From Vulcanimicrobiota bacterium (GTDB taxonomy: Bacteria; Vulcanimicrobiota; Vulcanimicrobiia; Vulcanimicrobiales; Vulcanimicrobiaceae): a stretch of DNA of 64,000 nucleotides. The stretch covers positions 512,001 to 576,000 of the forward strand of contig CAVZQC010000004.1 of NCBI GenBank assembly GCA_963777315.1, given 5' to 3'. The translations under genes and the position numbers were made by a program. Below, in pieces: positions 1-64,000 of this stretch; within the stretch, counting starts at the first letter, position 1; each line of letters opens with the position of its first letter. The notes beneath the pieces are model-generated. The model was not told where the DNA came from. It saw only the letters and a program-made list of their open reading frames with translations, and did no database searches.

Positions 1-304
1 CCAGCCATGCGCCTAGGGTCATCGTGCTGCTGTAGTGCGAGGGGTGCCGGGCGATGCGTTTGATGACGGCGCCTGCAACGCACGCGCGCGGATACTGCGC
101 GACGTCGCCCGAGATGCCGTAGTTGCCGATCATCGGATAGGTGAACGTCAGTATTTGACCCGCGTACGACGGATCCGTGAGTGCTTCTTCGTATCCCGTC
201 ATGCCGGTGTAAAAGACCGCCTCTCCCAGGGCGACGCCTTCGTAATCCAACCCTACGCCGTCAAAGCGCGTGCCGTCGGCCAAAAACAATGCAGCGCGCT
301 TCAC
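1..304 (-). CDS. carA: carbamoyl-phosphate synthase small subunit (5' part; runs off window)
   Basis: Manual translation: VKRAALFLADGTRFDG...GEAVFYTGMTGYEEALTDPSYAGQILTFTYPMIGNYG; GTG start overlaps pyrC stop. Confidence 0.93.
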   Translation of the reverse strand, partial: MKRAALFLADGTRFDGVGLDYEGVALGEAVFYTGMTGYEEALTDPSYAGQILTFTYPMIGNYGISGDVAQYPRACVAGAVIKRIARHPSHYSSTMTLGAWL

Positions 305-1569
305 GGTACGCGCTCCTGCTCCATCATCACGCGACCTGCAACGATTGTGGCCAGCGCGCGACGCGGCAGCATCATGCCGGCAAACGGCGTGGCGGTGCCT
401 TTCGAGCGGAAGTTCTGCGGATCGACGCGCCACGGGCGGTCGGCGAACACCGTGACGTCGGCGGGCGATCCTCGCGAGAGGGTGCCGCCCGGAACGCCCA
501 AAATGCGCGCGGGGTTCGTCGAACACATCGCGACGAATCGTTCCAGCGGCAAGTCCGCGACGGCCCCTGCATAGGCGCCCAGCGCGATCTCCAAGCCCGA
601 AAATCCGACGGCTGCGCGCGCAATGTCCTCGTTTTTCTCCGCCGGCGTGTGTGGGGCGTGATCGGTAGCGAACGCGTCGATCTCGCCGCGGCGGACGGCC
701 GCGCGCAAGGCGTCCACGTCGGTTTGCGATCGCAGCGGCGGATTGACTTTGGCGAGCGGACCGAGCCGCTCGATCAGCTCGTCGGTGAAGAAAAGGTGAT
801 GCGGTGTGACCTCACAGGTGATTGCGGCGCCCCGGCTGCGCGCCGCAGCCAGGATTCCCAGCGCGCCTGCGCTGGAGAGATGCGCAACGTGCCAAGCCTT
901 GCCGGTGTCTTGCGCGATGAGCGCGTCGCGCGCCACGATCACGTCCTCGGCTATCGACGGACTGCCGGTCAAGCCAAGCCTGTGCGAAACTGCGCCCTGG
1001 TTCATGACCGCATTGCCTTTGAGCGCTTCGTCTTCGCAATGCGCGATGAAGCAGCCCGCAACGTCGCGCGCCGCCAATGCCGCGCGGCGCAAAACGCCGG
1101 CATCCATCACCGTCGCGCCGTCGTCGCTGAAAGCGACCGCGCCTGCACGTGCGAGCGCGGCGTAATCCAAAATCGCGCGTCCCAGGCGCCCGCGCGTAAT
1201 GGCGGCGATCGGATAGACCCGGCAAGATGCGCCCAGTGCAAGCTGCTGCACTATCCCAATCGCTTCCGGGCTGTCCAACGGCGGATCGGTGTTGGGCATG
1301 GCGGCGACGGCGGTAAACCCGCCCGCAACGGCGGCTGCCGTACCGGTTTGAATCGTTTCCTTTTGCGGATCGCCCGGCTCGCGCAGATGCACGTGCATGT
1401 CGATGAATCCCGGCGCGACGTACGCGCCGCCCGCGTCCAAACACGGCTCGTCCGTGCCTGCTTCCAGGTGTTCTCCGATTTCGGCGATCACGTCGCCGTG
1501 AATGCGCACGTCGAGCGCCGAATCGATGCGTTGGCTCGGGTCTATCAGCCGGCCGTTGCGGATGAGCAT
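301..1569 (-). CDS. pyrC: dihydroorotase
   Basis: MLIRNGRLIDPS...PGFIDMHVHLREPG, AMPNT, KVNPPLR, ATDHAPH motifs (C-terminal part of ORF 301..2535). Confidence 0.95.
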   Translation of the reverse strand: MLIRNGRLIDPSQRIDSALDVRIHGDVIAEIGEHLEAGTDEPCLDAGGAYVAPGFIDMHVHLREPGDPQKETIQTGTAAAVAGGFTAVAAMPNTDPPLDSPEAIGIVQQLALGASCRVYPIAAITRGRLGRAILDYAALARAGAVAFSDDGATVMDAGVLRRAALAARDVAGCFIAHCEDEALKGNAVMNQGAVSHRLGLTGSPSIAEDVIVARDALIAQDTGKAWHVAHLSSAGALGILAAARSRGAAITCEVTPHHLFFTDELIERLGPLAKVNPPLRSQTDVDALRAAVRRGEIDAFATDHAPHTPAEKNEDIARAAVGFSGLEIALGAYAGAVADLPLERFVAMCSTNPARILGVPGGTLSRGSPADVTVFADRPWRVDPQNFRSKGTATPFAGMMLPRRALATIVAGRVMMEQERVP

Positions 1570-1580
1570 TCGCGGGCGGA

Positions 1581-2499
1581 CTACTGCGCGACGAGCGCTC
1601 TCGCGCCGTTGATCAGAAAATCGAGCACTGCCATGCGCACGCTCACGCCGTGCATCACTTGACGCGCGTACCGCCATCCGGCAAACGTCAGCACCGAATC
1701 GTCGAGCTCGACGCCGCGATTGTACGGACCGGGGTGCATGACGATCGTCTCGTCGCGTACCCGAGCTGAGGCGCGCGGAATCCAAACGGTATTTAGAGAT
1801 GTACTCCTGGTCGGAAATCGGCATGTCGTCGAAGCGCTCGCGCTGAATCCGCAGCAGAACGATCGCGTCGACCTCGCCGAGCACCGCGTCGAAATTCCGC
1901 TCTACGCGCACGCCGGGCAGCATGAAATCGTCCGGTAAGAATCCCGGCGGTCCGACCAAAATCACCTGGGCGCCCAAGCTGTGCAGCCCCGCTATGCTCG
2001 AATGTGCGACCCGGCTGTGCAGGATGTCGCCGACGATCGCGATTTTGCGTCCGCGCAACTCGCCGAATTCCTCGCGCAGCGTATACAGATCCAACAGCGC
2101 TTGCGTGGGATGCGCGTGGCCTCCGTCGCCCGCGTTGATCACGTGCCCATCGAACACCAGCGCCACCCGCCGCGGAAAACCCGGTTCGGGATGCCTGATG
2201 ACGATGACGTTCACGCCCATCGCCGCCAAGGTTATCGCAGTGTCTTCAATCGTCTCGCCTTTGCTCAAGCTCGATTCTTTGGGCCAAATCGTGATGACGT
2301 CCGCGCCCAGGCGCTTTTGGGCGAGCGTGAACGACGTCATCGTGCGCGTGCTGTGTTCGAAAAACATGTTCACGCACGCGATGCCTTCCAGGATGCGGAC
2401 GGGACGCTCGCGTTCGAAGTCGGCGGTGCGCTCGAAGATGTAATCGATCTCCGCTGCGGTGAGATCGTCCAGATCGATGAGACTACGTCTGGTCCGCAA
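1581..2499 (-). CDS. pyrB: aspartate carbamoyltransferase catalytic subunit (apparent +1 frameshift at ~1760-1767)
   Basis: FFEHSTRT, HPTQALLD, GDILHSRVAHS, LRIQRER; C-terminal IVMHPGPYNRGVEL...VRMAVL lies in another frame; TTG start after GAGGTG. Confidence 0.92.
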
Positions 2500-3028
2500 C
2501 GATCGCCACCTCGTCGTCCGCGCAAAGCTCTGCATGCACGCTCACGACGACGCGCTCGCGCCGGCTTGTGGGGATGAACCGGCCCACGTAGTCGGCCTGA
2601 ATCGGCAGTTCGCGCAAGCCGCGGTCCACCAGAACGCAAAGCCGGACGGCGGCTGGACGCCCGAGATCCGTCACGGCGTCCAGCGCAGAGCGCACGGTCC
2701 GCCCGGTATAGAGCACGTCGTCCACAACGACGACGGTTTGACCCGTTACGTCACCCGGAATTTTCGATTCGGGCAGTTCGCGCGAAACTTCGTCGTCGCG
2801 ATACAAGTTGATGTTCAGAAAACCCAGCGGCGGTTTGTTCCCGCTGATGCGCTCGATGTGCGTTGCGACGCGCTGCGCGAGAGCTTCTCCTCCGCGGCGT
2901 ATGCCGATGAGGTACAGAGCGTCCTGCGCGTCCTGCGGTTCGAGTATTTGGTGCGCGAGGCGGGCGACGATGCGGTCGATCTCCGGCGGCTCGATCAACA
3001 CGCGCCGCTTTACGGTCGATGCCGTCAT
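2483..3028 (-). CDS. pyrR: bifunctional pyrimidine regulator/uracil phosphoribosyltransferase
   Basis: LYRDD, VVVVDDVLYTGRTVRSALDA, LVDRGLRELPIQADYVG. Confidence 0.93.
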   Translation of the reverse strand: MTASTVKRRVLIEPPEIDRIVARLAHQILEPQDAQDALYLIGIRRGGEALAQRVATHIERISGNKPPLGFLNINLYRDDEVSRELPESKIPGDVTGQTVVVVDDVLYTGRTVRSALDAVTDLGRPAAVRLCVLVDRGLRELPIQADYVGRFIPTSRRERVVVSVHAELCADDEVAIVADQT

Positions 3029-5638
3029 CAGCTCACTCCCATGGCTTCGAGCGCAGCTTCGACGCGGGCCAGCTGCTCGCGATAGCCGCGCAGTTTATCG
3101 CGTTCCTTCGCCACTACTTCATGCCTGGCATTTGCCACGAAACGCTCGTCGGCCAGTTTCTGCTCTCCCCGGCTGACCTCGGCGCGCAGCTGCACGGCCT
3201 CCTTTTTATAGCGTTCGACGAGCACGCCCTCCGGAGCCGCGCCTTGAACCGCCGCCAATGCCTGCTCGACGGTGGCCGCAGGCGTCTGCGTGAGCGACGG
3301 CTCGCCGCCGGTGTACGTAGCCAGCAGCGATGCCAGCGCCTGCGGGAGCGCGCGCGGCACCAGCAACGTCAGCGTATCGCGGCGCTGCAAACCCATTTCT
3401 GCGCGCAGATTGCGCAGCCGCTCGACCGCGGCTCGCAACGCTTCGAAGATCTCGGCGGCGTCGCGATCCACCGGAACCTCGGCCGGATCGGGCCACGCCG
3501 CCGTTACGATCGTTTCACCGTCGTGCGGCAGGCGCAGCCAAATCTCTTCGGTGATGAACGGTTCGATCGGGTGAAGCAGACGCATCGCGTTGTTCATGAC
3601 GAACGACAGCACGGCCGCGCGCGTGCGTGCAGCGTACGGATCTTTGGTCGACTCCAAGTACCAGTCGCACAGTTCGTACCATACGAACCGCCATAGCGTT
3701 TCGGCCACCGCGCCGAAATCGTAGCCGTCCAAGCCGCGCGTGACCGTTACGATGGTGTCGTGCAGCCGCGCGAGTATCCATTTGTCCGCGAGGGTCATTT
3801 GCTCGGAAGGCGGCAAGGTCATTGCGCCGGGCAATCCTTCGGGCAGCTTGAGCAGCGCGTAGCGCAGCGCGTTCCACATCTTGTTGTTGAAGTTGCGCGC
3901 TTCCTGACAGCGGGATTCGTGAAAACGCACTTCCTGGCCCTCGATGCGCATCTGGCGCATCATCCCCATGCGGAACGCGTCGGCACCGTATTTTTCAACC
4001 AGCGAGAGCGGATCGATCGCGTTGCCGAGCGATTTGCTCATCTTGCGGCCCTTCGCGTCGAAGACCAGCGGCGCGACGAATACGTCGCGAAAGGGAACCT
4101 CGCCCATGAACCGCAGGCCGAGCATCACCATGCGCGCCACCCACAAGAAGATGATCTCCCAACCGGTGACGAGCACTTGCGAGGGGTACCAGTGCTCGAG
4201 TTCGGGGGTGTGCTCGGGCCAGCCCAAAATCGAAAACGGCCACAGCGCACTGGAAAACCACGTGTCGAGCGTATCCGGGTCGCGCGTGAGAACGACGTCG
4301 GGCCCGTACTGTTCGCGAGCGATGCCGTAGGCTTCGTGCTCGGTTTGCGCTACGATGACGCCCCCATCGGGCGCGTACCAGACCGGCAGCTGATGGCCCC
4401 ACCACACTTGCCGCGAGACGTTCCAGTCGCGAATGTTTTCTAACCACTGTTCGTACGTGCGGCCGTACCGCTGCGGAACGAACCGCACGCGTCCTTGGCG
4501 ATACGCCTGCAGCGCGGGTTGCGCGAGCGGCTTCATGGCGACGAACCACTGCAGCATCAGCAGCGGTTCGATGACTTCGCCGGTGCGTTCGCTCACCGCG
4601 ACCGCGTGGCGGTGCGCGCGCTCTTCGACCAGCAATCCGAGTTCGCGCAGATCGTCCACTATCGCCTTACGCGCGTCGTAGCGATCCATTCCTTCGTATT
4701 TGCCCACCGGTACGTCCGCTGCAGTGATCCGCGCGTCCAGCGCAAGCACACCTGGCATCGCCAAACCATGGCGCCGTCCGATGTCGTAGTCCGTCGGATC
4801 GTGTCCCGGCGTGACTTTGACCGCACCGGTTCCGAAATCGGGTTCTACGGCGGCATCGGCAAGGACGGGAATCGATCGCTGCAGCAACGGCGGCACGAGC
4901 ACGATCTTGCCGACGAACGCGCGGTACCGTTCGTCGTCGGGATGCACCGCGATCGCGACGTCGGCCAGCATGGTTTCGGGCCTGGTGGTTGCAACTTCGA
5001 TCGCGCCGTTACCGTCCGCGAACGGATAGCGCACGCGCCACAACGTCGCGTCGCGTTCGACGTGCTCGACCTCGGCGTCGGAAATCGTCGTTTGAGCTTT
5101 GGGATCCCAATTGATCAGGCGCTTGCCGCGATAGACCAAGCCTTGGCGGTACAGACTCGACAAAAACGCGGCGCACCGCCGCGGAAAGGCCTTCGTCCAT
5201 CGTGAACCGGCTGCGCGCCCAATCTGGGCCGAAACCCAGTTTGCGGAATTGACCGTCGATCGTTCCGCCGTATTCGCGGGCCCAGCTCCACGCGCGCTCG
5301 AGATACCGTTCGCGGCCGAGCGACTCACGGCTCCGGCCCTCTTTGGCAAGCTCCTTGACCAGCACGGCTTCGGTCGCAAGCGCGGCGTGATCCGTACCGG
5401 GAAGCCAGTCGGCGTTGTCGCCGAGCATTCGCCGGTAACGGACCAGCGCGTCCATCGGCGCATACGTCGACCCATGTCCCAAATGCGCGCGCCCCGTGAC
5501 GTTGGGCGGCGGCATACAGATGATGAACGGCGGCCGCGCGGGATCGGGTTCTTCGTGAAAGTAGCCGGCGCGTTCCCAGCGCGCGTACAGACGCTCTTCG
5601 ACCGCTTTGGGATCGTAGTGTTCGGGAAGCTCGGTCAC
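3028..5638 (-). CDS. valS: valine--tRNA ligase (apparent +1 frameshift at ~5155)
   Basis: PPPNVTGRAHLGH (HIGH), TTRPET, DWNVSRQVWWGH, KMSKS, C-terminal coiled coil; split between ORFs 5009..5638 and 3028..5475. Confidence 0.95.
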
Positions 5639-5700
5639 CGCTTGCCAGTGTTCTCAGAGGGTGCGCGGTTGTCTTGCCGGCCCGCGCGCCGCCGCGGACG

Positions 5701-6096
5701 TTACTCCGCCAGCGAACCGCGCAGCCGCACGTCCGTGTATTCGCCCGTGTCGACCATTTGGCGCAAGCCCGCCACTATCTCGTCGCGATCCGCTGCTTTG
5801 GCCAGCACGGCGTTTGCCCCTGAAAAATGGCACGCTTTGGCCCATTCCGTGCTGTGCGTGCTCGTGTACACCGCGATCAACGCTTTGGGCAGCAACGTGC
5901 GCAGCAGCGTGATGAACTTGAGCGGCTCCTGCGAAGAAAAATCGACGTCGATGAAAACCAGGTCCGGAGTCTCTTCGAGCAGCTGGCGAAAATTTGCGTC
6001 GCCCGAAAATCGATCGACGGTCAGGCCGAGCTCGCGGAACACTTCGGTCAGGCTGGAAATGAACAGTTCCTGCGGCTCGATGACGTGGACTCTCAT
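5701..6096 (-). CDS. stand-alone NarL-type receiver domain protein (no HTH)
   Basis: MRVHVIEPQ...PDLVFIDVD...VYTS...GANAVLAK...GEY; paralog of 9635..10027. Confidence 0.75.
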   Translation of the reverse strand: MRVHVIEPQELFISSLTEVFRELGLTVDRFSGDANFRQLLEETPDLVFIDVDFSSQEPLKFITLLRTLLPKALIAVYTSTHSTEWAKACHFSGANAVLAKAADRDEIVAGLRQMVDTGEYTDVRLRGSLAE

Positions 6097-6117
6097 TGCA
6101 CACACCCGGGGCAAGAC

Positions 6118-6146
6118 ATTATAAACCCGGTTTGCGTGAAACCGGG
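6118..6146 (-). promoter_or_regulatory. TATAAT -10 box with adjacent inverted repeat CCCGGTTT-N5-AAACCGGG
   Basis: TATAAT on minus strand at 6118-6123; perfect 8-bp inverted repeat 6126-6146 just upstream. Confidence 0.4.
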
Positions 6147-6185
6147 CGGCTGCCCTCTAAAGCTGCAGAACTTCTTCACGCTACC

Positions 6186-6358
6186 TCGATGCTGGCGCGC
6201 TATTGCACGCCCATCAATGGTAGGTGGCTGATGAACCTTGCGGCCAGATGGGTATGGTCCCAGGCCGTTGAGAAAAACGTCGCCTCTGTGACGGTGCCTT
6301 CGCTTTGGATCTTTTACCGGGAGCCCTGTCACAGGACGACCGGCGCGCCAAGCGTCGA
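6186..6358 (+). ncRNA. candidate structured intergenic RNA (unassigned)
   Basis: Long closing stem 6186-6200/6343-6358 plus internal stems; G-U pairs favour + strand; no family recognised. Confidence 0.3.
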
Positions 6359-6385
6359 TCGTCCCGAAGACCGGCTGCTAAAGCG

Positions 6386-7024
6386 TCAGACCAAGCCCAT
6401 CTTGATGGCGTGCACCGCCGCTTGGGTTCGCGCGTAGATGTTCAACTTGGAAAAGATGCGGCTGACGTGGTTCTTGATCGTCTTTTCCGAAAGGTGCAAT
6501 CGAGCACTAATTTGCTTGTTGGACAAGCCTTCGGCGATGAGCCGGATGACTTCGGTTTCGCGCACCGAAAGTTCGCTGGGGTCGGGCCGCCCGTTGCTCA
6601 TGCTGCGGCGACGCAGCAATCCGCCCGCGACGCGCGGATCGACGTACGTTTCGCCCGCGGCGACCATTTTGACGGCGCGGATCAGCTCGCTGGGCGTTAC
6701 GTCTTTGACGATGTAACCCTCGGCGCCGGCGGCCAGGCAGCACTGCATCATTTCGGCCTGAGGGCGCATCGACAATATGCAGACGCGAGCGTCCGGCACG
6801 GTTTCGCGGCACAGCGTAAGCGCTTCTCCGACCTCGAGATTGCTGCCGTCGACGTCGATCAAAATCAAATCCGGGCGAGCTTTGGCAAGCGCTGCTGCGT
6901 AAACGGTCGGCGAGTCTCCGACGATTTGGAGCGACGGATCCATGGAAAATACTTGGCACAGTGCCTTCGCGAAGAGCACCTGGCCTTCAACTACGTAAAT
7001 GCGGGCCGTTTGAGTTGTAATCAC
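6386..7024 (-). CDS. NarL/LuxR-family response regulator (REC + LuxR HTH)
   Basis: PDLILIDVD, GAEGYIVKD, LSVRETEVIRLIAEGLSNKQISARLHLSEKTIKNHVSRIFSKL; GTG start after AAGGGGG. Confidence 0.92.
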   Translation of the reverse strand: MITTQTARIYVVEGQVLFAKALCQVFSMDPSLQIVGDSPTVYAAALAKARPDLILIDVDGSNLEVGEALTLCRETVPDARVCILSMRPQAEMMQCCLAAGAEGYIVKDVTPSELIRAVKMVAAGETYVDPRVAGGLLRRRSMSNGRPDPSELSVRETEVIRLIAEGLSNKQISARLHLSEKTIKNHVSRIFSKLNIYARTQAAVHAIKMGLV

Positions 7025-7272
7025 GCTACTTCTTCCCCCTTGAAGAAAACGCACTAGAGTATTGGGTAGTTAGACCGAGGCCTAGTCTTCTAAGTCGGGA
7101 CCAGAGGCCGTGTCCGGGACACCTTTCCCACTTTAACACTATTTTCGCAAAACTCGGGCCAATCGGGCTAAAAATGAGTCCAAGCGACCATCCGCGGCCC
7201 TAGCCGCGCGCACTGGAAGTCCCGCCGAAACGCCCGGAGCCCGGGAATATCCGCCCGGGCTGGCCGGTGCAG

Positions 7273-8664
7273 CTAACCGTGGGAACGGCCAGGTGCCGAG
7301 CGCCCAGCAGAGCTCCAGACGGCTTGCAGTCGCCCCATGGCCGGCCGGACGCTGTATTCGCGCTCGATGAACTGGGCGGCATCGCGTTGCGGCCCCAGCG
7401 TTCCGGCGCAATGGCGGGCATACAGTCCCGCGACGATTTCCCGCACGAGTCCCATCGGGGCCGCTGCAGCGACGTATGGGAACGACTGCGTCCAAACGAC
7501 GTGACGGCCAAAGCTGAGAGCCTCGAGCACCATAAGCGATAGTCCGTCGCGCCGATCGACGAGCCGAACCAGAACGGTCGCTTGGGGATAAATCGCCTCC
7601 AAAGAGTGCTGCCATCCTAGATTGACGGCCTCCACACCGTCCGGGATCTCGAGCGCGCCGCCGCCCACGATGAGGTAACGTATTTCCGCGCCAAGCGTTT
7701 CGCGCATGAGCTCTCGGATCACGTCCCTGCCGTAATGCTCCCCTCGGGTGGCCGGCACGTACAACAGTACCGTGAAGCGCTCGGGCAATGCTGGGACTTC
7801 GCGAGCGGTGAACCGCGGCGGCAAGCTGGCAATCTGCGTCCGAAGTCCTAGGCGGTTTAGCGGCTCGGCCATCCATGCGGTTTCTGCTAAGTGCCGCATG
7901 TATGGGCCGCGGCAGCCGCTGGTGGTCTCGATTCCGCGCTCGACGAGTTCCACGTCGCGTCCTACCCAGTGCACGATGCGTTTCTTACCGATGCTTCGCG
8001 CAATCGGTGCGAGCCAGCGCTCGTGGGGAGGGCCGCCGATCGAATACCACACGTTCGAAAGCACCATGACGACTATCGACGTCGCGTGATCGAGTTTTGA
8101 ATCGAAACGCAGCAGATGCGGCTCCCACTGCTGCGGGAACAGCTCCTCGGTGTAGCGCGCCACGGCGGATGCAAAAACGTCAAACCCGCTCACTGCCAGC
8201 CGGGGAACGGCGCGCTCGCGCGGCACCCGTTGCTGCACGACGCTGTCCAGAAAACGCGGCATGTCGCCATCGTCGCAAACAAGGGATGCCGGCAATCCCA
8301 TAGCTCCCAGCGCTTCAACGAGCGCGTCATCGCGCGCGGCGTGCGCCATCGGCTGCGTCTTGAGTGCCTCGGCCAGCACCGGGCGGTTTGCCACGTTCGC
8401 GACCGACTGCGCCGACCACAGTATTACGAGCGGAATGGCTCGCGCTCGCGCCACCTCGCAGATTAACAGCGCAGGTAGTCCTGCGCCGGTCCAAAGGAAC
8501 GCGTCGCAGCGCATTCCGTAGACGGCCGCACATATTTGCGCCAAGGGCGAATCCGAGAACGCTCGCGCGCGCCATTGGCCGCTTCGCCTATTCAGGACAC
8601 GGGCCGTCCGCCGCGCTGTTGACCGCGTACCGATGACTACAGCTTGCATACGGTCCAGAAGCAT
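7273..8664 (-). CDS. GT-B (GT4-like) glycosyltransferase-like protein
   Basis: IVHWVGRDV, DGLSLMVLEALSFGRHVV; paralog of 23611..25481. Confidence 0.7.
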   Translation of the reverse strand: MLLDRMQAVVIGTRSTARRTARVLNRRSGQWRARAFSDSPLAQICAAVYGMRCDAFLWTGAGLPALLICEVARARAIPLVILWSAQSVANVANRPVLAEALKTQPMAHAARDDALVEALGAMGLPASLVCDDGDMPRFLDSVVQQRVPRERAVPRLAVSGFDVFASAVARYTEELFPQQWEPHLLRFDSKLDHATSIVVMVLSNVWYSIGGPPHERWLAPIARSIGKKRIVHWVGRDVELVERGIETTSGCRGPYMRHLAETAWMAEPLNRLGLRTQIASLPPRFTAREVPALPERFTVLLYVPATRGEHYGRDVIRELMRETLGAEIRYLIVGGGALEIPDGVEAVNLGWQHSLEAIYPQATVLVRLVDRRDGLSLMVLEALSFGRHVVWTQSFPYVAAAAPMGLVREIVAGLYARHCAGTLGPQRDAAQFIEREYSVRPAMGRLQAVWSSAGRSAPGRSHG

Positions 8665-8693
8665 TCAAGCACGCGCGACGAACACTTGTAACG

Positions 8694-9638
8694 ATGCAAA
8701 CGGTCGTTCCGGGAAAGCGCGTGCGGATTTCGGTGATCGTGCGCTCCAAAGGCGATCGGGCGCGAAAAGCGACGCTTCAGCGCGCAATCGCATCGGTATT
8801 GTCGCAAACCGGCGTCGACGTCGAAGTCATTGCCATACTCAACGGGTCCAATTACGATTCCGGCGTCGTCGCGTGGCTGCAGGGCGACGAGCGCATCGTA
8901 TGCCGGGTCTTTCCAGGCCCCGACAAACCGGCTGCAACGGCGCTTGGACGCGCGCTCGTAACGGGGCAGTTCTTCACGTACCTGGATGACGATGACGAGT
9001 TTTTGGAGGACGCGCTGGCGCGGCGGGCCGCCGTACTGCTCGAGCGGCCCGAAGCGGATTGCGTTGCAACCAACGGCTACTGCATCGATGGCGGGAAGTC
9101 CCGAATCGCGTACCCCGATTGCGCGGACTTTCGCGAATCGTTCGTCGAGCCGCTGCTGCGCGGGCACAATTGGCTCACGTCCTGCGGCACGCTGTTTCGC
9201 ACTTCGAGCGTAAGTTTGCCTTACTTCGAGCATCTCACCAAGCACTGCGAATGGACGCTGATCGGCTTTCGCATTGCCTCTAGGCTGCGAGTCGCTTTTC
9301 TGAACGAGCCGACGTTCCGCGTGTACAATACGCCCATTTCCGAATCGAAAACCCTTGCGTACGTCGAAACGGTGCCCCTGGTATTCACTAAGATGCTGGA
9401 GTGGAACCGCGATCGCCGCTTCGTGCGCCCGATACGGCGGTGCAGGTCGATCGCGTTTCACGACGCATGCTCGTACTATCGCATTAGCGGCGGCTTCGGT
9501 CGCGCGTGGACGTTTCACGTGAAAAGCGTGCTGGAAGTGGGTGGGTGGCGCTACGTCCCCTACACCCTTTTGCTGCTGTGCCGGTTTCGGCTGCCGGTGC
9601 AGGCGATTCCGCTGCTCGGCCCCGTGTTCAAGAGCTAG
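8694..9638 (+). CDS. GT2-family glycosyltransferase
   Basis: ISVIV, LQRAIASVLSQT, GQFFTYLDDDDEF (DxD). Confidence 0.85.
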   Translation: MQTVVPGKRVRISVIVRSKGDRARKATLQRAIASVLSQTGVDVEVIAILNGSNYDSGVVAWLQGDERIVCRVFPGPDKPAATALGRALVTGQFFTYLDDDDEFLEDALARRAAVLLERPEADCVATNGYCIDGGKSRIAYPDCADFRESFVEPLLRGHNWLTSCGTLFRTSSVSLPYFEHLTKHCEWTLIGFRIASRLRVAFLNEPTFRVYNTPISESKTLAYVETVPLVFTKMLEWNRDRRFVRPIRRCRSIAFHDACSYYRISGGFGRAWTFHVKSVLEVGGWRYVPYTLLLLCRFRLPVQAIPLLGPVFKS

Positions 9639-10027
9639 AGCCGTTCTCCGGCTGTTTCCGGACCGGTGTACGTGCCTCGCTCGAGCAGCTCCCCGAGCGC
9701 CCATTGCATTTCCGCCTCCGAAGCCGACTTGAAAAGTACGCCGTCGGCCCCTGCGTAGCGGCACGCCGCCGGCCATTCCGCGTTCGCGTTGCCCGTGTAA
9801 ACGCAGATCAGACTTTCCGGCAGCACGGTACGCATGGTTCCGATCGTCGCTATCGGATCGTAAGCCAAATAGTCGATATCGACGAAGAGCAGCTTCGGCT
9901 GGATTCGTACCAGATCCGAAACGTCCACGGCCGGCGAAACCTGGACCACGGTTACGCCGGCGCGTTCGACCGTTTCCAGCAGAGCCGGAACGAAGAGCTC
10001 CTGCGGCTCAATCAAATAGGCGCGCAT
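9635..10027 (-). CDS. stand-alone NarL-type receiver domain protein (no HTH)
   Basis: MRAYLIEPQELF...LLFVDID...VYTG...GADGVLFK...GTY. Confidence 0.75.
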   Translation of the reverse strand: MRAYLIEPQELFVPALLETVERAGVTVVQVSPAVDVSDLVRIQPKLLFVDIDYLAYDPIATIGTMRTVLPESLICVYTGNANAEWPAACRYAGADGVLFKSASEAEMQWALGELLERGTYTGPETAGERL

Positions 10028-10065
10028 GCGGCTTCACCCTTACCATGGCCGTGGGCGCATGATTG

Positions 10066-12240
10066 CTACTCCCCGGCCACGGGCAGCTGCATCGACGTTC
10101 CCGGCTCGGAGGTCAGGTAGTAGTCCGAGTAGTCTTCGCGGCGAGGGTCGACGCGGTTCATCACAAACCCAAGCGTGTTCTTCACACCGACGCTTTCGAG
10201 CCGGCGCAGTGCGCGCTTGGCCATGCGCAAGTCCGTGATTCCGGACGCTACGACCATGACCGAGCCGTCCGTCTTTCTGCCGATTACCGCGGAATCCAAC
10301 GTCGCGCTTAGCGCCGGACCGTCGAACACGACGAAGCGGTACTTCTCGAGCGCGTGCTCCATGAGTTCTTCCAACCGCCTGGATTGCAGCAGTTTGAGCG
10401 GATTGGGCGCAGGCAATCCCGCCGACAGCAGGTCCAAGCCGGCGTACTTGGTGCGCTGGACGACTTCATCCAACCGTTTCGTTCCGACGAGCACATCCGA
10501 CAGGCCGTGCTCGTTGCGCGTGTGCAGTTTGGTGTGCAGCGAAGAACGGCGCATGTCGGCGTCGACGACCAGCACGGGCGGATCGAACTCGGCCAAGGCA
10601 ATAGCCATGTTGAGCGCGATCGTCGATTTGCCTTCGCCCGGGCCTGCGCTCGTAATCGAAAACGTGCGCATGGGGAAGTCGGAAGCGTACCGCAGCGACG
10701 TTACCAACTGCAGGAACGATTCGACGCTGAGTGTGCGCACCCATGGGAGAGCTTGGGCTCCCGGCTTGAGCATTGGAATCGAGGCCAGCGCCGGAAGACC
10801 GAGTTCACGCTCGGCTTCGGCTTGGTCTTTGATGCGGATGTCGAAGAACTCTACGACGAACGCAGCGGTGACGGCCAGCACGGCGCCGAGCACGATGGCG
10901 ATGAGCAGGTTGAGCAGCAAGTCAGGACGCTTGGCGGCAAACATCGGATTTGCTGCCTGCGTCACCGTCACGTCGCTGAGCGCGGTTTCCTTTGCGACGA
11001 CGGCGTTGTCGTAGCGCTGCTGCAGAGCAGTATACACGTCTTGCGTTGAAGTTGCCTGGCGCTGCAGATCGGCCATCTGCGAGGCTTGACCCGGCAGGCG
11101 CTGCAGCGTCGGCATCAAGGCCGCGCGTTCGTGTTGAAGCGCGGCAACCTGCGCGTCCGAGGAAGAGGCTTGCGCTTGATACTGCGCCGCTTGCTGCTGC
11201 AGCTGATCGTACGTCGGGTTGCGCACGGTATTCGTGTTGGAAACGACGGTCTGCGGCGTCGAAGCGATTTGACGCTGCAGCTGCTGCTGCTGGTTCTTTA
11301 GAGCGATGACGCCGGGATATTGGTCCGTGTACTGCCGGCGCGCCGTGGCGAGCTGAACGTCGATCTGCGAGAGTTGCTGCTGCAATTGAGCGAGCACCGG
11401 ATTGACGGCAACCGTATTGCCCCCGTTGATCATCGGTGCCAGGCTGCCCATCTGCGCGCGCACGCTGTTGAGCGAGGCCTGCGCTTGCTGTTTGTCGACC
11501 TGCACGCCCGCTATCTTGGTGTCGATGGCGGCCAACTGCGTGATGATGGACTGCGTTTGCGCACCGATGTCGGCGATGGCATGCGACGTTTGATAATGCG
11601 CGAGCGCGTTTTGCGCTTTCTCCATGCGCGCTTGCGCTTGCGGCAGCGCTTGATTGAGAAACGTGATCGCGCTGCTGGCCTGGCTCGCGATCAGCTCGCG
11701 CTGGCGGGCCACGATGACGTTGGCGAGATCGTTGGCGATTTTCGCCGACATTTGGGGCGACGACCACGCCACCGAGAGCGTTAGTATCGGCGTGTTCGTT
11801 ATCGGCCGCACGGTCATCGCTTTGAGGACCTTGTTGGGGCCGACGTGCAAATTGAGGTCGCTGATCACCTGATTGGCAACCGGGTACTCCTGGAACAGCT
11901 CCGCATACGTCTCCGAGGTTTGCACGCCGCCGTTGGCCATGAGGGCGTTGAGCACGGGCAGCGAACTGTTGGCGCCGGGCTGACCCGAGCCCAGGGTGGC
12001 ATTCGGATTGCCGGCGATCAGTTTGGTCTGCGTCGTATAGGTCTTGGGCCAGATCAGCGTAAGGATCACTACCAGGCCGACGAGCACGCCGAAGACGGCG
12101 TACATGACCTTGCGGCGCCGCCACAGCGTGCGCAAAAGGTTGTGCAGATCCGACGGCTGCTTTTCTTCAGCGATCGGAAGGGGCGCCGCCCCGGTCAACG
12201 CCGGAGTCTGTCCGTCAGCTCCAGCTGGCAAATCGTACAT
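10066..12240 (-). CDS. wzc: polysaccharide co-polymerase / BY-kinase (Wzc/GumC)
   Basis: Two TM helices around a Gln-rich coiled coil; Walker A GPGEGKST, VVDADMR, VVFDGP; C-terminal Tyr cluster DYSDYY. Confidence 0.92.
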   Translation of the reverse strand: MYDLPAGADGQTPALTGAAPLPIAEEKQPSDLHNLLRTLWRRRKVMYAVFGVLVGLVVILTLIWPKTYTTQTKLIAGNPNATLGSGQPGANSSLPVLNALMANGGVQTSETYAELFQEYPVANQVISDLNLHVGPNKVLKAMTVRPITNTPILTLSVAWSSPQMSAKIANDLANVIVARQRELIASQASSAITFLNQALPQAQARMEKAQNALAHYQTSHAIADIGAQTQSIITQLAAIDTKIAGVQVDKQQAQASLNSVRAQMGSLAPMINGGNTVAVNPVLAQLQQQLSQIDVQLATARRQYTDQYPGVIALKNQQQQLQRQIASTPQTVVSNTNTVRNPTYDQLQQQAAQYQAQASSSDAQVAALQHERAALMPTLQRLPGQASQMADLQRQATSTQDVYTALQQRYDNAVVAKETALSDVTVTQAANPMFAAKRPDLLLNLLIAIVLGAVLAVTAAFVVEFFDIRIKDQAEAERELGLPALASIPMLKPGAQALPWVRTLSVESFLQLVTSLRYASDFPMRTFSITSAGPGEGKSTIALNMAIALAEFDPPVLVVDADMRRSSLHTKLHTRNEHGLSDVLVGTKRLDEVVQRTKYAGLDLLSAGLPAPNPLKLLQSRRLEELMEHALEKYRFVVFDGPALSATLDSAVIGRKTDGSVMVVASGITDLRMAKRALRRLESVGVKNTLGFVMNRVDPRREDYSDYYLTSEPGTSMQLPVAGE

Positions 12241-12281
12241 GTGATCCTCGTCTCATCCTTGTTTTTCGGTAATGACCCGCG

Positions 12282-13190
12282 CTACGGAATAAACAATCTT
12301 CCGAGTTGCGTCAGGAAGTACAGCATCCCGCTGCCGGTAGTGGTGTTCAGGCCCTTCTTGGCCTGAGGTACGTAAACGACGTCGCCCTTTTGCAATTTCA
12401 GATCGGCTTGCGGCTGCGACTGCTCCAACGCCTTATACAGATTCACGTTATAGACGGTGCTGCCGCCCCCGGGAAGCTGCCGTACGACGCGGATGCTGTT
12501 CAAATCCGCATTGGAGTTCGCCGAATTGCCGGCCTTTGCAATCGCCGTGGACAGCCTGTCGCCGTCGTTGACTTGAATTTCGCCCGGATGATCCACGGCG
12601 CCGATGACCTCGACGTTCATGGTTTGCGGTCCGGGGATGTAGACGACGGCGCCTTCGGAAAGCGGAACGTCGGCGGAAACGTCGCCGTCATGCAGCAGCT
12701 TCTGCATCGACACCTGCGAAACGGTTCCGTTCGCCCACGCGATTCGCGCGTCGGGCAAAGGACCGTCAGTGGTTCCCAAGCCGCCGGCCGCAGCGAGCGC
12801 GTCCGAAAGTTTTGCGTCGGCGCGAACCTGATATTTGCCGGGGTTCTTTACGTTGCCCAGCACCAGCACCGTGGGCTGAGCCATCGTCACGACGGCGATC
12901 GTCACGATTGGATCGCGCAAATACTTGCGCAGCTTATCGCGTATGTCTTGACCTGCCGACGTCGGCGTTTTGCCGGCGATGGCTACGCGCCCGATCAGCG
13001 GATAATCGATGGTGCCGTCACCGAGCACGGTGACGTTCTGACTGAGCGTCTGCTCTCCATACACTTGAACGCTCAACTGATCCCCGGGATGGATTTGGTA
13101 CGCCGACGGCATTGGAGCAGCCGCCAGCGCACCGGCTGGAACGATGGCCGTAAAAGCGGCGGCGAAGAGTGTTTTCGGCAGTCTACTCAT
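12282..13190 (-). CDS. wza: polysaccharide export protein with SLBB domains
   Basis: YQIHPGDQLSVQVYG...DGTIDYPLIG, LGNVKNPGKY, LQKGDVVYVP; Sec signal peptide. Confidence 0.9.
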   Translation of the reverse strand: MSRLPKTLFAAAFTAIVPAGALAAAPMPSAYQIHPGDQLSVQVYGEQTLSQNVTVLGDGTIDYPLIGRVAIAGKTPTSAGQDIRDKLRKYLRDPIVTIAVVTMAQPTVLVLGNVKNPGKYQVRADAKLSDALAAAGGLGTTDGPLPDARIAWANGTVSQVSMQKLLHDGDVSADVPLSEGAVVYIPGPQTMNVEVIGAVDHPGEIQVNDGDRLSTAIAKAGNSANSNADLNSIRVVRQLPGGGSTVYNVNLYKALEQSQPQADLKLQKGDVVYVPQAKKGLNTTTGSGMLYFLTQLGRLFIP

Positions 13191-13399
13191 GGGCAGAGTC
13201 CTTTTTCAAAATGCGCGTACCGGGCGAGCATACTGGCATCATAACGGATTAGCGGCAGGTATCGAGAGAACGGTTTATCCCCATCGGAACGGCAAGAAGG
13301 CCGCTCGTGAGCCCCTCTATTGACCCGATGGACCTACGGCAAACGCGACCAGGCCCTCTCTACCCACGAGAGACTCTCCCGAACGTGCTAGGCGTACCT

Positions 13400-13427
13400 T
13401 TGGCGCTCCGCTGCGGTCTGCTACAAT
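13400..13427 (+). promoter_or_regulatory. sigma70-like promoter (TTGGCG-N16-TACAAT, extended -10)
   Basis: TG-n-TACAAT ends 7 nt before ATG 13435; no Shine-Dalgarno, suggesting a leaderless mRNA. Confidence 0.45.
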
Positions 13428-13434
13428 GCGTGGC

Positions 13435-13986
13435 ATGGGAACACGTTCGCAGCGCACGGTTGCTCTAATCGTTCTGCTTGGCGCAGTATTGGTCGCCGGA
13501 CTCTATCCCCGTTCGCCGTTGCGCGTGTTTATCCATCGCGCTCGCGTACATATGTTCACGCCGCCGGTCGCGATCGGTGCGCCGTCGCGTCCATTACCCG
13601 TTTTGGCCCTGGACGGCTCGCCTGCGACCATTGCGGCACGCGGAAAGCCGCTCGTTTTGCAAGTCTTCACGACCTGGTGTCCCAGCTGCCGTCAAGATGT
13701 CGCCGTCATGCGGCAGGCGCAGCAAACGCTGCGCGCGCGCGGCGTCGAACTGGTGGCGGTCGATCAGCAGGAAAACGTCGGCGTCGTCGCCGCGTTTGCC
13801 AAAGCGAACGCCATCGATTATCCGGTGTACGTCGACGACCGCGCCACCAGTCAAGAAGTGTACGGCGTTCACATGCTGCCGACGCTGCTGTTTTTCGATC
13901 AGCGCGGCATCCTGCGCGCGAAGGTAGAAGGGCCGATGGCTACCGCGGAGTTGCTTTCGATGGCACGGCGCAATATCGGCGGCTAG
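13435..13986 (+). CDS. TlpA/ResA-family thioredoxin-like redoxin
   Basis: N-terminal membrane anchor, FTTWCPSC (CxxC), YGVHMLPTLLFFDQRG. Confidence 0.85.
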   Translation: MGTRSQRTVALIVLLGAVLVAGLYPRSPLRVFIHRARVHMFTPPVAIGAPSRPLPVLALDGSPATIAARGKPLVLQVFTTWCPSCRQDVAVMRQAQQTLRARGVELVAVDQQENVGVVAAFAKANAIDYPVYVDDRATSQEVYGVHMLPTLLFFDQRGILRAKVEGPMATAELLSMARRNIGG

Positions 13987-13995
13987 CCTGGCGCG

Positions 13996-15357
13996 TTATG
14001 CGGACCGGGGCATTACGAGCTGAAATACTCTGGCGAAGGTGGTTTCGGCCAGTACTCGATAGTGCCGCAGATCCGCGCGCGTAACTATGAAAATCAACCG
14101 CGGGTCGATGCCGGTCCGCCTGCAAAACAGTACGACCATGATGGCAAAGCTGACGATGTACGATACCGACGTACCCATCGCGCCTGCCACGATTCCCAAG
14201 TGCCTGACGAGCAGCAGCGTAATGACGGCGCAAACCACCGTTGAAATGCTGCCGATTATCGTCATGACCGTGGGGCGACCCATCTGCAGAATGAAGAACT
14301 GACCGAAGAACGGCACCGCGCAGTAGGCTATGATTCCCGGAAGGATCCAGCGCAGCGCGATGCCGGAGGCCTCGAATTTGGGTCCGTAGACGGCGTGCAG
14401 CAAAGGCGGCCCGATGAAAAACAGCACGGCACAGCACACCGTCACTGCCAAGAGCGCGTGTTTGAGACAGACCGCCGTAACGTAAGCCGCCTCCGATTTC
14501 GTTCCGGATGACACCTTGCCCAACGACGAAGAGGCAAGCGGCCTGCTGATGAACCACATGAGCTGCCCAATGGCTACGGCAACCGAATATATGCCGGCGG
14601 ACTTGGCTCCCAACACGTACAGAATGATGAAGATATCCACCTGGAAGTTCAACGACCACACCATTTGGTTGAGCCCGGCTCGCATTGCGAACGTCACCTG
14701 CCGCCAAAACAAGCGTTTCAGGTCTATCGAGGGATCCGTGCGGCGCGCGTACCTGCGCACGTTGGCCGAAGAGAAGAACATCGTTAGGACTTGCGGGATT
14801 ATCCAGCCTGCAAACACGAGATCGATGCGATCGCGAAAGAGAAAGCATGCGATCGTCACGGCGATAGCCTGCGAGGCGGCAATTGCCAAACCCTGAACGT
14901 TTTGCCAGCGAACGCTTCCGTCCGACAAGAAGAATGCCAGCGTCAACTGGTTGAAATAGCTGAACGGAAAAATCGCCCCGGCGGCAACGAGCGGCACCTC
15001 GTGACGCACTAGACCTGCAATTACTACGCCGAGCGAAACCGGGAGGACGAGCACGTAGAAATACGCCATCATCACTTTGAAAACCGCGCCCGGCGCAGTC
15101 TTTAAGCGTCCATATTGCCACGATATTGCGGCTGATTGGCCGCTTGCCAGCGCAATGAGGATTCCGCCGGCGGCGGTGGAGTACGCGAAGAGTCCCTTGC
15201 CGCTCGGCCCGAGAAGCCGCGCGATGGCAATTCCCATGCCCGCCGCTGCCGCTTGCGCGAGTACGCGGAAAATGAACGTTTCGAGACTTTTTCCGGAGAG
15301 CTCGCGGGCGAGTGAGGGCTCACCGGCCGCCGGCGGCGTTACGGTATTGGTTTCCAC
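13996..15357 (-). CDS. wzx: oligosaccharide flippase (Wzx/MOP family)
   Basis: Many TM segments, ARLLGPSGKG, VDIFIILYVLGAKSAGIYSVA. Confidence 0.85.
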   Translation of the reverse strand: METNTVTPPAAGEPSLARELSGKSLETFIFRVLAQAAAAGMGIAIARLLGPSGKGLFAYSTAAGGILIALASGQSAAISWQYGRLKTAPGAVFKVMMAYFYVLVLPVSLGVVIAGLVRHEVPLVAAGAIFPFSYFNQLTLAFFLSDGSVRWQNVQGLAIAASQAIAVTIACFLFRDRIDLVFAGWIIPQVLTMFFSSANVRRYARRTDPSIDLKRLFWRQVTFAMRAGLNQMVWSLNFQVDIFIILYVLGAKSAGIYSVAVAIGQLMWFISRPLASSSLGKVSSGTKSEAAYVTAVCLKHALLAVTVCCAVLFFIGPPLLHAVYGPKFEASGIALRWILPGIIAYCAVPFFGQFFILQMGRPTVMTIIGSISTVVCAVITLLLVRHLGIVAGAMGTSVSYIVSFAIMVVLFCRRTGIDPRLIFIVTRADLRHYRVLAETTFARVFQLVMPRSA

Positions 15358-15401
15358 TGAGCACCGACGATTCGTCCGGTCTGAGGCAACACCTCGGCGC
15401 G

Positions 15402-16916
15402 CTACCGCGCCCGGTGGAACAACACTTCAAAGCCGGTTTTGAACAGCAGCGAAATATCCATGAACAACGACCAGTTTTCGACATAGAACAGATCGTAGCT
15501 GAGTTTTTCGCCGATCTCCGCTTCTTCCAAGCGCCGCCGCATGTGAACCTGCGCGCAGCCCGTGATTCCGGGGCGCACCAAGTGACGCTCGTCGTAACGC
15601 GGTAAGTAGCGCCTGAACTCTTCGACGAATACCTGACGTTCCGGCCGCGGACCAACCAGCGACATCTCCCCACGCAGCACGTTGAACAGCTGAGGAAGCT
15701 CGTCCAAGCTCGTCATTCGCATGATCTTGCCGAAGCGCGTAACGCGGTTGTCGCCTTCGTGCGTCCAAATCGGGCCCGTCTCGTCCTCGGCATTGACGCG
15801 CATGGAACGAAACTTGTACATCTCGAACTCTTTGCCGCCGCGGCCGACGCGCTTTTGTTTGAACAGCACCGGTCCGGGCGATTCCAACCGGATCGCAAGC
15901 GCGCATGCCAGCATCAAGGGAGCGGCGATAATTACGGCGGCCGTACCGACGATCAAATCGCAAGTGCGCTTGCTGAATGCAGCCCAGTTTCCGCACGCGG
16001 GCACAGGCGCAGGCGAGAGCAGCACTTGGTGGCCGTCCGTGCGCAAGCTGAGCGAATAGGCGTGAGATACCAGGCGCGGCGGCGCGAACGCAATGCTGAA
16101 GTCGTAGCGCAACGCCGTTGCAAGCAGCGGCGGCAATACGGCCGGCGGAACGAATTCGGTGAGAATGAGCCGGTCGCAGCCCCATTCTATCGCATGCGTG
16201 AGCCATCCGACGTCGCGAACGGAAAATGTCCCGTGAGTGCGTACGCCCGACAAAGCGGCCGCGGGATTCTCGGATTCGATGCACAGGATCGGCACGTTCT
16301 CGGGAACCGCGAGCGACTGCGCGACCTCATCCATGTTCTGCCGGTTGCCGACGATGGCAACGCGTTCGGGAACGGCCGTCAATGCTTGAGTGCGTACGCG
16401 GTGCAGCACATAGCGCATGCCCGCCACCATGGGAATCGAAATCGCAGCCGACAGAACCAGTATCAGCCGCGAGGTCGACATCGCCGGTATCAGCGTGTAC
16501 AGACCCAGCTGCGGAACGATGCCGATGAACAGGGCGGCAACCGTGTAATAGAATTCGTCGCGCGGAGCGAACGCGAACGACGACCGGTACAGTCCCAGCC
16601 GTTCGAAAACCAGCAGCCAAACCAGAATGAATACGATCGAAGTGTGCGTAAAGACGTAGGCTGAAGCGTGCAGAGTGCCGGTGTGCTGCACGATCGAAAT
16701 CGCGAGCAGTGCCGACACAATGAACATCGACAAATCCGCGGCAGCGAGCGCGAGCGACCAAATGCGGGGATAATCGGCCGGACGCCGTTTTGGCCGAGCA
16801 GGAATAAACGAAGCGGTCGCCTGCATGGCGGGGCGTGCTCCGTCGGTGGTCCCACGTATGACGTTAGGACGCGCAGCAGTTGAGCTGTTGCGCTCGTCGG
16901 GAATTGTGGTTGCCAT
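15402..16916 (-). CDS. priming polyprenyl-phosphate sugar phosphotransferase (WcaJ/CpsE-like)
   Basis: KRTCDL, GPVLFKQKRVG, MYKFRSM, SLDELPQLFNVLRGEMSLVGPRPE, RPGITG; N-terminal TMs. Confidence 0.93.
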   Translation of the reverse strand: MATTIPDERNSSTAARPNVIRGTTDGARPAMQATASFIPARPKRRPADYPRIWSLALAAADLSMFIVSALLAISIVQHTGTLHASAYVFTHTSIVFILVWLLVFERLGLYRSSFAFAPRDEFYYTVAALFIGIVPQLGLYTLIPAMSTSRLILVLSAAISIPMVAGMRYVLHRVRTQALTAVPERVAIVGNRQNMDEVAQSLAVPENVPILCIESENPAAALSGVRTHGTFSVRDVGWLTHAIEWGCDRLILTEFVPPAVLPPLLATALRYDFSIAFAPPRLVSHAYSLSLRTDGHQVLLSPAPVPACGNWAAFSKRTCDLIVGTAAVIIAAPLMLACALAIRLESPGPVLFKQKRVGRGGKEFEMYKFRSMRVNAEDETGPIWTHEGDNRVTRFGKIMRMTSLDELPQLFNVLRGEMSLVGPRPERQVFVEEFRRYLPRYDERHLVRPGITGCAQVHMRRRLEEAEIGEKLSYDLFYVENWSLFMDISLLFKTGFEVLFHRAR

Positions 16917-17049
16917 TGCGTTAAAGGTACGGCACGACACTATGTATCGAAAGTGCCGCCGGTCCTGCACGGGCCGCGCCCTCGAACCAAGCTTTTGGGG
17001 CAAGGTGGCCCAAGAGCGCGAACGCATAAAGAGCGTACCATTGCTTACG

Positions 17050-18309
17050 ATGGATTCGATCCGGGCTATTTCGGACGGTGCGCCCGCTCCCTTACGTCGC
17101 CGCGTACTTGTTATTTCGCACTACTTTCCGCCGGAGCGCGGTGCCGGAAGCCACCGCGTCAGCGCATTTTGCCGCAGACTGGTGGCGGAAGGTTACGACG
17201 TCGACGTGCTGACCAGCGTGCCGAGTTTCCCCAGCGGAACGGTGCCGTCGCGGTACCGCGGCAAATGGAACGTCAGCGAGCGCGACGCCGGCATTCGCGT
17301 TCGCATGCTGTGGGCGTATGCTTCGCCGCGCATGCGCTCCGTCGATCGGATGCTCAATCAGCTGTCCTTCGCATTCGTTGCATCGCTGGCAGCCTTGGTT
17401 ACGCGCACGAAATACGATCTGGTATGCGTCAGCTCGCCGCCGATCGTTTTGGGTATCCCGGCCCTGTTGACGTCGTATTTACGGAACGTACCGCTGGTAT
17501 TGGATGCCCGCGACGTTTGGCCGGACGCATTGGTCCGCATCGGTGAATGGGCGAAAGGCAGCCTGGTATGCCGTTCGATCGGCGCCTTGGCCGACGCGCT
17601 CTACCGGCGTGCGAGCCTCATCGTATGCGTTACCAACAGTTGCCGCAGCGAAATTCTCAGCCACGGCGTGGAGCCGTCCAAGGTGGTCGTGATTTCCAAT
17701 GGGTTCGACGACGTGCAGCCTGCCGTCGCGGAGCCGTTCGCGCGAAACGACGGCGAATTCATCGCCTCGTACGCGGGCAATTTAGGAATGGCCAACGGCA
17801 TTGACGTGATCGTGCACGCTGCAGCGCTGCTCAAAGAGGAGCCCTCGTTCCGTTTCATCATCGTCGGGGACGGCGCCGCGCGCAGAGAACTTGCCGCACT
17901 CATCGAGCGCGAAGGTCTGAGCAACGTCACCATGACGGGCGAGCTCTCCCGCGAAAGCACCCTGGCGGTTCAGCAGCACTCCGACGTCTGCATCGTCCCG
18001 CTGCGCCGGGGACTGCACGACAGCCTTCCGACGAAAATGATGGACGCCATGGCGTTGGGCCGCCCTATCCTCGTGTGCGCCGACGGCGAGGCGCGCGCGC
18101 TGGCGCAGGCGTCGGGCGGCGGCGTAGCCGTCGATCCCGAATCGCCCGAACAGCTCGTCAGCGCGTTGCGGGCGCTCGCAGCCAAGCCGGAAGCGCTGCA
18201 GGCGTACGGGCGCGACGGACAGCGCTACGTGCGCCTGCGGTTCGATCGCTCCAAACTGGCAGCCCAGTTTTGCACTTCAGTACGCGGAGTGCTGCTGAAC
18301 CACACTTAG
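17050..18309 (+). CDS. GT4 glycosyltransferase (WbuB-like)
   Basis: ISHYFPPE, SSPPI, DARDVWPD, YAGNLGMANG, LPTKMMDAMALGRP. Confidence 0.88.
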   Translation: MDSIRAISDGAPAPLRRRVLVISHYFPPERGAGSHRVSAFCRRLVAEGYDVDVLTSVPSFPSGTVPSRYRGKWNVSERDAGIRVRMLWAYASPRMRSVDRMLNQLSFAFVASLAALVTRTKYDLVCVSSPPIVLGIPALLTSYLRNVPLVLDARDVWPDALVRIGEWAKGSLVCRSIGALADALYRRASLIVCVTNSCRSEILSHGVEPSKVVVISNGFDDVQPAVAEPFARNDGEFIASYAGNLGMANGIDVIVHAAALLKEEPSFRFIIVGDGAARRELAALIEREGLSNVTMTGELSRESTLAVQQHSDVCIVPLRRGLHDSLPTKMMDAMALGRPILVCADGEARALAQASGGGVAVDPESPEQLVSALRALAAKPEALQAYGRDGQRYVRLRFDRSKLAAQFCTSVRGVLLNHT

Positions 18310-19523
18310 GCGCGCTTTGGCTCCGGCACCGAAGACGCAGTATGCGCGACCATCAGCGAAACAAGCCTGTCTACGTTGATGGCAAGATTATAATCGGCAG
18401 CCACGCGGCGCCGCCCGTGCGCACCCGTATCTTGGGCGAACTGCGGGTTGCGCGCAAGCTCCAGCAGCGCGTGCGCGACCCCATCGACATCGCCGCACGG
18501 CACCAGCAGGCCTTCTCCTTCTCCAATTAACTCCGGGACGGATCCGGAACGCGTTGCAACGCACGGAACTCCTGCCGCCATTGCCTCCATCAAGCTCACG
18601 GGCACGCCTTCCATCGTCGTTCCGGTTTCTATGCTGCATAGCACCACCGCGTTGTACGAGCCGCTGCGCAGATCCGCCAAAAGGCGCTCGTGCGCAATGA
18701 AACCCGCGAAGTCCACCGCACCGCTCAAGCCCAAACTCAAAGCGCGGTCTTGAAGCGTTGAAAGCAGAGGGCCTTCGCCGGCGCATACGCACAAAAATTC
18801 CAGGCCGTTTTCGCGCAGCATAGCTAAAGCGCGCAGCAGCGTTTCGTGGCCTTTTACCGCCACGAGCGATGCCGGACAAAGGATTCGAAACGTGCCGCGC
18901 GAGGAAATACGCGCAGTCGTTTTCGGAAGTTCTGCCCCCAACCGAACGCAATGGACTTTGGCGCTCAAGGATTGCGGCAATACCGCTTGCAGATCGCGCG
19001 TGCCGCGCAGGGATATCGTGCGAATGAACCCGGCCTCGCGAGCTTTCTCCGTTCGAAAATTGTCCTCGTATATATCCCAGCGATGGGCCGTCGCGCTCCA
19101 CGGGATGCCGTTGAGCCGGCCGACAATCATCGCTATGGTCGCCGGAGTCGAAAGCCAATACGCGTGCACGTGATCGACGCCCAGACGTTTAAACCGCTGC
19201 GCCAGCGCAAGCGCCTTGGGGAAGGCCATCAAATTCTTCAATCGGACGGACCATTGCCCCGCGCTGCAAATCAGGACCAAGATTTTCAAACACTCGCGCC
19301 ACGAACGCGACCACGTGCGCGCCGCATCGGCCAGAACTGCCGCGGAAAACAGCGGCTGCGCTGCAACGGTGGCGTGTTTGACGGTGTAGAATATGCGTCC
19401 CGAGCCGTTTACCGGTGCAATCACGAGTCCGCAGCGATGCGCTAAATGCTCCGCTTCCTCGGTGAAAAACGCCTCGGCGCTTCTCGAGCAGGGGAACTTA
19501 GAAGTGATTACAGCCAGACGCAC
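18306..19523 (-). CDS. GT4 glycosyltransferase (WcaL-like)
   Basis: DHVHAYW, SATAHRWDIY, KGHETLL, EGVPVSLMEAMAAG. Confidence 0.88.
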   Translation of the reverse strand: MRLAVITSKFPCSRSAEAFFTEEAEHLAHRCGLVIAPVNGSGRIFYTVKHATVAAQPLFSAAVLADAARTWSRSWRECLKILVLICSAGQWSVRLKNLMAFPKALALAQRFKRLGVDHVHAYWLSTPATIAMIVGRLNGIPWSATAHRWDIYEDNFRTEKAREAGFIRTISLRGTRDLQAVLPQSLSAKVHCVRLGAELPKTTARISSRGTFRILCPASLVAVKGHETLLRALAMLRENGLEFLCVCAGEGPLLSTLQDRALSLGLSGAVDFAGFIAHERLLADLRSGSYNAVVLCSIETGTTMEGVPVSLMEAMAAGVPCVATRSGSVPELIGEGEGLLVPCGDVDGVAHALLELARNPQFAQDTGAHGRRRVAADYNLAINVDRLVSLMVAHTASSVPEPKRA

Positions 19524-19657
19524 TGGACGTTGTGGTTACCTGGTCGAGCGGCCGTATGCCTGCAATCGGCCGCAGACAGGGAGTGGCGCGGTATGCGTAT
19601 CAATCGGCACGAAGTATCGTTCCAAAATAAAGCTCATTCCGTGAAAGCGAGGCGCGC

Positions 19658-21598
19658 GTGAACGGGGTTACAGGCGGAAAGTCGGCCGTCACATGTGTTG
19701 CTATGCTGCTCTGGGCGGCCGTGTCGCTGACGCAATGCAACGGCACGCGCGCGGCGATCGCGACAAAACTGCAGCAAAGCTTTCATCCGTCGCCCGATTT
19801 ACGCACGGCCGGTGCGCCCATCGCGATTCCGCCGCCCAACGCTCCCCAGAAGCCTCCATCGGCCCGCTTGGCAACGTACCTATCCGATAGGCCCGATGTG
19901 GTAAACATTCCCGCCTTTTCACTTGCGACCGCGCAAACCGGTAGAGCGGCGGGGCTGTACCGGACCCTCAATCCGCAGGCTCTGCTCGCGACGTATTTCT
20001 CGTCACTGCGATACGACACGGGAATCCCAAGCGGCAGCCCGCATAGTTACGTTCGATGGATGGACGGGCACGAGCAGGATTTCGTCCATATTGGCGATCC
20101 GGGCATGCTGGCCGGGGCAGGCTCGTCTGCGACCTGCACGTGGACGTGGGAGCCGGATGCTCGAGGACCGTCGCAATATCGCGTGTTCGATGCCCGCGGG
20201 CATCTGCTCGCCACCGTGCCGGCCGGCGCGCAGCCGCAGTTCTCATCGGCAAATCCCTCCGGGCAGCGCGTGTACGTCGACAGCGTCCTCGGCGGCCAGG
20301 ATGTCTGGTACACCTCGATCGACAACGCGACCGGAAAACGGCGCCCCACTTCCTGCGCGCAGGCAGACGGAAATCAACCGTTGCTTTTGCACGCGCGATT
20401 CAGCCTCGCTCCCAATCCCCACCCAATCTTTCCTTCGCCGACTCCGCCGCCGGGTTCGACGGTGACCATCTGGGGTTCCGTCGACGAAGCCGGGGGTTCC
20501 GCGCACCCCAGCCTGCAGTGGCTTTACCACCCGACTGCCGATACGACTCCGAATTCGGTCGCGCTTGTCGGAGGACCGGTTCATTGGCGCGTGCCCGACG
20601 GCGTGACGTTTCAAAGTTCGAGCAAGCACTGGTACGGTTCGCCCGCATTGCGCTACTGTGACGATCGCGGCCGCTGCACCGATTGGTGGACGTCGAACGA
20701 AAACAATCGCTCGGCTTGGGGCGAATACAATTCACACACCAATTTCTTGAACGCGTGCTCTACCACGGAAAACGCCGATGCGGTTCGGATGCTGTTGCAT
20801 ATCCGTGGCATCATCGGCAACAGCGCCTTCGAGCTCGATAATATTCTGAGCAAGCTCGCCGATGCGCGTCCGGAAATTTTCCGCACTCAGAATCCGCAGA
20901 TGCCCAGCGACGACGACCTGCTTCGGTGCGTGGGCATCCAATGGCCTCGTTACGCCCTCGAGCATCTGCACGCGAACGGCATTTTGAGTATTCTCAACGG
21001 CGGTCCGCACGGCGCAGCGTTTTACGGCGACGGGAGAATCTACGAAGACGTGCCTTGGTCGGCCGGATTGGCGATGCCATACCCGTTTACGCTGGACGGG
21101 TGGCGCAAGGAAATGCAATGGATCTTGGACGATCTGAATGCAAGGAAAATCGTCTGGATGATCCCAACGGGCGATCAAGTGCCCGACGAGCTCGGCGCGC
21201 GAGTACGCGAGTACTCCTTTGCGATTTACGAATTGCTCAATCCATACCCAATGACCGGTTCGCCCGGCTTGTATTACGGCTTTAGCCAGATCGACGAGAC
21301 GCTGTTTCCCGAGATGTTCACGGACTTGGGCCGGCCCGTCATCGCTCGGCCGAGGAACCTGGCCGAGCTCTATAATGCGCGGGACGGGATGTATGAACGC
21401 GAGTACTCCGGCGCCACGGTTTATGTCTGTCCTCCTGGCGACGACGACTGCAAGCCCATCGAGGTGCAGACCCGCCGCTATTTTTCACAAGCGTCCGCAC
21501 AAGCGCTCGGGCGGGGCGGCACTCGTAGCTTCGTACCGGTAAACGGAGTCACGCTTCATCCGGGGCAAGGCGCCATCCTCACGCATTCTCCGAACTAG
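19658..21598 (+). CDS. secreted putative glycoside hydrolase (GHL15-like), distant paralog
   Basis: Signal/lipobox-like LTQC; HEQDFVHIGDP, KLADARPE, MYEREYSGATVYV, VTLHPGQGAIL shared with the three paralogs. Confidence 0.55.
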   Translation: MNGVTGGKSAVTCVAMLLWAAVSLTQCNGTRAAIATKLQQSFHPSPDLRTAGAPIAIPPPNAPQKPPSARLATYLSDRPDVVNIPAFSLATAQTGRAAGLYRTLNPQALLATYFSSLRYDTGIPSGSPHSYVRWMDGHEQDFVHIGDPGMLAGAGSSATCTWTWEPDARGPSQYRVFDARGHLLATVPAGAQPQFSSANPSGQRVYVDSVLGGQDVWYTSIDNATGKRRPTSCAQADGNQPLLLHARFSLAPNPHPIFPSPTPPPGSTVTIWGSVDEAGGSAHPSLQWLYHPTADTTPNSVALVGGPVHWRVPDGVTFQSSSKHWYGSPALRYCDDRGRCTDWWTSNENNRSAWGEYNSHTNFLNACSTTENADAVRMLLHIRGIIGNSAFELDNILSKLADARPEIFRTQNPQMPSDDDLLRCVGIQWPRYALEHLHANGILSILNGGPHGAAFYGDGRIYEDVPWSAGLAMPYPFTLDGWRKEMQWILDDLNARKIVWMIPTGDQVPDELGARVREYSFAIYELLNPYPMTGSPGLYYGFSQIDETLFPEMFTDLGRPVIARPRNLAELYNARDGMYEREYSGATVYVCPPGDDDCKPIEVQTRRYFSQASAQALGRGGTRSFVPVNGVTLHPGQGAILTHSPN

Positions 21599-21604
21599 TA
21601 CTCC

Positions 21605-23527
21605 CTAGCGAATGAGGATCGCCGCCTGATGCGGCAGCAGTTGAACCTGCGTCACCAACGTCGTTTCGATGGAACCGCCGTGCTCGACGGCTCCGCCGGC
21701 CAAGCGCACTTGCTTGTACGCCGCGCCCAATTGAATGACCGGAGTGATAGCCGTTGAGCTCGGATTCACTATCACCCGGCCGTTTGCGAAGGTTCGTTCA
21801 TATGCCTGGTCGGCGGCAACGTATGCCTGCGCAATCGTCGTGAAGTTTTGCTCCGCCGGGCCTAGACTCAGCCCGTATTCCGGGTAGTAGTATCCCAGTC
21901 CGGCGGAAGTCTCCAAGTCGTAATAGAGATTCCGGTTCTGGATGAGCAAGTACGTTCCCAGAATGTACGAGCGCGCCGCGGTGTCCGATTCGCTTGCGTC
22001 CACCAGCATGCGGGACCCAATGTTATACTGCTGGGTTATGGTCAATGCACTATTCACGCTGCTTTGCCAGTACCATTCGGGTGCGTATCCCCAGCTGTTT
22101 ACGTCGTAGGCGATTTCCTCGATCTCACCGCGTTGAACGTACGGCACATACGCCGTTGCCGCGGGGTCCGAAAAGGCGTTCGCGCAGATCGAATATCCCG
22201 AACCGATGTGGGAACGCAAATATGCCAGGTGCGAGATCATATTGTTCAAATAGCCGTTCGCGCTGTACCCGGCGGGAAAAGCTTCCGGGCGTGCCCCGTC
22301 CAGCTTCGTGCCGACGTCGTCGAGCAGTACGCCTTTGTAACCCGCAGCCAGCCTGCCGGCGATATAATCGGTCAGCAAGGAATGCCACATCGGCGAACCG
22401 GCATCCATGACGTAATTGTTGGCATAAACGCCGAAATGCAATCGGTTATTCGGCGCGGTGACGTAATACGACTGATTCGCCTGAGTCGGCAAAACCGCGT
22501 TGCCGGTCGCGTCCGCTACGCGAAAGGCTATCCCGCCGTAGTATCCCGAGGGAATCGTGACCGTTGCGCTGCCTTGATAATACCCGCCTCCCACGCTGTT
22601 CATTGCCGTGCTGGACGGCGGCGTGGTGGGATGCGGCTTGACCAACGTCTGCAGCAGCAGCGAGCTGGGCAACGCTGCACCCGAAGCGTGGGCACGAACC
22701 GTAAGCGTAACGTTCGCTCCGGGTGCAATCGGAACGTTGGTGCTGTACGTCGGCGAATCGAGAACGAACCCCGACGGCACGCCCGCAGCGGCGGACTGGA
22801 CACCCGAATAGACGCTGTCCGAGCCGTTGAGCAATGAGTGCACGGCGAAGTAGTACGTCGTGCCGTCGCTCAGACCGCTCGCGCTGTAAGACGACGCCGA
22901 ATTCGGCAAAGTCGCCACCGCAGTGAGCGATTGCGGCGAAGTGCCTTCATACACGACGTAGCCTGACAGCGGGACGCCCATGGCTGCGCGCGCATCGACA
23001 TTCCAATGCAGCGTTACCGCACCTTCTTGCGGTTGCGTTGTCAGCGAAGCGGGGTCGGCGCCGTGCGAAAACGCGTCCTCGTGCACATTGACGGTATTCC
23101 AATCGGGTTGCGCGCCGCCGCCGTTCATGACTTCGCGGACGGCGGAAATGTAAAAATCGACATATGACGCACGCAATGCCGAAAGCGCACCGGGATCTTG
23201 CTGAGTGACCCACTGCATGCGACCGGTGTAGGAGTCCATCAAGTCGCCGTAGCCCGCAGACAATACGACCGCCGGTCCGCCTGAACCGCCCGGCGTTGAC
23301 GTGGGTACCGGTGCAGGTGTGGGCGTAGACGTTCGCGGCGGCGCCGACGATTGCGGCGACGGAGTGGGTTGTACCGTCTGACCGTTCTGTCCGGGTTGTC
23401 CGGGGCCGGTCTTCTGCGGCGTACTGGGCAGCATTCCGCCGCCGCCGCCGCCTCCTCCGCACGCGGAAAGCATCGCTGCGCAAAGTGCAAATAAAACTAT
23501 TTTGTACGCGAAAGACGCTGAGCGCAT
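21605..23527 (-). CDS. lipoprotein, putative glycoside hydrolase (GHL15-like) with inserted FN3 domain
   Basis: LSAC lipobox, Pro/Thr linker, FN3 (VTLHW...GYVVY...GLSDGTTYYFAVHS), GVLLDD, AYERTFANGRVIVNP. Confidence 0.65.
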   Translation of the reverse strand: MRSASFAYKIVLFALCAAMLSACGGGGGGGGMLPSTPQKTGPGQPGQNGQTVQPTPSPQSSAPPRTSTPTPAPVPTSTPGGSGGPAVVLSAGYGDLMDSYTGRMQWVTQQDPGALSALRASYVDFYISAVREVMNGGGAQPDWNTVNVHEDAFSHGADPASLTTQPQEGAVTLHWNVDARAAMGVPLSGYVVYEGTSPQSLTAVATLPNSASSYSASGLSDGTTYYFAVHSLLNGSDSVYSGVQSAAAGVPSGFVLDSPTYSTNVPIAPGANVTLTVRAHASGAALPSSLLLQTLVKPHPTTPPSSTAMNSVGGGYYQGSATVTIPSGYYGGIAFRVADATGNAVLPTQANQSYYVTAPNNRLHFGVYANNYVMDAGSPMWHSLLTDYIAGRLAAGYKGVLLDDVGTKLDGARPEAFPAGYSANGYLNNMISHLAYLRSHIGSGYSICANAFSDPAATAYVPYVQRGEIEEIAYDVNSWGYAPEWYWQSSVNSALTITQQYNIGSRMLVDASESDTAARSYILGTYLLIQNRNLYYDLETSAGLGYYYPEYGLSLGPAEQNFTTIAQAYVAADQAYERTFANGRVIVNPSSTAITPVIQLGAAYKQVRLAGGAVEHGGSIETTLVTQVQLLPHQAAILIR

Positions 23528-23610
23528 TGGCTCCCCCGGCTTGAATCAGACTGTTCCGATTCAATAATTCGGGGAAGATTGAGTCAGGATTCGACTCTTT
23601 TACGAATCGA

Positions 23611-25481
23611 TTACCGCCCGGGCTTGACCGTTGACGCGTTAACGCTTCTCGATCCCGCCGCTTGGCCCCAAATCCGCGCGATCGTTTCCAGACATAACGA
23701 GCGCGCGTACCGCCGGCGTACGTATGCTGCCGCCGCCGTTTGCGCAAGCAAATTTCCCTGCATGTGACTCCTAACGAGATCGCCCAGTTGCTGCTCCACG
23801 ATCGAATAGTCCTCGGCATGACGCGTGTACGGAAACTCTTGCGTCCAAATCACGTGACGCCCGTACGAAAGGGCTTCGAGCACCATAAGCGAGAGATCGT
23901 CGTGTTCTTCGCAGCGAACCAGCGCGCTGCAAGTTTCGTAGACGTTTTGGAGCGAGCGATGCCATCCAAGATTGACGACGTCGTCGCCTGCCGAAACGTT
24001 TAGCGTCCCCCCGCCGACGATTACGAACTTTACGCCCCGTCCGCGAAAAGCGCCGATAAGCCGCTCATAGCTGCGGGCGACATGCGACCCTTTATGCCGG
24101 GGCGCGACGTACAGCAGCACGGTGAAAACCTCCGGCATTTCGCATATGCTGCCCGTGCAAAGATGCGGGGGTAACGGTGCGACGCTGGCGCGCAATCCCA
24201 ATTTTCGCAACTCTTCGGCGGTCCAGTCCGCGCCGGCGACATGATGAACGTGAGCCCTCGTCAACATCTGCATGCGGCCGGGCGTTTCGGCAAGGCGCGT
24301 GACGTCGTTGCGGGACCAATGCATGACGCGCGGCTTGCGCAGCCCGTCCGCCAGCAGCTCAAGAGCGCGCGGCCCGGGTGCGGGCCCTATCGTGTACCAG
24401 AGCCGGCTGCAGCACATTTTCACAAGCGATAACACGACGTCGAACCGCGAACCGAACGCGAGCAGCCGGTGGCGCCATCCCGTGACGCCCGCTTCAGCCG
24501 GTTCGAAAAACTCGGCCACGAACAGTTTTCTGCCGGATATTGCAACGGTTCCCTGGCGGCCGGGCACGCGCCGAACGCGCGGGTGAGCGGCGCTTAGTGC
24601 GCGTTCGATTCCGTGCACGATGCGTTGCGGGGAAAAATGCCGGGCTACGAACTCCAGGCCGTCGACGTTCAGCCCAAGTGCTCCGCTTTCGTACTCCGAG
24701 CGCAGCCGGCCGAGGGCTGCAATAAGCTGCCCTTCATCGTCAGCCCGCACCACGCCGGGCAAGGCGCGGTTGCGTATCACGTACCTGCCCGCGGCAAGCG
24801 TCTCGAGCACCATGCGCGACATTCCGTCGTGCTCGGGCATTCGGACGAGGACGACGGAATCGTTCAAAACAGGTTCGATGTTCCCGAGCTGGCCGAGAAA
24901 TTCGACATTTGCGGGAGCGTCAAAATCGGATTTTCCGTTCCCTACTACGCGAAACGGAACGTCCGGAAAACGGCGTGCCGCCTGGTACACTAGGCGCGCA
25001 CCGTAAAAATCGCGTCGCGGCGAAGGCAGGTACGTTATCGCCGAGAACCGCGCCGGGAACTCTTTGGCCGGTTCTTCCACCGGCACGCCCAAAACCGGAA
25101 CGTAATGCGCGTCGATCCCGAGCGTACGTAATTCATCGGCCAGCCAGGGCGCGTCGGCAATATGATAATAGGCTTTGTGCCGCAGCAGCGCCGATCCGTA
25201 TGCGTCGCCAACGGCTTGTACTACGTCGCTGCCGCCCCAAATAACGATGACGGGAATGTGCCGCAACCGCGCGATGGCGGCATACATGGGATGAGGCTCG
25301 GGGCCGCCGAACGTTACGAACGCGTCTGCACCCCGCAGCAGTCCAAGCGACGTGCGCGCAACATCGATCTTTCCGGCGCCAAAATTCGTGAACTCCAGCT
25401 TGCGGAATAGGCATTCACCAATTGCGCCGTCATGCGTGCGTGATACGGCCACCCGACGATCAATGCGCGCTTCTTCCGCAT
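23611..25481 (-). CDS. tandem two-module GT-B glycosyltransferase-like protein (apparent frameshift at ~25395)
   Basis: Two repeats ending DGMSRMVLETLAAGR and DDLSLMVLEALSYGR; N-terminus MRKKRALIVGWP (SD AGAGG) lies in another frame and aligns with paralog 7273..8664. Confidence 0.7.
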
Positions 25482-25495
25482 GCCGGCTCGCCTCT

Positions 25496-26482
25496 TTAGC
25501 GCACGGTCAGACGAATCCCGTATCGACGAACGAACACGACGAAATCATCTATATACGGGGCCGAAGTTGCTCGAATAATGGTTCTGGCCTCATGGTCGAG
25601 GATCGATATGCCGCGGCCAAGTATAGCATCCTGCTCTTGCGGAGCGAGGCGCCGATTTACCAAGAACAGAAGATCGCAGGTTTTAAGACTCGCGTCGGAA
25701 TCGACGGCAATGCAATGGCCGAACATAAGCCTGCCGTCGGCCAGCTGAGGCGATTGCGACGCACCTGGGATCGGCCGGAATTTCGGGTACTCCTCTAAAA
25801 CGTGCTTTGCGCGAGCCAGCTTATCTTGCGGCTCGAGCGCCTGGACGGCATGCGCGTCGACGACTTTGGCGAGCATCCCCGAAGCTAATGCGTTGGGTGG
25901 GACGGACTTGGTGACGACGGCACCCGGACCGACGATGGCGTTTTTACCGATGACGACGTTAGGAAGAACGAACACCTGCCATGCCAGCCAAGCATCGTCC
26001 TCCAAAACGACCGGCCCATAACTGACCGGACCCCCGTTTAAAAAATCGGCCCAGACGCCATGAGTGAAGACCAAAGCGTGGCCGCCGATGCCGACGTGGT
26101 TTCCGATGTCTATGCCCTCCCCGGGTTCGATCCAGCAGAATGGGCCAAAGCGGCAATGGTCTCCGACAGTGATTCGTGAGCGCGGCGTCAGAGCGGAGTA
26201 GATAACCGCCGTTGAAGCGATGTACACATACCGGCCGATGCGTACGTCGCCCGCGCTGCACGCGGAAAACGCCTTTATTTGCGTGCGATCGCCGATGACC
26301 AACGCGTTCGCACGGAGCAACGCAAACGGGCCGATGCTGACGTTCTTTCCGATGTCGATCGTTTTCGCACGCAAAATGGTTCCAAAGCCTATGCGCGTTC
26401 CGGCGCCGATCTTTGCGCCGAGTATCCGGCGGACGAGCACGTGCAAGAACGATGGACACAGCGCGAGTAGATAATCAAGCAC
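25496..26482 (-). CDS. hexapeptide-repeat (left-handed beta-helix) acyltransferase
   Basis: Long IGxxxx repeats, VFTHG, PVVLEDDAWL, IVGPGAVVTKSVP; GTG start overlaps upstream stop. Confidence 0.85.
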   Translation of the reverse strand: MLDYLLALCPSFLHVLVRRILGAKIGAGTRIGFGTILRAKTIDIGKNVSIGPFALLRANALVIGDRTQIKAFSACSAGDVRIGRYVYIASTAVIYSALTPRSRITVGDHCRFGPFCWIEPGEGIDIGNHVGIGGHALVFTHGVWADFLNGGPVSYGPVVLEDDAWLAWQVFVLPNVVIGKNAIVGPGAVVTKSVPPNALASGMLAKVVDAHAVQALEPQDKLARAKHVLEEYPKFRPIPGASQSPQLADGRLMFGHCIAVDSDASLKTCDLLFLVNRRLAPQEQDAILGRGISILDHEARTIIRATSAPYIDDFVVFVRRYGIRLTVR

Positions 26483-28016
26483 CCTGGCTGGCCGCCATAC
26501 CTCGTTTTGCGTCCGCGCCGGTTCGCAACAAGCCTGCGGACGCGTAACGATCGAAAACGCAGCTGGCGAGATCTGCCGCCGTCGTCCATTTGTCGCCTTC
26601 TCGTTTGAGTTGCCAATAAAGGTTTCCGATGGACTTTGGGAGTTGGCCGCCTTCGAACGCCGTATTGTGCCACAGGACGCTGACGCCGCCCGAACCGAAC
26701 GTGCGTACTGCGTCGAGAATTCTTTCGCAAATCGCTCGGTGTGAATGCGTGGATCGATCCTGTGCGTACAGCGAGCCGTCCATGATCGCAAGCGGAATCT
26801 CTAGGAATGCGTACGCGCGTTCTTCGGAAAAGCAGTACGGAGGATATGGAAAACACGCCCCGTTGCGGAAGCCCGCACGTTCCGAGTAGCCGGCCGTGGA
26901 GTCATATAGAACGCCGATGCGTTCAAGCTTGTCGTACAGGCGAGAGCCGGAATGGCGCAGCCAATGCTGGCGTACGCCTACGGGGTGAAAGCCCTGCGCC
27001 CTTAGGGCTTGAAATTCGTCCGACAGTCCGGTGGGCGAGTCCAGACTCGTATAACTGCCGTGCACGGCAATTTCGGCTCCGGACGAGTTCAACTCCCTGA
27101 GTAGGCGCAGCACGCGCGAATCGCTCAGGATATAGTTTGCATCGCGCGAATGCCGGCGTTCGCACAGCACGTTGAACGTAGAATCGATGCGAGCGCTGCG
27201 CTCAAGGGAACGCAGCATCGGGATATAGTTCAGCGGCGATCGCATCCGCCCAACGCCGACCACGGCAGATCGGGCAATGCCCGCTGCAAGCTTCGGATCG
27301 TGCGACGCGATAGCGGCTTTGACGATATTCTTTACGAGTCGCCTTGCGCTGTCGACCGGCGACAGCGGAATGAAATCCAAATCGTGAGAAGCCGCGATGA
27401 GCGTATGGTTGGTACCATTCCAACCTCGCGGAGACTCGGGCAGCCAATGGAACGTGCCGCGCAGCCGGGCGTTGAACTCGTACATCGCGATCGCTGCGTA
27501 CGGTACGCAAGGATCCAACGTGAATCGCCCATGCAGCGTGCAGCGGTACGGAACGCGCCCAACTTCGTCCCGCTCCGTAACTGCATACTCGTCTGCACCG
27601 GAGAGCCACTCGAACAGCTCCCCGAGCCAGTCTGCGCCGGCCGATGAATCCGGTGTGAAGTGCGGGAAACGCTCGGCGGCGATGCGCCGATAGACCTTGC
27701 GCGGCGGCAACGCGCCGTAGCGCGGCGGTGGAGCATGCCGGTCCGGCGGTCGAGCGACGTAGGACGCAGGCACGGCCATACCTTGACCGCCGTCGTGCCG
27801 TCCACCGTACCGCACCTGCAACGATGCCGCGTTTTCGCGTTCACCGTCTGCGGCGACCGCATAGCCGTAAACGGCGCAAAAAACCGCAAAGGCGTACGAG
27901 ATGCGCGCTTTTGCCGCCGAGTCAACTTGCTCGTCGAAACTCAAGCGGAGAACAACTTGCGAAGTCTTATCCCGTTGCGGTGCCGCTTCCAATCTTCCGT
28001 TCCAATGCATCGGCAA
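26475..28016 (-). CDS. polysaccharide deacetylase-family protein (start uncertain)
   Basis: SHDLD, EIAVHGSY, RQHWL, YDST, GFRNG, EIPLAIMD, LWHN. Confidence 0.8.
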   Translation of the reverse strand: MPMHWNGRLEAAPQRDKTSQVVLRLSFDEQVDSAAKARISYAFAVFCAVYGYAVAADGERENAASLQVRYGGRHDGGQGMAVPASYVARPPDRHAPPPRYGALPPRKVYRRIAAERFPHFTPDSSAGADWLGELFEWLSGADEYAVTERDEVGRVPYRCTLHGRFTLDPCVPYAAIAMYEFNARLRGTFHWLPESPRGWNGTNHTLIAASHDLDFIPLSPVDSARRLVKNIVKAAIASHDPKLAAGIARSAVVGVGRMRSPLNYIPMLRSLERSARIDSTFNVLCERRHSRDANYILSDSRVLRLLRELNSSGAEIAVHGSYTSLDSPTGLSDEFQALRAQGFHPVGVRQHWLRHSGSRLYDKLERIGVLYDSTAGYSERAGFRNGACFPYPPYCFSEERAYAFLEIPLAIMDGSLYAQDRSTHSHRAICERILDAVRTFGSGGVSVLWHNTAFEGGQLPKSIGNLYWQLKREGDKWTTAADLASCVFDRYASAGLLRTGADAKRGMAASQGA

Positions 28017-28221
28017 TCTCGCCGATGGTCGAGAATTTCTCCATGTCCTCCGGCGCCAGCTCGATGCCGAAACGTTCTTCTAGCGCCAGTATCAGGTACA
28101 GCTGGTAGGTAGAGTCCCATTGCTCGACGGTATCAGGCGATGATTGCGTCGTTATGGCTTCGTCGGGCACACCAAATACTTGCGCCGCGGTCTGCCTGAC
28201 CGCGTCCGATATCGCACTCAC
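27967..28221 (-). CDS. acyl carrier protein
   Basis: 84 aa acidic protein, WDS phosphopantetheine site, LEERFGIEL; GTGA overlap with fkbH stop. Confidence 0.85.
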   Translation of the reverse strand: MSAISDAVRQTAAQVFGVPDEAITTQSSPDTVEQWDSTYQLYLILALEERFGIELAPEDMEKFSTIGEIADALERKIGSGTATG

Positions 28222-30081
28222 GCAGACACCTCGGCTGATGACACGGCAACCCATTCTGGCACCATTATCCTGCTCCTGTCGAGCGCCAGCTCCCATCTTT
28301 CACTCGTATCGTCCCGTTCCACGGCAGCGAAGCCATGATCCCGATAAAACGACCGTGCCGGCTCGTTTTTGCTGGTCCGGTAAAAATCCCCGACGAGCAC
28401 CGCTTTTCCACGCGCACAAGCCTCATCGGCAACGTGGGCAAGCAGCGCCGTTTCGATTCCGCGTCCGATGACGCGGCAGCTTAAAAGGAACGTGTCGATG
28501 ATGCATCGCTCGTCCTCGTCTCGCGTTATCGCCAGACCCACGATCCCGTTGTCGCCGAAACGATCGCGGACTCGCACCGTTCGAATCGTACACGCAGGAT
28601 CGCTGCCCAAACGCCAGAGCTGCTCCTCGCTGTAGCGCCGTGTAGTCAGATTGAATTGATTGGTCTTTTGCGTGAGTTGAGCGGCGCGCGCAAGCGTCAG
28701 AGCCGTTACCGGCGCAACCTCGGCGCGCTGGTGAAGCGAACGGAAGAAGTCTTCCTTGGATTCGACTGAAGCCAGCAACTCCGAACGCTGCTGCTCCTGG
28801 CGATAGTAGCCGGCCCGCGCCGCATCTTCGCTCGATAGGTCCAAACGTTCAAAGAACGGAGATTCGAGAATTGACTGCGCGTAGCGCACCGGATCCTCCG
28901 GCAGTTCAATGACGCGCACGCTTGGCGACGCAGATCGCACCTGCGCTCGTTCCACGGGATTGTCGTCGATGAATGCGATTGCATCGATTCCCACGTTTAG
29001 CTCGTTTTGCCAGAGCTTCGAGGTTCTGCGCCTTCGAATCCCAATTGATTCGCATGGCGGCAAAATGCTCGGAGTGAAGCAGCATGTCGGGGTGCCGGTC
29101 CAGGACCTCGATCGCATCGGCATGGTTGTTCTTGCTGCAGATAGCCAGCACGATGCCGCGCCGGCGCAGCGCTAGAAGAGCGCGCTGGAGCTCACGATAG
29201 GGTTGGCCTCCCATTTCGGCGCTTAGGCGAATTCCGGAAAAGCCGTCCTCGCCAACGATGCCGCCCCACAGCGTGTTGTCCAGATCCACGGCCGCTACTT
29301 TCGCGACTACGCCGCTCAGCGGCTGAATGAATTTGAGCCACTCGTTGACCAGATGGCGCATATTCCCCGCAGCCGTGGCAACGCGATAGCGCTCCCATTT
29401 CAGGGGATCGCCCCAAACACTGCGCCCGTGCCGCGCCGTCAGGGCATCATAATCGAGCATGTGTACGCCGCGGTGCCCTCGCGTCAGCTCCTTGAGTCTG
29501 TCGTTGAGGCTCGCGATGCAAGCCGTTTGCGACCGCTGCGCCCGCGACTCGTAGACGCCAAGCACGGTCGCAGGCGGCATGTCGAACGAGTGAATGACCA
29601 GCTGCGCGTCGCTGTGATTACGAAAAGCGGTAATCAAGCCGGCAATGTGCGTGAAGGCATCGTCTTCAGCGGCACGTAAAGGGGTCTCGCCGGGATCGTC
29701 GGGCGCCCAAAGCTGCGGAGCCACCGAAGCGGTGTTCGTTGCGAGAATGACGATCTGGGGTGCAAAGCAATACAGCGCGCTCTGCTCGTCCAGCAGTTCG
29801 GCGGCATAGGCGTTAAACTCACCGGTGCGAACGATGAGTTCAAGCCCGTTGACGAACGCGGCCGCCCGCAGCAACGGCAGCAACGGTTCGACCGTGAACG
29901 AGCGCGCGATAAAGACGCGCTGGGGAATTGTTTGGACTCGATCGCGATAACGCTCGTATTTCGTCACGACGTATAATGCCGTAGCAACGTCCGGCGTTTC
30001 GTACCAAGCTCGAACCAAGGCGTCGAATGCCTCGGATAAGCGGCCGTCGCTAAATAACTGCTCGAGTTCGCTGCGATCCAT
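28218..30081 (-). CDS. fkbH: FkbH-like HAD-IIIC glyceryl-ACP synthase (apparent +1 frameshift at ~29005)
   Basis: DLDNTLWGG, ICSKN, INWDSK, FIDDNPVER, QLTQKTNQFNLTTRRY, DRFGDNG, FLLSCRV. Confidence 0.9.
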
Positions 30082-30194
30082 ATTTCTCAAAATTCATTCG
30101 ACAAGCGCTGAAGCCTGCGCCTAAGCGCCTCCAAGCACGCTCCGCGCCTCGCTATTCCACAGGAACGCCACAAGGAAACCCTAATGTTTTTGCC

Positions 30195-30593
30195 ATGGTT
30201 TTCGATCATCTTGGAATTTTCGTGCATAGCATTGAGGACGGCCAACGTAAACTCGAGTCGATTTTGCCGATACGCTCGTGGGGCAAAGTGTTTGATGACG
30301 ATATCTTGCATGTGCGCGTATGCTTCGGCCTGGATGAATCGGGACTTCGCTACGAGCTCGTTGCGCCGTTCGGTTCACCCAATCCGGTTTCCGGCGTGCT
30401 TGCCGGGCGCAAAAACATTCTCAATCACGTAGCCTACCGAGTTCCCGACATTGCAGCCGCTTCACGGGCGCTTCGCAGCTCCGGTAGCGTGCCGATTGCT
30501 CCGCCCAAGCCGGCGGTCGCATTCGGCGGCGCGTTGGTAGCGTTTTTCCTGACGGCATTGGGTTTTATCATTGAATTGGTGGAAGAGCGATAG
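30195..30593 (+). CDS. VOC/glyoxalase-family protein (methylmalonyl-CoA epimerase-like)
   Basis: FDHLGIFV, YELVAP, NHVAYRV, PKPAVAFGG, IIELVE. Confidence 0.82.
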   Translation: MVFDHLGIFVHSIEDGQRKLESILPIRSWGKVFDDDILHVRVCFGLDESGLRYELVAPFGSPNPVSGVLAGRKNILNHVAYRVPDIAAASRALRSSGSVPIAPPKPAVAFGGALVAFFLTALGFIIELVEER

Positions 30594-31587
30594 GCCTTGC
30601 GCCGCCCGGAATCGTATCTGCACGCCCGAGCGCGTGGATGGCCACAGCGCTCGCCGCGTTTAGCCAAACGCGCGCTCTGTTCGCGGTAACGCCGGCATAG
30701 CTCTCCCAGCGCCGCGCGGTGTCCGAAAAGAACTTGTCACCCGTCATCGAACCGAGCACGTGCAACTGCGCAATGTGAAAAGCGTGATATTTCAGCGTCG
30801 CAAGCTTGCGAAATCCATTGGGCGCGGCCAGTAGGCTGTAGTACGACCAGTGACCCGAATCGTACAGGGGCAGCCGGCGCGTAAGCGTGGCAAGGCTCTC
30901 TTCGTACAATTCCTGAACCCAGGCCAACTTCGTGCGTTGGAGCAATTCAAACAGCCCCCAGAGCGCGTAGATCCAGCCGTTGAGAATATGGCTCGGCGGT
31001 ACGCTGGCTGCCTCTTCGAAATACAAGTCACCGCCGTCGCGCCACGCGACGCCGCCGGCATCTATGTCGTACCTGAACGACGCAGCGGCTCGCGCGGCAG
31101 CCTCAAAGTACCGTGCGTCTTTGCATACTTCGCCCGCGCGAAGCAGCACCGATATGGCCTCGCCCTGCGTCATGGCCGAGATATAGCCGGCCTTGGCGCC
31201 GTACGTCGTCCAATCCAAGGGGAACGGGTAACAGCCGGGCACACCGCTGCGTTCGACTTGATTCTCCGCCAGCCAACGCGCCTGCGCCGTAAACGCCTTC
31301 AGGGCGGCGGGATCGTTGGTTTCGCTCCAGCGTGAGTGCTGCTCGAGCGCGTACTGCGCTATGCGCGTGGCATGGTAGTACCGCTCAGGCACGGCAAGCA
31401 GGACGCCATTGCGGTCGAACGGCGCGCCGTCCCATTCTTCTCCCAATGCGTCGTGGCTGCCGCTCCAACGGATATAGTACGGACCGATCGCGTCGGCATG
31501 GCCGTCATAGAGCCGATATCGCCGGCGCGGCGACCAGTCGACGGGAAAGGCTCGCGCTGCGCGTTTCATCGATGCGGAAATATTCAT
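30568..31587 (-). CDS. D-glucuronyl C5-epimerase family protein
   Basis: IAQYAL, SAMTQGEAISVLLRA, FEE..HILNGWIYALWGL, YDSGHWSYY, YHAFHIAQL. Confidence 0.85.
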   Translation of the reverse strand: MNISASMKRAARAFPVDWSPRRRYRLYDGHADAIGPYYIRWSGSHDALGEEWDGAPFDRNGVLLAVPERYYHATRIAQYALEQHSRWSETNDPAALKAFTAQARWLAENQVERSGVPGCYPFPLDWTTYGAKAGYISAMTQGEAISVLLRAGEVCKDARYFEAAARAAASFRYDIDAGGVAWRDGGDLYFEEAASVPPSHILNGWIYALWGLFELLQRTKLAWVQELYEESLATLTRRLPLYDSGHWSYYSLLAAPNGFRKLATLKYHAFHIAQLHVLGSMTGDKFFSDTARRWESYAGVTANRARVWLNAASAVAIHALGRADTIPGGARPIALPPIQ

Positions 31588-31720
31588 AGATCGCAACGTC
31601 TGATTGTACGCACCCTATAACGGAGGCGTTAGGGCCCGCAGGCCCGCTCTATGTGAGACCATGGGCCGCACAGGAGCATCGGCCTTCACGCCTCGAACAG
31701 CAGCGAGCGGTGAGCCGGCG

Positions 31721-33007
31721 TTGAAAAAATTACTCTTCGTTTCATATTACGTCCCGCCTCGTACCGACGTCGCGGCCAGGCGAAGCGAGCAAATCCTCAA
31801 ATACCTTCCCCGATACGGTTGGGACATCACAACGATAACCGCAGCGTTCGAAGCGGGCGCCGCCCCCAAGTACGACAAGACCATCGTAACGCCGTACGTA
31901 GAGGTGCGCAGTGCGGTCAAAACCCTGGTCGGTCTGCGTAACAGGTCCGCTTATACCAATATAGCCGAACCCATGCCGATCTATGGCCGGCGTCAGTCAC
32001 TCAAAGAACGCGTGCTTCGGCTAGCGTACGCGATTACGACATATCCGGATCAAGAGGTCGGCTGGACCCCTTACGCCATCGCCGCTATACGACGCACTGT
32101 GAGCACGACTCGATACGATGCCGTGCTGTCCAGCGCGCCCCCGCACGTAACCAGCATAGCCGTTGCTATGGGCAAAGGGCCCGTCCCGTGGGTGGCGGAC
32201 TTGCGCGATCTTTGGACCGGCGTCGATTATTACGGTGACGCCCCGATTCGGGGGACGCTGAACGATGCGCTCGAGCGGCTCTGTCTTCGACGCGCCAGCG
32301 TATTCACCGCGGTCTCCGAACCGATGACCGCATATCTGGCCACCCGTTATCCATCCGCAAAAACCGTCGCTATACCTAACGCGTACGATCCGCAAGAGTG
32401 GACGTCGGTTCCTTTTGGAAGCAACCAGCGTTGTACGTTGCTTTTCGGAGGTCAGCTGTACGGCGGACGAGGCGGATTTCCACTGCTGTTCCAAGCGCTT
32501 CGGTCGTTACTGGACGAGGGCGCGGTTCAGCGCGAGGAATTGTCTCTCGAGTTTTATTGCAGACCGGCGATTTGGCTGGACGAGCAAACGGAGCGCTACG
32601 GCTTGCAGGGCGTCATCAAACAATGCGGATTGATTCCACGCCCCGAATTTATGCCCACCGCGCGCAGAGCGGATAGGCTCGTCTTGGTGTTGTGGGACGG
32701 TGAAGGCGCCGAAGGCATTTTGCGCGGCCGGCTTTTTGAATACTTAGGCGCGCGCAGACCCATCATCGCCGTCGGTGGTCCCGCCTCCAGCGCGATAGAC
32801 GGCGTCCTTGCCGAATCCTCGTCCGGACAGCGCTATTTGGAGATTGATGCTCTAAAGCGCGAAATCGTCGCCGCCGTACAAGAGCACCGAGCCGGCCGAA
32901 TCCGAACCATAGACGAGCATGCCGCCCAAAAGTTCGACGCCGACCATCTGGCCGCCGGATTCAATTACGCGCTGAACGAAGCCGTCACGCCCCCGATTCG
33001 TAAATAG
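31721..33007 (+). CDS. GT4-like glycosyltransferase
   Basis: LLFVSYYVPP, YPD..VGW, SSAPP, WVADLRDLW, GRLFEYLGARRPI. Confidence 0.82.
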   Translation: MKKLLFVSYYVPPRTDVAARRSEQILKYLPRYGWDITTITAAFEAGAAPKYDKTIVTPYVEVRSAVKTLVGLRNRSAYTNIAEPMPIYGRRQSLKERVLRLAYAITTYPDQEVGWTPYAIAAIRRTVSTTRYDAVLSSAPPHVTSIAVAMGKGPVPWVADLRDLWTGVDYYGDAPIRGTLNDALERLCLRRASVFTAVSEPMTAYLATRYPSAKTVAIPNAYDPQEWTSVPFGSNQRCTLLFGGQLYGGRGGFPLLFQALRSLLDEGAVQREELSLEFYCRPAIWLDEQTERYGLQGVIKQCGLIPRPEFMPTARRADRLVLVLWDGEGAEGILRGRLFEYLGARRPIIAVGGPASSAIDGVLAESSSGQRYLEIDALKREIVAAVQEHRAGRIRTIDEHAAQKFDADHLAAGFNYALNEAVTPPIRK

Positions 33008-33010
33008 CGT

Positions 33011-34144
33011 TCATCGCATACCGGCCGATCGATGAGCCAGCGCGCCGTACATGCGCAGATGCCCCTGAGCGGTCGTCGTAATATCGTACCGTTCGCGCGC
33101 GACTTCTTGCGCTTTGAGCGCTGTGCTATGGAGTCCGTCCTTATGCTCCAGCGCATCGAGAAGGGCCTTTGCGGCGGTCTTCACCTGCCAGTCGCTCAAG
33201 ATCGTGCCGAGTGCGCCTGTCTGTAAAAACTCCGCAGCGCCAATCCAGGGCGTGGTTATTACGGGAATACCTGCTCCCATTGCCTCGACTAAGGCAAGCG
33301 GCATGCCCTCGAACAGCGACGGCATGAACACGACGTCGGCGCCCGCGAGCAGCTGTTTGGCGTCCGCTCTAAAGCCCGTGAAGTGGACCTTGTCGGAAAC
33401 GTGCAACTGGTGTGCGAGAGCGCGCAGTTTCTGCTCGTCCTCGCCGGATCCCACGATTACCAGCTTGAGGTCGCGATCGCTGAGCTGCGGATCGGCAGCT
33501 GCACGTATTGCGAGCTGGTGATTCTTCTGCTCGCAAAGCCGGCCGATGATGAAAACCGCAAAGGTGCCATCGCCGAGCTCCAATTCGGAACGGGCCCAAG
33601 CTCGATCTGCGGGCGTGGGAGCGCGACCGTGATGAATGCCGTTCAATATGATTTCGATGCGTTGAGGCGGCACTCGCTCGCGAGCCGCTAAAACGTTGCG
33701 TTGCGCTTCGAGAAACGCGATGTAACGAGCGGTCCCCACGCTCAAAAGCCTATCGACGAGCTTTTCTGCCGGATTCCTATCTTCGCGGCACGGCAAATGG
33801 TCGGTGTGTACGACCACGGGAACGCGAGCCAGAAAAGCCGCCAGCCGGCCCCAATACTTTCCGTTGTGCATGTGCGTGTGGACGATATCCGGCCGCCAAT
33901 CTCGAATTGCGCGAACCATTCGCCATAAGACGCCAAGGTCGTAGCGGCCGCGTCTATGCGCATCGATGAGCGTCAATCGACTGCGTTCGTCTGCAGTGAA
34001 GGGCACCGGACCCGGATACAGCGTCATCACGGCGACTTGCGCACCTTCGCGTTCGAGTAAAGGGGCAAGCGAGCAGACGAGGTTCTGCGCGCCTCCGCCG
34101 GTCAACGCTCCTAGGATGTGCATCACGCGCACTGGTGCAGCCAT
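33011..34144 (-). CDS. GT4 glycosyltransferase
   Basis: GGAQ, PDIVHTH, IGRLCEQKN, PSLFEGMPLALVEAM. Confidence 0.9.
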   Translation of the reverse strand: MAAPVRVMHILGALTGGGAQNLVCSLAPLLEREGAQVAVMTLYPGPVPFTADERSRLTLIDAHRRGRYDLGVLWRMVRAIRDWRPDIVHTHMHNGKYWGRLAAFLARVPVVVHTDHLPCREDRNPAEKLVDRLLSVGTARYIAFLEAQRNVLAARERVPPQRIEIILNGIHHGRAPTPADRAWARSELELGDGTFAVFIIGRLCEQKNHQLAIRAAADPQLSDRDLKLVIVGSGEDEQKLRALAHQLHVSDKVHFTGFRADAKQLLAGADVVFMPSLFEGMPLALVEAMGAGIPVITTPWIGAAEFLQTGALGTILSDWQVKTAAKALLDALEHKDGLHSTALKAQEVARERYDITTTAQGHLRMYGALAHRSAGMR

Positions 34145-34386
34145 TGCCTTAGCATGCCCCCTTCGAAAGGTACGGATCAACCCTAAAAGCGCCTGGTCGT
34201 GCTAAGTCTTGTGCCCTATCCATCCGGCCGAAGACCGCCTGTGTGGGCGGCTTGCGTCGTCCAATGGCTCTCCGGCGGGGTGCCATGTCCTCACAAGCGG
34301 CGTTGGGCCGATTCCATTTTCGACGGGAACCATCACAGATTTATCGCGCGTGAATTGGCCCGTCGTTTCGAAGGTGTGCGAAACGC

Positions 34387-35472
34387 CTATAACTGTCGGT
34401 CGTACAGTTTGAGGATTTCTTCGGTCCATTTGTTCAGGCTGAACTGCTCGACTATCCGTGCGCGTCCTGCCTCGGCCGGCGCTGTGGACATCGCGTTCTC
34501 CAAAGCATTGGCCAGACTTCTGCTATCGCGCACAGGAAAGCGAACCACGCTGGGCACTTCACCTGAAATTTCGCGAACCACCGGCAAATCTGAGGCTGCT
34601 ATCGGCAACCCGCATGCCATAGCCTCGAGGATAACAAACGGCATGCCTTCTCGGTCGCTTGCGAAAGCCAAAACATCTGCAGCCCAGTAGAGTTGCCGCA
34701 CGTCTTTGGTGTATTCAATCGAAAGGACTCGCGGGGACGATCCAAAGCGCTCGCGATCCTCGCGCGAGCCGCCGACTACGAGTAGACGGAAGTTGGCATT
34801 CAGAGCCAATGCCTCACGAACGGTCGAACCGCCCTTGAGCGGAATGCGCTCAAAGAAAAGCACGACACGGTCGTCCGCATCAATGCCCAGTTTCGAGCGC
34901 GCTCGAGCGCGCTCATCTGGCGCAGGTCGGCGGAAATATTCGGTGTCAACCCCGTTCTGTATTATTCGTACGCGATTGGGCTGTCCGTACCAGTACTTAC
35001 GCAATTCCTGCGCCATCTCGTGCGATACGGCCAGAAGCGCCTCGACTCGGTTGCCGAGCAGCCGGTACTTCATCAATGCACGTGCTCGTACAGGGATGTT
35101 TCGTTCGCTGTAGCTGTGTACGTGCCAGAATAGCCTGGTCTCTGAGGAAGCCTCCAATGAGGCCACGTCGTAACGGGTAAAATGCGAGTGCACGACATCC
35201 GGGCGAGTTGCGTGTAAGCCTGCAATAAGGTCGCGTTTGCTCTTCAACAAGTGAAGCTCGCAGCCGGCTCCCCGCAATTGATCGTACCATGTTGCGCCGG
35301 GTATGTCGGTAGTAAACACGATAAATCGATCTCCGCGCGCACGGACTGCACGAGCCAGGGCGGCTATCGCCGGAATAAAACTGCCCGGAGAAGCTCCGCC
35401 ATAGTCCATGACATGGCATATAATGCTCGCTGTTTTCACCGCGGTGCTTTTCGGTCGATTTCCCTGCGCCAT
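34387..35472 (-). CDS. GT4 glycosyltransferase
   Basis: PDVVHSH, NGVDTEYF, SDREGMPFVILEAMACG. Confidence 0.88.
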   Translation of the reverse strand: MAQGNRPKSTAVKTASIICHVMDYGGASPGSFIPAIAALARAVRARGDRFIVFTTDIPGATWYDQLRGAGCELHLLKSKRDLIAGLHATRPDVVHSHFTRYDVASLEASSETRLFWHVHSYSERNIPVRARALMKYRLLGNRVEALLAVSHEMAQELRKYWYGQPNRVRIIQNGVDTEYFRRPAPDERARARSKLGIDADDRVVLFFERIPLKGGSTVREALALNANFRLLVVGGSREDRERFGSSPRVLSIEYTKDVRQLYWAADVLAFASDREGMPFVILEAMACGLPIAASDLPVVREISGEVPSVVRFPVRDSRSLANALENAMSTAPAEAGRARIVEQFSLNKWTEEILKLYDRQL

Positions 35473-35542
35473 GTGCCGTTGTCGTTCCGTACGTTCGAGC
35501 GGAAACATTCAGCGCTCTAAACCCCTGCGGCGATAAGGGCGC

Positions 35543-35571
35543 AAAAAGGGCGGCCGTAACGCCGCCCTTTT
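35543..35571 (-). terminator. intrinsic terminator (bidirectional-type)
   Basis: AAAAA-GGGCGGC-cgtaac-GCCGCCC-TTTT downstream of 35591..38071. Confidence 0.8.
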
Positions 35572-35590
35572 CGTCTCGCCGGTTGGGCAC

Positions 35591-38071
35591 TCAGAGCAAG
35601 GGCGTTTGTACCTTGTTCCCGGATGGCCCTATGAGCGTGTAGAAGCGCTGCGTTGCAGCGGTGCTGTTTTGCACCGTGAACCGCACTCCAAGCAGGTCCG
35701 TGCTGTTGGAAGCCTGATACGAACCAGGCAGGGTGAAGGTGTAGGTACCCTTATTCAGCACTTGCGATTCGGGCTGCGATGCTACGATGCTCTCCACCGT
35801 TCTTCCGCCGGAATCGACCCGGAGAATTTCGACTTTCGTGAGCATCACGCTCGGGTTGCCGCTAAAGACCGTGTAGTTTACGGTGTAGTTGCCGGAAGCC
35901 CACGCGTTCTGCGTGATGTCTCCGGGTGACGTGAGCCATCCGTACGTTTGCGTAGCGTTTGCGCCAACGTCGATGTGCACGCCGCCCGTCAGACCCCGGC
36001 TGTTTCTGGACATCAACTCGCCGGACGGTACGCCGGGCACGACGTCGAACACGCCCTGCCTGTACTGCACCCCAATCGCGTCGGCGATGAAGGTGGCATT
36101 CCCGGCTTGGGCGACCGGTTGAGACGTGGGCGCCGGTGTGCTCGGGATGCTCGGTGCGTGAGTTGGTGCGGCCGTCGGCGCAGCACTGGGAGCCGGCGAA
36201 GGAGTCGCGGGCGCCCCTTGCAATATCACCGCCTGATCCGGCTGGAGCTGCACCGAGGTGACGGGCGTATATGATAAGCGGCCGCCGTGCTGCGAAGCTC
36301 CGCCCGTAATGACCGCTTCCTGATACGTGCCGTTCAAGTGGATGACCGGAGCGGTGGTCGTCGTGGGGTTCACCAGAACGCGTCCGTTCGTGAAGGTGCG
36401 CTCGTAGGCGCCGTCGGCAGCCACCCACGCGTCCGCGATGTGCGCAAACGTCTGCACCGGCTTACCGATCGCGATGGTGTACTCGGGATAGTACATTCCG
36501 AACCCGGCATCGGTTTCCATATCGAAGACCAACTGGCCGTTTTCCGCCAGGAAGTATGTCGCCAGGCTGTAGATGCGCGGGGCGGTACGAGATTCGGTGG
36601 AATCGACGAGCATGCGCCCACTGAATCCCGGATGCGCCATCAAGGAAAGCAGGTTGTCCATGCTGGTCTTGAAGTACCACAGCGGCGCGTAGCCCCAACT
36701 GTTGCCGTCGTAAGCGATTTCCTCGATTTCGCCGCGTTGCACGTACGGCAGATACGCAACCGCGAGCGGATCGGAGAAGGCATTGGCGCAGATGGAGTAC
36801 GTCGGGGGAATGTGCGAGTGCAAATACGCCAAATGCGAGATCATATTGTTCTCGTAGCCGCTTTGGGTATAGCCGGCGGGGAACGCTTCGGGGCGCGCCC
36901 CGTCGAGCTTGGTGCCTACGTCGTCCAACAGGACGCCTCTGTAGCCCTGGGCCAGTGCACTCAATATGTAGTTGGTTAGCAGCGAATGCCAGGTCGGTGA
37001 GCCGGCATCCATGACGAAATTATTGGGATACACTCCAAAGTGCAGGCGATTGTTGGGCGAGGTAACGTAGTACGATTGATTCGCCTGCGAAGGCAGCACT
37101 GCGTTGCCCGACGCGTCGCCGATGCGAAACGCGATCCCGCCGTTGTAGCTCGAAGGAATCGTGACGGTCGCGCTGCCTTGATAGTAGCCGCCGCCCACGC
37201 TGCTCATCGAAACGCTCGATGGGGCCGTCGTGGTATGCGGCTCGACCAACGTCTGCAGCCGCAGCGAAGCGGGCAGCGACGCCCCCGACGCGTGCGCGCG
37301 AACCGTGAGCGTTACGCTGGCGCCGGGCGCGATCGAGCGGTTCGTGCTGTACGTTGGGGAATCGAGAACAAAGCCGGACGGTATTCCCGCTTTTACGGGC
37401 TGCGCGTTCGAATACAGACTGTCCGAACCGTTGATCAGGGAATGTACGGCGAAATAGTACGTCGATCCGTCACTCAGACCGGTCGCGTTGTACGACGTGG
37501 CCGTACTGGGTAACGTTGCCACCGCGGATAACGCGTCCGCCGAACTGCCTTTGTAGACGACATAGCCGGTAATGGGGAAGCCGAGTTTCGAACGCGCGTC
37601 GGTATCCCAGTGTAAAGTCACCGCGCCGGTTTGCGGCACAAACGTGAGCGAAGCGGGGTCCGCACCGTGCAGAAATGCGTCCTCGTGCAGATTGACGGCG
37701 TTCCAGCTCGGCTGGGTGCCGCCGTTGCCCATTACTTCGCGGACTGCGGAAATATAAAAGTCGGTATACGTTCCCGTCGGTTTGAATGAGCCGAGGTACC
37801 TGTCCGACTCCGTCGTCATCCAGTTGAACTTGGTCGCGTAAGAATCCAGCGTACCAAAGTCCGCCGCGACCGAGGCCGACGGCGTAGTCAGGTCCGCAGC
37901 CGGGCCGGAAGCCGACGTGGACAGAGTACCGGTTGCGTTTTGCGATGCGGCAAGGGGAACCGAACCCGAAGGCAAGAGGCCGCCGCCGGCTCCGCCGCCG
38001 GTGCCCGCGCATGCAGACATCATGGCTGCCAGAGAGGCCCCCGCCAATAAGCGAATATATAGGTGCTTCAT
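35591..38071 (-). CDS. lipoprotein, putative glycoside hydrolase (GHL15-like) with FN3 and extra C-terminal beta domain
   Basis: MSAC lipobox, FN3 insert, GVLLDD, GEIEE, AYERTFTNGRVLVNP, Pro-rich linker and ~170-aa tail. Confidence 0.65.
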   Translation of the reverse strand: MKHLYIRLLAGASLAAMMSACAGTGGGAGGGLLPSGSVPLAASQNATGTLSTSASGPAADLTTPSASVAADFGTLDSYATKFNWMTTESDRYLGSFKPTGTYTDFYISAVREVMGNGGTQPSWNAVNLHEDAFLHGADPASLTFVPQTGAVTLHWDTDARSKLGFPITGYVVYKGSSADALSAVATLPSTATSYNATGLSDGSTYYFAVHSLINGSDSLYSNAQPVKAGIPSGFVLDSPTYSTNRSIAPGASVTLTVRAHASGASLPASLRLQTLVEPHTTTAPSSVSMSSVGGGYYQGSATVTIPSSYNGGIAFRIGDASGNAVLPSQANQSYYVTSPNNRLHFGVYPNNFVMDAGSPTWHSLLTNYILSALAQGYRGVLLDDVGTKLDGARPEAFPAGYTQSGYENNMISHLAYLHSHIPPTYSICANAFSDPLAVAYLPYVQRGEIEEIAYDGNSWGYAPLWYFKTSMDNLLSLMAHPGFSGRMLVDSTESRTAPRIYSLATYFLAENGQLVFDMETDAGFGMYYPEYTIAIGKPVQTFAHIADAWVAADGAYERTFTNGRVLVNPTTTTAPVIHLNGTYQEAVITGGASQHGGRLSYTPVTSVQLQPDQAVILQGAPATPSPAPSAAPTAAPTHAPSIPSTPAPTSQPVAQAGNATFIADAIGVQYRQGVFDVVPGVPSGELMSRNSRGLTGGVHIDVGANATQTYGWLTSPGDITQNAWASGNYTVNYTVFSGNPSVMLTKVEILRVDSGGRTVESIVASQPESQVLNKGTYTFTLPGSYQASNSTDLLGVRFTVQNSTAATQRFYTLIGPSGNKVQTPLL

Positions 38072-38192
38072 GAGTCTCCTAAAAAGAGCAAAAGTGCCAC
38101 GGAACCGGCTCTCCCCTGGTCGCCGTCGCTCATGGTGCTTTTGTCATCGGCATCTTCCAAAAAAAATTCTTATGAGTCAGTAAAGCGGGCGT

Positions 38193-38228
38193 AAAAAAAG
38201 ACCGCTGCTTAACACAGCGGTCTTTTTT
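38193..38228 (-). terminator. intrinsic terminator (bidirectional-type)
   Basis: A7-GACCGCTG-cttaaca-CAGCGGTC-T6. Confidence 0.85.
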
Positions 38229-38251
38229 GCGGGCCTTTCGGACTATGAGAG

Positions 38252-40637
38252 TTACGGAGACGTTATTTGGCTGGCCCCACGCGGTCCTACGTCGAGATAG
38301 ACCTTCTGCGTTCGAGCGGACGAGTTGCGCACCGTGAACCGAACGGCCAGTTTATCGGACGCAGACGCGCGCTGCGCTGTGCCCGGTACGCTAAACGTAT
38401 AGGTGCTCACGCTGCCGAGGTTTTGGTTTTCCGCTTGCGATCCGATGACGTAAATGTCACCTTCGCTGCTGAGCCGGAGCACCTCGACTTTCGTGACGCT
38501 CAGATATGGATTGCGCGTAAAGAGTGAATATTTCACTCGGTACGTGCCTGCATGCCACGGTTGCGCTTCGTTGCTGATCCAGCCGTGCGTTTGCGTCGAT
38601 TCGCCTCGGAACGTCACCCCAACGCCGCCCGAATTGCCGCCGGGGGACGAGCTTATCGAAAGCACGCCGCCGGGACCTGTATCGGAAAACAGACCTCGTG
38701 GCGATTCCACGTTGAGCACCTGCGGAACCAGCGCGGCGACGGATCCCCCTGTCGGCGTCGTGGACGTTGAGGAAGTGGCGCCCGCAAGAATCGCCGCCTG
38801 ATCGGGTCCGAGCTGTACCGACGTCACGGGAGTAAACGACAGTCTGCCCCCGTGCTGGGATGCGCCGCCCGTGATGACCGCACGTTGATAAGTGCGTCCG
38901 AGATGAATGACGCGAGTTGTTGTCGTGGTGGGGTTCACGATCACTCGGCCGCCCGTAAAGGAGCGTTCGTATGCGCCGTCCGCGGCGACCCATGCGCTCG
39001 CGATGTGCGAGAAGCTCTGCGTCGGGCTACCGATGGCAAGTGCGTATTCCGGATAATACATGCCGAATCCGGCGTCGGTTTCCATGTCGAACGCCAATCG
39101 GCCGTTGGACACCAGCAAATACGTCGCAAGGCTGTACAATCTGGGGCCCGTGTCGGATTCGTTGGCATTTATCAGGATGCGGCCGAAGAAGCTCGGGATG
39201 GGACAAGAGCGAAAGCACGTTGTCCAGGCTTTGGGTCCAATACCAGTCCGGCGCATACTTCCAGCTGTTTGAGTCATAAGCTATTTCCTCAATTACGCCG
39301 CGTTGAACGTACGGAAGAAATACCGATGCGGCCGGGTCTGAAAACGCGTTTATACAGATCGAATACGCCGATGGAATGTTCGAGCGAAGATAGCGCAGCT
39401 CCGAGACCCTCTTATCGCGGTAGCTGCTGTCGCTGTATCCGGGCGGGTATGCCTCCGGGCGCGCGCCGACGAGGCTCGTTCCATAATCGTCGAACAAAAC
39501 GCCTTGATAACCGCCCGCCAGTCTGCCGCTGACATAAGCGGTCAGCAGCGACTGCCACGCCGCAGCGCCGGCGTCCATGACGTAGTTGTTTGGAAATTTG
39601 GCGAAATGCAGCCGATTATTCGGCGATGTGATGTAATACGATTGGTTCGCCGGCGACGGCAGCACGGCCGACCCGGCAGCGTTCGCAATGCGAAACGCGA
39701 TGCCGCCGTAGAAATCCGACGGGATGTATATCCGCGCACTGCCCTGGTAGTATCCGCCGCCCACACTGCTCATCGTGGCGGTTGAGGGCGATTGCGTTTC
39801 GGACGGCCTAATCAACGTTTGCAGCCGCAGCGAACTCGGAAGCGAGGCGCCGGAGGCGTGGACGCGCACCGTCAACGCAAGACTCGCCCCGGGCGCGACG
39901 CGGCTGCTCGTGCTGTATGAAGGCGAATCCAAAGCGTATCCGCTCGGGGTGCCGGCAGTCGCCGATTCAACCCAGGAAAATACGCTGCTCTGACCGTTGA
40001 GCAGCGAGCGTACGGCAAAATAATACGTCGAGCGATTGGAAAGCCCGCTAGCCGTGTACGACGTCGTGGAACTTCCCAGCGTTTTGATTGCCGAAAGAGA
40101 CGACGGCGATCTGCCTTCGTATACCACATATCCGCCGCCCCTCGGCCCCATACTTGTGCGGGCATCGGACGCCCAATGCAGCGTTACGGCACCGGACTGC
40201 GGCTGCAGGGTGAGCGAGGCCGGATCGGCACCATGCAGAAACGCGTCTTCGTGCAGGTTCACGGTGTTCCAATCGGGCTGCGAGCCCCCGCTCGAGGCCA
40301 CTTCACGGATGGATGAAAGATAGAAATCGGAGTAGACGTCGGCTCGACGCAGCTCGGTAAGGATGCTGCCGCCGTACTGATACGTCATCCAACGGAATTT
40401 GGTCGAATACTGATCCAGCGAAGTTCCGCCGTAGGCGGCCGCGATGACGCTGGGGCCCGCCGATGTCGAACTTAAAGTCGACTGCGCCGCGATAGGCGCG
40501 GGCTGAACGGCTAGATCGCCGTTGTTCGTGGGTGCCTGTGAGGTGACTGCAGGAAGCGCTCCGCTTTCTCTGCTGCAGCCCGCGGCGAGCAAGCTGATGC
40601 AAGCGCCGAATATGATGAAATAAATCTTTTTAGACAC
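38252..40637 (-). CDS. lipoprotein, putative glycoside hydrolase (GHL15-like) with FN3 (apparent +1 frameshift at ~39196)
   Basis: LAAGC lipobox, GVLFDD, GVIEE; ORFs 39027..40682 and 38252..39277 join at HPS|FFGRIL to match the paralogs. Confidence 0.65.
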
Positions 40638-40892
40638 GTGGTCCTCCCCAAACCATACGGCGACGGCCCGCGATATACACATCGCGCGACGTCTCCGAAC
40701 TTACGTGGTGATGAGACTGAAAGCCCGGATCGTAATCGGCGATTCCAGGCCGTCTCAACGGTGTTCAATTGTCGGAGCGACAGGATGCCGCTCTTTGCGC
40801 AGGGCCTCCGAGCCGGAGGCATACCTCCTCCCTTATCTCGTCTTTAAGTAGACGCCGCGCTTCCGCGACCCTGCCGCTCAAGGGAGCGTTCG

Positions 40893-42066
40893 TTAATGAA
40901 TCAAACCTGAACTATACAAAACGGCATCACGCAGACATGCGACCACGCGCCTCACGTCGCTTTCCAGCATGCCGGGATAGAGCGGGAGGGACATCAGCCG
41001 CTGCCAAATGCCGTCGCTCACGGGCATGGGCGCATGCGGGCGGTCCCGGTACCACGAAAACGTATGCGAGGGTATGTAGTGCACGCTCGTGCCGATGCGC
41101 GCTGCACGCAGCGCTTCGATCGCGCGATCGCGCATCGCGCGCCCTCCATTGCCGACCTCTATGGGAAAGAAACACCAACTATGCCGGTCTGCATCGTTCA
41201 TGCGGCCAAGTGCTGCGGGACGAACATTTTCCAGGCCGGCGAGCAATTCGCAGTACAACGCTGCTAAAGTCCTTCGCTTTGCCTGCAGTTCGTCAAGTCG
41301 AGCTGAACTGAGACTGGGCCAGCGCGGCCAAGACGTCCGGCATGTTGCATTTATAGCCGCTGGCGATGATATCGTACTGCCAAGGGTTGTTGGCTTCGTA
41401 GCGCTTGTAGGCGTCGCGCGTCATGCCGTGCAGAGAGTGGATTCGCACCGTATCGGCGACTGCGTCGTCGTTGGTCACGAACATGCCGCCTTCAGCGGAC
41501 GTGACGTTCTTGGTCGCATAGAAGCTGTAAGCGGCTCCGGCGCTCCGCTTCCCGGCGGCTTCCCCCGCGTCGAGCATCCCCGTGCAGAGAGCGGCGTCTT
41601 CGATCACCGCTATCCCACGCGGCTGCGCGAATGCAAGGATGTCGGCAATGCGAGCGGGCCGGCCCGCATAGTGCATCGCCATGATCGCGGTCGTTTTGCC
41701 GGTCACGAGCGGGGCGATCGTCTCGACGCTCAGGCACAACGTCGAAGGATCGACGTCGCAAAACACCGGCGTAGCGCCCAGATGTTCCACGCACTCCGCC
41801 CCGGCCACAAAAGACAGCGAGGGGAGAATCACCTCGTCCCCGGAGGTCACCCCAACCGCAATCAGGCCCAGAAGCAAACCCGACGTGCAGCTGTTCAGCG
41901 CGATGGCGTGCTTGACGCCGCACAGTGCCGCAAATTGCTCTTCAAGCGCTACCGTTCGCGCCCCGGTCGTCAGCCAGCCGTTTCGCAAACATTCGACGAC
42001 GGCGGCGATGTCCTCGTCGTTGAGATCGGGACGATAGTACGGAAGAAAACCTTCAGGCGCGGGCAC
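40893..42066 (-). CDS. DegT/DnrJ/EryC1/StrS sugar aminotransferase (apparent +1 frameshift at ~41305)
   Basis: GWLTTG, NSCTSGL, IEDAA, SFYATKNVTSAEGG, SVHYIP, SLPLYP. Confidence 0.9.
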
Positions 42067-43456
42067 GGACTGCCGGTTGGGCGTTTCGCGGCACGTCGTA
42101 CAACGCAACGCTGCGAAGAAGCGCCATCATGATAAACGCCTCCCACAGATACTTGTACCACAACATATCGACGCTCATCGCTCCCACGAACAGTCCGATG
42201 CAGGCTGCTTCGAGCGCAATGCGCAGATCGTACAGACGGTGCGCGGGTCCTATCGGGCGAAGCATGAGCAGTTGCGAGCCCCATCCCCACAGCACGAGCA
42301 CGAGCCCTACCAGCCCGAATTCCACGCCCGATTGAAGCAAGAGGTTGTGTGCGGGACGCGCCCATTTCGCCGCGTATGCTTGAAAGATGTTCAGGTACTG
42401 AGCGTCGTACGCGGACTCGAAGTTTCCGATGCCGGCACCCACCAGCCAGTGGTGTTTAAACGCCGCAAAACCCACCGACCAAAGCGGGAACCTGCCGGCT
42501 CCCTGTGAGGTAAATGCCGTCCCGAACCGGTCCCAAATCGAGGTGTTCAGCAGCAGTCCGGCTGCAAGCGCTATGCCCACAATCGCGAACATTTGAGCGC
42601 GGTGCCTGCTTCGAATGAAAAAGTAGATAAAGATTGCGCCCAGACCGAGAAACGCTCCGCGCGACGAAGCAAAGAAGTACGCCGCTAAGAGGAGACCGAC
42701 GCAACCGAAATAGAGCGCTTTCTTCATCGACCTCGAGGTGCGCAAAGCTAAACCTATTGCAATCGCCGTCGGCAATGCCAGCGCGTTGGCAAAATGATTG
42801 GGATCGATGAAGTCGTCGCCGACCTGGATCATGAGCCGCTGGCCCGTTCCCATCAAATCGCTGGGAGGATTCAAATGGTAGTAGTAGGCGCCGTAAGCCG
42901 CGGCCAGCACGCCGCCCAAAAGCACCGCCTTGAGAATGCTCCCGAAGTCCGACGCCGAGACTTTAACGCTCGCCAAAATGAAGTACAGGCCGATGACCAT
43001 CGCATAGGTGGGATATTTGGACGCCGCCATATTCGGATCGATCGCCCAATAGATCGTTGCCGCCGCCCAAACCAGTAGTGCGAGCCAAATAACGGCTGCG
43101 CGCGGAGGCGATATGAATTGACGGGTTCTCAGCGCATGCAGGGCCACGGCAAGAGCCGATAAACCGCCGAGCAGTTTGGTTATCGTGCCGTAGCTTGATA
43201 CCGCCATCACGTTGTCGAACGGCAGCAGAAGCACGAACAAGCCAAACGGAAATATAATTGGCCGGGTAAAGAAAAAATACAGTCCGAGCGGACTGACGAC
43301 CAGTGCGACGGCGAGCACCAAACCGAGTTTCGTGCCTCCGACGCTCGCCATTGCCGCGAGTGCCGCCAGCAAAACCAGCGCTGTTCCGATGGCGGCCAAC
43401 AGGAATTGCTGCTGCTTGCCCGGCTCTTGCCAGCGCGCCGAAAGCGCGTTCAGCAT
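42053..43456 (-). CDS. O-antigen ligase / Wzy-like polymerase
   Basis: Many TMs, DPNHFA, SRGAF, GRFPLW, GAGIGNF, AHNLLLQSGVEFG. Confidence 0.85.
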   Translation of the reverse strand: MLNALSARWQEPGKQQQFLLAAIGTALVLLAALAAMASVGGTKLGLVLAVALVVSPLGLYFFFTRPIIFPFGLFVLLLPFDNVMAVSSYGTITKLLGGLSALAVALHALRTRQFISPPRAAVIWLALLVWAAATIYWAIDPNMAASKYPTYAMVIGLYFILASVKVSASDFGSILKAVLLGGVLAAAYGAYYYHLNPPSDLMGTGQRLMIQVGDDFIDPNHFANALALPTAIAIGLALRTSRSMKKALYFGCVGLLLAAYFFASSRGAFLGLGAIFIYFFIRSRHRAQMFAIVGIALAAGLLLNTSIWDRFGTAFTSQGAGRFPLWSVGFAAFKHHWLVGAGIGNFESAYDAQYLNIFQAYAAKWARPAHNLLLQSGVEFGLVGLVLVLWGWGSQLLMLRPIGPAHRLYDLRIALEAACIGLFVGAMSVDMLWYKYLWEAFIMMALLRSVALYDVPRNAQPAVRARA

Positions 43457-44538
43457 GCCGCCGCCTCAGGCATGCGTTGCGACGGGAACGAGCACAGCGC
43501 CGTTGCGATCAGCTGCGCGGCATTTCCGTGCCCGTACACCGGTCGGGGCGCCGATGAAGGCGCCGGACGCGACGCGGCAGCAGCGATGCGAACCGGGTCG
43601 GTGCCGGCGAGCACGTTCCAGCCGTCCTCGAGCGTTTCGACCCACTCAGTGTTTTCGCGCAGCGTAACGCAAGGTATGCCCAGCGCGTACGCTTCCTTCT
43701 GCATGCCGCCCGAATCCGTCAGCACGAGCGAAGCGTCGCGCAGCAGCGCAACCATGGTTTTGTACGAGAGCGGATCGACGAGACGCACGTTAGGGGCACT
43801 TTGCGGCGTGATGAACCGTTCGGCCAGCGGGCGCGTGCGCGGATGCGCGGGAAAAACGAGCGGCATTGGGATGCGGTGCAAAGCTGCGACAATGTCTTCG
43901 AATTGCGCGGCGTCGTCGGTATTGCTCGCGCGGTGCACGGTCATCACCCCGTAAGGGCCGCTTATGCCTGCATCCCGCAAGAGCTGCAGCGGTACGCCGG
44001 CATCGGCCGCGGTCGCAAGCAGCAAGTCGACCATCACGTCGCCCGTCACTTCGATCGAAGCGGTGCTGCCTTCCAGCCGCAATTGCTCCGCCGAGCCCTG
44101 CGTAGGGGCAAAACAGATCGCGGCTAAGCGATCGGTGACGATGCGATTGACTTCTTCGGGCATGGACATGTCGAACGAGCGCAGCCCGGCCTCGACGTGC
44201 GCGACCGGAATGGTGAGTTTGGCTGCGACCAGCGCTCCGGCCAGCGTGCTGTTGGTATCGCCGTAGACCAGCACGAGATCGGGCCGCTGCTCTTGCATCA
44301 CCGGTTCCAGGCGCTTCATCATTTCTGCAGTCTGCCAGGCGTGCGATCCGGACCCGACTTCCAGGAAGACGTCGGGTTTGGCCAAGCCGAGCTCGTCGAA
44401 AAAGACCTGCGACATGCCGTAATCGTAGTGCTGGCCCGTATGAACCAGAACCTCACGGCAGCGCCCGGCCAGCGCGCGGCTGACGACGGCGGCCTTGATG
44501 AACTGCGGGCGCGCGCCGATTACCGTGAGCAGCTTCAC
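43450..44538 (-). CDS. wecB: UDP-N-acetylglucosamine 2-epimerase (non-hydrolysing; WecB/WbpI-like)
   Basis: GARPQFIK, HTGQHYD, GDTNST, HVEAGLRS, MPEEVNR, TDSGG.QKEA. Confidence 0.92.
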   Translation of the reverse strand: MKLLTVIGARPQFIKAAVVSRALAGRCREVLVHTGQHYDYGMSQVFFDELGLAKPDVFLEVGSGSHAWQTAEMMKRLEPVMQEQRPDLVLVYGDTNSTLAGALVAAKLTIPVAHVEAGLRSFDMSMPEEVNRIVTDRLAAICFAPTQGSAEQLRLEGSTASIEVTGDVMVDLLLATAADAGVPLQLLRDAGISGPYGVMTVHRASNTDDAAQFEDIVAALHRIPMPLVFPAHPRTRPLAERFITPQSAPNVRLVDPLSYKTMVALLRDASLVLTDSGGMQKEAYALGIPCVTLRENTEWVETLEDGWNVLAGTDPVRIAAAASRPAPSSAPRPVYGHGNAAQLIATALCSFPSQRMPEAAAC

Positions 44539-45653
44539 GCCGGAACCATCAACTCCGCGCGCAATGCCTGTGCAACCGCAGATTGCTCCTCGGGCGCGAT
44601 TTCGGGGAACATCGGCAGCGAGAGCACCTCTTGTGCGGCGCGTTCGGAATGGGGGAAATCTCCTGCGCGGTAGCCCAAATCGGCATGAACCGCTTGCACG
44701 TGCAGCGGAACGGGATAGTAGATCATCGTCTGCACGCCGCGCCGCCCGAGCGCAGCCTGGACGTCGTCGCGATTGTTCACCCTGACGGTGTACTGATGAT
44801 AGACGCAGTACGAGCCGGCCGGCTCGGACGGCAAATGCACGCCCTGAACGTCGCCGAGCAACTCCGCGTACCGCGCGGCAACGTTGCGCCGAGCTTGCGT
44901 CCAGCGCGCCAGATGCGGCAACTTCACGCGTAGAATCGCAGCTTGCACTTCGTCCAGCCGGCTGTTGACGCCCAGACACTCGTGGTGGTATTTGATGCGC
45001 CCGCCGTGCACGCGCAGCATGCGCGCTTTTTCTGCCAGCGCGTCGTCACCGGTGACGATCATGCCGCCGTCGCCGTACGCCCCCAAGTTTTTCGACGGAA
45101 AGAAACTGAACGCGCCGAAATCTCCGAACGTGCCGACGTCGCGGCCGGCGATCCTCGCTCCGATCGCTTGCGCGCAATCCTCCACGACCGCTACGCCGTG
45201 GCGGCGCGCGATCTCCATGATCTCGGGCATGGGAGCAGGACATCCGTACAAATGAATCGGCAGAATGGCGCGCGTTCGCGGAGTGATGGCGGCTTCTACT
45301 GCTGCCGGGCTGATGTTGTACGTCTGCGGATCGATGTCTGCAAAGACCGGACGCGCGCCCACGATGCCGATTGCTTCGGTCGTGGCCACGAACGTAAACG
45401 GCGCGGTGATGACTTCATCGCCCGGCCCCACGCCCAGGGCCCGCAGCGCCAAATGCAGCGCATCGGTGCCCGAGTTGAGCGCGACGGTGTGCTTGACGTT
45501 CAAATACGAGGCCAATTCCGACTCCAGTGCCTTGACGTTGGGGCCCATGATGAAATGGCCGCCTTCGAAGACCGCAAGCACCGCCGCATCGATCTCGTCC
45601 TTGAGTTCGTGGTACTGCCGCCGCAGATCCAAAATCGGGATGGTGGGATTCAT
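44535..45653 (-). CDS. DegT-family aminotransferase (WbpE-like)
   Basis: NSGTDAL, EDCAQAIG, SFFPSKNLGAYGDGG, NSRLDEVQAA. Confidence 0.92.
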   Translation of the reverse strand: MNPTIPILDLRRQYHELKDEIDAAVLAVFEGGHFIMGPNVKALESELASYLNVKHTVALNSGTDALHLALRALGVGPGDEVITAPFTFVATTEAIGIVGARPVFADIDPQTYNISPAAVEAAITPRTRAILPIHLYGCPAPMPEIMEIARRHGVAVVEDCAQAIGARIAGRDVGTFGDFGAFSFFPSKNLGAYGDGGMIVTGDDALAEKARMLRVHGGRIKYHHECLGVNSRLDEVQAAILRVKLPHLARWTQARRNVAARYAELLGDVQGVHLPSEPAGSYCVYHQYTVRVNNRDDVQAALGRRGVQTMIYYPVPLHVQAVHADLGYRAGDFPHSERAAQEVLSLPMFPEIAPEEQSAVAQALRAELMVPA

Positions 45654-46250
45654 GCCGTCCTCCGCACCGAGGAGCCGTCCTTACGGTACCGTTTGCCGCA
45701 TTCGGCACATTGCGCGCTGTCGCCGTCGAAAGCTGAGCTTCACGCCGCATTCGCACGCGTACCCCGCAACGCGAGCGGGTGAACCGTAGGCAAGGGCGTA
45801 CGGCGGAATATCTTTGGTAACGACGGCGCCGGCGCCGATGAACGCGTACTCTCCAATCGTATTGCCGCAAACGATCGTCGCGTTGGCGCCGATCGACGCG
45901 CCTTTCTTGACCAGTGTCTTCGCGTAGTCCGCCGACGTATTGCGTGGATGGCCCGAGCGCGGCGTGGTGACGTTGGTAAAGACCATGCTTGGACCGCAGA
46001 ACACTTCGTCCTCGAGCACGACGCCCTCGTAGATCGAGACGTTGTTCTGGATTTTCACGCCGTTGCCGATGCGCACGTTCGGCGCGACGACCACGTTCTG
46101 GCCCAGGGAGCAGCGTTCTCCGATCTCGGCGCCCGCCATGACGTGGCTGAAGTGCCAAATCTTCGTGCCGGCTCCGATCGTGCACGGCTCGTCGACATAG
46201 GCGGACTCGTGGATGAAGTATTCTGTGCGCTCTCGGACTGAGTTGTTCAT
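45650..46250 (-). CDS. UDP-amino-uronic acid N-acetyltransferase (WbpD-like; apparent +1 frameshift at ~45730)
   Basis: TKIWHFSHV, KIQNNVSIYEG, CGPSMVFTN..PRS; removing one T restores CECG...CAECGKRY and an ATGA overlap with the next gene. Confidence 0.88.
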
Positions 46251-46263
46251 GAAGCTTCCTTAA

Positions 46264-47628
46264 TTACAATAAGATGACGTGATCGCGTGGGCCTTTGACG
46301 GATCTCGTGGCGTTGCGCGTGTCGACGAGCAGGCGCGAATGGCGAGTGACGAACTCCCAGTCGATCACCGAATGGTCGGTTAAAATCAGCACCGCGTCGG
46401 CGGCGTTCAGCGCTTCGGCCGTCATGGGGGTCGAGTGCCGCAGCTTGCCGTGCAGATCCTGAAAGCGGGAGACCAACGGATCGTGGTAGTCCACGATCGC
46501 ACCGGCTGCATCGAACAAATCCATGATGCGCAGCACGGGCGATTCGCGCCAGTCCTCGACGTCCTTTTTATAGGCCGCCCCGATGATGAGTATCTTCGCG
46601 TCGCGCAGTGCCAGGCCTGCGCAATTAAGCGCACGCATGACTTTATCGCGCACGAAATACGGCATCGCGTCGTTTATCTCGCCGGCGAGCTCGATGAACC
46701 GCACGTGAAAGTCGTACTGGCGCACCTTCCACGACAAATAGTACGGGTCGAGTGGAATGCAGTGGCCGCCCACGCCGGGACCGGGCTCGAAGCGCATGAT
46801 GCCGAAGGGCTTGGTCGCGGCGGCATCGATGACTTCCCACATGTTGATATTCAACTTGTCGCAGAGCAGCGTCATCTCGTTGACGAGCGCGATATTGACT
46901 GCTCTGAACGTGTTTTCGAAAACCTTCGTCATTTCGGCCAGCCGCGGCGTATCGACTTCAACGACTTGCACGATCGTCTGATCGTAAAAGACCTTTGCCG
47001 CCGAGCGGCAGCGCGGCGTGACGCCGCCTACGACCTTACTGGTGTTTCGCGTCGTATACCGCTTGTTGCCGGGATCGACGCGCTCGGGTGAAAAGGCGAG
47101 GAAATAGTCGGTTCCGACGACCAGGCCCTTCTGCGCGAGGATGGCCAACAGCACTTCTTCGGTCGTTCCAGGGTACGTCGTGCTTTCCAAGCAGATCAGT
47201 TGGCCCGGTCGAAGCACTTGGGCGATTTGCGCCGCCACGCGCGCGATGTGCGAAATGTCCGGTTCTTTGTTGGGGCTAAGCGGCGTTGGAACGCAGATGG
47301 CGATAACGTCGCATTCCGCCAGCCGGTCGAAATCGTTGGTCGCCTGCAGGATGCCTGAGCCCACGCAACGCGCGAGATCGGCGTCGGCGACGTCGCGAAT
47401 GTAATTGAACCCGTGATTGACCTGATCGACGCGAATCACGTTGCGATCGAATCCCAGTACCGGAAATCCAACCTTCGCCTTCTCTACCGCCAGCGGCAAG
47501 CCGACGTAGCCGATGCCGACGACTCCGACGACTGCGGAATGGTCTTTGAGCGATCGCACCAGCTTGCCGAACGCATCGTCGGCGAATGCTTGAGCGATTT
47601 CGGGAAGCGCGGTCGAGGCGATATTCAT
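46264..47628 (-). CDS. UDP-N-acetylhexosamine 6-dehydrogenase (WbpA-like)
   Basis: GIGYVGLP, ICVPTP, ESTTYPGTT, SPERVDPG, GPGVGGHCIPLDP. Confidence 0.92.
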   Translation of the reverse strand: MNIASTALPEIAQAFADDAFGKLVRSLKDHSAVVGVVGIGYVGLPLAVEKAKVGFPVLGFDRNVIRVDQVNHGFNYIRDVADADLARCVGSGILQATNDFDRLAECDVIAICVPTPLSPNKEPDISHIARVAAQIAQVLRPGQLICLESTTYPGTTEEVLLAILAQKGLVVGTDYFLAFSPERVDPGNKRYTTRNTSKVVGGVTPRCRSAAKVFYDQTIVQVVEVDTPRLAEMTKVFENTFRAVNIALVNEMTLLCDKLNINMWEVIDAAATKPFGIMRFEPGPGVGGHCIPLDPYYLSWKVRQYDFHVRFIELAGEINDAMPYFVRDKVMRALNCAGLALRDAKILIIGAAYKKDVEDWRESPVLRIMDLFDAAGAIVDYHDPLVSRFQDLHGKLRHSTPMTAEALNAADAVLILTDHSVIDWEFVTRHSRLLVDTRNATRSVKGPRDHVILL

Positions 47629-49247
47629 AGCGCGGCGGCCTTCTGCGGCGCGGTGACGTTGACGTCGGCGGTCGCAGGAACGTCGATGGTGCCTTGTAAC
47701 TGCCGCTCGCCGATTTCGCGAACTCGGACGCGCTCCTTGGAAGCAAAACCGGGAATGAGCGAATCGACCACGCCGATCACGGATGCCGCGCTGTCCGATT
47801 TGATGGCCGCGCGCAGTTCGCGTATGCGGTCGTGCACCAGATCGTAGTCGACGCGTTCTTGCCGGGCGATCAGCACGCCCGAACGATTCGTCCTCGACAT
47901 GCCCTCCTGGGTCGTGAGCAACTGCTCGTGGAGCTTCTCTCCCGGGCGCACGCCGGTGTAGGTGATATTGATGTCTTGATACGGAACCAGCCCCAACAGG
48001 CGCACGAAGGCTTCGGCGAGCTTCGTAATCGAAATCGGTTCGCCCATTTCGAGCACTACGACTTCTCCGTCGCGGCCCATGCTGGTTGCCTCCAGCACCA
48101 GCGAAACGGCCTCGGGAATGCTCATGAAGTACCGGCGCATGTCGCGGTGCGTGATCGTCAGCGGGCCGCCGGTATCGATTTGCTGTTTGAAGACCGACAG
48201 CACGCTGCCGCGGCTTCCCAGCACGTTGCCGAAGCGCACCGACACGAACTCCGTCGACGTGCGGTTGGCAAAAGACTGGCAGATCAGTTCCGCGATGCGC
48301 TTGGTGGCTCCCATTACGCTGCTTGGCTCGACGGCCTTATCGGTGGACAACAGCACGAATTTCGAGCAGCCGAAGGCTGCGGCCGCCAGCGCGACGACGT
48401 GAGTTCCTAGGATATTATTGCGAGCCGCCTCACAGATATTGTTTTCGAGAATCGGAACGTGCTTGTGCGCGGCGGCATGGAAGACCAGGTACGGACGATA
48501 GCGCGAGAAGACGCTGCGGATGCGGTCGTAGTCGGCGACGTCGGCCAAGATGAGCTGCGTGCGCGAGAAGTGCATCTGTATTCGCAACTCTTCTTGAATG
48601 GCGAACAAACTGTTCTCTCCGTGTCCGAGCAGCAGCAGCAACTTGGGATTAAAACCGGCGAGTTGGCGGCAGATTTCGGAACCGATGGAACCGCCTGCGC
48701 CCGTTACCAGTATGACTTGGTTTTCGATGAACCGGCCGACCTGCGACAGATCGACGGGTATAGCGTGGCGCTGAAGCAGATCTTCCAGGCCCAAGTCGCA
48801 GATGAGCGGCAAATTGACGTCATTCGAAACCAGCGCCGGCGTGCTGTGCAACGTCTTGAGAATCGGTTTGTTCGACGCTTTGGAGACGCACGCCTGAACC
48901 TTCATCGCCGTTTCCGCCGAAGCGCGATCGATCATCACGCATTGAATGCGGCGCGAGTGAATGATCTCGTTTAGCCGGTCGAGCGGTCCGAGCACGGGGA
49001 CCGAGCCGCTGGTATCGTCGATTTTTTCCGAAACGCGCCCGACGATCGCATAGCCGAAGCTCGTGTTCGCGCGAAAAAACCGGCGCAGTATCTCGCACGA
49101 GCGCGCGGGCCCGATGACGATCGTGCGCAGGGTCTGCGGTGCGCGTGTGGGTTTGCGGCGAGGCGTACGGGCCAGCAGCAGCGCGGCAATCAGGACGATT
49201 GCGGCAAAAGCCAGGATCAGCAGCGGCGTCGCTAGTTCTGCGTTCAC
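47625..49247 (-). CDS. UDP-GlcNAc 4,6-dehydratase (CapD/PglF/WbpM-like)
   Basis: TGAGGSIGSE, HAAAHKHVP, STDKAV, MGATK, RFGNVLGSRGS, RPGEKLHE. Confidence 0.92.
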   Translation of the reverse strand: MNAELATPLLILAFAAIVLIAALLLARTPRRKPTRAPQTLRTIVIGPARSCEILRRFFRANTSFGYAIVGRVSEKIDDTSGSVPVLGPLDRLNEIIHSRRIQCVMIDRASAETAMKVQACVSKASNKPILKTLHSTPALVSNDVNLPLICDLGLEDLLQRHAIPVDLSQVGRFIENQVILVTGAGGSIGSEICRQLAGFNPKLLLLLGHGENSLFAIQEELRIQMHFSRTQLILADVADYDRIRSVFSRYRPYLVFHAAAHKHVPILENNICEAARNNILGTHVVALAAAAFGCSKFVLLSTDKAVEPSSVMGATKRIAELICQSFANRTSTEFVSVRFGNVLGSRGSVLSVFKQQIDTGGPLTITHRDMRRYFMSIPEAVSLVLEATSMGRDGEVVVLEMGEPISITKLAEAFVRLLGLVPYQDINITYTGVRPGEKLHEQLLTTQEGMSRTNRSGVLIARQERVDYDLVHDRIRELRAAIKSDSAASVIGVVDSLIPGFASKERVRVREIGERQLQGTIDVPATADVNVTAPQKAAAL

Positions 49248-49386
49248 AATATTCCGTCGCGGGCAAGGAGATGGTAGGAAAACTGTACTCCAGGAGCGCG
49301 CCGGCGGCCAAGTCCGGTCCTGCCCGGAAAATTTGGGAACCTGGACTTATCGCCCGGTGCCGGTCGGCCCCTTAGAAGACTGCGCA

Positions 49387-50274
49387 TTAGGCTTTTTTGG
49401 AAACCGAGCGCAGATGCGATGCGCGAATTGCGCTGCCCAGCACTTTGTCGATGGCGAAGACGTCACGCCGCCCGTCGATGATGCTGTGCCTGCCCGTGCT
49501 GTTGAGCGTATGCATGCCCAAGGCATAGGGCTCGGCTGCCGCTGCCGTCGCTACGGGCTGCTCGTGGAAATCTTTGGTCGTCAGCTCGTCGATACGGTTG
49601 ATGGTAACCGCTTGACCGTATGCCGACGTGCAGTCTTGAGCCGGCCGGTACATGACGCCATTGTGTTCGAAGGGCCGGCCGGCGGGGCGTGCGGACCGTC
49701 TATCGGTTCGCAGGGGATTGCGCGGATGGGCAGTCCACGGGCCGACCGGCGCTTGCGCGTGCCACAAGGAAATCGTCTCGTTTTCGTGCGGACGCAGGGT
49801 GCCCAGCATCCACCATGTGCCGCCCGAAGCAAATATCGTCGGATCGACGATGGGCTCGTCGAGTATTCGTGCAACGTGCTCCCAGCGGCTGGGAAAATCG
49901 GTCATGCGGTAAATGTCGGCGCCACCGGATTCACGCGATTCCGGTACGCAAAAGATGCCGCGGTTCCATTCGAAGACGCATGGATACGACAGGTGGTACG
50001 GCGTTTCGATGGCCGGACCGCAGTCGATCACTTTGTCGCCGGCGATCTCGAGCGCGGCGATGTGCGCTTTACCTTTCATATATTCAAACCGCTCGCACAG
50101 AACGGCAGTGCGCTGCCCGTACTCGAACACGAACGGATCGGCGAGAAACGTGCCGTACCTGGGCGGATCGAACCACCGGATCGACGGGACGAAATCCGTC
50201 TGCAAGAACGACGCTGCAGTGCCGTTGACCACCAGCCCGAGATTCCACTCGACCCGGTTGAACAGCCGTTTCAC
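49387..50274 (-). CDS. GINT1-N-like beta-propeller protein (putative glycoside hydrolase fold)
   Basis: EWNLG, FLADPF, HLSYP, VPES, VDPTI, HPRNP, RPAG, YRPAQDC, GMHTL. Confidence 0.75.
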   Translation of the reverse strand: MKRLFNRVEWNLGLVVNGTAASFLQTDFVPSIRWFDPPRYGTFLADPFVFEYGQRTAVLCERFEYMKGKAHIAALEIAGDKVIDCGPAIETPYHLSYPCVFEWNRGIFCVPESRESGGADIYRMTDFPSRWEHVARILDEPIVDPTIFASGGTWWMLGTLRPHENETISLWHAQAPVGPWTAHPRNPLRTDRRSARPAGRPFEHNGVMYRPAQDCTSAYGQAVTINRIDELTTKDFHEQPVATAAAAEPYALGMHTLNSTGRHSIIDGRRDVFAIDKVLGSAIRASHLRSVSKKA

Positions 50275-50276
50275 CG

Positions 50277-51287
50277 TCAGCTCGAATATGGCGCGGCTAC
50301 CGGCGGGGTCAAATCGTGCAAGTTGTACTGCGCCGCGTCGTCGGCCAAAGCCAGCGCCCGCACGACCTCGACCCCTTCGCGAACGTCCGTGGGGGGAATC
50401 TTCTGCGTTTGAATCGCGTGCAGGAAAGCCAGCATCTCGGCTTTGAGCGGTTCGGCCTTTTCGAACGGAATGCTGATCGGGGCCTCGCTCCACGTCTGAG
50501 CGACGTTGTCGTTCAGCCGTGCGCCGCAAGGCGTGAGTGTGAGCTGGCCGCCGGACCGTGAATCTTCGAAACTCAAAATGCCTTCCGTACCGAACACGTC
50601 GACTCGCGACGATTTGTTCGCGTCCAGCCATCCGACCTCGATGTGCGCGGAACGTCCGCTGCCGAACAAGTAATCGACGTAAGCGAAATCCGACACGCCG
50701 GGAACCACGTGCCCGTGGTGCTGCGCGCGTGCCGCAATGGGGAACTCATCGAAGATCGCCAGCATCAGCGCCACGTCGTGCGGAGCGAAGCTCCACCACA
50801 CGTTTTCCTGCGTGCGCACTCGGCCCAAGCTGAGCCGGCGGGAACGCACGTGCAGCAATTTGCCGATGCGCCCGTCCCGCAGTGCGCTCAGCAGCGCGGT
50901 GATGCCCGGATGGTACAGCAGCAGATGACCGACGAAGACCAAGCGCTGAAACGAACGGGCAAGCCGGGCGATTTCGACCGCGTCGTCGACGGTCATCGCG
51001 AGCGGCTTTTCCACGAAGACCTGTTTGCCGTGGCAGATCGCGGCCAGCGCGAGCTTTGCATGCGTGTCCGCCGGAGATGCAATAACGACCGCGTCGACGT
51101 CGCTCTGCAGCAGCATGTCCGGATCCCTGAACACCATGACGTCCTTGTACGTGGCCGTCACGCTTCTCAAGCGCTCGGTGTCGGCGTCGCAAACCGCGGC
51201 CAGTACGCCCAGTTCGGCGCAAACCCGCACGAGTTTTTCGCCCCAGTAACCGGCGCCGATAACGCCGATGCGCGGTCCGTTTTTCAT
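50277..51287 (-). CDS. Gfo/Idh/MocA oxidoreductase (WbpB-like)
   Basis: IGAGYWG, VFVEKPLA, VGHLLLYHP, SFAPHDV. Confidence 0.9.
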   Translation of the reverse strand: MKNGPRIGVIGAGYWGEKLVRVCAELGVLAAVCDADTERLRSVTATYKDVMVFRDPDMLLQSDVDAVVIASPADTHAKLALAAICHGKQVFVEKPLAMTVDDAVEIARLARSFQRLVFVGHLLLYHPGITALLSALRDGRIGKLLHVRSRRLSLGRVRTQENVWWSFAPHDVALMLAIFDEFPIAARAQHHGHVVPGVSDFAYVDYLFGSGRSAHIEVGWLDANKSSRVDVFGTEGILSFEDSRSGGQLTLTPCGARLNDNVAQTWSEAPISIPFEKAEPLKAEMLAFLHAIQTQKIPPTDVREGVEVVRALALADDAAQYNLHDLTPPVAAPYSS

Positions 51288-52642
51288 AACAGCGTTACGG
51301 TATCGGGGCGGTCCTCCACCCCGCGAGTCGCGTTGCGCGTGTCGATGACGCGCGCGGCATGCCGGGCGACCAGCGCATAGTCGACCGTGGAGTGGTCGGT
51401 CAGGATCACGACGCAGTCGGCTTTGGCCAGCGTCGCTTCATCGAGCGCCACGGAACTCCGCGCTCTGCCGTTGTCGTCGGTAAATGCGGGAACGAAGGGA
51501 TCGTGATAGTCGACGAAGGCGCCTTCGTCCTCGAGCAGTTCGATCGTCCGAATCGACGGGGATTCGCGCCAGTCTTCGATGTCCTTTTTATACGCCACGC
51601 CCAGCGCTAGAATTCGCGCGTCTTTGAGCGGACGTCCCACCTCGTTGAGCAGCCGTGCAACTTTTTCGCGCACGAAATACGGCATGCGCCGGTTGATTTC
51701 GCCGGCAAGCTCGATGAAGCGAACGTGAAAGTCGAATTCACGCGCCTTCCACGCCAAATAAAAGGGATCCAGCGGTATGCAGTGGCCGCCTACACCCGGA
51801 CCGGGATCGAAGCGCATCATCCCGAACGGCTTGGTGGCCGCTGCATCGATGACGTCCCAAATACTGATGCCGAGGCGATCGCACAGTAGCGCCATCTCGT
51901 TCACGAGTGCAATGTTGACGGCGCGAAACGTGTTCTCGAAAACCTTGGTCATCTCGGCGACGCGCGGCGAAGACACTTGCACGACGTTGAGAATGGTCTG
52001 CGAATAGAACGCCGTGCCGACTTCCAAACATACGGGGGTCACTCCGCCCACGACCTTGTTCGTGTTTTTGGTCGAATAGCGCTTGTTTCCGGGATCGACG
52101 CGCTCGGGCGAGAAGCACAAAAAGAAATCGCGTCCGACCACGAGGCCGGTTTGCGCGAAGAGCGGCAGCAAAATTTCTTCCGTCGTTCCCGGATACGTCG
52201 TGCTTTCCAAACAGATCAACTGGCCCGGCCGCAACGCTTCGGCGACTTCCGCGCCGACGTTGCGGATGTACGATACGTCCGGATCCAGGTTTTTGGTCAG
52301 CGGCGTAGGCACGCAGATCACGATGACGTCGCAGCGGGACAGCGTAGAGAAGTCGGTCGTGCCGGAGAGCTGCTTTTTCTCCACTACGGAAGCCAGCTCG
52401 GCGTCGGACACGTCGCGGATGTAGTTGCGCCCTTCATTGACTTGGGCGATGCGGTTCTCGCTGCGATCGTAGGCGACGACTTTGAAACCGACCTTTGCCT
52501 TTTCGACCGCCAGAGGCAGCCCGACATAGCCGACGCCGGCGACGCCCACCGTGGCGGTGCGCCGCTCGATGAGATCTTTTAGAGCGCGGGCGTGATCGGC
52601 GGTTGCGACGCTGTCGCCGTAATTGGCGGTACTGATGGGCAC
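51284..52642 (-). CDS. second UDP-N-acetylhexosamine 6-dehydrogenase (WbpA-like)
   Basis: GVGYVGLP, ICVPTP, SPERVDPG, GGHCIPLDP; close paralog of 46264..47628. Confidence 0.92.
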   Translation of the reverse strand: MPISTANYGDSVATADHARALKDLIERRTATVGVAGVGYVGLPLAVEKAKVGFKVVAYDRSENRIAQVNEGRNYIRDVSDAELASVVEKKQLSGTTDFSTLSRCDVIVICVPTPLTKNLDPDVSYIRNVGAEVAEALRPGQLICLESTTYPGTTEEILLPLFAQTGLVVGRDFFLCFSPERVDPGNKRYSTKNTNKVVGGVTPVCLEVGTAFYSQTILNVVQVSSPRVAEMTKVFENTFRAVNIALVNEMALLCDRLGISIWDVIDAAATKPFGMMRFDPGPGVGGHCIPLDPFYLAWKAREFDFHVRFIELAGEINRRMPYFVREKVARLLNEVGRPLKDARILALGVAYKKDIEDWRESPSIRTIELLEDEGAFVDYHDPFVPAFTDDNGRARSSVALDEATLAKADCVVILTDHSTVDYALVARHAARVIDTRNATRGVEDRPDTVTLL

Positions 52643-52817
52643 GAAGTGACCTCGCTGCTTGACGGGAGTCTGGGTATATTTGGATACTTTACAGGTCCGG
52701 GCCCGAAACCGGAAGGTTCGTAACGCCGGAAGGTGTGGGCGATTGTCCTTGCCGCAGCTGCGGCGTTTGGGACGATTGCCCTACTCAGCGGGGGACCTAT
52801 ACCCGCAAACGGAGGCA

Positions 52818-52852
52818 AGCGAAGCCGGAGCCCTCGAATCGAGGGCTCCGGC
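52818..52852 (-). terminator. probable terminator hairpin
   Basis: GCCGGAGCCCTCG-aat-CGAGGGCTCCGGC just after the 52874 stop; weak U tract. Confidence 0.55.
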
Positions 52853-52873
52853 GGATTTCGCAAGGCTCTTACG

Positions 52874-53710
52874 TTACTGTTCGGTGCCGAAGGATATTTC
52901 CGGCAGACCCTTCGTGGGCAAGGTTCCTACCGTAAGCCAAATCGCGATGTGCGATGAAAGCGGTATGCCCGTGGGATCCCCGATGTACTGCCCGTAGCTG
53001 GTCACGGCGGCGTTTTTGCCCCCTCCTTGCGAAACGGCTTTCCCGACGTAGACGCTGACGGGTCCGGAGAAGTTGCCGATGCCGCCCGAAGCGGAAAACG
53101 TCATGCCGGAACTGGCTTGCCAGATCTGCAGAAACTGTCCCAAGGTGAACGAGGGCGTGCTTCCGGACGGCTGCGGATACTCGATATGGATGTTGCCCGA
53201 CTGATCGTGCGTGTGCAGATTGAATAGGCACTGCGTCGCACCCGCAGTATAGGTGGGGGTCGAACCGATCGACGGCGATGTGTCGGGCTGATACATGCCG
53301 ATGCCGGCGGGGAGGGCATATTCTTTGCCGTTATCGACCACCCCGACGTAGAAGTGCACGTGACCGGCAGGGTAGGCTGCCTTGTCGCTCGTCAGATTGC
53401 AGGGCACGCCGTCGATGGTCGCGGTGTTGGCGGTGCCTTGATTATCCGTTCCCAGCGAGCCCGTCGTACCGTTGACCGCGCCGTCGGTTGCGTCGTACAC
53501 GGTCGACGTGTCGGCCTGAAGCGTCACGGGCGGCAATGTGGGAGTCGCGGTGGGAGCCGGCGTCGGTGACGGCGTGGCCGTGGCCGGCGAGCCGGGACTG
53601 TTTTGCGGCGGGTTGGGACCGCCGGTTCCCCCGCCTCCGCCGCAGCCCGCGGCAAAAGCGGTAACCCCTGCGAACGCAAGCGCCCCCAAGGAAGCTTTAA
53701 AATATTTCAT
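52874..53710 (-). CDS. lipoprotein of unknown function (HTHD motif)
   Basis: AAGC lipobox, Gly run, Pro/Thr linker, HVHF..PAGIG..LHTHDQSGNIHIE..FTLGQF. Confidence 0.75.
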   Translation of the reverse strand: MKYFKASLGALAFAGVTAFAAGCGGGGGTGGPNPPQNSPGSPATATPSPTPAPTATPTLPPVTLQADTSTVYDATDGAVNGTTGSLGTDNQGTANTATIDGVPCNLTSDKAAYPAGHVHFYVGVVDNGKEYALPAGIGMYQPDTSPSIGSTPTYTAGATQCLFNLHTHDQSGNIHIEYPQPSGSTPSFTLGQFLQIWQASSGMTFSASGGIGNFSGPVSVYVGKAVSQGGGKNAAVTSYGQYIGDPTGIPLSSHIAIWLTVGTLPTKGLPEISFGTEQ

Positions 53711-53900
53711 CAGAACCTCGTGATAATGGCGAAAGAAATGCGGACCGGAATCATCATATCCGGCTCCTTTTCAACCAGCGAGATGCAGCTTGCTCACCTG
53801 TTGCGGGGCTATGGCTCGGACGGTTGGGCCGCAGGACCCAACAGGGGAGAGGGGGTCGGACCTAGGCGGGCTCAATCGCCTTGCCGCGTAATCGGTCAGT

Positions 53901-54461
53901 ATGACCAAGATGCTTCCTTGGCGCGCCTTGCGCGGCGTCTTCCTCAAACGGTTCGGAGCGGAAAACTTCCGCAGACGTTTTCCCGGGGTCGTCTTCGGCG
54001 AAGACGTGATCGTGCGTGGCCCGGAAAAGTTCTTTCCCGGCTCAGGCTGCTCTATCGACATACGCGCATATCTGAACTGCGCCGGGGGTGCGTGGAACGG
54101 CTACTCGGGCTTCATTAAATTGGGCGACAACTGTGAGATCGGCGCCAACTGCGTACTCAACGGCGCCGGAGGCATCACCCTGGGGAACGACGTGCATTTG
54201 GGACCCCTCGTGACGATTTCCGCAAATCAACTGTATCGCGACGTACGCAGCGACGATCCGGCGACGCACATGCAGTTCTTGCCGGTAACGATACAGGATG
54301 GTGCGCTCATCGGTCCGTCGACGTGCATTGCTCCCGGCGTGGTGATCGGACGCCGTGCCATCGTGGGCGCCGGCTCGGCAGTTCTCACCGACATTCCACC
54401 GGACTGCGTCGCGCAGGGCGTCCCCGCACGAATCGTCTTGAAAAAGAACGACTCTCGGTAA
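53901..54461 (+). CDS. hexapeptide-repeat acyltransferase
   Basis: IKLGDNCEIG, GGITLGNDV, PVTIQDGALIG, IVGAGSAV, GVPAR. Confidence 0.88.
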   Translation: MTKMLPWRALRGVFLKRFGAENFRRRFPGVVFGEDVIVRGPEKFFPGSGCSIDIRAYLNCAGGAWNGYSGFIKLGDNCEIGANCVLNGAGGITLGNDVHLGPLVTISANQLYRDVRSDDPATHMQFLPVTIQDGALIGPSTCIAPGVVIGRRAIVGAGSAVLTDIPPDCVAQGVPARIVLKKNDSR

Positions 54462-54466
54462 AGCTG

Positions 54467-54700
54467 ATGAGCGAGATAGAACTTGCGCAGGTGACGCAGG
54501 TCATCGAGCGCGTGGGTGCACTGGCGGGATTGGACGCGGATGCCGATTTTTACGACGCGGGCTTCAGTTCGATCAACGCGCTGATGCTGCTCATGGAGCT
54601 CGAGGAGCGTTTCGCGGTGCAAATACCGGACGACCGCTTCGTGAATGCGCGCACGCCGCGCTCGCTGTACGAATTGCTCGCATCGTTGCGGAACGGCTAA
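54467..54700 (+). CDS. carrier protein (ACP/PCP-like)
   Basis: 77 aa, DFYDAGFSS (non-canonical GxSS phosphopantetheine site), LEERFAVQIPD. Confidence 0.85.
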   Translation: MSEIELAQVTQVIERVGALAGLDADADFYDAGFSSINALMLLMELEERFAVQIPDDRFVNARTPRSLYELLASLRNG

Positions 54701-54705
54701 ACGAC

Positions 54706-55896
54706 ATGGCCAAGTTCAGCGTGCAGCTTCCGGCGCCGGCCAACGAAATGGCGTGCGAAGAGATCCGCAAACAGCTGCCGTTTCTCTCCAAAGCGATCTC
54801 GCAGGTTCGCTTTTCCGACGACGGGCAGCGGGTGGAATTCGAAGCGAGCGGTGCCAACGCGGAGGAACTTACCCCGCAGGTGCAAGGGCTGGCTCGTCGG
54901 GTGCAGCGTGCCCTGCAGCATGTCGAGCGTAAGGTGATTTACCGAACCTCCACCTGCGAGAACGTCGCATTCGCCGGTGAAAGCGACTCGAGCGGCATCA
55001 CGGTCTTGGGCATGGGTCAAGTCGCCTTACAGGGGTTGCCGCTGCAGCTGTTTCGCTACTTCGATCGCGTCTTCGAATCGTTCGGCTCGCGGTGGGGCGC
55101 TGTGCCGATAGCCGTACCGGCGTTGATTCCGACGTCCGTGCTGGCGCGCTGCGACTACTTCGGATCGTTTCCGCACAACGTGACGTTCGCGGCGCATTTG
55201 CGGGAAGACGCGCACGTGATCGACGGCTTCCGATCGCGCCATCAAGCCGTGACGCAGCTGGACGCGCAGGCGCTGGCGGACATGGAACGCCCGGAGGCAT
55301 GTCTCTCTCCGGCACTGTGCTATCACGTGTATCACCTTTGTGAAAACCGGCGTATGCCGGATGCCGCGTCGGCATACGGCGTATGCGGCAAGTGCTTCCG
55401 GTACGAATCCGCCAACACGTCCGACCTGCGCAGGCTATGGGACTTCACCTTGCGCGAGATCGTCTTTGCCGGCGGCCGAGAAGAGGTGCTGCACGCACGG
55501 CAAGAGTCCGTAGAAATGATGGAGCGGTTTTTGGAAGAGCATCGCCTGGCCGGCGAAATCCGCACCGCCAGCGATCCGTTCTTCGTCGCTCCCGACGCGT
55601 TGCCGAAGACGTATTTCCAGCTCAGCTCCGAAGCAAAGCTCGAAGTATCGCTCATGCTGCCGGGTGGTGAGCGCACGGCGGTCTCGTCGCACAATTACCA
55701 TTCCGACTTCTTCGGTCACGCGTTCGGCATTACGCTCGACAGCGGCGCGCATATGCACAGCGTCTGCGTGGGGTTTGGTTTGGAGCGGTGGGTGTACGCG
55801 TTTTTGCGACAGCACGGCAGCGATGCGTCGGCATGGCCGCATGTCGTGCGCGCCGCACCCGAATTTTCGCAAAGCCGCAATGAACGCGCGGATTGA
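54706..55896 (+). CDS. atypical SerRS-like amino acid--[carrier protein] ligase
   Basis: YFGSFPH, LSPALCYHVY, CFRYE..RLWDFTLREIV (class II motif 2), ASDPFF, SHNYHSDFFG, HSVCVGFGLERW (motif 3); adjacent carrier protein. Confidence 0.82.
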   Translation: MAKFSVQLPAPANEMACEEIRKQLPFLSKAISQVRFSDDGQRVEFEASGANAEELTPQVQGLARRVQRALQHVERKVIYRTSTCENVAFAGESDSSGITVLGMGQVALQGLPLQLFRYFDRVFESFGSRWGAVPIAVPALIPTSVLARCDYFGSFPHNVTFAAHLREDAHVIDGFRSRHQAVTQLDAQALADMERPEACLSPALCYHVYHLCENRRMPDAASAYGVCGKCFRYESANTSDLRRLWDFTLREIVFAGGREEVLHARQESVEMMERFLEEHRLAGEIRTASDPFFVAPDALPKTYFQLSSEAKLEVSLMLPGGERTAVSSHNYHSDFFGHAFGITLDSGAHMHSVCVGFGLERWVYAFLRQHGSDASAWPHVVRAAPEFSQSRNERAD

Positions 55897-56830
55897 CGTA
55901 GTCGACGCCGCAGCGTTTGCACCGCAAGCCGCGCAGATTCTGAACGATGCATGGCCCGCGCCGGCCCTGCACTATACGCCCGAGTACGTCCGCTGGCAGC
56001 TGACCTTTCCCGGGAATCCGGCGCCGGTGGCATTGGCTGCGTATGACGACTCCGAAGCTATCGGATTCATCGCCTCGACGCCGCGCCGGATGCGGCTGGG
56101 ACCGACCGCACAAGAGGTTGCAGTCGTTTCGTTCGTCGCCGTGCTCGCGGACCGCCAGCGCCGCGGAATCGCGGCGGCGCTCTATGCGCGCCTGCTTTCC
56201 CAGCTCCAGACGTCCGGGCCGCTGCTGACGTTTGCCGTTCCGGATTCAAGCGGCGAACGCGCGCTTCTGCGCGCGTACTCGCACGGCGGCTACACCGTCT
56301 CGCAACTGGGTTCATATCCGACGTTTTCGTATCTCGATCGCAGCACAGGGAACGATTTGCCGCAGCAGCGCGCGTCATCGCAGTATTCCGAACTGAACCC
56401 CGTCATCCAGGCTTGTGCGCGCGATGGTTCGATCTTGTGGAGCGATCCTTCCGCCGAGCAGTTTGCGCACTACCTTGCCGATCCGCGATCGCGCCGTCTG
56501 CTCGTCGTGTGTCGGGCGTCGGAAACGGGCGCTGCCTGGGCGCTGCAAATGGCGGTCAGAACGGCGCGAAGCGTCCAGACCGTAACGGCGCTCGAGACGC
56601 TGTACGTACCCGGCGGCGATGGGGGCTCGCTGCCGCAGCTGCTGCATTCTGCGGCAGGACTTTACAACGCGCGGCAGCCGGCGCGTTTGGTCAACGTCCC
56701 GAACGCATTCGGGCTGGACGCGCGCCGCTTCGGGTTGCGGCAAACGGGCGTCGGTTTCCGCGCTTACTTGTGCACGCTGCGCGCACACCCGTTCCAAACG
56801 GCGGCGGGCACGAATTTGGAGATCACGTAA
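55880..56830 (+). CDS. GNAT-family acyltransferase
   Basis: YVRWQL, VVSFVAV..RQRRGIAAALY (motif A); start overlaps the ligase end. Confidence 0.75.
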   Translation: MNARIDVVDAAAFAPQAAQILNDAWPAPALHYTPEYVRWQLTFPGNPAPVALAAYDDSEAIGFIASTPRRMRLGPTAQEVAVVSFVAVLADRQRRGIAAALYARLLSQLQTSGPLLTFAVPDSSGERALLRAYSHGGYTVSQLGSYPTFSYLDRSTGNDLPQQRASSQYSELNPVIQACARDGSILWSDPSAEQFAHYLADPRSRRLLVVCRASETGAAWALQMAVRTARSVQTVTALETLYVPGGDGGSLPQLLHSAAGLYNARQPARLVNVPNAFGLDARRFGLRQTGVGFRAYLCTLRAHPFQTAAGTNLEIT

Positions 56831-56834
56831 CGCG

Positions 56835-57833
56835 CTAACGCCGCAAACGGGCCGCAATTGCGCGATACGCGGCAAACGTGCGCCGCTCGATCACCTGCGT
56901 GACGTACGGCACGCGCACCGCTCCCAATCGATCTTTGAATTGCTGCACGCCTTCGAGCCCCGAACTGGAACCCATATTGTACCAGCGAGTACCCCGGTTT
57001 GCCGCCGCGTGAAGCAACGCGACGTTGAGCGCGTTGCTGGGGCGCGCGTTGGCATACTCCGCACGCATGGCGGCGCTCCAAAAGTACATCTCCTGCGAAC
57101 CAAACAGCACGACGCCGCCGGCGGCCGCAACGCCGTCACAATCCGCAAGCCAAATTTCCACGTCGCTCCCACCGTGGCGAACCACCGCTTCGATCAAATT
57201 TTTGGGAATCGTCGGTTCGTTCAAGCCCCACCGCTGCGCCGACTGGAGGAGGATGCCGTAGTACGCGTCCACCGCGCCGGCGGCGTCGGCCTTGTACGGC
57301 CGCACCCCGCGGCGAACCGCTTGACCCGCCATTCGGCGGCTGCGTCCATCCATTCGCGCTATCGCGGCATCGGCACCGTCCGACAAATCGATGATCGACG
57401 TCTCATCGGCATGCCTTTCGCCGCCGAGGTCTACGCCGGCTTGATCGCACTGCGGCCACAACGTAACGCGAAAGCTGTCGTATTCTCGGCGCGCGACGTG
57501 CGCGAGCGCGCACGCAGCCTGCGCAGCTTGCGCAAGCGCTCCGTTTTCTTCGTTTTGGATGACGATCGATTCGTTCCAGGGCAGCGCTTCGCCGGCGCGC
57601 AACCGCAGCAGGCTCGTTCTCGCGCACAGCGCCGGCACGATAACGCGCGCGCCGTCGGAGAGCCGGCAGCGCAGCGGTGCCGGTTGGTATTGCGGGAACG
57701 CATCGCACCAGGCGGCGGACCATGCCGGCCGAGCGGTAAACGTCGGCGCGGGAAATCGTTCGTCGAACCGGCGCCATTCATTCGGCGCCAGGGGTTCCGC
57801 CTTGAGGACGCGCAAGGGCTGCGACGCGCTCAT
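56835..57833 (-). CDS. GNAT (Acetyltransf_6/FemAB-like) protein
   Basis: RRMAGQAVRRGV, AAGGVVL, RPSNAL, YNMGSS..LEGVQQFKDRLGA. Confidence 0.8.
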   Translation of the reverse strand: MSASQPLRVLKAEPLAPNEWRRFDERFPAPTFTARPAWSAAWCDAFPQYQPAPLRCRLSDGARVIVPALCARTSLLRLRAGEALPWNESIVIQNEENGALAQAAQAACALAHVARREYDSFRVTLWPQCDQAGVDLGGERHADETSIIDLSDGADAAIARMDGRSRRMAGQAVRRGVRPYKADAAGAVDAYYGILLQSAQRWGLNEPTIPKNLIEAVVRHGGSDVEIWLADCDGVAAAGGVVLFGSQEMYFWSAAMRAEYANARPSNALNVALLHAAANRGTRWYNMGSSSGLEGVQQFKDRLGAVRVPYVTQVIERRTFAAYRAIAARLRR

Positions 57834-58730
57834 CGATGACGGGTTCGCGCGGTGAGGGCGTTCAGCACGCGTCGCGCGGATTTCTTGGCCAAACCGACGG
57901 CGACGTCGGCATCCGGCGCATCGCGCCGCCCGTCGAGCAACGTCCAATCTCCCAGCGGCGAAAGCGTGTGCAGGCCGTCACCGTAGCGCCCACGCTGCGG
58001 ACGCACGGTCGCTATCGTGCGTTCGGAAAAGCCGCCGGCGCTCAGACGATCGACGCGCTGGAGCGCCACGCTGTTGCCGTAACCGCTGGAACAATCTTGC
58101 GCCGGCCGGTACAACGTGTCGTCGTGAACGAAGAGGGCTCCCGCACAGCACGCCGCAGAGTTGTCGATTTTGACGGGATTGCCCGAATGCTGCCGCCACG
58201 GGCCCATGAGGTCGGGCGCGTGCCATATGCAGAGCGCGCGATCGAAGCCGCGGTCGTAGTCGGTGCAGAACAGCCACCAGCGTCCGCCGTGCTGCACGAT
58301 CGTCGAATCGTTGGCCGCAAAGTGCGCGATCAGCGTGCCGGCGCGCTCCCATCGGTATGGAAAATCGGTCGCCGCGAATATCGCCACTTCCCTGGCGTAC
58401 ACCGTCTCCGGCACGCAATAGTACGTTCCTTCGTGATGAATGATGAATGGATACGACGCGTGATGCGGCAGATCGATAACGGTGGTCAGCGGACCGCGGT
58501 TGAACCGTTCGTCAACCTCAAAACACGCGATGACGCCCTTGTCGCGCCGATAGTCGAAGAGCTCGCAAAACACGAACCGCCGCCCGTTGTCGACTACGCC
58601 GAAGGGATCGGCGACAAAGCGTTTTCGGCCTGCAGGCTCCAGCCAGTGCACCTGCGGCACGAAACCGGGATCCAAAAAAGAGTGAACGGGCGCCGTAACC
58701 ACGCCCACGTTCCAATATGGGCGCCGAAGC
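57830..58730 (-). CDS. GINT1-N-like beta-propeller protein, second copy (start uncertain)
   Basis: YWNVG, FVADPF, HASYPF, VPET, NDSTI, HSGNPVK, YRPAQDC, GLHTL; no clear start codon after clpX. Confidence 0.72.
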
Positions 58731-58737
58731 CGAAGCC

Positions 58738-59997
<1,260 letters not shown>

Positions 59998-60031
59998 GTG
60001 CGGTTCGCTTCGCCTTCGCCCTTCTTCGCGC

Positions 60032-60640
60032 CTACGCCGGGGTTGCCAGCGACGACCGGTTTTCGATGATCGAGTCTATGATGCCGTAGTCCTTGGCTTC
60101 CTGCGCGGTCATGAAAAAATCGCGTTCGATATCCTTGAGGATCTGCTCGATCGGCTTCTTGGCCGTATCCTCATAGATGCCGGCCAGCATACGCCGCGTG
60201 GCAATCAAGTCGCGGGCGTGTATCTCGATGTCCGTTGCCTGGCCGCCCACCTGCTGCACCCACGGCTGGTGAATGAGTATCTTGGCATGGGGAAGCGCCA
60301 TGCGTTTGCCCTGGGCTCCGCCGGTGAGCAGAATCGAGCCCATCGAGGCCGCCATTCCGGCACAGATGGTCGCGACGTCGGGTTTGATGAACCGCATCGT
60401 GTCGTAAATTGCAAGACCCGCGGTAACGCTGCCGCCGGGGCTGTTAATGTACATGTCGATGTCTTTGTCGGGGTCTTCCTTTTCCAGGAAAAGCAGCTGT
60501 GCGATCACGAGGTTCGCCAAATGATCGTCGATCGGGCCGCCGACGAAAACGATGCGATCCTTGAGCAGGCGCGAGTAAATGTCGAACGCGCGCTCTCCGC
60601 GTGCGCTCTGCTCGACGACCATCGGGACCAAATGACCCAT
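60032..60640 (-). CDS. clpP: ATP-dependent Clp protease proteolytic subunit
   Basis: [31 protein letters not shown]. Confidence 0.98.
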
Positions 60641-60715
60641 TACCGTTCTTCCTCTTCTGCAGTGGTTTCTACGTACGGCGACGCGCCGCGAAATGGTGCT
60701 GTGTGCTTCGACAGA

Positions 60716-62029
60716 TCAGGGCGCCGACCCGGGCTCGGCCGGCATTTCGGCCACTACGGCGTTCTGCACCAAGAACTCTACGGTCTTATTTCGGATTATT
60801 CCGTCCATCAATGAGACGACGTTATTGCCCAAGGCTTGACGAATTCGTTCGACCGGTTGCCCGTATTGCGCGGCAAGCGTTTGCATTTCATTCTGTATAT
60901 CGGCCGGCGTGGCCCGGATGTTCTCGGCCTTGGCGATGCGTTCCAGGAGCAGGGTCGCTTTGACTCGGCGCTCGGCTTGCGGGCGATACTCACGCAGCAG
61001 CTCGTCTTCGCTCGAGCCCGTGTCCTTCAAGTACTGCTGCAGCGACGCGCCGCGGCGCGCGGCCACGCCCGACATATCCTGCAGCATGCTTTCGGCTTCG
61101 CGGTCCACCATGCTCGGCGGCAACGGGAAATCGTGCTCTGCGACCAGGCGTTCCACCAGTTCGTCGCCGATTTCCCGCCGGCGCCGCGATTCGGCGACCC
61201 TGCGCAGACGCGCACGGACGTCCGCCTTGAGCTCTTCCAGCGTCTCGTGCGTGGAAGCGATCTTGGCCAGCTCGTCGTCGATTGGGGGAATTTCACGTTC
61301 TTTGACTTCGTGCAAAGTCACCGTAAAGACCGCAGCCTTTCCCGCAAGCTCCTTTGCCGTATAGTCCGTAGGGAACGTGGCCTGCACGTCCTTGGTTTGG
61401 CCCACCGCCATGCCGGCGATGCCGGAGGCGAAACCGGGTACGAAGCGGTCTTCCGACAATTCGATCTGCTGACCGGTCGCGGCGCCGCCTTCAAACGCCT
61501 CGCCGTCGATCTTTCCTTCGTAGTCCACCGTCACGACGTCGTCCAAGCGGGCCTCGCGCTCGACGGGCACAAGAGTTGCGCGCTCGCGCGCCAGCGCGGC
61601 CAGAGCGTTGTCGACGTCGGCGTCGGTTACGGCGACGGGCGCCCGGGCAAGCGCGGTTCCCTTATAGGCATGCAGCTCGAAATCGGGACGAACGTCCACG
61701 ACGGCCTTGACCCGGATCGGCTGGTCGCCTTCATCGGGCAGAACTTCCATTTTCGGCCGGTCCACCGGATCGAGGTCGTGCTCGCGCACGGCCTTGGCGT
61801 ACACCTGCGGAACGACGTCTTCCATGGCTTGCGCCGCGATGGTTTCCGCGCCGTACGCTTGCTCGAAAACCTTGCGAGGCGCTTTGCCCGGCCGAAATCC
61901 CGGCAGTTTCGTCTTTTTGACCAGACGCCGGAAGGCACGCTCCTCGGCGTCCCGCAACTCTTGCGGCGATATGGGAATGACCAATTCGACCTGCGTGGGC
62001 GCGAGCTTGGTCAGGGTCGACGTAGACAG
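60716..62029 (-). CDS. tig: trigger factor (probable CTG start)
   Basis: PGFRPGK, VDYEGKIDGEAFEGG, FVPGF, FPTDY..LAGK; upstream of clpP-clpX. Confidence 0.95.
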   Translation of the reverse strand: MSTSTLTKLAPTQVELVIPISPQELRDAEERAFRRLVKKTKLPGFRPGKAPRKVFEQAYGAETIAAQAMEDVVPQVYAKAVREHDLDPVDRPKMEVLPDEGDQPIRVKAVVDVRPDFELHAYKGTALARAPVAVTDADVDNALAALARERATLVPVEREARLDDVVTVDYEGKIDGEAFEGGAATGQQIELSEDRFVPGFASGIAGMAVGQTKDVQATFPTDYTAKELAGKAAVFTVTLHEVKEREIPPIDDELAKIASTHETLEELKADVRARLRRVAESRRRREIGDELVERLVAEHDFPLPPSMVDREAESMLQDMSGVAARRGASLQQYLKDTGSSEDELLREYRPQAERRVKATLLLERIAKAENIRATPADIQNEMQTLAAQYGQPVERIRQALGNNVVSLMDGIIRNKTVEFLVQNAVVAEMPAEPGSAP

Positions 62030-62075
62030 GATTGCTCTCCTCGGGAGGCGCCGGGGCCAAAGCGGATGCGAAACC

Positions 62076-62150
62076 TGGAGCGGAAGACGAGATTCGAACT
62101 CGCGACCCTCGCCTTGGCAAGGCGATGCTCTACCACTGAGCTACTTCCGC
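62076..62150 (-). tRNA. tRNA-Gly (GCC)
   Basis: GCGGAAGTAGCTCAGTGGTAGAGC-ATCGCCTT-GCC-AAGGCGAGGGTCGCGAGTTCGAATCTCGTCTTCCGCTCCA. Confidence 0.97.
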
Positions 62151-62161
62151 GCGGTCCCTTT

Positions 62162-62243
62162 TGGGCAAGCAGAGACTCGAACTCTGATGGGTTGCCCCAC
62201 TGGAACCTAAATCCAGCGCGTCTACCGGTTCCGCCACTTGCCC
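62162..62243 (-). tRNA. tRNA-Leu (TAG)
   Basis: GGGCAAG acceptor stem, CTGGA-TT-TAG-GT-TCCAG anticodon arm, long variable arm, GTTCGAG T-loop; CCA not encoded. Confidence 0.95.
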
Positions 62244-62314
62244 GCGCCGGCGCGGCGACGCGGTTAAGTATAACGCGGCCGTACCTATTCCTTCAGCGTT
62301 ACGAGGGCTTTGTT

Positions 62315-62764
62315 TCAGTCCGAGAAGTCTTCGACGAACAGCAGCTCACCGGCTGCAGTCACGCTCACGGCGATGCCGACGCGGCGGTAGTTGGGAGAAA
62401 GGATGTTCTCCCTATGCGGCGGGCTCCTAAAGAGCGCCCAATCTGCGATGCGTTCGTCCGGCGCCATAGCGATGTTTTCGCCGGCGTAACGATAGTCGCA
62501 CCCGGCTTGGCGCAAACGGTCGAAGGGTGAATTGCCCTCGGGTGATTCGTGCGCGAAGTAGTTGCGGCGCGCCATGTCGGCCACGTGCACGATCGCGGCG
62601 CGGTCCAAGCGCCGGTCCAGGGCGAGCGCGCCCAAGCCGTGGCGGCGACGCGCGCGGTTGAGATCGCGGTAGAGCGCGGTGGCAGCCCCGGCCGCTATCG
62701 TATGCAGTTCGTTTGCCGCAGGCGAACGGAACGCCAGAGCGGCCATGAGTAATGCGTGAACCAT
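62315..62764 (-). CDS. CAP (SCP) domain protein
   Basis: LNRARRRHGL, HVADM..YFAH, AGENIA, SPPHRENIL. Confidence 0.88.
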   Translation of the reverse strand: MVHALLMAALAFRSPAANELHTIAAGAATALYRDLNRARRRHGLGALALDRRLDRAAIVHVADMARRNYFAHESPEGNSPFDRLRQAGCDYRYAGENIAMAPDERIADWALFRSPPHRENILSPNYRRVGIAVSVTAAGELLFVEDFSD

Positions 62765-62841
62765 CGGTATCGTGACCTATCACAAATGATAGCCACTCAA
62801 GCCGAATATTCAACCCCTGTAACGTTGACGAAAAGACGATA

Positions 62842-64000
62842 TTAAGCTAAAGGCTTCAAACTTCCATCAGCTTCACGCAGCGCCTGACTCCACGCCATAG
62901 CCCGGGCGCCGGACATCTGGCTCGCGGCGGCTTCCGAGCCGACTGCGCTCCGGGCCTCACGCACGACGTTCTCGTAATCGAGCTGATCGGGGGGCTGGCG
63001 CGGCACGCCGATGCTCTCCAGCACCCCGTCGGCAAAGCCCGCCAGGCGCAGGGCGCGTCCCCAGTCCTTTTCTACGAGGGCCAAGCGCGACAGGCAGTCC
63101 AAGCAGTTCGCGCTCAGCCAGTCGTCCTGATATTCCCGCACCAGTTCCAGCGCCCGCCGCAGCGCCGGCCGCGCTGCTTCGACGTTGCCGCGCTTGAGCT
63201 CGAACGCTCCCAGGTTGAGCAGCTGCCATCCCGTCGACTGCGCATCGTGGAGCCGCTCGAGAATGGCCAGGCTTTGCCGGCTCAGCGCGACCGCGCGATC
63301 GTAGTCGCCCACCGTCGCCGCCAGATCGCCCAGATTGCCCAGCAACGACGCGACACCGCGGTCGTCTTCCAGCTGCCGAAACAGCGCCAAACTGTGCTCG
63401 AGCATTTCGCGCGCGCGCGTCCAGTGGCCGCGCCAGTTTTCCGCGAGAGCCTGCCCGTTTATTACGTCGGCCATGCGCCGCACGTCGCCGGTACGCTGCG
63501 CGATCTCCAGCGCCTCGGCCAGCCACGGATCGGCGCGGTCGATGTCGCCGATGCCCGACGATGCGGCCGCGGCCTCGAACAGAGCCGCCGACAAGCCCCG
63601 CTCGTCGCCGAGCTCGCGATACAGCTGCACCGACTGCAATGCCGCATCCAACGCGCGCTTGGAACGGGCAGTGTCGAGCCGCGCCCAGCTGCACAGCAGT
63701 TTCGCGCGCAGCAGTTTCGAAAAATTGGCGTCCTCCCGCGCGAGCAGCTCTTCGATCCACTCTCGACCGGCGGTGTTTCTTCCGAGCTGCTGCCAGTAGT
63801 TGACCAAATCGCAGGTGAGTTCGGCTCCCAGCCGCAGGTCGTATCCCTGCGTAACCGTGAAGCGCAGCGCCGCGCGCAAGTTGTCGAGCTCGAACAGCAT
63901 GGACGTGAGCGCCGGCCGCCACTCGCGCGTGGAATACGCCGCTTCGAGCGCCTGTGCGCGCCTGGCGAAATACCGGGCGTGGAGCAGCGCGTCCCCTTCC
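62842..64000 (-). CDS. TPR-containing C-terminus of an AfsR/NB-ARC-type ATPase regulator (5' end outside window)
   Basis: ELDNLRAAL, repeated SL.LFRQLEDDRGVASLLGNLG helices. Confidence 0.75.
   Translation of the reverse strand, partial: EGDALLHARYFARRAQALEAAYSTREWRPALTSMLFELDNLRAALRFTVTQGYDLRLGAELTCDLVNYWQQLGRNTAGREWIEELLAREDANFSKLLRAKLLCSWARLDTARSKRALDAALQSVQLYRELGDERGLSAALFEAAAASSGIGDIDRADPWLAEALEIAQRTGDVRRMADVINGQALAENWRGHWTRAREMLEHSLALFRQLEDDRGVASLLGNLGDLAATVGDYDRAVALSRQSLAILERLHDAQSTGWQLLNLGAFELKRGNVEAARPALRRALELVREYQDDWLSANCLDCLSRLALVEKDWGRALRLAGFADGVLESIGVPRQPPDQLDYENVVREARSAVGSEAAASQMSGARAMAWSQALREADGSLKPLA

Follow-up and report, generated by a model that had tools for sequence, protein, structure and literature searches.

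A cassette with a predicted SerRS-like amino acid:[carrier protein] ligase beside a polysaccharide locus of Vulcanimicrobiota, and its possible role in aminoacylation of surface sugars

What an enzyme resembling a seryl-tRNA synthetase (SerRS) does among carrier and acyltransferase genes, next to a polysaccharide locus, is the question raised by a 64,000-nucleotide stretch of a Vulcanimicrobiota genome (contig CAVZQC010000004.1, positions 512,001 to 576,000), here called the window. Four plus-strand genes form the cassette: a left-handed beta-helix (LbH) hexapeptide acyltransferase of 186 aa (53901..54461; Pfam Hexapep, E 7.5e-14), a putative aminoacyl carrier protein of 77 aa (54467..54700; PP-binding, E 1.7e-12, motif DAGFSS), a predicted long-form amino acid:[carrier protein] ligase (aa:CP ligase) of 396 aa (54706..55896; tRNA-synt_2b, E 3e-5) and a tandem GNAT of the N-myristoyltransferase (NMT) type, 316 aa long (55880..56830; Pfam Acetyltransf_1 and a weak NMT match). 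Gaps of 5 nt and 5 nt, then a 17-nt overlap between ligase and GNAT, give spacing as in an operon; a promoter and terminator scan gave no signal above shuffles, and the cassette's GC and GC3 do not differ from those of neighbouring genes. A FemAB/VimA-like GNAT gene converges on it from the minus strand (56835..57833; Acetyltransf_6, E 4.5e-10; FemAB, E 9.6e-6), its start overlapping the stop of an upstream GINT1-like gene on that strand. All five ORFs of the original prediction are present. Of the compact operon converging on FemAB that it described, the four-gene unit stands and the FemAB-like gene drops out as a cassette member, being found in 0 of 78 related loci by tblastn and, with its own profile, in 0 of 158 loci; of these 158, 8 do have a FemAB-like cluster, but another one. 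The gene scores 38.3 bits against TIGR03019, where the cut-off is 260.

The sugar genes extend from about 8.6 to 52.6 kb. A Wzx/Wzy-type polysaccharide locus (8640..43456, no strand assigned) holds priming and GT4 glycosyltransferases, a flippase, Wza-like and Wzc-like proteins and a Wzy_C protein. It is followed by a Wbp-like amino-uronate set (43453..52642, minus strand), recognized by families and gene order, not by equivalog cut-offs: two NDP-sugar dehydrogenases, a Gfo/Idh/MocA 3-dehydrogenase-like protein, a DegT aminotransferase, an LbH acetyltransferase, a UDP-GlcNAc 2-epimerase and a 4,6-dehydratase. The cassette lies beyond these genes; an unrelated ORF (52874-53710) separates it from them, and clpX comes shortly after it. 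It had been placed wholly inside the EPS locus; the glycan link survives and the position does not, as the cassette sits at the right edge and diverges from the sugar genes. This edge position, together with sporadic occurrence in the phylum (close homologues in only 2 of 301 genomes), counts against a glycan reading.

The best PDB match of the ligase is the aa:CP ligase Bll0957 (E 2.6e-26), and its structural model superposes on 4h2w_B with a Z of 28.2 and an rmsd of 2.6 over 264 aligned residues. Motif 2 (CFRYE/RLWDFTLRE) and motif 3 (CVGFGLER) align with Bll0957, as do C205, E251 and C354 (in ALCYH, REI and SVCVG) with its C/E/C; these predicted Zn ligands, already singled out as candidates, are invariant in 40 of 40 aligned homologues. 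The score against NCBIfam PRK07080 is 143.7 bits, short of the cut-off of 357, and by sequence the enzyme belongs to a related subfamily and is not a Bll0957 equivalog. It has 668 homologues. The phylogeny against aa:CP ligases called for by the original prediction places it in a clade separate from Bll0957/Atu2573 in a tree whose root is a very distant canonical SerRS and which contains no SerRS2 sequences. Position 356 in the amino-acid pocket is Gly, where most relatives have Ala, as in the glycine ligase; the Gly points to Ala or Ser as the probable substrate. An Ala281Gly specificity study has reportedly been made.

SerRS2 (methanogen-type SerRS) families match less well, PRK00960 at 111.8 bits (cut-off 611) and TIGR00415 at 78 (cut-off 489.55), so that the aa:CP ligase family leads at 144 bits against 112 and 78; full-length SerRS2 has about 510 aa. 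Because a canonical SerRS scoring over its cut-off is encoded elsewhere in the genome, two PPTases are present and homologues are sporadic in the phylum, the cassette enzyme is judged from these comparisons not to be the housekeeping SerRS. On homology, the separate canonical SerRS and fused carriers, the claim that a SerRS2-derived ligase loads a carrier and does not charge tRNA is supported: the ligase very probably loads a small amino acid onto the carrier protein.

The carrier's phosphopantetheine site, Ser35, is Ser in 58 of 58 aligned carriers. Its best PDB profile matches are 4h2w_C, the carrier of the Atu2573 ligase, and Atu2571 (E 1e-8), and it adjoins the ligase in 73 of 78 loci by tblastn. 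The N-terminal extension of the ligase noted earlier is real and conserved, at about 85 aa (not about 100), with a beta-alpha-beta-beta-alpha order. Its profile scores above 10 bits in 63 of 127 distant representatives; it also occurs in relatives linked to PKS/NRPS genes and is therefore not specific to the cassette. Sequence search of the PDB gave no meaningful match, Foldseek nothing with E below 0.001, and VIA only common ferredoxin/HMA-like arrangements (best Z 8.1, rmsd 1.9, 69 aligned); the best ESM Atlas score, 0.77, is a lead only. SerRS2 falls outside the best 50 fold matches, a rank that does not exclude kinship; the domain may serve in carrier docking or be a vestige of tRNA binding, the two roles suggested for it earlier.

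A GTDB search with the single ligase protein gave no match; with an alignment, homologues were found. The cassette of LbH, carrier, ligase and tandem GNAT recurs in 78 GTDB loci in several bacterial phyla. Among seven longer homologues, five are LbH-carrier-ligase-GNAT fusions, as in Chondromyces crocatus, and two are ligase-GNAT fusions; the four-part myxobacterial fusion is about 1,100 aa long. Direct fusion of GNAT to ligase counts against the division of labour proposed below.

At least two glycan markers surround 30 of the 42 non-Sorangium loci of at least 15 kb, against 10 of 128 background tiles from the window's own genome, a contrast inflated by marker profiles built from the same loci and resting on a background of one genome. 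A metagenome replicate (loci of at least 8 kb) gave at least one marker in 19 of 27 and at least two in 12. The predicted link to surface-glycan loci is thus borne out for most loci, with Sorangium (markers at 0 of 16 loci) and the 8 of 42 other long loci that have no marker as unlinked cases. In the window genome the acceptor is likely a surface glycan.

The LbH slot is occupied in two ways. The family LbH is a His-bearing protein of 240 aa that resembles maltose/galactoside O-acetyltransferases, with their His, and has a basic, amphipathic N-terminal extension. The window LbH, 64% identical to that of locus L003 in the same slot, is a non-orthologous stand-in: it has no His of the family motif, and the D-x-x-G-H-P His loop is absent. 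A search of its own genome for an orthologue of the family LbH found none, the best E being 4e-16 against about 1e-110 for orthologues. That the window protein is no family orthologue and has no such His counts against the role proposed for LbH below. Likewise against that role, the nearest named families of both forms are acetyl-CoA O-acetyltransferases. By tblastn LbH is present in 62 of 78 loci; gene absences are all drawn from incomplete MAGs. Of the 19 genomes searched for the 21 loci without a His-type LbH, 14 do encode one, in many cases a little beyond the flank that had been fetched, and the remaining five have another LbH nearby, so by gene content LbH appears near-obligate. In 5 of 6 cases, from about three lineages, a locus in which the family LbH is replaced also shows the Ala-to-Gly change in the ligase pocket; among metagenome Gly-type ligases six keep the family LbH and three have another, which weakens the co-variation.

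The tandem GNAT finds NMTs as its top PDB profile matches (E 2.3e-9). It shares with eukaryotic glycylpeptide N-myristoyltransferase a tandem GNAT architecture and the FxYxxExLxW motif; it differs in being shorter and in aligning over its N-terminal 83 positions only, the second half not being alignable. Y32, S84 and F85 align by count to Tyr192, Asn246 and Phe247 of human NMT1, residues that form the lining of its Gly pocket and its oxyanion hole (PMC7048800). The C-terminus is in register in 42 of 43 members, as expected if, by analogy with NMT, the C-terminal carboxylate acts as base. The window CoA P-loop, QRRGIA, fits Q/R-x-x-G-x-G/A, a pattern strict in 25 of 43 members and degenerate in 18; the alteration of this loop described for the carrier-dependent GNATs SbzI and FeeM (PMC11685415) is absent from the window enzyme. 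The gene is present in 59 of 78 loci by tblastn and appears dispensable: in 13 genomes searched for the 18 loci without it, again incomplete MAGs, ten gave no match, two short weak matches only and one a plausible match. A formyltransferase directly follows the ligase in place of GNAT in 5 of 158 loci (L004, L031, L113, L118, L153), at two or more tree positions where sisters carry GNAT, and in L139-L141 the slot is empty.

These observations suggest a three-step pathway. The first step we infer strongly, because of homology to Bll0957: in an ATP- and Zn-dependent reaction the ligase would adenylate a small amino acid and thioesterify it to the phosphopantetheine at Ser35, a site that one of the two genomic PPTases would prime. 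An optional N-cap, suggested by the GNAT/formyltransferase swaps, would follow, with acetyl added by GNAT, formyl by the formyltransferase of sister loci, or neither. Finally, LbH may transfer the aminoacyl group to a sugar that is linked to a nucleotide or a lipid, most plausibly a product of the Wbp-like amino-uronate pathway, with an amine or a hydroxyl as the point of attachment. Taken whole, with the ligase loading, the NMT-like GNAT N-acylating and LbH transferring to a surface-polysaccharide sugar, this pathway is a little short of an even bet. Given the rest, the split into a capping GNAT and a transferring LbH is moderately favoured, because GNAT is NMT-like with a CoA loop and is lost or swapped, and LbH nearly always stays. 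That a four-part line of this kind is widespread, with GNAT or formyltransferase capping, LbH installing, Ala/Gly356 switching the amino acid and LbH changing with it, is a more tentative proposal.

The original prediction assigned the roles the other way round, and gene loss, gene swaps and the NMT-like character of GNAT favour the reverse of what it proposed. On a split of that kind, GNAT would pass the aminoacyl group from carrier to amino sugar, and LbH, drawing on acetyl-CoA, would acetylate either the amino acid or a hydroxyl of a sugar. That scheme fits the adjacency and fusion of ligase and GNAT, the O-acetyltransferase kinship of the His-bearing LbH, the existence of carrier-dependent GNATs such as SbzI (PMC11685415) and the degenerate P-loops. 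It also draws on loci where FkbH and a second carrier precede a related tandem GNAT (L015/L016) or the family GNAT (L006): with no amine on a glyceryl carrier to be capped, these loci argue that such GNATs can take a carrier-borne donor. It must nonetheless accommodate the absence of a GNAT orthologue from 12 of the 13 genomes searched, in all of which ligase and carrier are retained and the gene is missing locally, the five formyltransferase swaps and the NMT-like Gly pocket and CoA loop, and we consider it unlikely. Less likely still is the chemistry of the three steps above with a lipid or glycolipid of the membrane as acceptor, a change of surface charge in the manner of MprF or AlmEFG, the glycan neighbourhood then reflecting shared envelope loci. 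Its case comes from Sorangium, where an LPG_synthase_TM (MprF-flippase-like) gene lies directly upstream in 16 of 16 loci, as in L026, and glycan markers are missing, and from the amphipathic extension of the family LbH and the AlmEFG precedent (PMC4278540); the window cassette has no such membrane gene, however, and Wzx/Wzy/Wzm/GT genes surround most non-Sorangium loci.

Could the product of the module instead be an N-acyl amino acid or some small secondary metabolite, the genes having been inserted beside the EPS locus by chance? Streptomyces and Bacillus do have PKS/NRPS clusters that contain distant long-form ligases, the cassette of L027 precedes a 2810-aa assembly-line protein, and the window cassette is marginal in its locus and sporadic in its phylum. 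The PKS/NRPS-cluster ligases fall outside the supported cassette clade, though, no PKS/NRPS, exporter or thioesterase genes were found near the window cassette, and glycan linkage is repeated across phyla; this origin is improbable. Most improbable by far is that the enzyme is a second SerRS whose charged tRNA serves the FemAB/VimA-like transferase and whose N-terminal domain binds that tRNA. With the whole ligase model the top Foldseek match is methanogen SerRS, the extra domain and the adjacent FemAB-like gene exist, and Gly356 is as in SerRS2. Against tRNA charging stand the carrier, next to the ligase at 73 of 78 loci and part of one chain with it in five proteins, the failure of FemAB to recur in any of the 78, the canonical SerRS elsewhere, the higher aa:CP ligase score and the VIA ranking, which puts Bll0957 first, if by no more than about 1 Z unit over SerRS2.

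The predicted carrier loading by the cassette ligase has close counterparts. With Bll0957/Atu2573 (3MEY, 4H2S, 4H2W) the enzyme shares a SerRS2-derived class II core, three Zn-ligand positions and an adjacent cognate carrier whose best PDB match is Atu2571; it differs in identity (about 30%, below the family cut-off), in the extra 85-aa domain, in clade and in partners, which there are acyl-CoA dehydrogenase, DUF1839 and GH2 and here LbH and NMT-like GNAT. According to the reviews PMC9437257 (2022) and PMC5370406, these ligases acylate phosphopantetheine, not tRNA, and their biological role is listed as unknown. Iyer et al. (2010) predicted, in a note added in proof (PMC2922099), that a sugar derivative of the cell surface has an amino acid ligated to its amine by a paralogous SerRS-carrier system; that note concerns a short-form operon with Atu2574 as predicted ligase and does not bring in LbH, GNAT, formyltransferase swaps or fusions. 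A surface-sugar role is already in print as a prediction for the short-form ligase with other partners; the LbH/GNAT cassette appears undescribed, a search of non-subscription literature having found nothing relevant on it.

DltABCD needs no tRNA: its ligase, carrier and transferase attach a small amino acid to a polymer of the envelope. Ligases of the AlmEFG and Dlt systems are adenylation-domain enzymes, and their transferases are of the LPLAT or MBOAT type, unlike the class II synthetase fold and the LbH and NMT-like GNAT candidates of the window. No AMP-binding or MBOAT family occurs among the 41 window proteins scanned, so the Dlt-like surface modification once proposed would hold in its logic and not in its components. 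AlmEFG, which glycylates lipid A in V. cholerae, follows the same tRNA-free scheme of ligase, carrier and transferase acting on an envelope polymer (PMC4278540). The Wbp/Vim pathway of P. gingivalis and T. forsythia makes an N-seryl or N-glycyl di-amino-uronate with Wbp enzymes, the deacetylase VimE and FemAB-like VimA (PMC7468200). The window has Wbp-like genes, its FemAB-like gene and a weakly VimE-like gene, the last beside an FkbH carrier 26 kb from the cassette; at 51.9 bits against 440 for the VimE model and 38.3 against 260 for the FemAB family, these two do not qualify as VimE/VimA orthologues. The window has a carrier, a word that does not occur in the main text of PMC7468200.

If the proposed pathway is true, it would give aa:CP ligases a first physiological role and would explain a tRNA-free origin for the N-acyl-aminoacyl sugars of bacterial polysaccharides. 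The cassette supplies downstream enzymes, a probable class of acceptor and a pointer to bacterial enzymes of the NMT fold; the single-chain fusion from a cultured myxobacterium makes the scheme testable with one protein.

The cassette consists of four genes on one strand with operon-like spacing, and family scans of their products identify a left-handed beta-helix (LbH) hexapeptide acyltransferase (53901-54461, +), a PP-binding carrier (54467-54700, +), a ligase with a class II aaRS-like core (54706-55896, +) and a tandem GNAT (55880-56830, +). The scans assign a fifth, convergent gene (56835-57833, -) to a FemAB-like GNAT, which the original prediction counted as a member; tblastn found it in none of the 78 homologous GTDB loci, and it is dropped from the cassette here. 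The remaining module is real and conserved. The 78 loci span Acidobacteriota, Planctomycetota, Myxococcota, Gemmatimonadota, Armatimonadota and others, and the same tblastn search detects the carrier in 73, an LbH enzyme in 62 and the GNAT in 59. Five of seven longer ligase homologues, including a C. crocatus protein, are single LbH-carrier-ligase-GNAT chains in the order of the genes. The carrier serine is conserved in 58/58 sequences, and the best PDB matches of the carrier profile are to the aminoacyl carrier Atu2571. In the closest relative (L003, 66%) the neighbours are also alike, including clpX, clpP and tig.

Among solved structures, the ligase comes closest in sequence to Bll0957, a glycine:[carrier protein] ligase from Bradyrhizobium (E 2.6e-26), with methanogen SerRS second. 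The AlphaFold model (pLDDT 80.7) matches 4h2w_B with Z 28.2 (rmsd 2.6, 264 residues aligned) and methanogen-type SerRS (SerRS2) about one unit lower; Foldseek puts SerRS2 in first place. Family scores are 144 bits for aa:CP (amino acid:[carrier protein]) ligases (cut-off 357), as compared with 112 and 78 bits for the SerRS2 families. C205, E251 and C354 are invariant in an alignment of 40 homologues, and the same genome also encodes a canonical SerRS and two PPTases. Loading of the carrier by the ligase is very likely. The N-terminal domain, predicted as beta-alpha-beta-beta-alpha (pLDDT 82.7), has only generic ferredoxin/HMA-like fold matches, is common to long forms outside the cassette and occurs in none of the short forms.

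Homologues number 1,839 representatives at E <= 0.001 and 668 near full length. A tree built on 281 alignment columns from 205 sequences (14 of the 16 Sorangium entries and short fragments were left out, and SerRS2 is not represented) puts the window ligase into a supported clade (0.996) with 59 members; the short forms of Bll0957 type and the long forms of Streptomyces and Bacillus PKS-NRPS clusters lie outside it. Ligase matches of any kind occur in just four of the phylum's 301 genomes, two of them close, and the window ligase nests among Acidobacteriota, which suggests horizontal transfer. Among other long forms, one homologue (P0192) is fused to an N-terminal region that looks carrier-like by eye and has no Pfam match, and another (P0209) to an N-terminal BtrH_N domain. 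On Streptomyces plasmids (loci L089, L090) a long form lies within PKS/NRPS clusters amid an acyl-CoA dehydrogenase, a carrier, a 3-hydroxyacyl-CoA dehydrogenase and an acyltransferase, arranged as in aminomalonyl/hydroxymalonyl extender cassettes. The ligase there may load serine; a literature search returned nothing on such an arrangement.

The choice of amino acid follows a pocket rule for Ala versus Gly that reportedly rests on a mutagenesis study. The second residue past the motif-3 Cys is Ala in Bll0957 and Gly in both SerRS2 chains; the window ligase has Gly356, and Ala occupies this position in 67 of the 76 locus sequences that matched and in 102 of the 119 top-ranking homologues. Met249 is replaced by Leu in 6/8 Gly-type versus 0/47 Ala-type ligases. 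These residues point to Ala or Ser as the substrate of the window ligase and to Gly for most of its relatives.

The two acyltransferases differ in their distribution. The His-type LbH is present in 57 of the 78 loci, and when 19 of the 21 genomes missing it locally were searched, 14 had an orthologue, often slightly outside the fetched flank, and the other five had a different LbH close by, as the window does. Eighteen loci lack the GNAT, and searches of 13 of their genomes gave no match (10), a short weak match (two) or a plausible one (one); both positive controls were detected, and as the genomes are MAGs the GNAT is to be read as not found rather than absent. A formyltransferase immediately follows the ligase, without a GNAT, in five of 158 loci (GTDB plus metagenome) that occupy at least two tree positions beside GNAT-bearing sisters, and in three related contigs the GNAT slot is empty. 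The best PDB matches of the GNAT profile are N-myristoyltransferases; counted along that alignment, Y32, S84 and F85 correspond to human Tyr192, Asn246 and Phe247, residues that build the Gly pocket together with the C-terminal carboxylate (PMC7048800), and the C-terminal register is identical in 42 of 43 members. The window GNAT and 25 of 43 members have an intact CoA loop, unlike the carrier-using GNATs SbzI and FeeM, in which it is altered (PMC11685415).

These observations bear on the original prediction that the GNAT transfers the aminoacyl group and the LbH enzyme possibly adds an acetyl cap. Loss of the GNAT, its exchange for a formyltransferase and its likeness to N-myristoyltransferases argue for the reverse, even though related GNATs sit after FkbH-carrier pairs, where no amine exists, both LbH types are similar to acetyl-CoA O-acetyltransferases, and the LbH of the window is without the His. 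The reverse division of labour is probably correct, and LpxA and LpxD are precedents for LbH enzymes that use carrier donors. In the simplest reading of the sequences, the LbH enzyme would transfer the aminoacyl group, with the amino acid acetyl-capped by the GNAT, formyl-capped by the formyltransferase or otherwise left uncapped.

Placement of the cassette inside an EPS locus was borne out in part: a Wzx/Wzy-type locus of ~45 kb adjoins it, but the cassette forms the right edge of that locus, not its middle. Glycan markers were profiles that covered glycosyltransferases, flippases, Wzy_C, Wzz, Wzm and enzymes of sugar pathways, with Pfam used for identification. Among non-Sorangium loci of at least 15 kb, 34/42 carry at least one marker and 30/42 at least two, against 24/128 and 10/128 own-genome tiles, a contrast inflated because the profiles derive from the same loci; among metagenome loci of at least 8 kb, from the 80 outside profile building, 19/27 have one marker and 12/27 two. 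The expected co-occurrence holds for most long non-Sorangium loci but fails in Sorangium, where markers occur in 0/16 loci and an LPG_synthase_TM gene lies upstream in all 16. Unrelated genes surround the cassette in five further counter-cases (L005, L011, L023, L028, L035). The acceptor is likely a surface glycan.

Several other features of the window and related loci were recorded. A lipoprotein-like ORF without Pfam match (52874-53710, -) adjoins the cassette, also in L003, and GINT1_N-like beta-propeller paralogues (36% identical) flank it (49390-50274, - and 57830-58822, -), with none in the 78 related loci. Genes for tRNA-Gly and tRNA-Leu (62076-62243) lie upstream of tig. A single ORF in which the N-domain of an aspartate carbamoyltransferase is joined to a dihydroorotase-like domain (301-2535, -) and a DegT aminotransferase cut to ~260 aa (41293-42108, -) may reflect frameshifts or assembly errors. 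Another loader-carrier pair, an FkbH-like gene with a second PP-binding carrier (27970-30090, -), has its FkbH-like gene in two frames with a break near 29000, which may be an assembly indel; relatives are single proteins of 570-590 aa, and such a pair adjoins the ligase cassette in 5/78 loci. Immediately past the second carrier is a deacetylase-like gene (26478-27944, -) with a weak VimE match (E 4e-14, far under cut-off). A family of 350-400-aa proteins that carry DHFEP/HLHH motifs, look deacetylase-like by eye and match nothing in Pfam or NCBIfam co-occurs with the cassette in nine loci (L024, L032, L034, L053, L055, L056, L059, L060, L073). An AAC(3)-family acyltransferase and a carrier, found beside distant ligases or within the same glycan locus (L077, L078, L006), are possibly another transferase partnership.

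The aa:CP ligase class is established, its biological role being listed as unknown in PMC9437257 and PMC5370406. Ligation to a cell-surface sugar amine was predicted by Iyer et al. 2010 for the short-form operon, in a note added in proof (PMC2922099) that makes no mention of LbH or GNAT. No description of the LbH/GNAT cassette was found in the open-access literature. AlmEFG is the functional analogue (PMC4278540). The polysaccharide locus of the window, which also contains a D-glucuronyl C5-epimerase C-terminal domain (30568-31596, -; E 5e-43), encodes a Wbp-like di-amino-uronate route and a second aminotransferase/dehydratase pair. N-seryl and N-glycyl di-amino-uronates occur in the Wbp/Vim pathway (PMC7468200), and by analogy a Wbp-like di-amino-uronate is a lead as the candidate acceptor sugar in this organism.
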